Shown: positions 1-64,000 of the stretch, piece after piece
How positions within the stretch are numbered: position 1 is the stretch's first letter
Layout of the letters: every line of letters begins with the position of its first letter
Origin: Macrostomum lignano
Lineage: Eukaryota
Direction of reading: 5' to 3'
NCBI GenBank assembly: GCA_002269645.1
Contig: NIVC01000750.1
Coordinates: 1 to 64,000, forward strand
DNA length: 64,000 nt
Made by a program: the position numbers and the translations under genes
Notes under the pieces: generated by a model
What the model saw: only the letters and a program-made list of their open reading frames with translations
Told to the model about the DNA's origin: nothing
Databases searched by the model: none

Positions 1-779
1 GGTTCAGCAATTGTGTCTCAGAGGGTTCAGCAATTGTCTTGGAGGGTTCAGCAATTGTGTCTCAGAGGGTTCAGCAAATGTGTCTTGGAGGGTTCAGCAA
101 TTGTGTCTCAGAGGGTTCAGCAATTGTGTCTTGGAGGGTTCAGCAATTGTGTCTCAGAGGGTTCAGCAAATGTGTCTTGAGGGTTAGCAGTTGTGTCTCA
201 GAGGGTTCAGCAATTGTGTCTTGGAGGGTTCAGCAATTGTGTCTCAGAGGGTTCAGCAAATGTGTCTTGGAGGGTTCAGCAATTGTGTCTTGGAGGGTTC
301 AGCAGTTGTGTCTTGGAGGGTTCAGCAGTTGTGTCTTGGAGGGTTCAGCAGTTGTGTCTTGGAGGGTTCAGCAGTTGTGTCTTGGAGGGTTCAGCAATTG
401 TGTCTTGGAGGGTTCAGCAGTTGTGTCTTGGAGGGTTCAGCAATTGTGTCTTGGAGGGTTCAGCAATTGTGTCTTGAATGGTTCAGCAATTGTGTCTTGA
501 ATGGTTCAGCAGTTGTGTCTTGGAGGGTTCAGCAATTGTGTCTCAGAGGGTTCAGCAAATGTGTCTTGGAGGTTCAGCAATTGTGTCTTGGAGGGTTCAG
601 CAGTTGTGTCTTGGAGGGTTCAGCTGTGTGTCTTGGAGGGTTCAGCAATTGTGTCTTGGATGGTTCAGCAAATGTGTCTTGAATGGTTCAGCAGTTGTGT
701 CTTGGAGGGTTCAGCAATTGTGTCTTGGATGGTTCAGCAAATGTGTCTTGAATGGTTCAGCAGTTGTGTCTTGGAGGGT
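1..779. repeat. 23-bp minisatellite (agggttcagcaattgtgtcttgg)n
   Basis: ggttcagc recurs at 1, 24, 45, 68, 91 and onward. It explains the Cys/Ser/Val-rich ORFs in the track. Confidence 0.97.
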
Positions 780-853
780 TCACCTGTGGTATCCACTACA
801 CCGACCGCAACGCAATCCCATGCATGTCTTTGCAGCAGCCGTCAGCTGACACC

Positions 854-3684
854 ATGACCAGCGGTTGCTCAGCAAAGTCATTCAACGGCACCGACTGGAT
901 GTCACAGCTGCCAGAGTCTGCGGCTCAGCTGCCCCTGTGCCAGCTGGCTCTGCCGGGCTCCCACGACAGCTGTACCGAGTTCTTGGACCTGCACCGGTGC
1001 ATCGGGCCCGACTCGCCGGAGGCGCCCCGACGGTATGGGGAGAATTCTTCCAGTCAGTGCTAATCCATCACCATAATTGGGATTAACCTGTTTAGACTAC
1101 TCACTCTAAATCCATCTTGAATACTGACTCTTAATCCATCCTGAATACTGACTCTTAATCCATCTTGAATACTGACTCTTAATCCATCCTGAATACTGAC
1201 TCTTAATCCATCCTGAATACTGACTCTTAATCCATCCTGAATACTGACTCTTAATCCATCCTGAATACTGAATCTTAATCCATCTTGAATACTGACTCTT
1301 AATCCATCTTGAATACTGACTCTTAATCCATCCTGAATACTGACTCTTAATCCATCTTGAATACTGACTCTTAATCCATCCTGAATACTGACTCTTAATC
1401 CATCCTGAATACTGACTCTTAATCCATCCTGAATACTGACTCTTAATCCATCCTGAATACTGACTCTTAATCCATCTTGAATACTGACTCTTAATCCATC
1501 CTGAATACTGACTCTTAATCCATCTTGAATACTGACTCTTAATCCATCTTGAATACTGACTCTTAATCCATCTTGAATACTGACTCTTAATCCATCTTGA
1601 ATACTGACTCTTAATCCATCCTGAATACTGACTCTTAATCCATCCTGAATACTGACTCTTAATCCATCCTGAATACTGACTCTTAATCCATCCTGAATAC
1701 TGACTCTTAATCCATCTTGAATACTGACTCTTAATCCATCTTGAATACTGACTCTTAATCCATCTTGAATACTGACTCTTAATCCATCTTGAATACTGAC
1801 TCTTAATCCATCCTGAATACTGACTCTTAATCCATCTTGAATACTGACTCTTAATCCATCCTGAATACTGACTCTTAATCCATCTTTAATACTGACTCTT
1901 AATCCATCTTGAATACTGACTCTTAATCCATCTTTAATACTGACTCTTAATCCATCCTGAATACTGACTCTTAATCCATCTTGAATACTGACTCTTAATC
2001 CATCTTGAATACTGACTCTTAATCAGTGGTGTGATTCAGGCGCGAATTCGCGCCAGGCGCGAAAATGGCGCGAATGCGCGAATCCTGGGGGTCTGGCGCG
2101 AAATTTTGTGGAACCATGGGCGCGAAAATTGCATTCTTATTTTCTGCTTTTTACACTTATTCTCTTGTCAGACAGTATGAAATACAAGAATGTCATAGCT
2201 TAGGAGATTAATCTCGAGAATTTCGAGATTCGTGGAGAATTTCGTGGTCGCAAAGAAGCAAAGTGACAATGAAGATGTGGCTGCTACGTCTGCAAGGGCG
2301 GCAGAGATCAGATGTGTGTGTTGTCAGGATTGCACTGAAGAATCGCAGCTTCGAGTCAGAAGAGGACCTTGCCGAGGATCTGATGGCCATTTGCCCAGAT
2401 TCAAAGATTCCACCCAACATCGCCAACAAGAAGTTCAGGCGGGACACGGCTGGGACTTGAGAGACATGCTAATTGGTAGCCAGACGCATCCTCAAAAGTG
2501 TCATCAATTGACTTATTTGGCTGTCAGTAGAATATCATTGGCATGGCGCGAAAATTTTCAGTCGGCGCGAAATTTGGCAAACTTTCCAATCACACCACTG
2601 CTCTTAATCCATCTTTAATACTGACTCTTAATCCATCCTGAATACTGACTCTTAATCCATCTTGAATACTGACTCTTAATCCATCTTTAATACTGACTCC
2701 ATAATGCTCCTCTCTAGCTAATCCACTCATACAATATTAATCCGCCGTAGTAACTGCTCCGGCTCTTGCAGCTACTTCAACAACACGGCAGGCCGCCTCT
2801 ACCTGAGGAGGTGGTGGCGCACCCAGTCGCTGACCATCCGCCAGCAGCTGGACCTCGGCATTCGCTATTTGGACCTGCGAGTCGCCAAATTTGACGACGG
2901 ATTCCGGCTGCTGCACTCTCTGATCTCCATCAGCCTGGAGGAGGTGCTGGATCAGGTTGGACACTCTTACCTGCGCTCTGTACCAGCGGCCCAGGCTCGA
3001 TTCCAAGTGCAGTTACATTAATTTGGGACTAAATTGGAATCTCGGCTTGGCTCTGCTCGTGCAATTAACGGCCTTGAGATTGGCACGTTTGACACGGCCA
3101 AACCCAACCCTCAGATTGCCGACTTCGTAGCGGCGCACCCCGCCGAGGCGGTGCTGCTGGACTTCAACCATTTCTACAGCATGGACAGCCTGTCGGACAT
3201 GCGGGCCTTCCAGCAGCTGCTCATCTCCAAGCTGGGCCGCCGCCTCAGCCCGCCAGCCTCCGAGGTGCCGAGCCTGGCCCAGCTGCGCTCCCAGAACCAG
3301 TCGGTGCTGGCATTTCAGGCCTCCCAGTTCGACCGCAGCGAACTGCCAGCCCTGTGGGAGAGCGGCACCTGGATGCCCAGTCCGTGGCCCAACACCACCG
3401 ACATTGGCGAGATGGTGGCGGCTCTGGACCGCACCTACTCCATGCCGCATGGCAACCACTTTCTGGTGCTGCAGGCTGTGCTCACGCCAGATGCCGGCTT
3501 CATCCTGCGGCATCCCCTGAGCAGCTTGCGCAATTCCCTCAGCCTGCCCGGCAACCGGGCCTTCGTGAGCTGGCTGCGACAGGGCAAGAAGGCGCTCGGC
3601 TGCCAAGGCGTGAACGTGGCCATCACCGACTTTGTGGAGGACAGCGACTTCGTGCAGGCGGTTGCCGGGCTCAACTTCCAGTGA
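854..3684 (+). CDS. PLCXD: PI-PLC X domain-containing protein (PLCXD family); join(854..1032,2772..2955,3115..3684)
   Basis: Spliced product contains DWMSQLP..LPLCQLALPGSHDS, TQSLTIRQQLDLGIRYLDLRV and VLLDFNH..GVNVAITDFV, all typical PLCXD motifs. GT-AG junctions are phase-consistent (2, 0). The paralogue number cannot be assigned. Confidence 0.9.
1105..2700. repeat. 24-bp minisatellite (actgactcttaatccatcYtgaat)n in PLCXD intron 1, interrupted by a MITE
   Basis: Period of 24 seen directly (1147, 1171...). The array resumes after 2600. Confidence 0.97.
2024..2600. mobile_element. Non-autonomous hAT-type DNA transposon (MITE), 577 bp
   Basis: 13-bp TIRs cagtggtgtgatt / aatcacaccactg, an 8-bp TSD ctcttaat (2016-2023 and 2601-2608), and subterminal gcgcgaaa repeats. 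An 8-bp TSD with CAG-starting TIRs is characteristic of hAT. Confidence 0.9.
2978..3078 (+). mobile_element. Fragment of tRNA-derived SINE family 1 in PLCXD intron 2
   Basis: ccagcggcccaggctcgattccaagtgcag...gcaattaacggccttgaga matches the full copy at 37880-38246. Confidence 0.85.
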
Positions 3685-3774
3685 TGACGCGGAGAGTCTG
3701 GATTTGAGAGGGAGTTACTGGGATGGTCCTGATTTTTCGGATTTGGGATATCTGGTTTGTGGTGGCACCTGGGA

Positions 3775-4050
3775 TCGTGGGATCAGTGATTTGCAACACC
3801 TGGGATTTTGGGCATGTGATTTGCAACACCTGGGATTTTGATCTGTGATTTGCAGCACGTGGGATTTTGGGATCTGTGATTTGCAATACCTGGGATTTTG
3901 GGATCTGTGATTTGCAACACCTGAGATTTTGGGATCTGTGATTTGCAACACCTGGGATTTGCGGATCTGTGATTTGCAGCACCTGGGATTTTGGGATCTG
4001 TGATTTGCAGCACCTGGGATTTTGGGATCTGTGATTTGCAACACCTGGGA
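3775..4050. repeat. 31-bp minisatellite (gggatctgtgatttgcaRcacctgggatttt)n just 3' of PLCXD
   Basis: Period of 31 (3963, 3994). Confidence 0.92.
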
Positions 4051-4740
4051 TTTGATATCTTTGAATTACTGACAACTTCTTTGTTAAAGACTGTGAAAGA
4101 TCGAATGGGTTGTTTTTTATTTGTGCAGTCTCGGTGCTGCTCAAAAAGCACACCGTATTTTTCTCAATTCCACTTTTAGTTTATCTTTAATTTCTGGATT
4201 TTACATTTTTTATTTTTTAGCTTGTAAAAGGATACACAAACAAAGACCATGATGAAGTTTTCTTTTTTTAGTTTTAAATTTTAACTTTAATGCGACAATA
4301 GAATAACAGCAATGGATTTCTTGACTGAATTGCCACCGCTTGATAAACACACGCGTTTGTTGCCATTGCTAACGATTTATTAATTTCATTAATTAATAAA
4401 CAAAGGACTTAAATAAGAAAACGAATAACAATAAGTAAGCATGCGGCAAACGGGCTTATAAGAATGGATATACATTGACAGAATGTACTCAAGCTGCTAA
4501 ACTATAATTAGTTGAATGACAAAACAGCAATTTTGTTTTCTATAACCGTACATGTTATTTAAAACGCAACTTTTACTATTTACAGTACCGAATTATACTA
4601 CCGAATAAAATATATGTGAGTAGTATGTAAAAAATGCGAATTTTCTCATCTTAAACTGACCAAAATAAAAGTAGAATTAATATTAATATAAAAAATAAGC
4701 ACAGTTAAATATTGATCAGTCGGACACCAGTGCCGCAATG

Positions 4741-7684
4741 TTACCGCACCCGTTTCTCAGCCTTGGGCGACTTCGGATACAGCGGCGACCACTGAAGGCA
4801 GGCGGCATCGATGAGCTGCGGCTTCCTCGGCAGGATGCGCAGCAGGTGCTCTTGAACGGTGCGCTGCGGCAGGCACAGGTCGTAGCTGCCGCGCCAGTAT
4901 TGCAGCAGGCCGAGCCCGTGCAGAGTGTCTTGCACGTCATCGCGAGAGATCGCCGTGGCCGAGCAGATGTCGCGGACTGTGCAGGACGGATGCGACTGGA
5001 TGTAGTCTAGGATGGCGTACTCCCAGTAGCTCCTGTGGGGGTTGGGATTGAATCGGTGATCTAGCGAAGCACAGGGCAGTGGATACGAGGGGCGACACAG
5101 GAGAGACAGAGGCAGGCACGGCAGGGACACAGAGGCAGACACAACAGGGACACAGAGGCAGACAGCAGACACAGCTTGGACACAGAGACAGACACAGCAG
5201 AGGCAAAGATGCAGACGCAGCAGGGACACAGAGGCAGACAGCAGACACAGCTTGGACACAGAGACAGACACAGCAGAGGCACAGATGCAGACACAGCAGG
5301 GACACAGAGACAAACACAACAGGGACAGAGACAGACAGCAGACACAGCACGGACACAGAGACAGACACAACAGGGACAGAGACAGACAACAGACACAGCT
5401 TGGACACAGAGACAGACACAGCAGAGGCACAGATGCAGACACAGCAGGGACACAGACAGACACAGCAGAGACACAGACAGACACAGCGGGGACAGAGGCA
5501 GACACAGCAGGGACACAGACAGACACAGCGGGGACAGAGGCAGACACAGCAGGGACACAGACAGACACAGCAGAGACACAGACAGACACAGCGGGGACAG
5601 AGGCAGACAGCAGAGACACAGACAGACACAGCAGAGACACAGACAGACACAGCGGGGACAGAGGCAGATACAGCAGGGACACAGACAGACACAGCAGAGA
5701 CACAGACAGACACAGCGGGGACAGAGACAGACAGCAGAGACACAGACAGACACAGCGGGGACAGAGGCAGACACAGCAGGGACACAGACAGACACAGCAG
5801 AGACACAGACAGACACAGCGGGGACAGAGGCAGACACATAGACAGACACAACAGGGACAGAGACAGACAGCAGACACAGCACGGACACAGAGACAGACAG
5901 CAGACACAGCTTGGACACAGAGAGACACAGCAGAGGCACAGATGCAGACACAGCAGGGACACAGAGACAGACAGCAGACACAGCTTGGACACATAGACAG
6001 ACACAACAGGGACACAGGCAGACCCAGCAGGGACACAGAAGCTACCTACCTGTAGGTGACTTTCCCCAAATCGCTAAGCGGTTTCTCGGGGCCGCCAACC
6101 AGCCCCTCAACCCTGGCCAACTCGTAGCTCAGCGAAATGAGCAGCTTGCCGTAGCCTTTGCGCTGATGCGGCGGCAGGGTGAGGATGCAGGCCAGGTTGT
6201 TGCTATCCGGCGAGTCCTTCTCCTTGCTAAAATAGCCCACAATGTGACAGCCGTGCCGGTCCACTTCGCACAGAATGTAGAACAGGAAGCCGGACACGTC
6301 AAAGTACAGAGTTTTGTGATCCAGGAACAGCTTGGCCAGCAGGCAGAGGCACTGGCAGTAGAGTTTGCGCTGCTTGCCATCCACTTCAAATACTGACAGA
6401 TTGCCTTTGCGGTAGATTTCTCTGCCGGGGGGCTGGCGGTATTCGCACTGGGACAGGTGATATTTGTGCGACTTCTCCAGGCCCATGTACTTCAGGCAGT
6501 ACTCGCAGATCCACAGCTTTGTCTGCTTGCCGTATTCGTCAGGATAGGGGCTGAAGTACCAGGTGGTGATCTCGTATTTGCCAATCTGGATGAGGTCGAT
6601 GTACTTCACCTGGGATGGGGGCGGTGCGGGTGGGCAGGTGGTCTGCTGAACAACTTGTCAATAAATTATTATATCAATCAATCAATTGATTAGTAAAAAA
6701 TCTGCGAATTTGTATATCGATTAATCAATCTATCAACCAATACCAACCAGCTTGCAGATTGCATGTTTTATTAATTGATTGGTTGATTCTTTAACTGCTT
6801 GTTAGATTTTTTGATTAAATCAATCAACCATTAAATCGATCAATCAATAAAACATCAATCAATCTACCAACCAACCAACTAATCAATTAATAAATCAACC
6901 AACCATTAAATCAATCAATTGATCTATCTATCAATCAGTCAACCAATCAATCAATCTACTAACCAAGCAACTAATCAATTAATAAATCAACCAACCATTA
7001 AATCAATCAATTGATCTATCTATCAATCAATCAACCAATCAATCAATCTACTAACCAAGCAACTAATCAATTAATAAATCAACCAACCATTAAATCAATC
7101 AATTGATCTATCTATCAATCAATCGATCAACTTATGAGCCAATCAATCAACTAATCAATGAACCAATCAATCAATAAAACATCAATCAATCTACCAACCA
7201 ACCAATAAACTAATCAATCAATCACTCAATTCCCCTAGCTAGCCACCTTAGTCAGCTCCTGGTGCTCCCTCTCCAACGCGGCGGTGGCAGCGTCCATCTC
7301 TTCAACCGACTGCGGCACGTGGTGAATCTCGTGAAATTTCCGCTTCTGATGCCGAGTCAGGCGTGTCTTGTCCCCGCCGCTGGAGGCCAGCGGGTCCAGC
7401 CCGGCGGACTCGAGAGTCCCAGCTGGGTTGCTCACATCGATCCGGTCAATGCTGACCCATTCATCAAGGCGCCTGTCAAAGTCCAGATAGTGAATGAAAT
7501 ACTCCTGCGAGTTGGCCCGATCGGCGGTCTCCCGTTTGTGCACGATCTCGGCCGGGTACCACTGCCCGTCCGCGACTCGCAGCACTGGGAACCGGCCACC
7601 GATCTCCAGGGCCGGCTGCGGACCTGCAGCCGCTGCTGCTGCGCTTGATGCGCCCGAGGATGATGAAGCGATGGCTGAGGACAT
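4741..7684 (-). CDS. KAT8: MYST-family histone acetyltransferase KAT8/MOF; join(complement 7684..7247, 6609..6050, 5032..4741)
   Basis: Chromo-barrel ([16 protein letters not shown]), the MOF-type linker [37 protein letters not shown]2HC zinc finger (CEYCLKY), MYST motifs [24 protein letters not shown] and PEKPLSDLG, and C-terminal [19 protein letters not shown]. Splice phases are consistent. Confidence 0.95.
5085..6040. repeat. Degenerate GACA/CA-rich minisatellite in KAT8 intron 2
   Basis: Recurrent cagacacagc/gggacacaga units; source of the long low-complexity ORFs. Confidence 0.92.
6720..7230. repeat. Degenerate (AATC/AACC)n repeat in KAT8 intron 1
   Basis: Runs of aatcaatc and aaccaacc with a higher-order duplication. 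Confidence 0.85.
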
Positions 7685-7789
7685 TTGCTGGTTTGGTTTC
7701 GTTTAGGCTGGCTGGCTTTTGCCGGGGGTTGGAAGGCTGGAATGGCGACACGAGTGGAGCTGCTTGATTGGGCTGAATCTGCCATTGTC

Positions 7790-8365
7790 TGTCCCAGTGT
7801 CTTGCGTCCGTCCTAGTGTCTTGGTGTCTGTCCTAGTGTCTGTCTGTCCTAGTGTCTTGGTGTCTGTCTTGGTGTCTGTCCTAGTGTCTGTCTGTCCTAG
7901 TGTCTTGGTGTCTGTCTTGGTGTCTGTCCTAGTGTCTGTCTGTCCTAGTGTCTGTCTGTCCTAGTGTCTTGGTGTCTGTCTTGGTGTCTGTCCTAGTGTC
8001 TGTCTGTCCTAGTGTCTTGGTGTCTGTCTTGGTGTCTGTCCTAGTGTCTGTCTGTCCTAGTGTCTTGGTGTCTGTCTTGGTGTCTGTCCTAGTGTCTGTC
8101 TGTCCTAGTGTCTTGGTGTCTGTCTTGGTGTCTGTCCTAGTGTCTGTCTGTCCTAGTGTCTTGGTGTCTGTCTTGGTGTCTGTCCTAGTGTCTTGGTGTC
8201 TGTCTTGGTGTCTGTCCTAGTGTCTTGGTGTCTGTCTTGGTGTCTGTCCTAGTGTCTTGGTGTCTGTCTTGGTGTCTGTCCTAGTGTCTTGGTGTCTGTC
8301 TTGGTGTCTGTCCTAGTGTCATGGTGTCTGTCTTGGTGTCTGTCCTAGCCTCTTGGTGTCTGTCC
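7790..8365. repeat. 12-bp-based minisatellite (gtgtctgtccta/gtgtctgtcttg)n between SelU and KAT8
   Basis: Direct inspection. Confidence 0.93.
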
Positions 8366-8594
8366 TAATTCCTAAGTGTCCCGTGTCCTTAGCACTCGTA
8401 TATTGTTGTCTACATGCCTTGATAGCTAATGTCCCTATCCCTGGTTTTTGTCTGTCTCTTAAAGTATAAATGAAAATGAAAATAACAAAATTAACTAAGT
8501 ACTGCTTAACAAGAAGCAAGTTCGACATGCATAATAATATATTGAGAAAGTTGAAAACACTGGACTTAATTCATCCATATTACTAAAAAGCTAC

Positions 8595-11500
8595 CTAAAT
8601 GCAGTTCACAGCTACTCTGCCAGACGGTTCACTATCAAACAGCAGTGAATCCCTGGCCTGTTTAAGCTGAACTAAAATCTCGTCACTATGAATAGTGTTG
8701 CAGTTCAAGGCCAGCCGGATCACGCGTCTGCTATCTGTCTCTAAGAAATAGCGGCGCCTGCTATGGCGATACAGCGGATCGTAATGATCAGCTAGCAATA
8801 GATGGACCAGCTTAGGAATGTCGCCTGCAGCGGCTGCGGCAAGCCAGTTTGCCTGTGTGGATTTTGAATGGTGCCTGCCGAGTAGATTGAGCCTCTCAAT
8901 CAGCAGTTCAGTACGTTCTACAAGCGAGCCGTACTGTTCAATCAGATGCTTGACTCGATCGTCTGCACTTTCTGCTTCTAAAAGTATTCTGGGCGACCGG
9001 GCCAGGGTGGCTACTAGCGACTGCGGCAGAGAGCGATACCCAATGCGAACCGACTCGCATTCCAGCCACACCGGCTTGTCCGCGTCCAGCTGGCTGAGGG
9101 TTCGATAAAGCGACGATTCGAACGATTTCTGACTTGGTTGATCGGGTCTGTTGGGATCTGAGCCGAGCAGGGAGCCTCGGTGATTTGCTAGGGACTCCAG
9201 ATCGACTACCTGGCAATTGTAAAAAAGGGTTTATGTATGAAATAAAGTTTTAAATGACCCTTTTCGGGCAGGTTATTTACAGGCAATGCTACTCCATCTA
9301 GTCAGTTAAAACGTCCCCTTTAAGGCAGGTTACTTACAGACACTTCTAGTCTAGTTCTACTAAATCTAGTCAGTTAAAACGTCCCCTTTAAGGCAGGTTA
9401 CTTACAGACACTTCTAGTCTAGTTCTACTAAATCTAGTCAGTTAAAACGGCCTTTTTAAGGCAGGTTACTAACAGACACTTCTAGTCTAGTTCTACTGAA
9501 TCTAGTCAGTTAAAACGGCCCTTTTGAGGCAGTTTACTTACAGACACTTCTAGTTCTACTGAATCTAGTCAGTTAAAACGGCCCTTTTAAGGCAGGTTAC
9601 CTACAGACACTTCTAGTTCTACTACATCTAGTTCAGTTAAAACGGCCCTTTTCAGGCAGGTAATTACAGATTACTAACTAATGTTATGCTCGTAAGCAAA
9701 AACTTACACCTAAAATGGCTAAACTTAAAACGGCTCTTTTCGGGCAGCGCTTTAAAAACTAGACGAGATCTACTGTTGACCCTATAAAGCAGTAGAATTG
9801 CATACCTGCTCTCCTTGTCTAGCCAATCGTTCAAGCAGGTAAGTCTTGCCTGAACCTGTCAGCCCAGCTAAAACCACTGCGCGTTTAAGTCGTCCAACAG
9901 GCGGCTCAACACCGGCAAGGTCATTCAGTGCCTTCACAATGACGCGCCTGTAGGCCCGGTAGCCGCCGGCAAGAACTGTTGGCTGGTAGCCAATCTGGGA
10001 AAGCACGATCGCTAGAGAGTGGGAGCGCTGGCCGCCGCGCCAGCAGTAGATTAACGGCCTGGCGAGGATTTCAATAATTATGGAGAATTATGAAATTTGC
10101 AAGACACCTTGCGACGCATTTTAGGGCACTAAGATATTGGGATGCGAAGATAGAATTCTAATAATTTAGGGATTTTTTGCAATGGGAAAAGGGGATTTTG
10201 TAGACACATCTACTCCATCTAGTCAGTTTCTAACCAGGATTCTGGGAAAGGGGATATTGTGGGATTCTAGGAAAGGGGGGTTTTGCAGGATTCTAGGAAA
10301 GGGGGATTTTGTAGGATTCTAGGAAAGGGGGATATTGTAGGATTCTAGGAAAGGGGGATTTTGTAGGATTCTAGGTAAAAGGGGATTTTGTAGGATTCTA
10401 GGTAAAGGGGATTTTGTAGGATTCTAGGTAAAAGGGGATTTTGTAGGATTCTAGGTAAAGGGGATTTTGTGGGATTCTAAGAAATGGGGATTTTGTAGGA
10501 TTCTACAAAAAATGGGGATTTTGTAGGATCCTAGAAAAACTGGGATTTGTGGGATTCTAGGAAATGGGGATTTTGTAGAATTCTAAGAAATGGGGATTTT
10601 GTAGGATTCTAGGAAATAAGGATTTTGTAGAATTCTAGGAAATAAGGATTTTTGTAGGATTCTAGGAAATAAGGATTTTGTAGAATTCTAGGAAATAAGG
10701 ATTTTGTAGGATTCTAGGAAATAAGGATTTTGTAGAATTCTAGGAAATAAGGATTTTGTAGGATTTTAGGAAATAAGGATTTTGTATGATTCTAGGAAAT
10801 AAGGATTTTGTAGAATTCTAGGAAATAAGGATTCTGTAGGATTCTAGGAAATAAGGATTTTGTAGGATTCTAGGAAATAAGGATTTTGCAGGATTCTAGG
10901 AAATAAGGATTTTGTAGGATTCTAGGAAATAAGGATTTTGTAGGATTCTAGGAAATAAGGATTTTGTAGGATTCTAGGAAATAAGGATTTTGTAGGATTC
11001 TAGGTAAAAGGGGATTTTGTAGGATTCTAGGTAAAAGGGGATTTTGTAGGATTCTAGGTAAAAGGGGATTTTGTAGGATTCTAGGTAAAGGGGATTTTGT
11101 AGGATTCTAGGTAAAAGGGGATTTTGTAGGATTCTAGGTAAAGGGGATTTTGTGGGATTCTAAGAAATGGGGATTTTGTAGGATTCTACAAAAAATGGGG
11201 ATTTTTTAGGATCCTAGAAAAACTGGGATGTGGGATTCTAGGAAAATGGGGATTTTGTAGAATTCTAAGAAATGGGGATTTTGTAGGATTCTAGGAAATA
11301 AGGATTTTGTAGGATTCTAGGAAATAAGGATTTTGTAGGATTCTAGGAAATAAGGATTTTGTAGGATTCTAGGAAATAAGGATTTTGTAGAATTCTAGGA
11401 AATAAGGATTCTGTAGGATTCTAGGAAATAAGGATTTTGTAGGATTCTAGGAAATAAGGATTATGTAGGATTCTAGGACGCTAGACTTACCTAAAATCGA

Positions 11501-11900
11501 CACTCTTATCAGCAAAGTGAGTGCCCAGCAGTTCACCGATTTTCTGACTAATCACAGATGCTCCCAAGCGTCGCCCATCAAACGGCGATCGGGCGAATGT
11601 TTTACCAATCGCTGCTCGATCCCCGTCGCCTAATAGCGGCAGATTAACAGCTCCGGGCAGGTGATCGTCTGCGAATTCTGACGGAGTTCGAACGTCAATC
11701 ACTTCGTCATAGGCTGCCCAATTCAATGGGTTGGGTTCTGTTTGAATCGAACTGTTGTTATTGTTATGCTTGATGTTGTAGCTAAATGTGCTGCACCTGT
11801 TTAACTGGTAGCGGCTGTACACGCGACACACCGTCGCTAAGGCCGCGGTGGTGACACGGCAGCGACCGAACTGCAACCAAGCCAGTGACAGGTTGTACAT
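8595..11900 (-). CDS. selU: tRNA 2-selenouridine synthase (SelU/MnmH/YbbB) homologue, about 425 aa, with N-terminal extension; join(complement 11900..11491, 10058..9806, 9209..8595)
   Basis: Rhodanese domain (IDVRTPSEF..HLPGAVNLPLL..RAAIG; YCWRGGQRS; GGYRAYR) fused to a P-loop domain (LAGLTGSGKT; VDLESLANHRGSLLG; QPSQKSFE; WLECESVRIG; HYDPLY), collinear with E. coli MnmH as I recall it. Two GT-AG introns join in phase (410+253+615 = 1278 nt). Confidence 0.92.
9285..9670. repeat. About 60-68-bp tandem repeat (about 6 copies) in SelU intron 2
   Basis: tctagtcagttaaaacg..ccttt..aggcaggttac..acagacacttctag recurs. Confidence 0.88.
10235..11478. repeat. About 26-bp minisatellite (ggattctaggaaataaggattttgta)n in SelU intron 1
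   Basis: Direct inspection. Confidence 0.95.
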
Positions 11901-11984
11901 GAGAACAATCAAGGTACGTTTCTGATAATTAGGGCGATTTTAATAGATCTTTACAAAATTCCAGGAGGCTCTTAGAGCGATTGG

Positions 11985-13885
11985 TTTCTGGGGCGATTCT
12001 AAGGGAGGTTCTGGGGCGATTCTAAGGGGAGATTCTGGGGCGATTCTAAGGAGGATTCTGGGGCGATTCTAAGGGAGGTTCTGGGGCGATTCTAAGGGGG
12101 ATTCTGTGGCGATTCTAAGGGGGATTCTGTGGCGATTCTAAGGGGGATTCTGTGGCGATTCTAAGGGAGGTTCTGGGGCGATTCTAAGGGAGGTTCTGGG
12201 GCGATTCTAAGGGAGGTTCTGGGGCGATTCTAAGGGAGGTTCTGGGGCGATTCTAAGGGAGGTTCTGGGGCGATTCTAAGGGAGGTTCTGGGGCGATTCT
12301 AAGGGAGGTTCTGGGGCGATTCTAAGGGAGGTTCTGGGGCGATTCTAAGGGAGGTTCTGGGGCGATTCTAAGTGGGATTCTGTGGCGATTCTAAGGGGGA
12401 TTCTGTGGCGATTCTAAGGGAGATTCTGGGGCGATTCTAAGGGGGATTCCGGGGCGATTCTAAGGGGGATTCCGGGGCGATTCTAAGGGAGATTCTGGGG
12501 CGATTCTAAGGGGGATTCCGGGGCGATTCTAAGGGGGATTCCGGGGCGATTTTAAGGCGATTCTGGGGCGATTCTAAGTGGGATTCCGGGGCGATTCTAA
12601 GGGGGATTCTGGGGCGATTCTAAGGGAGATTCTGGGGCGATTCTAAGTGGGATTCTGGGGCGATTCTAAGGGGGATTCTGGGGCGATTCTAAGGGGGATT
12701 CTGGGGCGATTCTAAGGGAGATTCTGGGGCGATTCTAAGGGGGATTCCGGGGCGATTCTAAGGGGGATTCCGGGGCGATTTTAAGGCGATTCTAAGGGAG
12801 GTTCTGGGGCGATTCTGGGGCGATTCTAAGTGGGATTCTGGGGCGATTCTAAGGGGGATTCCGGGGCGATTCTAAGGGGGATTCTGGGGCGATTCTAAGG
12901 GAGGTTCCGGGGCGATTCAAAGTGGGATTCTGGGGCGATTTTAAGGGAGATTCCGGGGCGATTCTAAGGGGGATTCTGGGGCGATTCTAAGGGGATTCTG
13001 GGGCGATTCTAAGGGGGATTCTGGGGCGATTCTAAGGGAGGTTCTGGGGCGATTCTAAGGGAGGTTCTGGGGCGATTCAAAGCGGGATTCTGGGGCGATT
13101 CAAAGTGGAATTCTGGGGCGATTCTAAGGGAGGTTCTGGGGCGATTCTAAGGGAGGTTCTGGGGCGATTCTAAGGGAGGTTCTGGGGCGATTCTAAGGGA
13201 GGTTCTGGGGCGATTCTAAGGGAGGTTCTGGGGCGATTTTAAGTGGTATTCTGGGGCGATTCTAAGGGAGGTTCCGGGGCGATTCAAAGTGGGATTCTGG
13301 GGCGATTTTAAGGGAGATTCCGGGGCGATTCTAAGGGGGATTCTGGGGCGATTCTAAGGGGATTCTGGGGCGATTCTAAGGGGGATTCTGGGGCGATTCT
13401 AAGGGAGGTTCTGGGGCGATTCTAAGGGAGGTTCTGGGGCGATTCAAAGCGGGATTCTGGGGCGATTCAAAGTGGAATTCTGGGGCGATTCTAAGGGAGG
13501 TTCTGGGGCGATTCTAAGGGAGGTTCTGGGGCGATTCTAAGGGAGGTTCTGGGGCGATTCTAAGGGAGGTTCTGGGGCGATTTTAAGTGGTATTCTGGGG
13601 CGATTCTAAGGGAGGTTCTGGGGCGATTTTAAGTGGTATTCTGGGGCGATTCTAAGGGAGGTTCTGGGGCGATGCTAAGTGGGATTCTGGGGCGATTCAA
13701 AGTGGAATTCTGGGGCGATTCTAAGGGAGGTTCTGGGGCGATTCTAAGGGAGGTTCTGGGGCGATTCTAAGGGAGGTTCTGGGGCGATTCTAAGTGGGAT
13801 TCTGGGGCGATTTAAAGGGCAATTCTGGGGCGATTCTAAAATGGAGATTCTGGGGCGATTTTAAGGGAGATTATGGGGCGATTCT
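11985..13885. repeat. 23-bp minisatellite (ggggcgattctaagggaggttct)n upstream of SelU
   Basis: Period of 23 (12181, 12204). Confidence 0.96.
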
Positions 13886-14615
13886 ACGGAAGTTTTTAAA
13901 GTCGTTTTAGCAGAGATACTTCACGATGACAATATCTATTTACAGTAAATTGGCAAGCTATTAAACAAAAACATTAAACAAACAAGAAAGGTTAAACAAT
14001 TCTAAAAGCAGTGTATTTATATGAATGGCATTTGATCAAAGCAGTCCTTGACTCCCTCAACACTAAATCTACTAAAATCAGAACTGTCTACAGTTTACAT
14101 TTCAAAACTGAATAAATTATCATAGGGAATGCATTTGACACCGTTACAATTTACTGTATTACAAGCGTTACACACTACTGAAGATATAGTAGATAGTCTT
14201 TACTTACAATTTTACAAAAAAATCGATATAAACCGACACCAATAGCTAAATAAAATATCAAACGAGTCATAAAATTACCCGATGAAAACGATGAAGCGCC
14301 ACAGAGCCCGACGACTCAAAAACGACAATACATCCCGGTACAAGTCGCCCCAGTCACCAGTGAGTTGTTTCTGACTCTTTCGCAATTCTTGTTAGGGTAA
14401 GGTTTTCAACCGGACAGCCAAAGCAAAACAAATTGCACAGTTGTATATCATATTTTATACCTTTGTAATGGTTTACCTTCAAGAAATTTTAAATTCAAAA
14501 CGTTACATTTCCAATGGTGTCTACACAAGTCTATGTTTAACCATGTGTTCCATAAAGTAGATGTATAGCAGAGAAATTAGTGGGGTCGAGCATTTACAGA
14601 CTACAGCTTTTTTAT

Positions 14616-14956
14616 TCAACCGCTTGGGGTCTTGCGAGTTGTCGCGGCTGCCCGAGTGGTTGCCGAGGTTCTGCCGGAATAAGTTGGCGTCGCGGGCGAA
14701 CTGGCTGACCCGCCATCGCCGCTTGTGACGTGGAAGAAATACAGCTGAAATGTATTGTTGCTAACTGCTGAAATGCTGCTGTTGACAGACGGACAGACAG
14801 ACGGACAGACAGACACACAGACACACGGACAGACAGACAGACACACGGACAGACAGACAGACAGACAGACAGGCAGACAGACAGACAGACAGGCAGACAG
14901 ACAGACAGACACACAGACAGACAGACAGACAGATAGACAGACAGACAGACAGATAC

Positions 14957-14989
<33 letters not shown>

Positions 14990-15086
14990 TACACAGACAG
15001 ACAGACAGACAGACAGACACTAAGACAAACAGACAGACAGACAGACAGACACTAAGACAGACAGACAGACAGACAGACAGACACTA

Positions 15087-15119
<33 letters not shown>

Positions 15120-15709
15120 CACAGAGCCCTCACCTTGAAGCCAACAGCCAGGGCAGCGTGCAGCAGCATGGCGGCAGTCAACAATCCCACAGCTGTCCAC
15201 CGCTCCCCAGAGGACACGCTGGGCCACAGCGAGAGGGCCAGCACAGTGCCGGACAGGGCCATGGCCAGCAGTATCAGCGCCCACTGCACAGCAGCCAGCT
15301 GTATAACGCACAGCACGGACACGGGGATGTAGATTGACAGGGAATAGCCGTACAGGCACAGCAGCTCCAGGTAGGCATACTTCTCTGGCACCTGGCGCCA
15401 CCAGGTGACCGCCCACAGCAGCAGCGGCACCAGCCACCAGTACAGATAAATTGCCGTGGCGGCGAATGTCACCTTGCGAAAATCGTAAACCCACACGTAG
15501 TTGCCGCCGGCTGCTGATGTTTGGAAATAATCCGCCAGATTGCCGGCTATGGCGGTGACGAACACCAGGGTGGTGCACACCCAGAACGGGCCGTACAGGT
15601 CCGGCGAGTGACGGATATCGTCAGATACTAGATTGCGGTTGGGCCTGGGCACGAAGGAGCTGAGGATGCGCTTGCCCACCTGGGAATGGATAGATAGATA
15701 TATAGATAC

Positions 15710-15759
<50 letters not shown>

Positions 15760-15805
15760 GGATGGATAGATAGATAGATAGATAGATATATACATAAATA
15801 GATAC

Positions 15806-15875
<70 letters not shown>

Positions 15876-15876
15876 G

Positions 15877-15910
<34 letters not shown>

Positions 15911-15917
15911 AAAATAG

Positions 15918-15989
<72 letters not shown>

Positions 15990-16429
15990 GTAGGCAGATA
16001 GGCAGACAAGTAGTTTTATAAACACGCTAAGCCACCCACCTGGTTGGTATCCACATCAAAGAACTGTTGATAATAGGCCATAGACAGCACGCTGGGCTTT
16101 TTAGCTGCTTCTTCAGTGGTTTCGCCATCTTCTCCATCAGCTCCGCCATCTCTGATCAGCTTGGCCCTGTCTCCAGCGGTGCTACCCGGTCTGTCATAAT
16201 GCACATCGTCATCTTCGTCTCCATCATCGAGGCCCACAGAGGTGTCCCTAGCTGGGAATTCTTTGTGCGGACTGTTCAAGTCCACTTTGGTGTATTCCAC
16301 GTCTAAAGGAGAAATTGAGGGCAGAAATATAATCTTGAAATAATTAACTAATTTGCAATTTCTCTTTTAATGCTAGTAAAGGTTAGAAAAAAACTAATAA
16401 TTTAACTCACCTTTAAAACTTCTAGCCAT
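14616..16429 (-). CDS. YIPF1: Yip1 domain family protein YIPF1/2; join(complement 16429..16411, 16302..16040, 15679..15134, 14744..14616)
   Basis: [86 protein letters not shown] is the YIPF1/2 signature. All four exons are phase-consistent. YIPF1 versus YIPF2 cannot be resolved. Confidence 0.93.
14783..15122. repeat. (GACA)n microsatellite, YIPF intron 3
   Basis: Direct inspection. Confidence 0.97.
15688..16005. repeat. (GATA)n microsatellite, YIPF intron 2
   Basis: Direct inspection. Confidence 0.97.
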
Positions 16430-18117
16430 TTTTACTTCTATTTAACAGAGAGCTAGAAAGTTGATTGTAGATAAACTGTAGAATACCTAGAAATATTCAA
16501 ATATCAATATACAATAGCCAAAATCATGTTCATAAACACCAAGCATAAATGACCTGGTTTAAGTGGATCCTAGTCATTTTGTCAGCTTGTCCACAAGTGG
16601 AAAGGGGGCCACTTCTTTAGTAAATTTGTCAATAGGCCAATTATAAGATTAATAAAGTTAGTCATAAAATTAAAAACAATACAATGCAAATATCAACACT
16701 ATTCTATCTTAATCTTGGCTTAGGACAAGACCCAAGACCTAAGATTCGTGGAAGTTGCCTATAGTGTTATGATTTTGTATGAGGATATAGCAGATTTGAA
16801 AAGCCCTAATGCAGAACATCGTTCAAGATAAGATTGTTCTTAGCTCCTATCTTTGCAGTGTAAAAGTTCCAATGCACGATCAAACTTACGCTATGACAGC
16901 TATATATTGTGACCCCTAAATTCTTAGAATGAAACTCTATAAGCCTAGTTTGAAAGCTCAGTGTCAAGTCAGTTTATGTCAACGCTGATAAGAATCCACT
17001 TGCAAAGCATCTGTAGTAAGTAATAATTGACGGACCAACTTCACAAGCAATCAAAACAAGCAAGCAGACAAGAAAATATTCTAATTTGGAAAGTTAAAAC
17101 CTTGCAATTGTGATTGCGAATTTCTAGGAAGCAGACATCAAAATTCTGCAAACAAATGTGCAAGGTGATCTATAATTGTACGAGTAATAATGTTTTTTAA
17201 TTTGTGCCTAAACGCTAAGTAAATAGTTTGTTATACTGTACGATTTTCTCATAATTTACAAATTACATAATTTTCTCATAATTTACAATTTACATAATTT
17301 TACAAATATAATTTTTGTTTTAAATCTACGAGTAAAATAGTATAAATAGAAGCAATTTTGGCGGAGGAAGAAGCACCCTCGCGCACCACGGTTCACTAAC
17401 AAAATAGTTGATAACAAATAGTAAGAGTTCCAAGAAAATAAGAATTGAAGTTCTAAGTGTTTTCTGTGTTGATTCTTTTTAAAAAGTAAGAGTGAAATAG
17501 ACTGAAGTGTATACAGTATATACTATTGAGAAGCAGCAGCATTGAGTAGTAAGAGAATACAAAGTAGTTCTTAAGTAATAAGTGTAACCGGAGGCTGTGA
17601 CCCTCTGATCTCGGTAACGCCCAAGGACTTGCAAAGTACATGAAATACATATACCAGTATAGCCGATAGACCACTCAGGCCAGAATAATAATAAACGCTA
17701 CCAGAACAATAGAAACGCTACCAGAATAACAAGAGAACGATAACAATTGTAAGGGCTAAAGAATATTTTAAGAACGATATACTCAGAATAAATACTCAGA
17801 CTGAATACTCAGACTAAATACTCAGACTAAATACTAAGATATATACTCAGATCAATTCTAAGAAACATTTCTCGGATTATTCTAAGATTGATAAACTCAT
17901 AATTTATTAATAGGATAATCCTGGTAGCAGCTACCAACTTAAAAGATTAGCTTAGCCCCTAGTACAACTTTAGTGACAGCTGTGGAATTATTATTAGAGA
18001 CAGAAGTAACCCCTACCACAACTTGGTGGCAGCGGTGGGATTCTCAGTGTACAGGAAACCCCCCTACCACAACTTGGTGGCATAACGGCAGAATTCTTAT
18101 AGAGAGCCAAAAGGCCT

Positions 18118-18300
18118 GTTACACAAAGTTTGGCAAGCAAATTTCCTGCAAGCAAACTTCGGCAAGCAAAGTTTGGCAAGCAAAGTTTGGTGGGCGAAAT
18201 TCCACAAGCAAAGTTTGGCAAGCAAAATTCTGTAAGCAAAGCTCGGCAAGCAAAATTCCTGCAAGCAAACTTCGGCAAGCAAACTTCCCGCAAGCAAATG
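18118..18300. repeat. Short dispersed tandem gcaagcaaa units, probably subterminal repeats of a decayed MITE
   Basis: About 10 copies of ggcaagcaaa variants. Confidence 0.6.
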
Positions 18301-20269
18301 TCATACTCCCAAGTTCTTTAGGCCTATAGACCCTGGCATTAGCTATCAGCCAATAGGTCAGGGGGTCACCTACTGATTTTTATGCTAAGTAGCATCAAGA
18401 AGTTGCCTAAGAGATAGGATAAGTGCATAAGTCTCAAGGGTGCCTATGTTGAAAAATAAGAAGAGTAGTGTTACATTTGCTCAATCTATCAATCTGTTAG
18501 AAATGTTTGATTGCGGACTTTCCAAATAACCCTTATAATATATAACCAAAAATTTAGGCATGCATTAGCCATGTATGCCAAAAGTTAGACATGCACATGC
18601 ACATAGCTAGGCCTAGGCTTATACCTAGCCTAGCTAACTTAAGAACCCAATCAAATATTTTTTATTATAATTAAAAACATAGACCTTTAAATATAATCTA
18701 TAAACAAACTTATCTCCTAAGCCCATTATCATAGACTAGACCTAGATCTAGGCTAGCTAAAACTAGTTAAGAGCCAATTATGTCAAAAAACTAAGGGAAA
18801 GGCTCTAATTGTTTGCTTTGCTAGGATTGGAATTTAGCAGGTTTAGGTTCAAAATCCTTATTTTCTTATAATGATAATATTGCTGTAAAAAAGGGACATT
18901 GCATTAAATTGATGTCTTTTTTTTTCATAAAAAGGCCACTTTCTAGTTTTTTAATCAGATATATCCATATAGCCATAGGCCTATGGCCATAGCCCATAGG
19001 GGCAGGGCAGAGGGCCCTACTAAAATTATTATAGCAAAATGTATTATGTTTGCTATGGCCTATGACATCTTAAATTATGTCAAAGTACAGACTGTACAAG
19101 CAATTAGCTATAGCCATATAGTCTACAAGTTTTATTTTTAAAAAGATACTAGCTATCCTAAAAAGAATTCTCTACAAACTACACCCAGTACATGCAAAAT
19201 TCATGTAAGTTTTGTTTGTATCTAAAATCTATAAAATCTACAATACAAAATCTGTCACCAATTTGACTGTTGCCAGATTTTCTGTTGCCAGATCGTCTTG
19301 TTGCTAGATTGACTAGAAGCCACTAATAACCACCTAATGAGTAATGTCAAACTTGTGGGCAAGGGTGAGCTAGGCCCTTAAAAGACAAAATGCTAGCCAT
19401 ATAATTTGTGGTAACTGATAACTCACATTTTGATATTTAAAACAACTAAAAGCAAAAGCAAAGCACATTACAACACCTATTATGCTAGCCTAGGCCTACT
19501 TAGTACTCCTATATACATACATGTACATCAGTATTATATATGAATCAATGTGTCGATGTTAATATGCTAATTGCGTTTGATGAACAGAACAGTAAAAAGT
19601 TTTTTATCTATACATAGAAACAAAATAGATTAGTAGATTTCTATAGATTTATTTAGGCATTTTATATTCAAAATAATTATTATAGGCCTATTACACTTTA
19701 ACAGTAAGAAAATGTACAAGATTTTAAGAAATGCTACTAGCAATAGCAATCTAGTGCAGCCCTCCTTTGAGGTGCTCAATAGGCCTAAGCAAGGAGCAAA
19801 AATAGTTCATGGAAAACAATTAAAAATGCACATTTTCTTAAATACCATTGCTTCTTCACTTTTAAAAATCACCTTATTCATATAAAATTGTCATGGACAA
19901 TGATATTTATATGGCAGTAATATTTATATTTATATGGTAGCTTACTGCCTACTAGAAAGCGTTTTTAACAACGCATTTTTCTAGGAAAAAACTTTATAGA
20001 GTTGGATCTTGACAGAATTGACAGTATGACAGAAGACAGAATGACAGGAACAAATTGACAGATTTATGAGGCAATTGATAAGGACAGGGGCAGTGTTAAA
20101 AAAATTTCCTAATTTTTGTAAAAAATTCTTTTTTTATTTCTAATTTTCTATATTTCTACATTTTAAAAAAGTATTGCTTGCTAACTAAGGCTAGGCTAGG
20201 CCTAGACCTAATCTAGCTAGCTAAGCCTAAGCCAAGGCCAACCAACTTAACAAGCCTAAAAATAAGGAA

Positions 20270-21356
20270 TTTTCGGCGAAAGACGCCTCAGCGAAAGTGA
20301 ATTTTAGGTTTCAATAGATGTACATTTCGGCGAAAGAAAGTGACCAGTTCGGCGAAAAGATGGGCTACGTATATATTGCAAAAATACCACTTTGGTGATT
20401 GAAGCTTTTAATAAATTGTTCATTGCTGCAAATTATTTGCAGTTAGAAAATTTAAAAACTCATGCCTTAGCTCGTAGCTATGTTATGTACATGCGATCTA
20501 TCGATATGCAGTCGATAGATTAGGGATGATGACGGTGTGGTTTTCAGATTAAATCAAAAAGGCTCCTAAAATCGTACTTTGAAATTCCGCCATCTAATAA
20601 GGCATCTAATAAAACAACTAAATTAAACTGCAACAAAACAAAAACATGTCACGATAAAATTAGTCTTTTTAAAGTTCGTCGTTTTTCTTTTTAACTTTCT
20701 TCTAAAACAAAAAACTCTTCAACAAAGCTTCGAATAAATTTTTCGCCGAAATGGTCAGCTTTAGACGAAATGGTCATTGCGAAAGTACTTTCGCCGTTAT
20801 TGGGCCTTTTCATATTACCAATAACAAATTCCAGAACCAGAATCGGTTCGGATTTTCCAAGAAAAACAGCAGTATAACTATTTAATTCTGTTGAATGTTT
20901 GACTGCCTTAACAACCTCACTTAGCTTGGCACAATTTTTCACTTTCTTCTTGGCGATTGTCATTTAATAATAAAAACTTTATAGCACGTATCTCCCTCTA
21001 GTTGTGGGGACAAGAAGTTATACTTCACAAATACGTATTAAACATTCGCCGACACTTAAATTTAACATTCTTCTTCACGTGAAGAGAATCAATGCAGAAT
21101 AACAAATTTCATGATTCATATTTAATAAAATAAAGCAAAAAAAGCTTAAAATAAAGCAGTTTACTGGTAGTTTGTGAGGAATAAACAAATTTAATGCTTT
21201 TTCCTACGATTCGTACAACGGAAACTAAAGTGTCTGTAGAAGTGTCTGAATAAGTGTCGGCGAATGTTTCATACGTTCACAAATTGGTTCTGGTTCTGGA
21301 ACCAGAACAAACAATATGAAAAGGCCCATTGACTTTCGCCGAGGTAGGTTGAAACC
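20270..21356. mobile_element. Decayed MITE-like element with nested inverted repeats
   Basis: ttcggcgaaa / tttcgccga motifs at both ends; 20801-20845 inverted with 21285-21329; 21031-21058 inverted with 21251-21277; ggtttcaa (20307) / ttgaaacc (21349). No clear TSD. Confidence 0.5.
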
Positions 21357-22863
21357 CCTGGCACTCCCTGCACTTGACAAATCATCATTCTATTGCTCAT
21401 CATTTTTTAATTATATTGCATGAGGCCAGAGGGTGCAAGCAATTGAAATGCCTATAGTTAGATATAGGTAGCCTAATAGGTTATGTAGTCTATAGATATA
21501 AAATGCAGTAGGCCCTATATTTATTCTTAAAAAATAGAAATGGGTACCATTCTTTAATTTAGAGCCTAGGCCTTATTTTAGAAATCTATTTAATTTAGAG
21601 CCTAGGCCTTATTTTAGAAATCTATTTAGCTAGCAGTCTATTTTACCTATTTTTATTTTATCTATTTTACCCTCAAGAATCTATCTTCCCTTTAGCAAAT
21701 TTCTGCTTTAGTTGCACTATTATGAAGCTTAATATTGAAAAATTTATTTTATTTTACACATTTTTCATTTAAGTGAAAATAATTATTGATTGAACTTATC
21801 TTACCTTCTTACTTTAGCCTAGGCTAGCTAGCAGCCTAGCAATATGAACAATAGTATGAATATGAAAGTATAGGTATAAAAGGATGTCTAGATTTTGTAG
21901 CTTAGCAACCTTTTTAGCCTTTATATTATATAGCAATCTTTTTGGGTATGTAGTCATTTTGTCTAATTGCCTTTTTGTCTGCTGGTAGATAAAACAACTT
22001 TTTAAAATAAAGAATAAAATCAGCTAGGCCTAGGCCCTACAAAACTTATATCCAATATACTAAAAATGAGTTGTTTGCATATACTATATGTTTTCTAGTG
22101 TATTATGAGATAGGCCTATTTTAGGTCATGCAAAAAGTTATAATCAAATATTATTATAAATATGATAGGCCTATAAAATTGGAAATCTGTTAAAATTTTA
22201 GATAAATTCTAACTAGATAATATAAATATATTGATGGCTGAATTTATAGTTCTTGAGTTGACTGGACATGAGTTATAAGCATTAATATGAGCATTAGCCC
22301 TATCCAATGATGAACACATTAATATCTATTTTGCAAAGTTTATTCATTATAAACAAAAAGTTACATTGTAATATAATAATATTAAGGTAGGGGAAAGAAG
22401 ATTTTTTCAAATGGTAAATATTGTTAAAAAGTTGGGATTGTTTGGGTTTTCTTCGAAACTGCTTAGCATTGCATTTGCACAAATCAAGCTGGAAATCATG
22501 CAGATGAATCACAACAAAAATTCTTCTCCTGTTTTATTCCAACTGCTGGGTTCTCAGTTCGGGGAAAGGGTAGTCATAATTGTAGCCATGTAGGTCGTGT
22601 AGCGATGCGGTAATTCAAAATGATAAAACACTATAGATTTTGACACCGTAATTATATTTTGTTGATTCGCTAAGCTTGTTATTGTTAGTAGGGTAGTTGC
22701 TGCCACCACTGTAATTTATGTATTATAGAACAAAGAAGTCTCTGAGCTTTCTTTGAGCTGAGAAAACTTGGTTATTTTATGCCCTGTGGGCAAATGACTC
22801 AGGAGAGACTATGGCCTATCGTTAACAAATTATTAAAGGTTAAAACTTAGTTGCTGTTATTAT

Positions 22864-23382
22864 TGTGAGTTGGTTATGCTGAACAAAGGCTGGCTAGCAT
22901 TGAATAATTATTAATATTAATACAACAGAAGATGAATATTGCTTGCAGCGCCGGGGTGTTTAATCAAAGCTTACTGAGGCTGGTCAAAGTTAATCCGTGA
23001 ACAAATTACTAATAATAAAACACCACAAAAACAAACAATTAAAGAAAACAGGGCTCAGGACCATTGCTTAAATACACAAAGAAATGCAGACAAATGCTGG
23101 AGATAGGCGCTAGATGGGGGAGTGGGCAACAAATTTGTGGGATAGAACAGGTACAAATATATTAAAACACTGCACAAGAAACAAAATTCAGCAAAAGGAC
23201 AACAAATAAACAATGAAAAGATGCAACTAGGCCATGGAAAGGAAGGGGAGCTGCACAAACAATGGACAAAAATGGGGCGAAAAGTCAGCGGATAGGAATG
23301 GTGATGAAATTATTATTATTGTATACATTTAAAAGTTATTGAGTATTCAAGTTCAGTCAATTGTGGCATCCTGCCTGCCACA
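22864..23382 (-). repeat. LTR copy A of the gypsy element
   Basis: About 500-bp direct repeat of 29638-30181 (roughly 85-90% identity by eye), with tg...ca termini. Confidence 0.85.
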
Positions 23383-25129
23383 TGTGCTGGACGGCCCTAC
23401 GCAACAGGAAGAACTTAGTTGGCAGTCACCCGCTGCCATGGTGGCATCCTTGGCTAGCCGAAGAATGGCTGCCTTAGTTGGCGCCGCTGGTATCGCCCTG
23501 GCAGTTGGTCCTAGGTGCCTGAGTTGTTGGGGCCAGATTTAGAGCTAGAGGCTAGCCATAAACGCGCAGCTGACTGTCGACGGGCTGTAGTCTTTCGGGA
23601 TGTCTCCATGGTGGCGTCCTAGTACGCCTTTAGACAGAGGTCCCAGCCATTCTTGAGGAAGCCAGCCTCCATATAGATGAGGGTCAATAATAAAGCTAGG
23701 GCTGGTCGGAAGCTCTGCCTTTGGCAGAGGCTTTCCTCCGCGCTGGTCAAGTAGCTATCCAGAACCTCCTTGGCCGCAGACAATTGCATTAAGCCACACA
23801 TAGTCCGCCATAGGGTGTCGATTCTCATGTGGCCTTTGCACATTGCTTGGAGCTCAGCTGCATCAAGCGCCTATTGCAATCAGATTCAGGCTGGTGCCTC
23901 GCCCTCGAAGGTGGAGGTCAAGGCACGCAGAGTGAGCATTTCCTTAGGCGGAACCAGGGAGCTTGGGCAAGTGTAGCCTTGAGGTCTGGGGTCTGGCTGG
24001 TAGCACCTTTAGATGCCAGGTTGCTAGACATCACATTGCAGATTGAACAAACAATAAAGCAATCAGGGCAGCAATGAAAAATATATATATAAGAAGATGA
24101 TCAGGACAACAGAATAATATAAGAGGCGGATTGGATTTTGGCTAAGCGCGCAAAGAAAATTTACAAAATTAACAACAATGAGAGACACTTGGCTGCCTTA
24201 AATATAGGAGCGGCTGCCCAAGCGATGAATGAAGGGGAATTCATGCATTGAAACAGGGCACCAGTCACCGCCCACGCCCAGCATGCACTCTATGGTGGGC
24301 ATGCATGGAGGTGTGGTGGGTGACAAATCGCGGAGTAATAAAACAGATAGCTAACCGCAGCAGGGGGTCTAACTTAGAATGAATTGGGGCGCCTTAAATG
24401 GCTCACATCAAATGGAGGAGGGTGGTTAAAAAAAGACTGGTTAATGCATAAACAACAGCTAAAATAAAATAAAGTAGTAAGGGAGCAAAGGCGGGCTCTT
24501 TACTATTGATAATGTTAGAATAAAGTAGGTTAGCTACCGATATTTGCATGCAGAGGCTCCATAAGGAGTTGCAATGAAACAGGGGCAACAACTGGCACTG
24601 GGAGAGTGGGAGCCAGAATTAGCGGCCCTCACAATGTTCCTAGGCTCAAACAAGATCAAACAAAGAACAGGGGTTGAGTCACCTCAAATGCCTTCCACTG
24701 AGGACAAGGCCTGGATCCGGGGTGCTTGACTTGAACAGGGCACAGACAAAATTGGCCCTTAGACAGCGGGCTCACCAAATAGCAGAGAGAAAAAGGGGAC
24801 ATTCTGTTTTAATCGAACTGGAAGGTTTACAATAATTAACTGCTTTTCTCCCAAAAGCATAAGAAAAAGAGGGGATACTTCTGCACTTTGATTGTGTGCA
24901 AAGAAGTTTACAATAAATGGGGATTTGCAAAATCAGATAAAATGCAAATACTGTATTGCATTGATTAAATATTGAACACGTTGAATAAAATGGTCGCATT
25001 GGTGCAGGCTTTTGCCAGAAAGCTTAAGGATAAAACACGAAGCGCAGAGGTGCTGATTAATGAATCGCGTTGGATAAATAGCAACATTGCACACTATACC
25101 TGAGTACAAAACTGCTCAAATATATACTG

Positions 25130-25610
25130 CTTTTAGCCAGAAAGCATAAGGAAACAGCAAAAATTAAATGATAACAGCTGCTTTTATCCCTCAAGCATAA
25201 GGAAAATATAATGAAATTGAAATTTGATGCCTGCTTTTATCCAAAAAGCATAAAGAAAAGTACATTGATATTGAAATTTGATGCTGGCTTTTATCTAGAA
25301 AGCATAAGGAAAAGTACAAAGTTGAACAGCAAAATGGGAAATTGTTGCTTTTATCCCTCAAGCATAAGGAAAAGTACATTGATATTGAAATTTGATGCCG
25401 GCTTTCATCCAGAAAGCATAAGGAAAAATACAAAGTTGAACAGCAAAATGGGAAATTGTTGCTTTTATCCCTCAAGCATAAGGAAAAGTACAGAGTTGAA
25501 CAGCAAAATGGGAAAATTGTTGCTTTTATCCCTCAAGATGTCAAGCATAAGGAAAGTACATTAAAATTGAAATTTGATGCCACCTTTTATCCAAAAAGCA
25601 TAAAGAAAAA
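25130..25610. repeat. Imperfect tandem repeats (gcttttatccctcaagcataaggaaaagtaca..) downstream of the integrase
   Basis: About 8 related units of about 50-60 bp. Confidence 0.8.
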
Positions 25611-25749
25611 TCAAAATGAAATGGAAAATTAAAATTGGCTTTTAGCACAGAGCATGTGCAAAGAAAGCTTATAGCTAAATTCAAAATTGTGGCGTCAGAT
25701 TTCGGCTCGCAATCACTGTCGCACAATCCTTTCAGTCTTAGCCAGTCTG

Positions 25750-28700
25750 TGCTAATGCTTTGCGATATACTCAAGGAGGTCAAGCGATACGTCCAAGCGG
25801 TCTAGGGTGTTATCGATTGGGTAGCAATAAGGCACTCCGTAGACGACGTAATGCAGCGAGAATCCTGTCGTATGGTTGACAGCTGATCTTAGGGCTGTCA
25901 AAGTGGCTGGAAACATCTTGTCCCACTGTTGATGATCTTCTAGGAGACAAGTGAGCACTTTCTTAATGTTCTTATTACACGATTCAGCTTGTCCGTTGGC
26001 CCAGGGCGAGTATGGTGGCGTCATGGTTTGTTAAATGCCATAGACTTCGCAGAAATGTCAAAACTCATGCCCTGTAAACTGCTTGCCTTGGTCCGAATGG
26101 ATCCACGCAGGGATTCCGGTGGTCGGGAAGACTTGTTTTTGTAGCAGAGTTATGATCGTCTTGGCACGCTGATTTTTCATGGCAAAGGCGAATGGATATT
26201 TCAATGTAGTGTCAACGTACATCAGGATGTACTTGTTGCCTTGGTCTGTCGGGTCTCCAGTGGGGCCCATGATGTTGATCACGCATTGCCCATAGACTTC
26301 ACAGACCAGAAATGACTGTATATGCGCTGGGATGCATTGCCGTCCTTTGCTTTGAGTGCAGGTCTGGCAGGAAGCGACATAGTTGGACATGGCCATGGCT
26401 AGGGCCAGTTGCCAGAACCTCTCATGCACCTTCGCAATGGTGAGATCTTGGCCCATGTGTCCGCAGTAGGGCGAACCATGCAGGTCGGCAAACACTGTGG
26501 CGTTGAGACTCTTTGGTAGTACAATCCTTGCTTTGTCCTCCTTGCCAATATCGTCAAGATGGATGACTTATAGTCTGTTGCCTCAGACTTCCAATTGATC
26601 ATAGAATGCTAAGAGATTTCGCTCTTCTCTTGTTAGATTTAAACGCTTTAGCGGCGGCTTTGGTTGTTGACTTTTGATAAGGTTGATCATCATTGCGATG
26701 GCAGAGTCAGCATGCTGATGAGTCTGGAGCTCCTCTCGAGTGACTGGTCTCAGGATGTGATCAGTTAAGTTCAGGGTTTGGCATCTGTTAGTCAAACTAG
26801 TCAGCGCGGCTTCAGCTGTGGCGGTATGGTTTGGGGTCTGGAGCTCCCTCCGCACAATTGCTACTCTGGCCAGTTGCCAGGTTGTTGAAAAATTTGAAGG
26901 CCAATCCTCGTCAGTCATTTTGGCGTCCCTTGCGTCAGAATTGGACTCAACAGCAGATAAGGGTGAGTTAGCAGAACTGTCGGCATTGAGGCTGAATCTC
27001 ACTTTCTTGAACTCAAAACAGCAAGCGAGTTGGCAGTGGTTGTCGCCGGCTGCACTGTGGTCGCTGTCCTCGTCGCCTTCAGCTAGTAGATGGCGACTCC
27101 TTGAAAGGCAACATGTAGTGTTGCTAAAGCTGGTGGGCGACCTCTGTGAGTCTCAAAATGGCTGGCCTCAGCTTTGTCGCTGGCGGGTACAGCACTGTCA
27201 GTGGCTTGTTGTCGGCTGTTGATGTTGCTGGCGGCGTAGCCTCACCATTGGACTCCTTCGGCTTCGTCAGCGGTTTCCGGCGGGTTGGCTACTTCTTGCT
27301 CGGTGGAGGGCTAGGGTGTCTGCTGTCATGGACCTTCGGTGCCGCTGCACCAGTTATTGCGGCTAGCTGCTTACTTTGGTCCTCATCAGCTGCCTTGCGC
27401 TGAGCCTCCTCCAGACATTTAGTGTTGTCCTCGGGCCGTCTCAAGAGACTGTCAGCATTCTGATGCTGACTTGATTTTCGATGCTAGATCTCGAACTTGA
27501 ATTCGCTGAGGCGCTATAGCCATCGTTCAAAGATTCCTTCTTGCTGAGTTTGCCTTAGGATCCAGGTTAATGCAGCATGATCAGTTCAGCAGATAAACTT
27601 CTTGGCCAGCAGGTAGAATTGGAAGTGTCGCATCCCGTCTACAACTGCCAAGAGTTCTTGCTTCGTAATTGGATATCGGGCTTTGGTTGGTTTGAGTTGC
27701 CAGGAAAAATAGCCAATAGGGCACTCGACCCCATCAGCTTGGCATTGGCTCAGGCAGGCTCCAATTCTGGTCGTAGAAGCATCTGTGTCCAGGACAAACA
27801 TCACTTCTGGATCCTCGCTGAACTGCAGATATGCGAGCACTGAAGTCAAAGTCATAGCTACCTTGAGCTAGTTGAACGCATCTTGCTGGGCTTTTCCCCA
27901 TAGACAATTGAAATTTCAGATTTTCTTCTCTGTAATTAAATCGTGGAGCAGAGCAGCAAGTTCTGTGTAGCCAGGTACAAATTTAGCATAATAGGTGCAC
28001 GTGCAAACAAAACTCTTAAGTTGTCGCGCTGTCCTTGGTCTTGGCCAGGTCTGAATAGCTTCAATTTTTGCCGGGTCAGTTTTGATTCCATCTTTGATCA
28101 TAGCGGGTGTACCCTGGTTCTCTTCTCGTCCTTTAGCTAGCTTAATCTTAATTCAGGCTGATGAAAGCGGTGGCACAGTTGTGCTCTTGGCTATGTAGAT
28201 TCTGCACATGGTAGCCTCAGTTCGCGTATAACAAAGCAGTGTGGCAGTGCCATCCTTGAAAAACAGCATCCCAGCAGCAAGATCCAGTGAGGTGCAGTAT
28301 TTTTCCAGAAACTTGAAGCCCAGGATGTTGTCATGCAATCCTTTTGCTACCAGAAATTTGACTATTGGCTCGAAATTTCCAATCTTAACTTTGATAGTTA
28401 GCTGGCCTGCCATTTGAATAGGTTCACCATTATAGGTCACAATGCGCTGCAGTCAAGGCTCGATTTGGCCACGCGGGGTCGAGTCATCAGTACATAGTCA
28501 GTGCCAGGTCCTGAACTGAGGACTTTGCACTTGGAGCTGGTGTCAAGCAGAAAAGCAAAATAACAGCCTTGAATCTCACCAGTTAAAAACAGATCCCTTC
28601 GAGGTCGCTTGGGTGCAGAGTTCTGTATAGGTACGGCAGAGGCGGGCTCAGCAGTGGCCTGCTGAGCGACTAAAGTCCTCGGCGGGGACTTTAGTGCTGG

Positions 28701-29560
28701 CGCAGCAGCTGGATAGCGATGCCCCCGATGGCGCATCCAGCCGTCCTATTTCCCAAGCTGCCGTTATGCTGGGACGCAGTGCTGGCTGACCACCAGTGCA
28801 GGCACTCATTGGCACAATGCTCGTGGTTGCACCTGTAGCACCTTGCTACACGCTGAGCCAGACTAGCTGCTGTCTCCAAGCGTAGCACAGCCCTTCTTGC
28901 TGCGGTCAGATTCTGAAGTCGCACCAGGATTAGCTGTTCTCTTGCCAACTGAGCAATTCATTCTCCCACAGTGAACTGATCCACCAGTTTAGCCTGCTTC
29001 TGAACTGGGGTAAAATGCTGAAATGCTCGATCAGCTAGAGCAATTAGTTGATTGCTCTAGTCATCAACGCTCTTGTTCTTGCCTTGCTGACAGCTTCAGA
29101 ACTGTTCCCAATACTCCAGTGTGTCAGCCACATGCATAAAGCATTCAGACAATTGCTGTTTGAACTCACCAAACATCAGATTATCAGGCAGCTCCATACT
29201 GACAACTGTATGATAGGTTGTGGTGATGTCCAGGTTCACTAGGACCTCCACCTTCTTGTGTCTATCGTCTGTGATCCCATTGAGCTCGCAATGCTCTTCC
29301 AGAGCCTGGATCCAGACGTTGAATTCCTGGTTCTGTGTGTACCGCTAAATCTTGACCAGTTTCGGTGCCGGAGCTCGATCTTGCTGCTGGGGCTGCTGGT
29401 ACACATGATGGCTAGCTTAGGCTGGTCTGCTCCAGTTGCTATTGCACCTTGTTGGTCACTGCGCAAATCATCTCGTTGTAGGTTGGTCTTGGTGTTGAGT
29501 TGTCGAGGCCTGCGGCGTTGGCTTTTGCTGTTGCGTCTGTGGCCATTGATTTAGTAGTAA
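25750..29560 (-). pseudogene. Degenerate Ty3/gypsy gag-pol (gag with CCHC knuckle, protease, RT thumb, RNase H, integrase), with frameshifts and stops
   Basis: CYRCNHEHCANEC knuckle (28691-28948); FLLDTS protease-like site (28437-28736); TDPAKIEAIQTWPRP..QLKSF RT thumb (27916-28101); LDTDAS..IGACLSQ..KQELLAVV RNase H (27586-27855); H..PYCGHMG..C..C zinc finger and HSDQGKQF, TPPYSPWANGQAE integrase (25752-26602). The PR-RT-RH-IN order is the gypsy order. Confidence 0.93.
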
Positions 29561-29616
29561 TTGAAGCCAAAGTATGGCATTTGAACAACTCGTGGAAAGG
29601 GTTTCGGCATTTCGTA

Positions 29617-29636
29617 ATCCCACTTAGCTGACACCA
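29617..29636 (-). promoter_or_regulatory. Primer-binding site (tggtgtcagctaagtgggat)
   Basis: TGG-starting motif immediately inside the 5' LTR, close to the common gypsy PBS TGGTGTCAGAAGTGGGAT. Confidence 0.8.
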
Positions 29637-29637
29637 G

Positions 29638-30181
29638 TGAGGTAGGGGGAGAAGATTTTTTTACTTTTTTTTGGTTACGTTGAACAAAGGCCAGCTAGCA
29701 TTGAATAATTATTAATATTAATACGATGAAAGATGAATATTTCTTGCGGCGCTGGGGCACTAAATTAAAGCTTACTGAGGCTGGTCAAAGTTAATTCGTG
29801 AACAAATTACTAATAATAAAACACATGCAAACAAACAATTGAAGAAAACAGGGCTCAGGACCATTGCTTAAATACACAAAGAAATGCAGACAAATGCTGG
29901 AGACAGGCGCTGGATAGGGGAGTGGGCAACAAAATTCGCGGGATGGAACAGGCACAAATATGTTAAAACACTGCGCGGAAAAACAAAATTCAGCAAAGGG
30001 ACAACAAATAAACAGTGAAAAGACGCAACTAGGCCATGGAAAAGAAGGGGAGCTAGACAAACAATGGACAGAAATGGGGCAAAAAGTCAGCAGATGGGAA
30101 TGGTGAAATTATTATTATTGTATGCATTTAAAAGTTATTGAGTATTCAAGTTCAGTCAATTGTGGCATCCCGCCTGCCACA
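29638..30181 (-). repeat. LTR copy B (5' LTR) of the gypsy element
   Basis: Starts TGTGGCAGG on the minus strand and ends next to the PBS; homologous to 22864-23382. Confidence 0.87.
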
Positions 30182-31077
30182 ATATAATGTTGACAACTTT
30201 ATGTTTGGATTGTTTGGGAAATGTTAGGCCTATTTTAGATTCGCTTGTACTTGTAACAAAATGAGTTAGTTCACTAGGGCCTATCTTTATTATCTTAAGA
30301 TATACAAATATTTCCTTTTAATATTCATATCATTATATACACATTAATTGTAATACTGAGGTTATATTTATTATTATGCAATAGACAAAATGACTGCATT
30401 ATATTTTTCTAGACAAAAGAATAGTAGACAAACAGGCAGTAGACAAAATGACTATCGACCCCTTTTTGAGCCTTGTAATCTTAATATTCCCTTTCTAAAA
30501 TCTTGGAATATTAGTAACTTTGTAAGCTTTCATATTTCATAACTATACAAATATAGCTAGCATAAAATTGTGATAAACAAAGGGTAAGTAGCAAATCAAA
30601 GACTTATTGATTATTTTTAGAAAAAAAATTATATTTTAGAATTTTTACTTTGTTCTTTGGATAATTTGCAAAACTAGGTATAAGTTGAATTTTTAATCTA
30701 AACAAAATTTTATATTTCCAATTTGTTAACTATTTGCTTTGGTAATGTATTATATATTAATATTCATTTATATTACTTTCTAGTTTATGTCTAAAAGCAT
30801 TTGATATTATATATGATCTGTCAACATTTTTCTGCTAGCTGGATTAGCCAGGGTGATTAGTAGTTATATGTGTATAGTATAGGCCTATTGTGTTTTATAG
30901 ATGACAAGGTAATTATATTAGTTGACACAGTCATTGTTACTCTCGCTATTTATCTATATAATTACAATATGGTAGAATAACACATTTCTTAAGTAATTAA
31001 TAATTTTAATCAATTATCAATGTATTTAGCATTTTTATTGATATAATATACATATTTATTCATAAACATTTCCTGCC

Positions 31078-34000
31078 ATGGACTTGCTGTTGACAACTGA
31101 AACTCAATTAACCATATATAATATCACCAATAATAGTGTCTGGAATTCCACAGCCAGTGTTACACCCTGCTCATCTTCTGATTGCGTCTCGCATATACAG
31201 CTGGCACCATGTGGCCAGTATGCCCTGGCATTGTCAGAGTCAGGTCGTCACCTACTACAGGTATATTCTTTTGTTAATGTTTTCAGTGTTTCTGTAGCTT
31301 GGGGAGTGATTTCTGTACCATCTGAAGCTTCTGGTGTGCGAAGTTGAGACCTGAAGCTTCTGGTAGAAGTAGAGTTGATAGCATCTGAAGCTTCAGGTAG
31401 AGGTAGAGTTGATAGCATTTGAAGCTTTAGGTAGAGGTAGAGTTGATAGCATCTGAAGCTTCAGGTAGAGGTAGAGTTAATAGCATCTGAAGCTTCAGGT
31501 AGAGGTAGAGTTGGTAGCATCTGAAGCTTCAGGTAGAGGTAGAATTGATAGCATCTGAAACTTCAGTTTTAAGTAGAATTTATAGCATCTGAAGCTTCAG
31601 TTTGAAGTAGAATTTATAGCATCTGAAGCTTCAGGCTCGTATAACTTACAGTTTGTAAGGCAAACCTCTTTTCTGTTAAAGACAATTCTTCCCAAATCCT
31701 CATCTCTCTCAGATCCCGCTGGCCAGCCTCTCAGACCAGCTGTCGCATCGGCAGCTTCCGGTTGCCGGGCAGCACAGCTGCATCGCTCTGTCGCCGTACA
31801 CAGGCCGGAGCCTGTCGGCCGGCTCCCACACCGGCCAGCTCACTGTCTACGACGCACCTGAAGGTCATTGCCGTTGGCAACGCCCTTCGCTTCCCTCGCC
31901 AGTTGTCTGTTTAGCCTTTGATCTGGCCGCCAGAGACGATTCCCGCTGTTTAATTGGCTATCAGAGCGGCGATGTTGCCTTGGTGAACATCGGCACTGGC
32001 TACAGGCACTCACCGATGGGTCTGAGGCCTGAGGATCGTTCGGCTTGCGAGTGCCTGGCAACCAGCCAGTTCTGTCCGGGCGTGGCCGCTGCCGGCTACC
32101 GTAGCGGCGCCCTGCTGCTGTGGGACACGAACTCTGGCAGCTCGCGTAGCGTGTTGGCCTGTCCGAGTCGAGAGTCTGGCTCGACCGGCTTCTGTCAGCC
32201 TAGGCGAGCTGTACAGTTCTCTCCAGTCAATGCCAGTCTGCTCTGCTCAACCAGCTGCGACTCCAGCGCTGGCCTGTACGACTCTCTAGCCGGCATTGAA
32301 GTAGGCCGGATTCGCCTGCCGGATGCGGCTACCAGGGGATTAACGTTTAGCCCGGATGGCCAGCTGGTCCTGGTTGGGACTCGAACTAGCGGCTGTCTGG
32401 CCTACGATCTCAGACGAATGCACCAGCCTGTGATGCAAATTCCTGCCGCGGCTGCTGACACTGCTGCTGACCGGGCCAGATCAGTGGCTGTCATTGATTT
32501 GAAGGTTTGTCTTTTCTGTGTCAGATAATGTCTGAATGTGTCAGATAACGCCTGAATGTGTCAGATAATGCCTGAATGTGTCAGATAATGCCTGAATGTG
32601 TCAGATAATTCCCGAATGTGTCAGATGATGCCTGAGAAGTCAGATAATCCCTGAATGTGTCAGATAATGCCTGAAAATGTCAGATAATGCCTGAATGTGT
32701 CAGAAAATGCCTGAATCTGTCAGATAATGTCTGAATGTGTCAGATAATTCCCGAATGTGTCAGATGATGCCTGAGAAGTCAGATAATCCCTGAATGTGTC
32801 AGATGATGCCTGAAAAGTCAGATAATCCCTGAATGTGTCAGATAATGCCTGAAAATGTCAGATAATGCCTGAATGTGTCAGAAAATGCCTGAATGTGTCA
32901 GAAAATGCCCGAAGGTGTCAGATAACTTCCGAATGTTTCAGATAATTCCCGAATGTGTCAGATAATGCCTGAATGTGTCAGATAATTCCCGAATGTGTCA
33001 GATAATGCCTGAATGTGTCAGATAATTCCCGAATGTGTCAGATGATGCCTGAGAAGTCAGATAATCCCTGAATGTGTCAGATAATACCTGAAAATGTCAG
33101 ATAATGCCTGAAAATGTCAGATAATGCCTGAATGTGTCAGAAAATGCCCGAAGGTGTCAGATAACTTCCGAATGTTTCAGATAATTCCCGAATGTGTCAG
33201 ATAATGCCTGAATGTGTCAGATAATGCCTGAATGTGTCAGATAATTCCCGAATGTGTCAGATGATGCCTGAGAAGTCAGATAATCCCTGAATGTGTCAGA
33301 TGATGCCTGAGAAGTCAGATAATCCCTGAATGTGTCAGATAATGCCTGAATGTGTCAGATAATTCCCGAATGTGTCAGATGATGCCTGAGAAGTCAGATA
33401 ATCCCTGAATGTGTCAGATGATGCCTGAGAAGTCAGATAATCCCTGAATGTGTCAGATAATGCCTGAAAATGTCAGATAATGCCTGAATGTGTCAGAAAA
33501 TGCCTGAATGTGTCAGAAAATGCCCGAAGGTGTCAGATAACTTCCGAATGTTTCAGATAATTCCCGAATGTGTCAGATAATGCCTGAATGTGTCAGATAA
33601 TGCCTGAAAATGTCAGATAATGCCTGAATGTGTCAGAAAATGCCCGAAGGTGTCAGATAACTTCCGAATGTTTCAGATAATTCCCGACTGTGTCAGATAA
33701 TGCCTGAATGTGTCAGATAATTCCCAAATGTGTCAGATGATGCCTGAGAAGTCAGATAATCCCTGAATGTGTCAGATAATGCCTGAATGTGTCAGATAAT
33801 GCCTGAATGTGTCAGATAATGCCTGAATGTGTCAGATAATTCCTGAATGTGTCAGATACGGTATTGAGGTGTCTAACAATGTCTAATTGGTGTAAGTTTT
33901 TGGATTATACCCGGACATGTCACATAAGTTGCTTGAATGAAGTGCCCGACCCTGTAACTGCCCTAACAATGGTTACCTAGCAACACGCACTCAAATGTCA

Positions 34001-34800
34001 AACTCATGAGTAACGCTTCATCATATAATATTATTTTCAAACAGTTGATCCCTCAACGTCGCGAGTTCGATCTGAGCTCCCCAACTCCAACGCGTCACAA
34101 ACCGGAGGCAACTGTCCAGCACAATGAGAACCCGGCTCGGCCGCTAGTTGACTTGACCAATCGTCATGCCGACGCCCCATCGACTCCTTCGAATCATTCG
34201 ACATTGTCGGCTACAAAAGACAGCAGCGGCGGCGTGTCAGGGGACAGCAGCGCCGAGGGCCGGGCTCTTGACCGCATTCTCATGGCTCCGCTGCAGCTGA
34301 CTATGCAAGATCACAGTGTTCTACCGCCAAATGATGCTAGTAATACTACTGCTACTGCTACTGTCAGTAGTCAGTCGGCAACTAAACGAGTAACATTTGC
34401 GGAATCATTGGCCGTTTCCTATTCAATGTCTGGTTCTTCGCCTGTCAATCCTACTACTACTATTAGTAGGAGTAGCGCCAGCGCCACTTCAACTGTTGAC
34501 GTGGCCTGTCAGACTACTGATGCTGCTGATGCTACTGACAGTAGCAATGACAGTTTTATAAGACAATTAATACGCGATGAGACAAGGGAATTGCGCAGAC
34601 AATTAAACGATTTACGCTATCAGCTGGTGCACCAGTTGGATATTACGGAAACTAATTTGATGGATGCCATTAGACAGGCCGTGTTAGTGGCGACAACTGC
34701 TCAGAATGGTGCTGATGACTCAACCGAAACCGGCTCTAACCGGCTGGCTCGCGACACCAATCAACTTGATAGACAAATAATTAAATTTCCCGACTTTTGA
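31078..34800 (+). CDS. NEDD1: NEDD1/GCP-WD-like WD40 protein, about 576 aa; join(31078..31260,31713..32504,34045..34800)
   Basis: N-terminal WD40 repeats (GALLLWDT, VQFSP..LLCSTSCD, LTFSPDGQLVLVGT..CLAYDLRRMHQPV), a Ser/Thr-rich linker, and a C-terminal helix FIRQLIRDETRELRRQLNDLRYQLVHQL resembling the NEDD1 gamma-tubulin-binding tail. All junctions are phase 0 GT-AG. Confidence 0.72.
31345..31635. repeat. 34-bp minisatellite in NEDD1 intron 1
   Basis: gcatctgaagcttcaggtagaggtagagttgata, period 34. Confidence 0.92.
32517..33858. repeat. 20-bp minisatellite (tcagataatgcctgaatgtg)n in NEDD1 intron 2
   Basis: Period of 20, with higher-order variant blocks. Confidence 0.96.
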
Positions 34801-35094
34801 ATAAACTTAAATTCATCTCTAATGCTGTTAAACCATGAAAACTCTTTTTCTATCTAGTAACTTCTATTATTATTTATTCATAATTATGCATTTGCTTTTA
34901 TAATTAACAAAACCGCCAAGTCCTAAGTCTTAATAATTAAAAACTTGAATTATGCATTTTTATTATGTTAACACTATACATATTTACATTTTGCACTAAT
35001 TTGTATTGTATAAATACAATCGATCCGGTTTCAAAATAGCTATAGTCACGTGTGCTGTTTGTTTGTTAATACGCACTTTTGGATACATCTGTCT

Positions 35095-36385
35095 GGCCAT
35101 ATGTAGACACGTTCAGGCTGTGCATCTATCTACTCACATATAGACACATTCAGGCTGTGCATCTATCTACTCACATATAGACACATTCAGGCTGTGCATC
35201 TATCTACTCACATATAGACACATTCAGGCTGTGCATCTATCTGCTCACATATAGACACATTCAGGCTGTGCATCTATCTACTCACATATAGACACATTCA
35301 GGCTGTGCATCTATCTACTCACATATAGACACATTCAGGCTGTGCATCTATCTACTCACATATAGACACATTCAGTCTGTGCATCTATCTACTCACATAT
35401 AGACACATTCAGGCTGTGCATCTATCTGTTCACATACAGACACATTCAGACTGGACATCTATCTGCTCACATATAGACACATTCAGGCTGGACATCTATC
35501 TGCTCACATATAGACACATTCAGGCTGTGCATCTATCTGTTCACATATAGACACATTCAGGCTGGACATCTATCTACTCACATATAGACACATTCAGGCT
35601 GTGCATCTATCTGTTCACATACAGACACATTCAGACTGGACATCTATCTGCTCACATATAGACACATTCAGGCTGGACATCTATCTGCTCACATATAGAC
35701 ACATTCAGGCTGTGCATCTATCTGTTCACATACAGACACATTCAGACTGGACATCTATCTGTTCACATATAGACACATTCAGGCTGTGCATCTATCTGTT
35801 CACATATAGACACATTCAGGCTGTGCATCTATCTGTTCACATATAGACACATTCAGGCTGTGCATCTATCTGCTCACATATAGACACATTCAGGCTGTGC
35901 ATCTATCTGTTCACATATAGACACATTCAGGCTGTGCATCTATCTGTTCACATATAGACACATTCAGGCTGTGCATCTATCTGTTCACATATAGACACAT
36001 TCAGGCTGTGCATCTATCTGCTCACATATAGACACATTCAGGCTGTGCATCTATCTGTTCACATATAGACACATTCAGGCTGTGCATCTATCTGTTCACA
36101 TATAGACACATTCAGGCTGTGCATCTATCTGTTCACATATAGACACATTCAGGCTGGACATCTATCTACTCACATATAGACACATTCAGGCTGTGCATCT
36201 ATCTGTTCACATACAGACACATTCAGACTGGACATCTATCTGCTCACATATAGACAAATTCAGGCTGGACATCTATCTGCTCACATATAGACACATTCAG
36301 GCTGGACATCTATCTGCTCACATATAAACACATTCAGACTGGACATCTATCTGCTCACATATAGACACATTCAGGCTGGACATCA
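35095..36385. repeat. 37-bp minisatellite between NEDD1 and FERRY3
   Basis: atctatctactcacatatagacacattcaggctgtgc, period 37. Confidence 0.96.
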
Positions 36386-36419
36386 ATCTATTCTACTCAT
36401 TTGCAATGCTTCATACCCG

Positions 36420-39400
36420 ATGCCGTCATCTGTGACTACTCAGCAGCAGCCGCTGCCGCCTCCCCTTCAACTGTTTGTGGTCGGCGCCAGTGGAGGCTCT
36501 GACGCTGCGTCCCACCAGCTGCAGCAGCGTCATCAACAGCAGCAGCATCTTCAGTTCACCTGGCAACAGGATTTCGGTAGCGGTATTGTCTATAGCCTTA
36601 CCGAACTCTTGCCAATACCGTTGCCATGCGGAATCGCAGTAGACGATCTGGTTCCGGTTCTGTCTAACCGGCACCAGCTGCCGGAGTTCACCTGGCCTCA
36701 GTTGCGTCAGTCGCTAACAGAATTTGTTGTTAAAAGTACAGCCAATTATTTTGATAAGATTTGCGAACAAAGGCGCGCTGCCGTTGGCGCCGTGGGCTTG
36801 GGCGGCGCCGCGGATTTAAACAACTGCGCTGAGCAGCTCTGTAGGGAGTTCCGGCTTGTTAAGGTAAATAGGGCTCTTAGTGATTAATTAGTTCTTGGAG
36901 TACTCAGTCAGACTGGTTATGATCTATTCTATCCTCTATTATATCCTTACCTGCATTCTATCCTCCATTATATCCTTACCTGCATTCTATATCCTCTATT
37001 ATATCCTTACCTGCATTCCATTCCCCAATTTATTCTATGTGCACCCTGGTGCACTTTAAGCGACATTGTCACACAACCGGCGAGAGGCCTTACTGCCCAT
37101 TCCACCGACTCCCCTGAGCAGGCACACAAGCGCGCGGATACGTACGCAGTCATACGCGCAGGCACACACTCACACAGGAGTGTACAGCGGGCCTAACTTT
37201 ATTTATCGTTAGGCATGTACACTTCACTGCGCCTTTGGGGTTGTTGGCCTCAAACTGGTCGTTAATTGCACAAGCAGGGCGAAGCCGAGATTCCAGTTTA
37301 GCCCATAGATTAATGCGACTGCTTTTGGAATCGAGCCTGGGCCCCTGGACTCCCTTCAACACCACAACCCGCACCCTCTCGCAGACCTATTCAACCCTGG
37401 TGCAAACTGCCGGTGTCCAAGCCGACCACGACGAGCCTGACTGCGGCGACTCCGCATCGGTGCTGTCGTCCTCGTTGGCGTCGAACTCCTCGCCGTCGCA
37501 CAACACGGCCAACAGCTTCGATTCGGTCAGCGGATGCGGCGGCAGCGCCGGCTCCGATGTTGAACGTTCAGAATTTCGTCGAGCCTATTTGCAATTGGTG
37601 AATTGTGCACCCAGCAAAGCTGCTAAACTGGTCAAGATTGAACGGGCTATGGCTAAACAGGTTGAAGATCTGCTGTCCAGCGCTGGCAGGGCTATGCGAG
37701 AGTTGTCAGCTAAACAGCAGGCTGTGATGGAGGAGGCGGTGGCTCAGAGTGGCCACAGATACACCGGTGAGAGCTGAGCTTTATTTAGTGTGTTTTATAG
37801 GTTGTCTCTCGAGCAATCTTCCCTAGAGCATTATTCTCTAGATCTACTAATAAAATCAATTTATCCATCCATCCATCAAGGGGGGCCGTAGCCCAGCGGT
37901 AGCGCAGCTGCTCTGGTGTGCCAGCGACCCAGGCTCGATTCCAAGTGCAGTCACATTAATTTGGGGCTGAATTGGAATCTCGGCTTGGCTCTGCTCGTGC
38001 AATTAACGGCCTTGAGAGCCAACCCCCCAAGGCGCAGTGAAGTGTACATGCCTAACGATAATATAAAGTTAGGGCCGCTGTACACTCCTGTGTGAGTGTG
38101 TGCCTGCGTACGTATCCGCGCGCTTGTATGCCTGCTCAGGGGAGTCGGCGGAATGGGCAGTAATGCCTCTCGCCGGTTGTGTGCCTATGTCGCTTAAAGT
38201 GCGCCAGGGTGCACACAACCCCCCTGCCTCTAAAAAAAAAAAAAAATCCCACAAAATCATAACAGTTTTTATGCAATATTCAGTTAGAATCGCGATACTT
38301 AATAACGCGCGTGGGATCCCCTCGCACACAGGGGAAGCTGCTGCCAAGCCTTTTCAAGGGCATGACGCAGCTCCGCAACATTCTGCTGTGGTGGATTTTC
38401 GTTTCGAAAGCAGAATTTTAGAAAGTCCCAGACATGCTCGATGAAAAAAATTCATCGATCGCTTAGAGGGTGGAACTTTTGTCTGATTACTGAGTGTATG
38501 TCAATATGTGATCGATTTCAGAAAAACAGCTCAACCGATTTTCTTGAAAATTGCACCATTCGATCAGATATTTTCCCGTGACAGTACGTGCTGTGGCTAA
38601 GAAATTGCTCTATCCCAAAATGATTAAATATTCGGAAAAAACATGCTTTTTGCAAAGGTCAGCAGACTTTTCGACTTGAAATGTGTTGTGATCATTGTAG
38701 AGCAAATACTGAAAGTCTGAACTCTGATTCTTATAAAGATTTCATCACAACAGACTTTATATATCGTCACTTTACTTTCTGAATCGTGACTCCGACTTGA
38801 TTTGAGTTGATTTGAGAAAAAAGTATGGGAAGCATAGCACAAGACTTGGTTTAGATTGCGTAACCAAATTGTTACGTTTAATGGAGACTGATACTTGCTG
38901 ACTGACTACATCAGAAGAAATCTACATGCAGCAGCAACTTTACTTGTGATAGTTTGCATCTGGCATCAGGTTGAGACGACATGCAAAAATCTGTCTTGGA
39001 AACTGCAAACTCATATTTAAACATCGATCCAGGCACAGGGACACTGTGAACTATTGTGGCTCATGGGAGGATTACTGAAATGTCAAGACTCGTGAGGGGA
39101 TTGCTGAAATGCTGTGGCTCATAAAGAGAAGAGGTTGCTGAGATGCCAAAGGGTCAATTGGGAGTTGTTGGTAGGCCAAGCATCAAAGGGAGAGTTAGGG
39201 TTAAGTCGTGGCTTAAAGGGAGCCTTTGGTGAGAAAGCTTGCATGAGGGGTAATGCTTTTTTGCTTAAAACATTTTCTTTAAGACACTAACAATCATGTA
39301 GATCATGTAGTAATTGTTGAAATTTTTGGTTCATGCGGGTTGCTCAGATGCTTTGAGCCAAAGCTCATAGAGGATCTGATATCTCTCATAGAGGCTAGAC

Positions 39401-42400
39401 ATATTTTTGATAGCTTGGCTTTCAGGGCAGATACTTTTTGATTTAAAAATAATTTTCCCTAAAAACTTAACAATGGTGACTGTACATAACCTAAATATTT
39501 ACATGTAGTTTATTCAAACATTTTTATTTCTATCTTTGTTGACTCCCCAACAGGGGCGCCGATTATAGTTAGCCTAGGCGTGTTAAAACAGGGTGTAACG
39601 CACGGCAGCCCGCCCGCTGCAATCAATCATATATGGCTGACTTCAATAAATAAAAAACTGCATATAAGTATCTAGTTAATGCTATTACAACTTGTATATT
39701 TCGAAAGCAAAGCTTAGTACTGCTTAATATTGCTTAGTACAGTTACTATTTTTTCGATTCACAAAACAAAGTTTTGGCCATAGACAATTTCTTAGATTTC
39801 ATTCTTTCTTTCTCTAAAGTGCTGGTGCACAAATGTAGTAGCTCCGCCCCACACCCCCGCAATGGGGTTCCGCGCCCCTTGACCCCGCTGTCTTTTGACT
39901 TTGCCATAGACATTTTTAGCGCGGGCCGTGAAACCGACTGAATGCATTGGAGTAAATGGGATTTTACCATAGACAGTCTCAGCGGGCCGTGAAACCGACT
40001 GAATGCATTGGAGTAAATGGGATTTTACCATAGACAGTCTCAGCGGGCCGTGAAACCGACTGAATGCATTGGAGTAAATGAGATTTTACCATAGACAGTC
40101 TCAGCGGGCCGTGAAACCGACTGAATGCATTGGAGTAAATGGGATTTTACCATAGACAGTCTCAGCGGGCCGTGAAACCGACTGAATGCATTGGAGTAAA
40201 TGAGATTTTACCATAGACAGTCTCAGCGGGCCGTGAAACCGACTGAATGCATTGGAGTAAATGGGATTTTACCATAGACAGTCTCAGCGGGCCGTGAAAC
40301 CGACTGAATGCATTGGAGTAAATGAGATTTTACCATAGACAGTCTCAGCGGGCCATGAAACCGACTGAATGCATTGGAGTAAATGAGATTTTACCCCATA
40401 GACAGTCTCAGCGGGCCATGAAACCGACTGAATGCATTGGAGTAAATGAGATTTTACCATAGACAGTCTCAGCGGGCCGTGAAACCGACTGAATGCATTG
40501 GAGTAAATGAGATTTTACCATAGACAGTCTCAGCGGGCCATGAAACCGACTGAATGCATTGGAGTAAATGAGATTTTACCCCATAGACAGTCTCAGCGGG
40601 CCATGAAACCGACTGAATGCATTGGAGTAAATGAGATTTTACCATAGACAGTCTCAGCGGGCCATGAAACCGACTGAATGCATTGGAGTAAATGAGATTT
40701 TACCCCATAGACAGTCTCAGCGGGCCATGAAACCGACTGAATGCATTGGAGTAAATGAGATTTTACCATAGTCAGTCTCAGCGGGCCATGAAACCGACTG
40801 AATGCATTGGAGTAAATGAGATTTTACCATAGACAGTCTCAGCGGGCCATGAAACCGACTGAATGCATTGGAGTAAATGAGATTTTACCCCATAGACAGT
40901 CTCAGCGGGCCATGAAACCGACTGAATGCATTGGAGTAAATGAGATTTTACCATAGACAGTCTCAGCGGGCCATGAAACCGACTGAATGCATTGGATTAA
41001 ATGAGATTTTACCATAGACAGTCTCAGCGGGCCATGAAACCGACTGAATGCATTGGAGTAAATGAGATTTTACCCCATAGACAGTCTCAGCGGGCCATGA
41101 AATGAACGCTAACTACTGTATGACACTAATATGGATATTGGTATATTGCTGGTATTGTCTAAAAACGAGTATCAATGCAGATGACATTTCAAGGTGATCA
41201 GAGCATGCGTCTCTTACCTGTTCTCCCTAACAGACGAGGACATCAACCGTCTGAACGCTCAGCACGTGTCCAATTTAACTGGCGAAGCGCAGCGTTGGCG
41301 CAAGGAGCTGGTAATGCTGAAAGACCGACAGAAGGCCGCCCATCGTCAGCTGGTATTGTGCCAATTGAACAGCCTAGCGGCGCTGGATTCGCGCCTCCTG
41401 CCAGCTGCCGAACCTGTCGCCAACCCGTCCGGCCCAGATGCTGGCGCGGAGTCGTCTACGCCGGCTGATGGCGACGCCAAGCTGTCCGAACTGAGCGGCG
41501 AAGCTGGCATTAACGTCACAGAAGATCCCAACGAGTCTTATCGCAATCCGATAGCCTGGGAGGAAAGCTTCACTATTAGCGTTGGCACTCAATTAAAGAC
41601 GCAGCATAATTTGCGCTTATTAAGCGCAGATTTGAGACGATTGTTGAGTCCAAATTCTGCGGCTGATCGACTGCAGACCGCATTGAGTCTGTACTCTGAC
41701 TCGCTATCCGCCTTCGTGCTCTTGTCTAGCCGCGATCAGGTTAGCGATTGGCACCTCTTCAGGGTTTCTTTCACAAGCTGGAGACTTCACATCCTTGCCA
41801 AGTCCAGCTGATCACTCTTTCACAAGCTGGAGACTTCACATCCTTGCCAAGTCCAGCTGATCACTCTTTCACAAGCTGGAGACTTCACATCCTTGAGCAC
41901 ACCAGCTGATCACCCTTTCACAAGCTGGAGACTTCACATCCTTGACTTGATCCTTGACTTCATATCCTGACTAATTTCTATATTACCAACTTGCTTTCAC
42001 CCGAACTGATTGATTTTTTAAGGCCTGCAATCCGCACGTGTCGGCTTCTCTGAAATTCAGCGATCTGTGCGAACGGAGCGCCGATTTTCACTTCGACGAC
42101 TATGGCCGCCAAATGGAGTCGATATGGCGGCGGATTAATGGTGGGTTTGTTTTTCTTAGCCAATGGCAATGTGCCCGATCATATATAGTCACTTGGTCAC
42201 CTATCTAGTCACTTGGTCACCTTTCTAGTCACTTGGTCACCTATCTAGTCACTCGGTCACCTATCTAGTCACTCGGTCACCTATCTAGTCACTCGGTCAC
42301 CTATCTAGTCACTTGGTCTCCTATCTAGTCACTTGGTCTCCTATCTAGTCACTTGGTCTCCTATCTAGTTACTTGGTCACCTATCTAGTCACTTGGTCTC

Positions 42401-43147
42401 CTATCTAGTCACTTGGTCTCCTATCTAGTTACTTGGTCACCTATCTAGTCACTCGGTCACCTATCTAGTCACCCGGTCACCTATCTAGTGACTATTTAGT
42501 CACTCACTCGCTCACATATTCACTCACTCTGTCACCTATCTAGTCACTCACTAAGTCATTTATCTAGTCGGTATCAGTTAACCATCTAATCACTCGCTTA
42601 AATCACTCCCAAATCGAGCAACCTACTTATCTACCTATCTACTCATCCAACCGCTCATTCCACAGAGGCCAACCCAGCTGCAAGCAGCGGCGGTAGCAAC
42701 AGCGCCTCAGCAATTGGCAAGCCATCTGTTGGCGACGTGTTCATCACGCGTCACTCAAATTTAAACGGCGCTCAATTAGTGTTCCATCTCATTACCGAAT
42801 CGGGCGATTGTCCCGAATTGACCTCGCAGCATCCGGTCATTGCTCAAGGCCTCAGGCGTATAGTCCGCACCGCTCTGGTTCACGATGTTAATTGTTTAAC
42901 TCTGCCTCTGCTGCTGACTACTCAGCTAACCGAAGAGATGACCATCACCTGGTGTCAGAAACGTGCTGAGCTGGTGCTGAAAACCATCAAAGGTTTCTTA
43001 GTTGAGTACATCACCTGGCAGAGTCACCGAACGCCCAGATGTTTCCAGTTCCTGTTGCCAGCCGGCCTGTCAGAGTCGATGCTGCAGTCGTTTAGCAGCT
43101 GCATTCAGTCTATATTCAGTTTAAGCCATGTTGCTCTGATGAAATAA
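36420..43147 (+). CDS. FERRY3: C12orf4/FERRY3 homologue; join(36420..36863,37385..37766,41234..41739,42023..42140,42666..43147)
   Basis: EESFTISVGTQLKTQHNLRLL; FSDLCERSADFHFDDYGRQ; GDVFITRHSNL..VFHL..GLRRIVRTALVHDVNCLTLPLLL..EEMTITWCQKRAELVLKTIKGFLVE..QFLLP match the C12orf4 signature. Splice phases (0, 1, 0, 1) are consistent. The start codon is less certain. Confidence 0.9.
37039..37350 (-). mobile_element. SINE family 1 copy (5'-truncated) in FERRY3 intron 1
   Basis: Reverse complement of 37925-38220. Confidence 0.88.
37880..38246 (+). mobile_element. Full-length tRNA-derived SINE family 1 with poly(A) tail
   Basis: tRNA-like head gggggccgtagcccagcggt (A box) ...ggctcgattcc (B box), about 290-bp body, A15 tail. 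Four copies occur in the window. Confidence 0.9.
39905..41101. repeat. 61/63-bp tandem array (about 19 copies) in FERRY3 intron 2
   Basis: catagacagtctcagcgggccRtgaaaccgactgaatgcattggagtaaatgRgattttac, period 61 with a +2 variant. Confidence 0.96.
41766..41945. repeat. 49-bp repeat, about 3.5 copies, FERRY3 intron 3
   Basis: ctttcacaagctggagacttcacatccttg.., period 49. Confidence 0.9.
42185..42490. repeat. 20-bp minisatellite (ctatctagtcacttggtcac)n, FERRY3 intron 4
   Basis: Period of 20. Confidence 0.93.
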
Positions 43148-43574
43148 ACAATGTGCTCAGGAGCCAGCGGAGTCTGCGCTCATTGTGGGTCGTTGGCCCA
43201 ATAAAAATGATTTGAAAAGCCTCAATGTTTTGATAATATTTCCAAGCCCACTACATAAATCAATGGTACTTTCTGACAATGTCCAAAATTTTATTAAGTG
43301 ATAATTTATTCTAAAGAAAAATTGTGTAACTTTGCAATAATAAACTTTTGATTGTTTTTCTACGATAAGTACAATTATTCTTGGAGTACTCGTACTGTAC
43401 TACATAATTTGTTATCAATTTTTAAGATAAAGTGATTTTATTGATTATTATTGTGATTGTAATAAAATTATTGATAATAAATTTGTTTGATTGTGTTCTA
43501 ATTCATTATTTATGTGTAATATTTTTATTTTCTTTCTTTATTAAGGAATTGTACGTCACACTGCCCCAATTGGG

Positions 43575-43845
43575 CCAGATGTGCAACCGACAGCTCAGCC
43601 GCAGCTATTGCGTGGCGCATCTGAAGGCTGCGTACGGCTGTTCCTGCAGTCCAAGGACTGGAGGGTCGCCACACACAGCCTCAATTACCCCAGCTAATGC
43701 TGGCACCCATTTTACAGCTGGGTGAACTGAAGCAATGCAGAGTTAAGCGTCTTGCTCAAGGACACAAATTGTTCAGTGGGTCGAGAATCGAACCCCAACC
43801 TTTCAGTCGTGGGTCCGACTCTCTAACCACTAGGCTACAACCCCC
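43575..43845 (-). mobile_element. tRNA-derived SINE family 2
   Basis: Minus-strand head gggggttgtagcctagtggttagag (A box) ..ggttcgattc (B box). The core cccattttacagctgggtgaactgaagcaatgcagagttaag..cttgctcaaggacac is shared with 50480-50909 and 62120-62337. Confidence 0.88.
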
Positions 43846-43946
43846 TAAGTATATTAGAAATTTATAAATGATTAGGATACTCCCAGCTTCAGATGCACAT
43901 GCAAAAAACTAAGGATAACATTTATCAATCTGTTTGTATTTCATGC

Positions 43947-46900
43947 ATGTCTCTTCAACGAGTGACAGCTCTAACGATGGGCAGCCGCCATGTGTCGCTT
44001 CTCAGATCGACAATTCGACTGGCCTCATTTTTGCTATCTACTTCTCAGCGGCAGCATTTTTATCATTGCCTGTCTAGACCGCTGAATCTGTGTTCTCAAC
44101 TAACTACTCGACCGCTGGTTTCAGTAGTAGCCAGTTGCTATAGTAATAATAATAATAGTAACAGTACCAGGGTGGCTACAGACGGTGAGAAGCAGATTGA
44201 GTCGGCTTTGCGAACAGCTTTTCCCGGGACGCGTTCTGTCACGGTAGAGGATGTCAGTGGGGGCTGCGGTCAGATGTATCAGGTGGGTTATGCCCTGTGT
44301 TTTTAAAAATAAATTTCACTTTGTTGAAATTCGTTCAAGTTGTGGGCTAACGCAAATGTTTGAAGACAGGGGCCGTGTGCACCGTGCACGTTAAGCGATA
44401 TTGTTGCACAACCGGCGAGAGGCATTACTGCCCATTCCGCCGACTCCTCTGAGCAGGCACACACTCACAGGAGTGTACAGCGGCCCTAACTATATTCATC
44501 GTTAGGCATGTACACTTCACTGTGCCTTGGGGGTTGGCCCTCAAGCTGGGCGTTAATTGCACGAGCAGAGCCAAGCCGAGATTACAATATGTAGCCTTAA
44601 ATTAATGTGACTGCACTTGGAATCGAGCCTGGGCCGCTGGCACACCAGAGCGCCGCGCCAGACTACTGGGCTACGGCTCTCCTTGCTAGCGGAAGTAACT
44701 AGCAAAACTTCGACTTGAACTTTGACACGTGAAATTTCTAGCCAACGAATGCACTAGCCGCTAACCCATATCATACTTAGCAATATCAGAAGTGACAGTC
44801 GATTTTCAAAAAACTATAGCTAAATTAAAAAAACTGCATTCAGTCCATTCCGGCAAGTGTTTTTCGTGGGCTACCATTTGCTGGATCCATATTTATCCAA
44901 TCAGAATATGGCGTATCTCTGTGCTAGAATATCTGAGTATATTAGAGTGGAAATAGATCCCAGGACACTGGGCCAAACAGACGAGTTTTGAATTTCTTAG
45001 CTACCGTCAACACGAACAACTATAAGCGGCATGCTGTCCAGATCTACATTTAAATATGCTGTGCTGCTCTATTACATAATCGTTGCCCAATACGCGTTGT
45101 GCAATCAACAATGTCGCTTAAGCTACTCCTTCAAGGAGATCGATGGTTTTCTGTGCATTCGCCGTAAGTTCGTCCGCACCATCGACACCTGCACCAATCA
45201 TGCCGGCTGCTCAATGCTGTGCGCCAGAGACCGGCGCTGTCAGGCGTTCAGCCTGGCTGACGGTCCGTGCCAGCTGTTCGTGTTCGACAAGTGCAGCAAG
45301 TCGGTGAGGGACTGCGGCTGCTCCAGGAGAGGTCGGGTGTTTGTGAAGCAGCAGCCGGGACTCGAGGCGGGCGCGCTGTGTCCGTCTGGCTACGGAGACG
45401 ACCTGTGCGGAGTGAAGTACAAGCTGCACTCTTCCAAACTGATGGATTGGATGAAGAGTAGGCAGTTGTGCGAATCTGAAAGCGGTCTGGTAATTATGAC
45501 CGACGTAATGAATATCGCGGAAATGAATCATGTCGATTTATTGCACGAAAATTACAGCGTCGGAAGGTCATTCTGGTTGGGCGGTTGGCAGATTCCTGAC
45601 AGTCCTGAGCCCGCAGGTGGCTGGATCTGGGTGTCCTGCAATATCGCTTTGAATAGCGCGCTGTGGGCTGCTGGCGAGCCAAACAATAATTTGTGGGTCG
45701 AGAATTCGGTCTGTAGATACAAATCCAGTACCATGTTAAACGACTGCGGTGGAGCAGCAAAGCTGTCGGTTCTGTGTGAATGCGTATCTCCGTTTGATTG
45801 AACAAGCCTGCAACTGACCTTAATTGACGAGATGGTGTTTACTGTTACCTGCGATAAAATAGTTCGCTGTCCTCTTACCTCTATATTAGTACATTCTTTA
45901 ATTGGAATATTAAAGAGTCTCTTACTCTATTGTCGTGGAATTATCAGGTGTAAACTCGACGAAAACGCATCTGCTTAAAAGAACAGATCCGTCACTCAAA
46001 ATTTCTTTATTCAGGCAACGCCCTTAGCCAAGCCTATAATAATATTGACAGTCAACACCTGAATGAGAAATTGCTTTCAAAGAGGCTTGCAACAAAGTGC
46101 TAGTCTCTTTATTTCTGCTGGAAATGTTTTTTCTTTATTTTCCCAAATTGCATTACAAGTAGCTGGTGGCTAGGTTGTTTGGGCGTAAAAGTTTTTTGTT
46201 AATACAAAACTCGGTTACAAGGACTAGGTTGAAAATTCATAGCATCGAAAACTTTCAGCAAGACTTCATAAGGTCGAAATTTCACTACGTAGAAAACTAC
46301 TGCATGGTTCTTGTTATATTAAGTTTTTTTGACGTTGTAAAATTTCGACGTTGTGAAAGCCCCCCCCCCATTTTGTTACACAGTCAGCTAAGGATGATAA
46401 AATTAGATTCATGAAAGCAATGAGTCGAGCTGTGCCATTCTTATTATTTTAGGCACAGTATACATGCACGATCGACGTAGGATATAGGATTAATATATAT
46501 AGAATTCTAATTTTCTAAACGAAAGTCTTAATGAACATCAATAGAGTCGTAAGAAAGGCAAGATATACACTCAGCAACAGTCAAAACCGCCACCCTACCG
46601 AGAGAGGCGACTTCTCTCTCACCTCAACTGCAAGTGACGTAACTTGCGCCACGGTGTGATGCAGTGTACAGTGTCAGTGTCTTTCGACCAACGACTTTTT
46701 AATGTTGTTGACTATTATATATCCAATCAATAATAGTTTTTAATATCATTTCAACTTGGGACTAAAATTGCCTCAATAGTTTAGTAGCTAGCTACTTGGT
46801 TGCAAATTGATAGAATGAATGTTGGAGAAAGTTTTAACTTGTCGAAAATATTTGACAAACAAACGTCAATTCTTACAATCTACTTCAAGTGACTTTTCGT

Positions 46901-48449
46901 GTGAACCCGCGCCATCTAGGAGGCGTTGCTCACCAATTGCAAATAGAGTCTGTCTTGTATCCTACTGAAATGTAAATAAGCCACATTCGGTATGAAAGAT
47001 TCTGATTTACTCTAGCTAGAGTGCATGTGTGTGTGGACAGATTCAGGTCGACATTTGAGTGACTGCTCATGGAAACTTACCCGAAAATTTGAAATATTGA
47101 AAACTTTCGGCCTGATGTAGCCAATTACTGCTACTACTGTTAGCAAGTGTGCCTTTTATATGAGTTCACAATGTCAGTTGACTACACTATAAAGTTTTTT
47201 TTCATTTCTGTATGCACATCGCCATATCGAATTTCGAACGAAAATTCTACGATAACAAACACTGAATGAGGATTACGGTTGTAAAATAAAAAAAGATGAC
47301 TTAGACTTTGCGTATGTCAGAGTTAGTCTACTGATGAGTAGAAAGTATAGAGTGTGGCGCAAAACTTGCCAATGGGTGAACTCTCTTTTGCCAGCCCATT
47401 AGGTCGGATCATTTTCACAGGCTCGAAGTTTCACATCGTCGAAAACTAAAATTGTCGGTCACTTTCACAGGCTCGAAGTTTCACATCGTCGAAAACTAAA
47501 ACTGTCGGTCACTTTCACAGGCTCGAAGTTTCACATCGTCGAAAACTAAAACTGTCGGTCACTTTCACAGGCTCGAAGTTTCACATCGTCGAAAACTAAA
47601 ACTGTCGGTCACTTTCACAGGCTCGAAGTTTCACATCGTCGAAAACTAAAACTGTCGGTCACTTTCACAGGCTCGAAGTTTCACATCGTCGAAAACTAAA
47701 ACTGTCGGTCACTTTCACAGGCTCGAAGTTTCACATCGTCGAAAACTAAAACTGTCGGTCACTTTCACAGGCTCGAAGTTTCACATCGTCGAAAACTAAA
47801 ACTGTCGGTCACTTTCACAGGCTCGAAGTTTCACATCGTCGAAAACTAAAACTGTCGGTCACTTTCACAGGCTCGAAGTTTCACATCGTCGAAAACTAAA
47901 ACTGTCGGTCACTTTCACAGGCTCGAAGTTTCACATCGTCGAAAACTAAAACTGTCGGTCACTTTCACAGGCTCGAAGTTTCACATCGTCGAAAACTAAA
48001 ACTGTCGGTCACTTTCACAGGCTCAAAGTTTCGCATCGTCGAAAACTAAAACTGTCGGTCACTTTCACAGGCTCGAAGTTTCACATTGTCGAAAACTAAA
48101 AATGTCGGTCACTGTCACTCACTAACTAGCCTTTTTAACGATGTGAAATTTCGAGCTTGTGAAACGTCTTCACGATCGAAGTCTGCAGGGACAGAAACCG
48201 GTCCTGATAGTATCGCCTGCGATCGATTCCACTTTAATTACAATACGTTAATTACCGCTATATTGTCTATCTATCCCTTCTTGCCTGCCAACACAGGTGC
48301 GTATTGTTGCTGACGAGTTTCGCGGCGCCCGCACCCTGGCCCAGCATCGCATGGTGAAGGCCGCCCTGGCCAAATTCATTCCCGACATGCACGGCCTGTC
48401 CATTGACACAGAGGCTCCGCCAGCTGCCGATGGTGCACCATCAAAATGA
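43947..48449 (+). CDS. BOLA3: BolA-like protein 3 with mitochondrial presequence-like N-terminus; join(43947..44282,48297..48449), alternative ATG at 43977
   Basis: GEKQIESALRTAFP..VEDVSGGCGQMYQ | VRIVADEFRGARTLAQHRMVKAALAKFIPDMHGLSIDT carries the SGGCG, QH and HGL motifs of BOLA3. The junction is phase 0 GT-AG. Confidence 0.92.
44367..44680 (-). mobile_element. SINE family 1 copy in the BOLA3 intron
   Basis: Reverse complement of 37880-38220, including the tRNA-like head. Confidence 0.88.
45031..45801 (+). CDS. Intronless, probably secreted PAN/apple plus C-type lectin domain protein (256 aa), nested in the BOLA3 intron
   Basis: Hydrophobic N-terminus; PAN-like CSMLCARDRRCQAFS..CQLF; CTLD CPSGY..W..SRQLC..WLGG..WIW..WAAGEPNN..LNDCG..LCEC with an EPN motif. 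Confidence 0.85.
   Translation: MLSRSTFKYAVLLYYIIVAQYALCNQQCRLSYSFKEIDGFLCIRRKFVRTIDTCTNHAGCSMLCARDRRCQAFSLADGPCQLFVFDKCSKSVRDCGCSRRGRVFVKQQPGLEAGALCPSGYGDDLCGVKYKLHSSKLMDWMKSRQLCESESGLVIMTDVMNIAEMNHVDLLHENYSVGRSFWLGGWQIPDSPEPAGGWIWVSCNIALNSALWAAGEPNNNLWVENSVCRYKSSTMLNDCGGAAKLSVLCECVSPFD
47413..48110. repeat. 50-bp near-perfect tandem array (about 14 copies), with one inverted partial copy at 48138-48164
   Basis: tttcacaggctcgaagtttcacatcgtcgaaaactaaaactgtcggtcac, period 50. Confidence 0.97.
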
Positions 48450-49394
48450 CCCCGTGGCTTGCTGCTAGACTTTTGATTTAATTTAACGTTAAACTTTAGC
48501 ATATAGCAACCATGAAAATTTCAATTATGCATGACTTCGCATGCTCGAACTGCACTACTTAGTGCCGTGCTTGATTAGTAGCAGCTAAAGATGTTTTTTT
48601 AATAAACAACAAAGTTGCTGAGATCGTTAAGATCTGATAAATAAGTCTAATCGAACATCTATGCCTTTGTTTCAATGGCCAATTGGTAATGTATTGCACT
48701 TATTTATTTATAGCTATGCAAATAAGGGTAATTTATAAGCAAATTTAATATTTTATACTTAGATTTATCGTAATAGTCATTAGAAAAATTGAGGTTTTTT
48801 TATTACAGGAATATCTGTTTTATAAAAAATCTAAATAGATGGCTCTAGAAAGTTTTAAAGGGCTTTAATTTAAGCATGTACAGTATAATGTGTCATAGGC
48901 ATATAGAAAGGCATCAAAAACAGACTACAAGCAAAGAAAAGTGATTAAATTAACTTAAGCAAGAGCTCCTATACATGCATTTATAACGTGTCGAATTTAT
49001 TGTACTGAAGCGTAGGTGTTGAAGCCTTTGAATGTCGTAATGTGTGCGTTTTAAAACAAATAGACTATAACTAATAAAGTTAAATGTTAGATTAGCTACT
49101 TCTAGTAATTTCATCATGCTAAAAGTATTATTTATTCCGAACCCAAAATAGCGGTGTGTTAGTAATTCAAGGAACCAAACATTTTACATGCATTAGCGAT
49201 TGCCCATCTCCACCCTGCAACACCCTCCCTCACAGCACCCACCACCCCATAGAAGTCAGTATCTCGCTCCCACCGGTCTCGGTCTCGCAACCACCACCAC
49301 CCCTCACCCACACATACTAGGATAACTAGAATAGTTACTAGAATATACTAGCTCGTATATATAATAGATACTAGAATAAATATTCTAGTATGTG

Positions 49395-49885
49395 TGTTTC
49401 ACCCGCACCCACTACTACCTCATAGAGGTCAGTCTCGCACCCACCACTCCTCAAACAAGCACCCACCACCCATAAAAGTCAGTCTTGCACCCACCACCCC
49501 TCATACAAGCGCCCACCACCCCATAAAAGTCAGTCTTGCACCCACCACCCCTCACACAAGCGCCCACCACCCCATAAAAGTCAGTCTTGCACCCACCACC
49601 CCTCATACAAGCGCCCACCACCCCATAAAAGTCAGTCTTGCACCCACCACCCCTCACACAAGCGCCCACCACCCCATAAAAGTCAGTCTTGCACCCAACA
49701 CCCCTCACACAAGCGCCCACCACCCCATAAAAGTCAGTCTTGCACCCAACACCCCTCACACAACGCCAACCACCCCATAAAAGTCAGTCTCGCACCCACC
49801 ACTCCTCAAACAAGCACCCACCACCCCATAAAAGTCAGTCTTGCACCCACCACCCCTCACACAAGCACCCACCACCCTATAGAAG
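49395..49885. repeat. 51-bp C-rich minisatellite
   Basis: Period of 51 (49506, 49557), seen as a 17-aa repeat in the ORF track. Confidence 0.93.
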
Positions 49886-50027
49886 TAGTCTCGCACTGGC
49901 CACCCTTACCCACCACTGCTGCTTACTCAGCAACCGGATTATACGGTAGAAGTTATCCTTCTAAGATTAGGTAATCTTATCAGTGTTACGGTCGTACGAG
50001 CGTATTTATATTTAAATCAGTAAAGTT

Positions 50028-63653
<13,626 letters not shown>

Positions 63654-64000
63654 CTGTGTGAGAGGATGGGCGATCGATTGGGGTGACAGAAATTGAAGAG
63701 TAGTCAGACAAGTTGAATGTTGAGTTAGTCAGGCGTTGAGATAGTCAGGCGCTGAGATAGTCAGGCGTCGAGATAGTCAGGCGCTGAGTTAGTCAAGCGT
63801 TAGGATACGCCGTAGTCAAGCGTTGAGATTAGTCATTGACCTTGGCTGCTGCTTGTACGGATAGTCTTGCTAAATCGAACGCGCGCTCTGACGTGACGCT
63901 CTTTCTCCAGGCTTCGTACAAAAGGCGCATTTATATGGCTGCTTCGTGTTTTTCTACTCTACCGCATTTTAACCCTTTAACCCTTTTAGCATCATTTCCG

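What the first reader, a model, noticed from the sequence alone, without database searches (positions are those of the whole stretch)
8595..11924. Spliced, full-length SelU/MnmH tRNA selenouridine synthase with a putative mitochondrial presequence in an animal genome
Seen: an intact ORF of about 425 aa across three exons, with every hallmark of bacterial MnmH in order (rhodanese YCWRGGQRS with the active Cys, GGYRAYR, P-loop GLTGSGKT, DLESLANHRGS, ECES.RIG, YDPLY). Two GT-AG introns filled with host-type minisatellites and a position between KAT8 and YIPF1 argue against bacterial contamination. An N-terminal extension of about 55 aa is rich in R/S/T/L and has no acidic residue before E55. Known: MnmH geranylates s2U34 and converts it to se2U in tRNA-Lys/Glu/Gln using selenophosphate; vertebrates and the standard animal models lack it; animal mitochondrial tRNA-Lys/Glu/Gln carry s2U34. 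Inference: this animal may have a mitochondrial (or cytosolic) tRNA selenation or geranylation pathway, either from horizontal acquisition or from patchy retention. Homologues may already be annotated in other marine invertebrates. I know of no functional characterisation, but I cannot search.
Basis: partly seen in the sequence, partly recalled or inferred. Interest (0 to 1): 0.88.

Follow-up and report, generated by a model that had tools for sequence, protein, structure and literature searches.

The report
Bacterial selenouridine synthase gene in a flatworm
The flatworm Macrostomum lignano carries, in three intact, spliced and selectively maintained nuclear copies, a bacterial-type gene for the enzyme that puts selenium (or a geranyl lipid) on the wobble base of certain tRNAs. 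This chemistry is normally regarded as prokaryotic, and whether the enzyme works, and where in the cell, is untested.

Summary
On the minus strand, three exons (11900-11491, 10058-9806, 9209-8595) joined by two GT-AG introns encode a 425-aa protein. It passes NCBI's MnmH/SelU equivalog models (379.6 bits against a cut-off of 266). It keeps the catalytic Cys (C142), the Walker A motif (G202-T209) and 70 of 77 family-conserved positions.

The window is Macrostomum lignano. The gene lies between a Yip1-family gene and a KAT8 orthologue. Two further copies on other contigs have the same neighbours, introns and reading frame. Pairwise dN/dS is 0.16-0.37. The GenBank models come from an RNA-seq-derived annotation and match my splice junctions. 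Contamination and pseudogene readings are therefore rejected.

All other relatives are 50% identical or less and bacterial, apart from the alga Chromera velia, which is more distant (39%). Horizontal acquisition is favoured over patchy retention, but the donor is unresolved.

The N-terminal extension is real: net charge +5, no acidic residue before E55, an RV[Y/F]S motif, and low model confidence. Its amphipathicity is no better than that of shuffled sequence, so mitochondrial targeting remains only a hypothesis.

Databases call the protein "Rhodanese domain-containing" or "hypothetical". I found no paper that mentions it. Verdict: a new member of a known enzyme family in an unexpected host, of moderate to high interest.

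The parts
11491..11900 (-). Exon 1 (410 nt; codons 1-136 plus 2 nt). Holds the start ATG (11898-11900), the N-terminal extension and the first half of the rhodanese domain, including the MnmH-specific insertion.
   Evidence: An in-frame TAA lies 14 codons upstream of the ATG. The ATG is conserved in L001 and L002.
11721..11900 (-). N-terminal extension (about 60 codons) with no counterpart in bacterial MnmH. It is basic and free of acidic residues up to E55, with an RV[Y/F]S motif at residues 26-29. It is a candidate targeting peptide.
   Evidence: Alignment A1. Composition and motif. AlphaFold pLDDT is below 50-70 over this stretch, with one helix.
10059..11490 (-). Intron 1 (1432 nt, GTAAGT...CCAG, phase 2). 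It is filled by a 26-bp minisatellite (10236-11478).
   Evidence: The same intron and repeat family occur in L001 and L002.
9806..10058 (-). Exon 2 (253 nt). Holds the rhodanese active-site loop PLIYCWRGG (C142 codon at 10043-10045) and the Walker A motif GLTGSGKT (9842-9865).
   Evidence: C142 aligns with E. coli C97 and K208 with K155 (roles of these residues from PMC4830565).
9210..9805 (-). Intron 2 (596 nt, GTATGC...GCCAG, phase 0), with a 68-bp tandem repeat (9289-9670).
8595..9209 (-). Exon 3 (615 nt including the TAG stop). Encodes the SelU-specific C-terminal part of the P-loop domain (DLESLANHRGS, ECESVRIG, YDPLY).
11986..13886 (.). A 23-bp minisatellite (x82.7) fills most of the spacer between the Yip1-family gene and the selU start.
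15020..16009 (-). Upstream neighbour on the same strand: an exon of a Yip1-domain (YIPF-family) gene.
   Evidence: Pfam PF04893 E=1.7e-11. The same neighbour is annotated in L001 and L002.
4741..7684 (-). Downstream neighbour on the same strand: a KAT8/MOF-type MYST histone acetyltransferase. Tudor-knot at 7235-7684, zf-MYST plus MOZ_SAS at 6046-6609, and the C-terminal MOZ_SAS part within 4741-6036.
   Evidence: Best PDB hits are human KAT8. The same neighbour is present in L001 and L002.

Best explanation
This is a bacterial-type mnmH/selU gene (tRNA 2-selenouridine synthase / S-geranyltransferase) that an ancestor of Macrostomum lignano acquired by horizontal transfer and that has since become an ordinary nuclear gene.

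Shown:
- It gained two spliceosomal introns, which filled with the host's minisatellites, and an N-terminal extension of about 55-60 aa that supplies the only Met codon in the protein.
- It sits between a YIPF-family gene and KAT8.
- It was copied with its neighbours when the genome duplicated, giving three intact copies.
- It appears in the RNA-seq-derived annotation and evolves under purifying selection.
- The catalytic machinery of the bacterial enzyme is intact.

Inferred:
- The protein binds tRNAs with 2-thiouridine at wobble position 34 (Lys, Glu and Gln isoacceptors).
- It uses its P-loop with geranyl pyrophosphate to S-geranylate s2U34.
- With the rhodanese Cys and selenophosphate from the flatworm SPS2, it converts that intermediate to se2U34.

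Open:
- Whether it acts on cytosolic mcm5s2U tRNAs or on bacterial-like mitochondrial tRNAs. The extension is compatible with, but does not demonstrate, a mitochondrial presequence.
For: - Family membership. The protein is above the equivalog cut-offs of two MnmH models. PF00581 and PF26341 (AAA_SelU) are precomputed for the M. lignano proteins.
- Catalytic residues. C142, K208, G113 and R174 align with E. coli C97, K155, G67 and R129. The roles of those residues are described in PMC4830565.
- Conservation. 70 of 77 columns conserved at 90% or more are retained.
- Fold. The AlphaFold core is confident (pLDDT 87.1, pTM 0.83). The N-terminal domain superposes on the SelU-type rhodanese domain 3g5j (TM 0.79), and the C-terminal domain resembles P-loop NMP kinases.
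- Nuclear integration. The introns are GT-AG. The flanking genes are animal genes. Two paralogous loci of assembly GCA_002269645.1 have identical gene order, intron positions and intact ORFs, and about 21 kb is colinear.
- Selection. Pairwise omega is 0.16, 0.22 and 0.37, with binomial P of 2e-5, 1.6e-4 and 0.04 against neutrality.
- Transcription. The GenBank models BOX15_Mlig025034g1-g3 derive from a genome-guided RNA-seq assembly and are colinear with my exon model.
- Foreign origin. The best non-Macrostomum hits are 42-50% identical bacterial MnmH. Named genomes are 39-47% identical: Burkholderiales, Rhodocyclales, Caulobacterales, Rhodobacteraceae and cyanobacteria. An exhaustive HMMER search with exon 3 finds only the M. 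lignano cluster below 1e-30. Chromera is 39% identical and groups elsewhere.
- Selenium donor. Flatworms are reported to have a single SPS2 (PMC4561486).
Against: - No biochemical evidence exists for any activity, and no tRNA modification data exist for M. lignano.
- I did not check for SPS2 or the s2U-forming enzymes in M. lignano itself.
- All annotated transcripts are truncated at the 5' end. They start at codon 6, 12 or 16, so inclusion of the ATG in the mRNA is not directly shown.
- One position that is Ala in all 56 aligned homologues is Gly (G109) in all three copies. It aligns with Salmonella A63 in the 8-sequence alignment that includes E. coli SelU. So the balance between geranylation and selenation may differ from that of E. 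coli.
- The copies diverged recently (dS 0.03-0.05), so the selection test rests on only 17-27 substitutions per pair.
- The donor lineage is unresolved: the sister group has 45-47% NJ bootstrap support.
- GC3 of the gene (0.55) is lower than that of neighbouring exons (0.62-0.79).
Confidence: 0.72

Rival explanations
1. The enzyme is imported into mitochondria. The N-terminal extension is a cleavable presequence, and the enzyme modifies the bacterial-like (c)mnm5s2U- or taum5s2U-type wobble bases of mitochondrial tRNA-Glu and tRNA-Gln (and tRNA-Lys).
For: - The extension has no counterpart in bacteria.
- It has net charge +5 over residues 1-40, no acidic residue before E55, and an RVY|S (RVF|S in the paralogues) match to the R-3 processing motif.
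- AlphaFold gives it low confidence with a single helix, so it is not part of the fold.
- The Chromera homologue also carries a long N-terminal leader that looks like an organelle-targeting signal.
- Bacterial SelU's natural substrates resemble organellar tRNAs more than cytosolic ones (general knowledge).
Against: - The maximum hydrophobic moment is not above shuffles of the same residues (fraction reaching it 0.17-0.36).
- No targeting predictor was available.
- Any ORF captured from bacteria needs new 5' sequence to obtain a start codon, so an extension by itself proves nothing.
- Selenophosphate is made by a cytosolic enzyme and no mitochondrial supply is known (general knowledge).
- From memory and unverified: rhabditophoran mitochondria read AAA as Asn, so mitochondrial tRNA-Lys is expected to have a CUU anticodon and would not be a substrate.
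Confidence: 0.33
2. The gene is expressed and conserved but no longer works as a selenouridine synthase. It might be a geranyltransferase only, a general sulfur or selenium transferase, or a tRNA-binding protein with a new role.
For: - G109 replaces an Ala that is invariant in the 56 aligned homologues. That Ala aligns with Salmonella A63, where A63P raises accumulation of geranylated tRNA (PMC4830565).
- Six further conserved positions differ, including T100K (window numbering) and N120K/R (K in this copy and g2, R in g1) inside the MnmH-specific insertion.
- Eukaryotic cytosolic mcm5s2U is not the native substrate (general knowledge).
Against: - The catalytic Cys, the Walker A motif, G113, R174 and 70 of 77 conserved columns are retained.
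- The score is well above the equivalog cut-offs.
- Purifying selection acts across the whole protein.
Confidence: 0.2
3. Vertical inheritance: an ancient eukaryotic or organelle-derived mnmH retained patchily in Macrostomum and a few protists and lost elsewhere.
For: At least one other eukaryote, Chromera velia, encodes a homologue. The flatworm branch is long and its donor is unresolved.
Against: - The flatworm protein is closer to many bacteria (45-50%) than to Chromera (39%).
- Chromera's own best hits are betaproteobacterial.
- No other eukaryote appears in the top 120 hits of either query, although UniRef and EukProt are in the database.
- This scenario would need very many independent losses across Metazoa.
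Confidence: 0.06
4. Bacterial contamination or a mis-assembly, or a dead pseudogene.
For: Nothing beyond the bacterial affinity of the protein, and a GC3 lower than that of neighbouring genes.
Against: - Two spliceosomal introns interrupt the ORF at positions where bacterial homologues are continuous.
- The gene lies within about 21 kb that is colinear with two other animal contigs of 234 and 286 kb.
- All three copies are intact, and omega is below 1.
- All 80 bacterial loci carry an uninterrupted ORF.
Confidence: 0.01

Closest known systems
Escherichia coli / Salmonella SelU (MnmH, YbbB), tRNA 2-selenouridine synthase and S-geranyltransferase
   Same: - Same two-domain architecture: a rhodanese domain with the MnmH-specific insertion of about 36 aa, followed by a P-loop domain.
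- The catalytic Cys (C97 -> C142), the Walker A Lys (K155 -> K208), G67 -> G113 and R129 -> R174 are retained (PMC4830565).
- Passes the MnmH equivalog HMMs.
   Different: - Only 31% identical to the E. coli enzyme, against 42-50% to other bacterial MnmH.
- Nuclear gene of an animal with two spliceosomal introns.
- N-terminal extension of about 55-60 aa.
- Gly at the invariant Ala63 position.
- Activity is untested, and the available substrates would be eukaryotic cytosolic or mitochondrial tRNAs.
Chromera velia A0A0G4FJC9 (the other eukaryotic SelU homologue found here, named 'Rhodanese domain-containing protein')
   Same: A eukaryote-encoded full-length SelU homologue with a long N-terminal leader. 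Its nearest relatives are bacterial.
   Different: - 39% identical to the flatworm protein and not its sister in the NJ tree, so it is probably an independent acquisition.
- Its leader looks like a signal peptide (my reading of the sequence).
- Its Walker A motif reads GTGKG.
Archaeal split SelU (Methanococcales; TIGR04568 and TIGR04569)
   Same: Homologous rhodanese and P-loop modules. Weak matches to both halves: 52.8 and 30.3 bits.
   Different: The archaeal enzyme is two separate polypeptides in the reverse gene order. The flatworm scores are far below the cut-offs of those models (200 and 180), so it is of the fused bacterial type.
Single-domain or tandem rhodaneses of animals (TST, MPST and similar)
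   Same: They share the rhodanese fold. Databases label the flatworm protein only as 'Rhodanese domain-containing protein'.
   Different: The flatworm protein has the MnmH-specific insertion and the SelU P-loop domain, which animal rhodaneses lack. Its full-length match is to MnmH.

Membership tests
MnmH/SelU (tRNA 2-selenouridine(34) synthase; NCBIfam NF008752 / TIGR03167) | Full-length match to the curated equivalog HMM above its trusted cut-off | tested here: met
   NF008752 scores 379.6 bits against 266, TIGR03167 scores 305.8 against 219.75, and NF008750 scores 276.8 against 241.
MnmH/SelU (tRNA 2-selenouridine(34) synthase; NCBIfam NF008752 / TIGR03167) | N-terminal rhodanese domain with the catalytic Cys in C-x-x-G (E. 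coli C97) | tested here: met
   PLIYC142WRGG. Pfam Rhodanese E=3.9e-10. Superposes on 3g5j with TM 0.79.
MnmH/SelU (tRNA 2-selenouridine(34) synthase; NCBIfam NF008752 / TIGR03167) | Conserved insertion of about 33-36 aa in the rhodanese domain that single-domain rhodaneses lack (it contains G67) | tested here: met
   Residues of about 89-125 align with E. coli 42-80 apart from two single-residue gaps opposite E. coli Q58 and R79, the latter an E. coli-specific residue that the other homologues also lack. G113 = G67. However, A63 is replaced by G109 (definition of the feature from PMC4830565).
MnmH/SelU (tRNA 2-selenouridine(34) synthase; NCBIfam NF008752 / TIGR03167) | C-terminal P-loop domain with Walker A G-x4-GK[T/S], and the SelU-specific AAA_SelU region | tested here: met
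   GLTGSGKT at 202-209. PF26341 is precomputed for the M. lignano proteins. The DLESLANHRGS, ECES.RIG and YDPLY motifs are conserved.
MnmH/SelU (tRNA 2-selenouridine(34) synthase; NCBIfam NF008752 / TIGR03167) | Selenophosphate-dependent conversion of s2U34 to se2U34 through a geranylated intermediate | not testable with these tools
   Needs an enzyme assay, complementation or tRNA mass spectrometry.
MnmH/SelU (tRNA 2-selenouridine(34) synthase; NCBIfam NF008752 / TIGR03167) | Co-occurrence with a selenophosphate synthetase (SelD/SPS2) in the same organism | not tested
   Only indirect: flatworms are reported to carry a single SPS2 (PMC4561486). I could not search the M. lignano genome for it.
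Horizontally transferred gene domesticated in an animal nuclear genome | Physical linkage to bona fide host genes, and spliceosomal introns | tested here: met
   Lies between Yip1 and KAT8 in three loci, with two GT-AG introns conserved in all copies.
Horizontally transferred gene domesticated in an animal nuclear genome | Phylogenetic nesting among non-animal sequences, with no orthologues in related animals | tested here: inconclusive
   All of the nearest neighbours whose source could be identified are bacterial; many of the closest hits are unnamed metagenome proteins. Bootstrap support is weak (45-47%), only NJ was possible, and other Macrostomum or flatworm genomes could not be searched directly.
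Horizontally transferred gene domesticated in an animal nuclear genome | Expression and selective maintenance | tested here: met
   The gene models come from an RNA-seq-derived annotation. Omega is 0.16-0.37. No read-level check was possible.
Mitochondrial matrix protein with a cleavable presequence | N-terminal positively charged amphipathic helix with an MPP (R-2/R-3) site | tested here: inconclusive
   Charge, absence of acidic residues and the RV[Y/F]S motif fit. Amphipathicity is not above shuffles. TargetP and MitoFates were not available.

The most novel reading that the evidence does not exclude
Macrostomum lignano would be the first animal shown to have an enzymatic route to selenium- or geranyl-modified wobble uridines, using a domesticated bacterial SelU fed by the animal's own SPS2. 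This would extend the 'selenouridine trait', which reviews treat as prokaryotic, into Metazoa. The enzyme might work in mitochondria, and it might be shifted towards geranylation by the Ala-to-Gly change at the position equivalent to Salmonella A63. M. lignano has transgenesis and RNAi, so the physiological role of se2U or ges2U could be tested in an animal.
Probability: 0.45. Interest if true: 0.8.

Novelty: new member of a known kind. Interest (0 to 1): 0.62.

Why it matters
- Reviews of selenium biology describe selenouridine (YbbB/SelU) as a prokaryotic trait (PMC9312934, PMC4561486). A review of modified nucleosides nonetheless lists mnm5se2U in all three domains (PMC7694415), and I know of no eukaryotic enzyme assigned to it.
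- A selectively maintained SelU in an animal nucleus gives a concrete candidate enzyme, in a species where RNAi and transgenesis are routine (PMC5730564).
- It is also a clean example of a bacterial tRNA-modification gene being domesticated by an animal, with intron gain, a new N-terminus and retention through genome duplication.
- It shows a database gap: three GenBank and three UniProt entries call it only 'hypothetical' or 'Rhodanese domain-containing'.
- If the protein proves inactive or is confined to this genus, the finding is a curiosity of horizontal transfer and not a new pathway.

Tried and rejected
1. Spliced-leader trans-splicing as the source of the start codon. The M. lignano SL ends in ATG (PMC8629364), and an acceptor-like TTGCAG|TTC at codons 10/11 would be in frame. 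However, the annotated 5' ends (codons 6, 12 and 16) do not coincide with it, so there is no evidence for it. It is left as an untested alternative start (MFGRCRV...).
2. An upstream coding exon. The only AG between the in-frame TAA and the ATG (TATCAG) is TATCAA in both paralogues, so this is rejected.
3. Exact look-up of P0001 and of the spliced window protein in the contig index. The GenBank members P0122 and P0123 worked.
4. Identifying the donor. The genome-contig scan, the NJ tree with 100 bootstraps and cluster names show no lineage standing out: identity to Alpha-, Beta- and Gammaproteobacteria and to cyanobacteria is about 40% in every case.
5. Looking for eukaryotic homologues among long representatives. 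Only Chromera velia turned up, and searching with it gave no eukaryotic clade.
6. Expression tables. 'Mlig025034' was not found in the full-text library or in the supplements of two M. lignano papers.
7. A solved SelU structure. None exists beyond the rhodanese fragment 3g5j.
8. tRNA and Rfam scans of the window found nothing.
9. By mistake, the exhaustive HMMER job was run with exon 3 only, not the full protein. The result is still informative for the SelU-specific half.
Full report
**What is in the sequence**

The feature lies on the minus strand. Reading the reverse complement gives three coding segments:
- exon 1, 11900-11491 (410 nt, ATG at 11898-11900)
- exon 2, 10058-9806 (253 nt)
- exon 3, 9209-8595 (615 nt, TAG stop)

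Together they make 1278 nt and 425 codons with no frame break. The intron donors are GTAAGT and GTATGC, and the acceptors are ...CGCCAG and ...TGCCAG. Bacterial homologues align straight through both junctions...SVDFR|PLIYC... and ...RQGEQ|VVDLE..., without indels. Homology therefore fixes the splice model to the nucleotide.

Intron 1 (1432 nt) is almost entirely a 26-bp minisatellite. Intron 2 (596 nt) holds a 68-bp repeat. The 5' spacer is a 23-bp array of 83 copies, and the 3' flank has 32/48-bp repeats. Arrays of period 10 or more cover 34% of the whole window, so the introns are made of the same material as the rest of this genome.

**What the protein is**

It exceeds the trusted cut-offs of three NCBIfam 'equivalog' models for tRNA 2-selenouridine(34) synthase MnmH: NF008752 at 379.6 bits against 266, TIGR03167 at 305.8 against 219.75, and NF008750 at 276.8 against 241. 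[quoted passage not shown] The SelU-specific PF26341 domain is precomputed for the database copies of this protein.

I aligned it with E. coli SelU (31% identity) and seven closer bacterial proteins (42-45%). The residues shown experimentally to matter in Salmonella and E. coli (PMC4830565) map as follows:

| E. coli / Salmonella residue | Role | M. lignano residue |
|---|---|---|
| C97 | absolutely required for selenation | C142 |
| K155 (Walker A) | required for geranylation | K208, in GLTGSGKT |
| G67 | substitution raises geranylation | G113 |
| R129 | substitution raises geranylation | R174 |

Of 77 columns conserved at 90% or more in 56 homologues, 70 are kept.

One of the seven differences deserves a note. 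The Ala that is invariant in my 56-homologue alignment is Gly (G109) in all three flatworm copies. In the alignment that includes E. coli SelU, it corresponds to Salmonella A63. In Salmonella, A63P is one of the substitutions that make the enzyme accumulate geranylated tRNA. The effect of Ala-to-Gly is unknown.

An AlphaFold model built on that alignment is confident for residues of about 50-410 (mean pLDDT 87.1, pTM 0.83). Its N-terminal domain superposes on the only solved SelU fragment (3g5j, TM 0.79). Its C-terminal domain resembles P-loop NMP and dephospho-CoA kinases. No full-length SelU structure exists.

**Whose genome, and is the gene really part of it**

The best database hit (98% identity) is a Macrostomum lignano protein. 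Its 90% cluster holds three GenBank genes (BOX15_Mlig025034g1, g2 and g3, 'hypothetical protein, partial') and three UniProt entries ('Rhodanese domain-containing protein'). The g3 fragment is identical to the window's product, so the window is that locus or another assembly of it.

I fetched the g1 and g2 loci (L001 and L002, from contigs of 234 and 286 kb). Both have the order Yip1-domain gene, then selU, then MYST acetyltransferase, all on one strand. In the window itself, Pfam confirms a Yip1 exon upstream and Tudor-knot, zf-MYST and MOZ_SAS exons downstream. The acetyltransferase matches human KAT8 best (332 bits, against 260 for KAT7 and 250 for Tip60). Further along the window are FERRY-complex subunit 3 and WD40 exons. 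About 21 kb of the window is colinear with both paralogous loci.

All three copies keep the ATG, both GT-AG introns at the same positions, the same intronic repeat families and the stop codon. This excludes bacterial contamination and mis-assembly. [quoted passage not shown]

**Is it used?**

The GenBank annotation of Mlig_3_7 is not an ab initio prediction. It is the 'coregenes' subset of a genome-guided RNA-seq transcriptome assembly (PMC5730564). The annotated products g1 and g2 are colinear with my exon model. I could not look at reads.

Between the three copies, Nei-Gojobori estimates give:

| Pair | dS | dN/dS | Binomial P against neutrality |
|---|---|---|---|
| window vs L001 | 0.026 | 0.37 | 0.04 |
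| window vs L002 | 0.052 | 0.22 | 1.6e-4 |
| L001 vs L002 | 0.052 | 0.16 | 2e-5 |

(All.) The amino-acid changes are conservative and avoid the motifs. The numbers are small (17-27 differences per pair), but they agree: the protein has been under purifying selection since the duplication.

**Where it came from**

Apart from Macrostomum itself, nothing in 5.8 billion clustered proteins is more than 50% identical. Among the 120 best hits, every one that a source names by organism is a bacterial MnmH. Several others carry only the JGI name 'tRNA 2-selenouridine synthase', and most are unnamed metagenome proteins.

A scan of one genome per prokaryotic species returned 39-47% identity to Burkholderiales, Rhodocyclales, Caulobacterales, Rhodobacteraceae, Thiotrichales and several cyanobacteria. 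All 80 of those loci carry an uninterrupted ORF. An exhaustive HMMER pass with exon 3 over 1.84 billion representatives found only the M. lignano cluster below E=1e-30. The next hits are 43-46% identical.

I looked up ten unusually long hits. One belongs to the alga Chromera velia (A0A0G4FJC9). It is only 39% identical to the flatworm protein. Its own nearest neighbours are betaproteobacterial, and it falls elsewhere in the tree.

In an NJ tree of 126 sequences, the flatworm clade sits on a long stem (0.545). Its sister is a small group of uncultured bacteria (P0003, P0005, P0007, L005), with only 45-47% bootstrap support. One of these, P0005, lies in a dense bacterial men-gene operon. Mean identity to alpha-, beta- and gammaproteobacteria and to cyanobacteria is about 40% in every case.

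So horizontal acquisition from a bacterium fits much better than patchy vertical retention. The donor cannot be named, and the age is bounded on one side only: the transfer is older than the genome duplication. The two introns and the divergence suggest it is much older. The GC3 of the gene (0.55) is below that of neighbouring exons (0.62-0.79), although codon preferences correlate (r = 0.69).

**The N-terminal extension**

Homology with bacterial proteins starts near residue 60. The protein contains a single Met, at position 1, and an in-frame TAA lies 14 codons upstream. The only upstream AG in the window is absent from the paralogues. Translation must therefore start at or near this ATG, and the extension is part of the protein.

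Points that fit a presequence:
- Net charge is +5 in the first 40 residues.
- There is no acidic residue before E55.
- Residues 26-29 read RVYS (RVFS in the paralogues), which fits the R-3 processing motif.
- The region has low model confidence with one helix.

Points against treating it as shown:
- Its maximum hydrophobic moment is matched by 17-36% of shuffles of the same residues.
- I had no trained targeting predictor.

Mitochondrial import is a reasonable hypothesis (I put it near one in three), not a finding.

There are further caveats:
- Selenophosphate is made in the cytosol (general knowledge).
- From memory and unverified, rhabditophoran mitochondria read AAA as Asn, so their tRNA-Lys should not carry U34.
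- The Chromera homologue also has a long leader that looks like a signal peptide. This is a parallel but not evidence.
- The annotated transcripts are 5'-truncated, starting at codon 6, 12 or 16.
- The M. lignano spliced leader ends in ATG (PMC8629364). An SL-donated start at the in-frame TTGCAG|TTC site cannot be excluded, but nothing supports it.

**Most likely mechanism**

By homology (inferred, not shown), the protein binds tRNAs bearing 2-thiouridine at position 34. It uses the P-loop with geranyl pyrophosphate to form the S-geranyl intermediate. With C142 and selenophosphate, it replaces that group to give 2-selenouridine. This is the two-step route described for E. coli SelU (PMC7694415; PMC4830565).

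The selenium donor is plausible because flatworms are reported to have a single SPS2 (PMC4561486). I did not verify this for M. lignano. The G109 substitution leaves open that the flatworm enzyme stops at, or favours, geranylation.

**Novelty and score**

The enzyme family is well known, and the sequences are already in GenBank and UniProt, but under uninformative names. No paper in the searchable library links Macrostomum, flatworms or animals with selenouridine synthase. Reviews treat the selenouridine trait as prokaryotic.

I class it as a new member of a known kind, in an unexpected host, with eukaryote-specific additions. Interest is 0.62. It is more than routine, because it makes the existence and role of Se- or geranyl-modified tRNA in an animal directly testable in a tractable model.

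Noticed in passing
window 11565-11576 (codons 109-112); L001 and L002 equivalents: All three flatworm copies have Gly (G109) where all 56 aligned homologues have Ala. This is the position of Salmonella MnmH A63, one of three invariant sites where a substitution (A63P) raises geranylated-tRNA levels (PMC4830565). It may shift the balance between geranylation and selenation.
   Followed up: partly
window 8595-11900, compared with database entries PAA77333.1 and A0A1I8FYH4: The public models of this copy are defective. GenBank g3 is a 131-aa fragment. UniProt A0A1I8FYH4 lacks 10 residues (FESSLYRTLS) inside exon 3. All six public models lack the first 5-15 codons. None is named as SelU/MnmH.
   Followed up: partly
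window 8368-8594 (3' flank of the stop codon): The 227 nt downstream of the stop are 100% identical to L001 and 97.4% identical to L002. That is as conserved as, or more conserved than, the coding exons. It suggests a constrained 3' UTR or recent gene conversion between copies.
   Followed up: no
window 11868-11873 (codons 10/11, TTGCAG|TTC): An acceptor-like site inside exon 1 would be in frame with the ATG that ends the M. lignano spliced leader, giving MFGRCRV... as an alternative N-terminus. The annotated 5' ends do not coincide with it.
   Followed up: partly
window 51798-53436: A 12-bp tandem repeat (AGACAGATACTG, 137 copies) produces overlapping 'ORFs' of 450-570 aa on both strands. These are repeat artefacts, not genes, and the weak Pfam hits to them are spurious.
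   Followed up: yes
window 37235-41811 (+) and 31980-32528 (+): Exons of a FERRY endosomal RAB5-effector complex subunit 3 (Fy-3) homologue and of a WD40-repeat protein. These are ordinary animal genes on the opposite strand.
   Followed up: partly
whole window: Minisatellites of period 10 or more (71 TRF rows, some of which describe the same array at different periods) cover 34% of the 64 kb. The arrays inside the selU introns are conserved as families in the paralogous loci. No tRNA gene or Rfam family was found in the window.
   Followed up: yes
P0297 (Chromera velia A0A0G4FJC9), not in the window: A second eukaryote-encoded SelU homologue with a leader of about 150 aa. The leader starts like a signal peptide (MRFLRVLAQCLASLPSTVRA|F), which suggests plastid targeting. 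Its Walker A motif reads GRTGTGKG. Its closest relatives are betaproteobacterial, so eukaryotic SelU genes appear to be sporadic and independent.
   Followed up: partly
window 8595-11900 compared with 4741-7684 and 15020-16009: GC3 of selU (0.55) is clearly lower than that of the flanking KAT8 and Yip1 exons (0.73-0.79). This may be a residual compositional signature of foreign origin or of low expression.
   Followed up: partly
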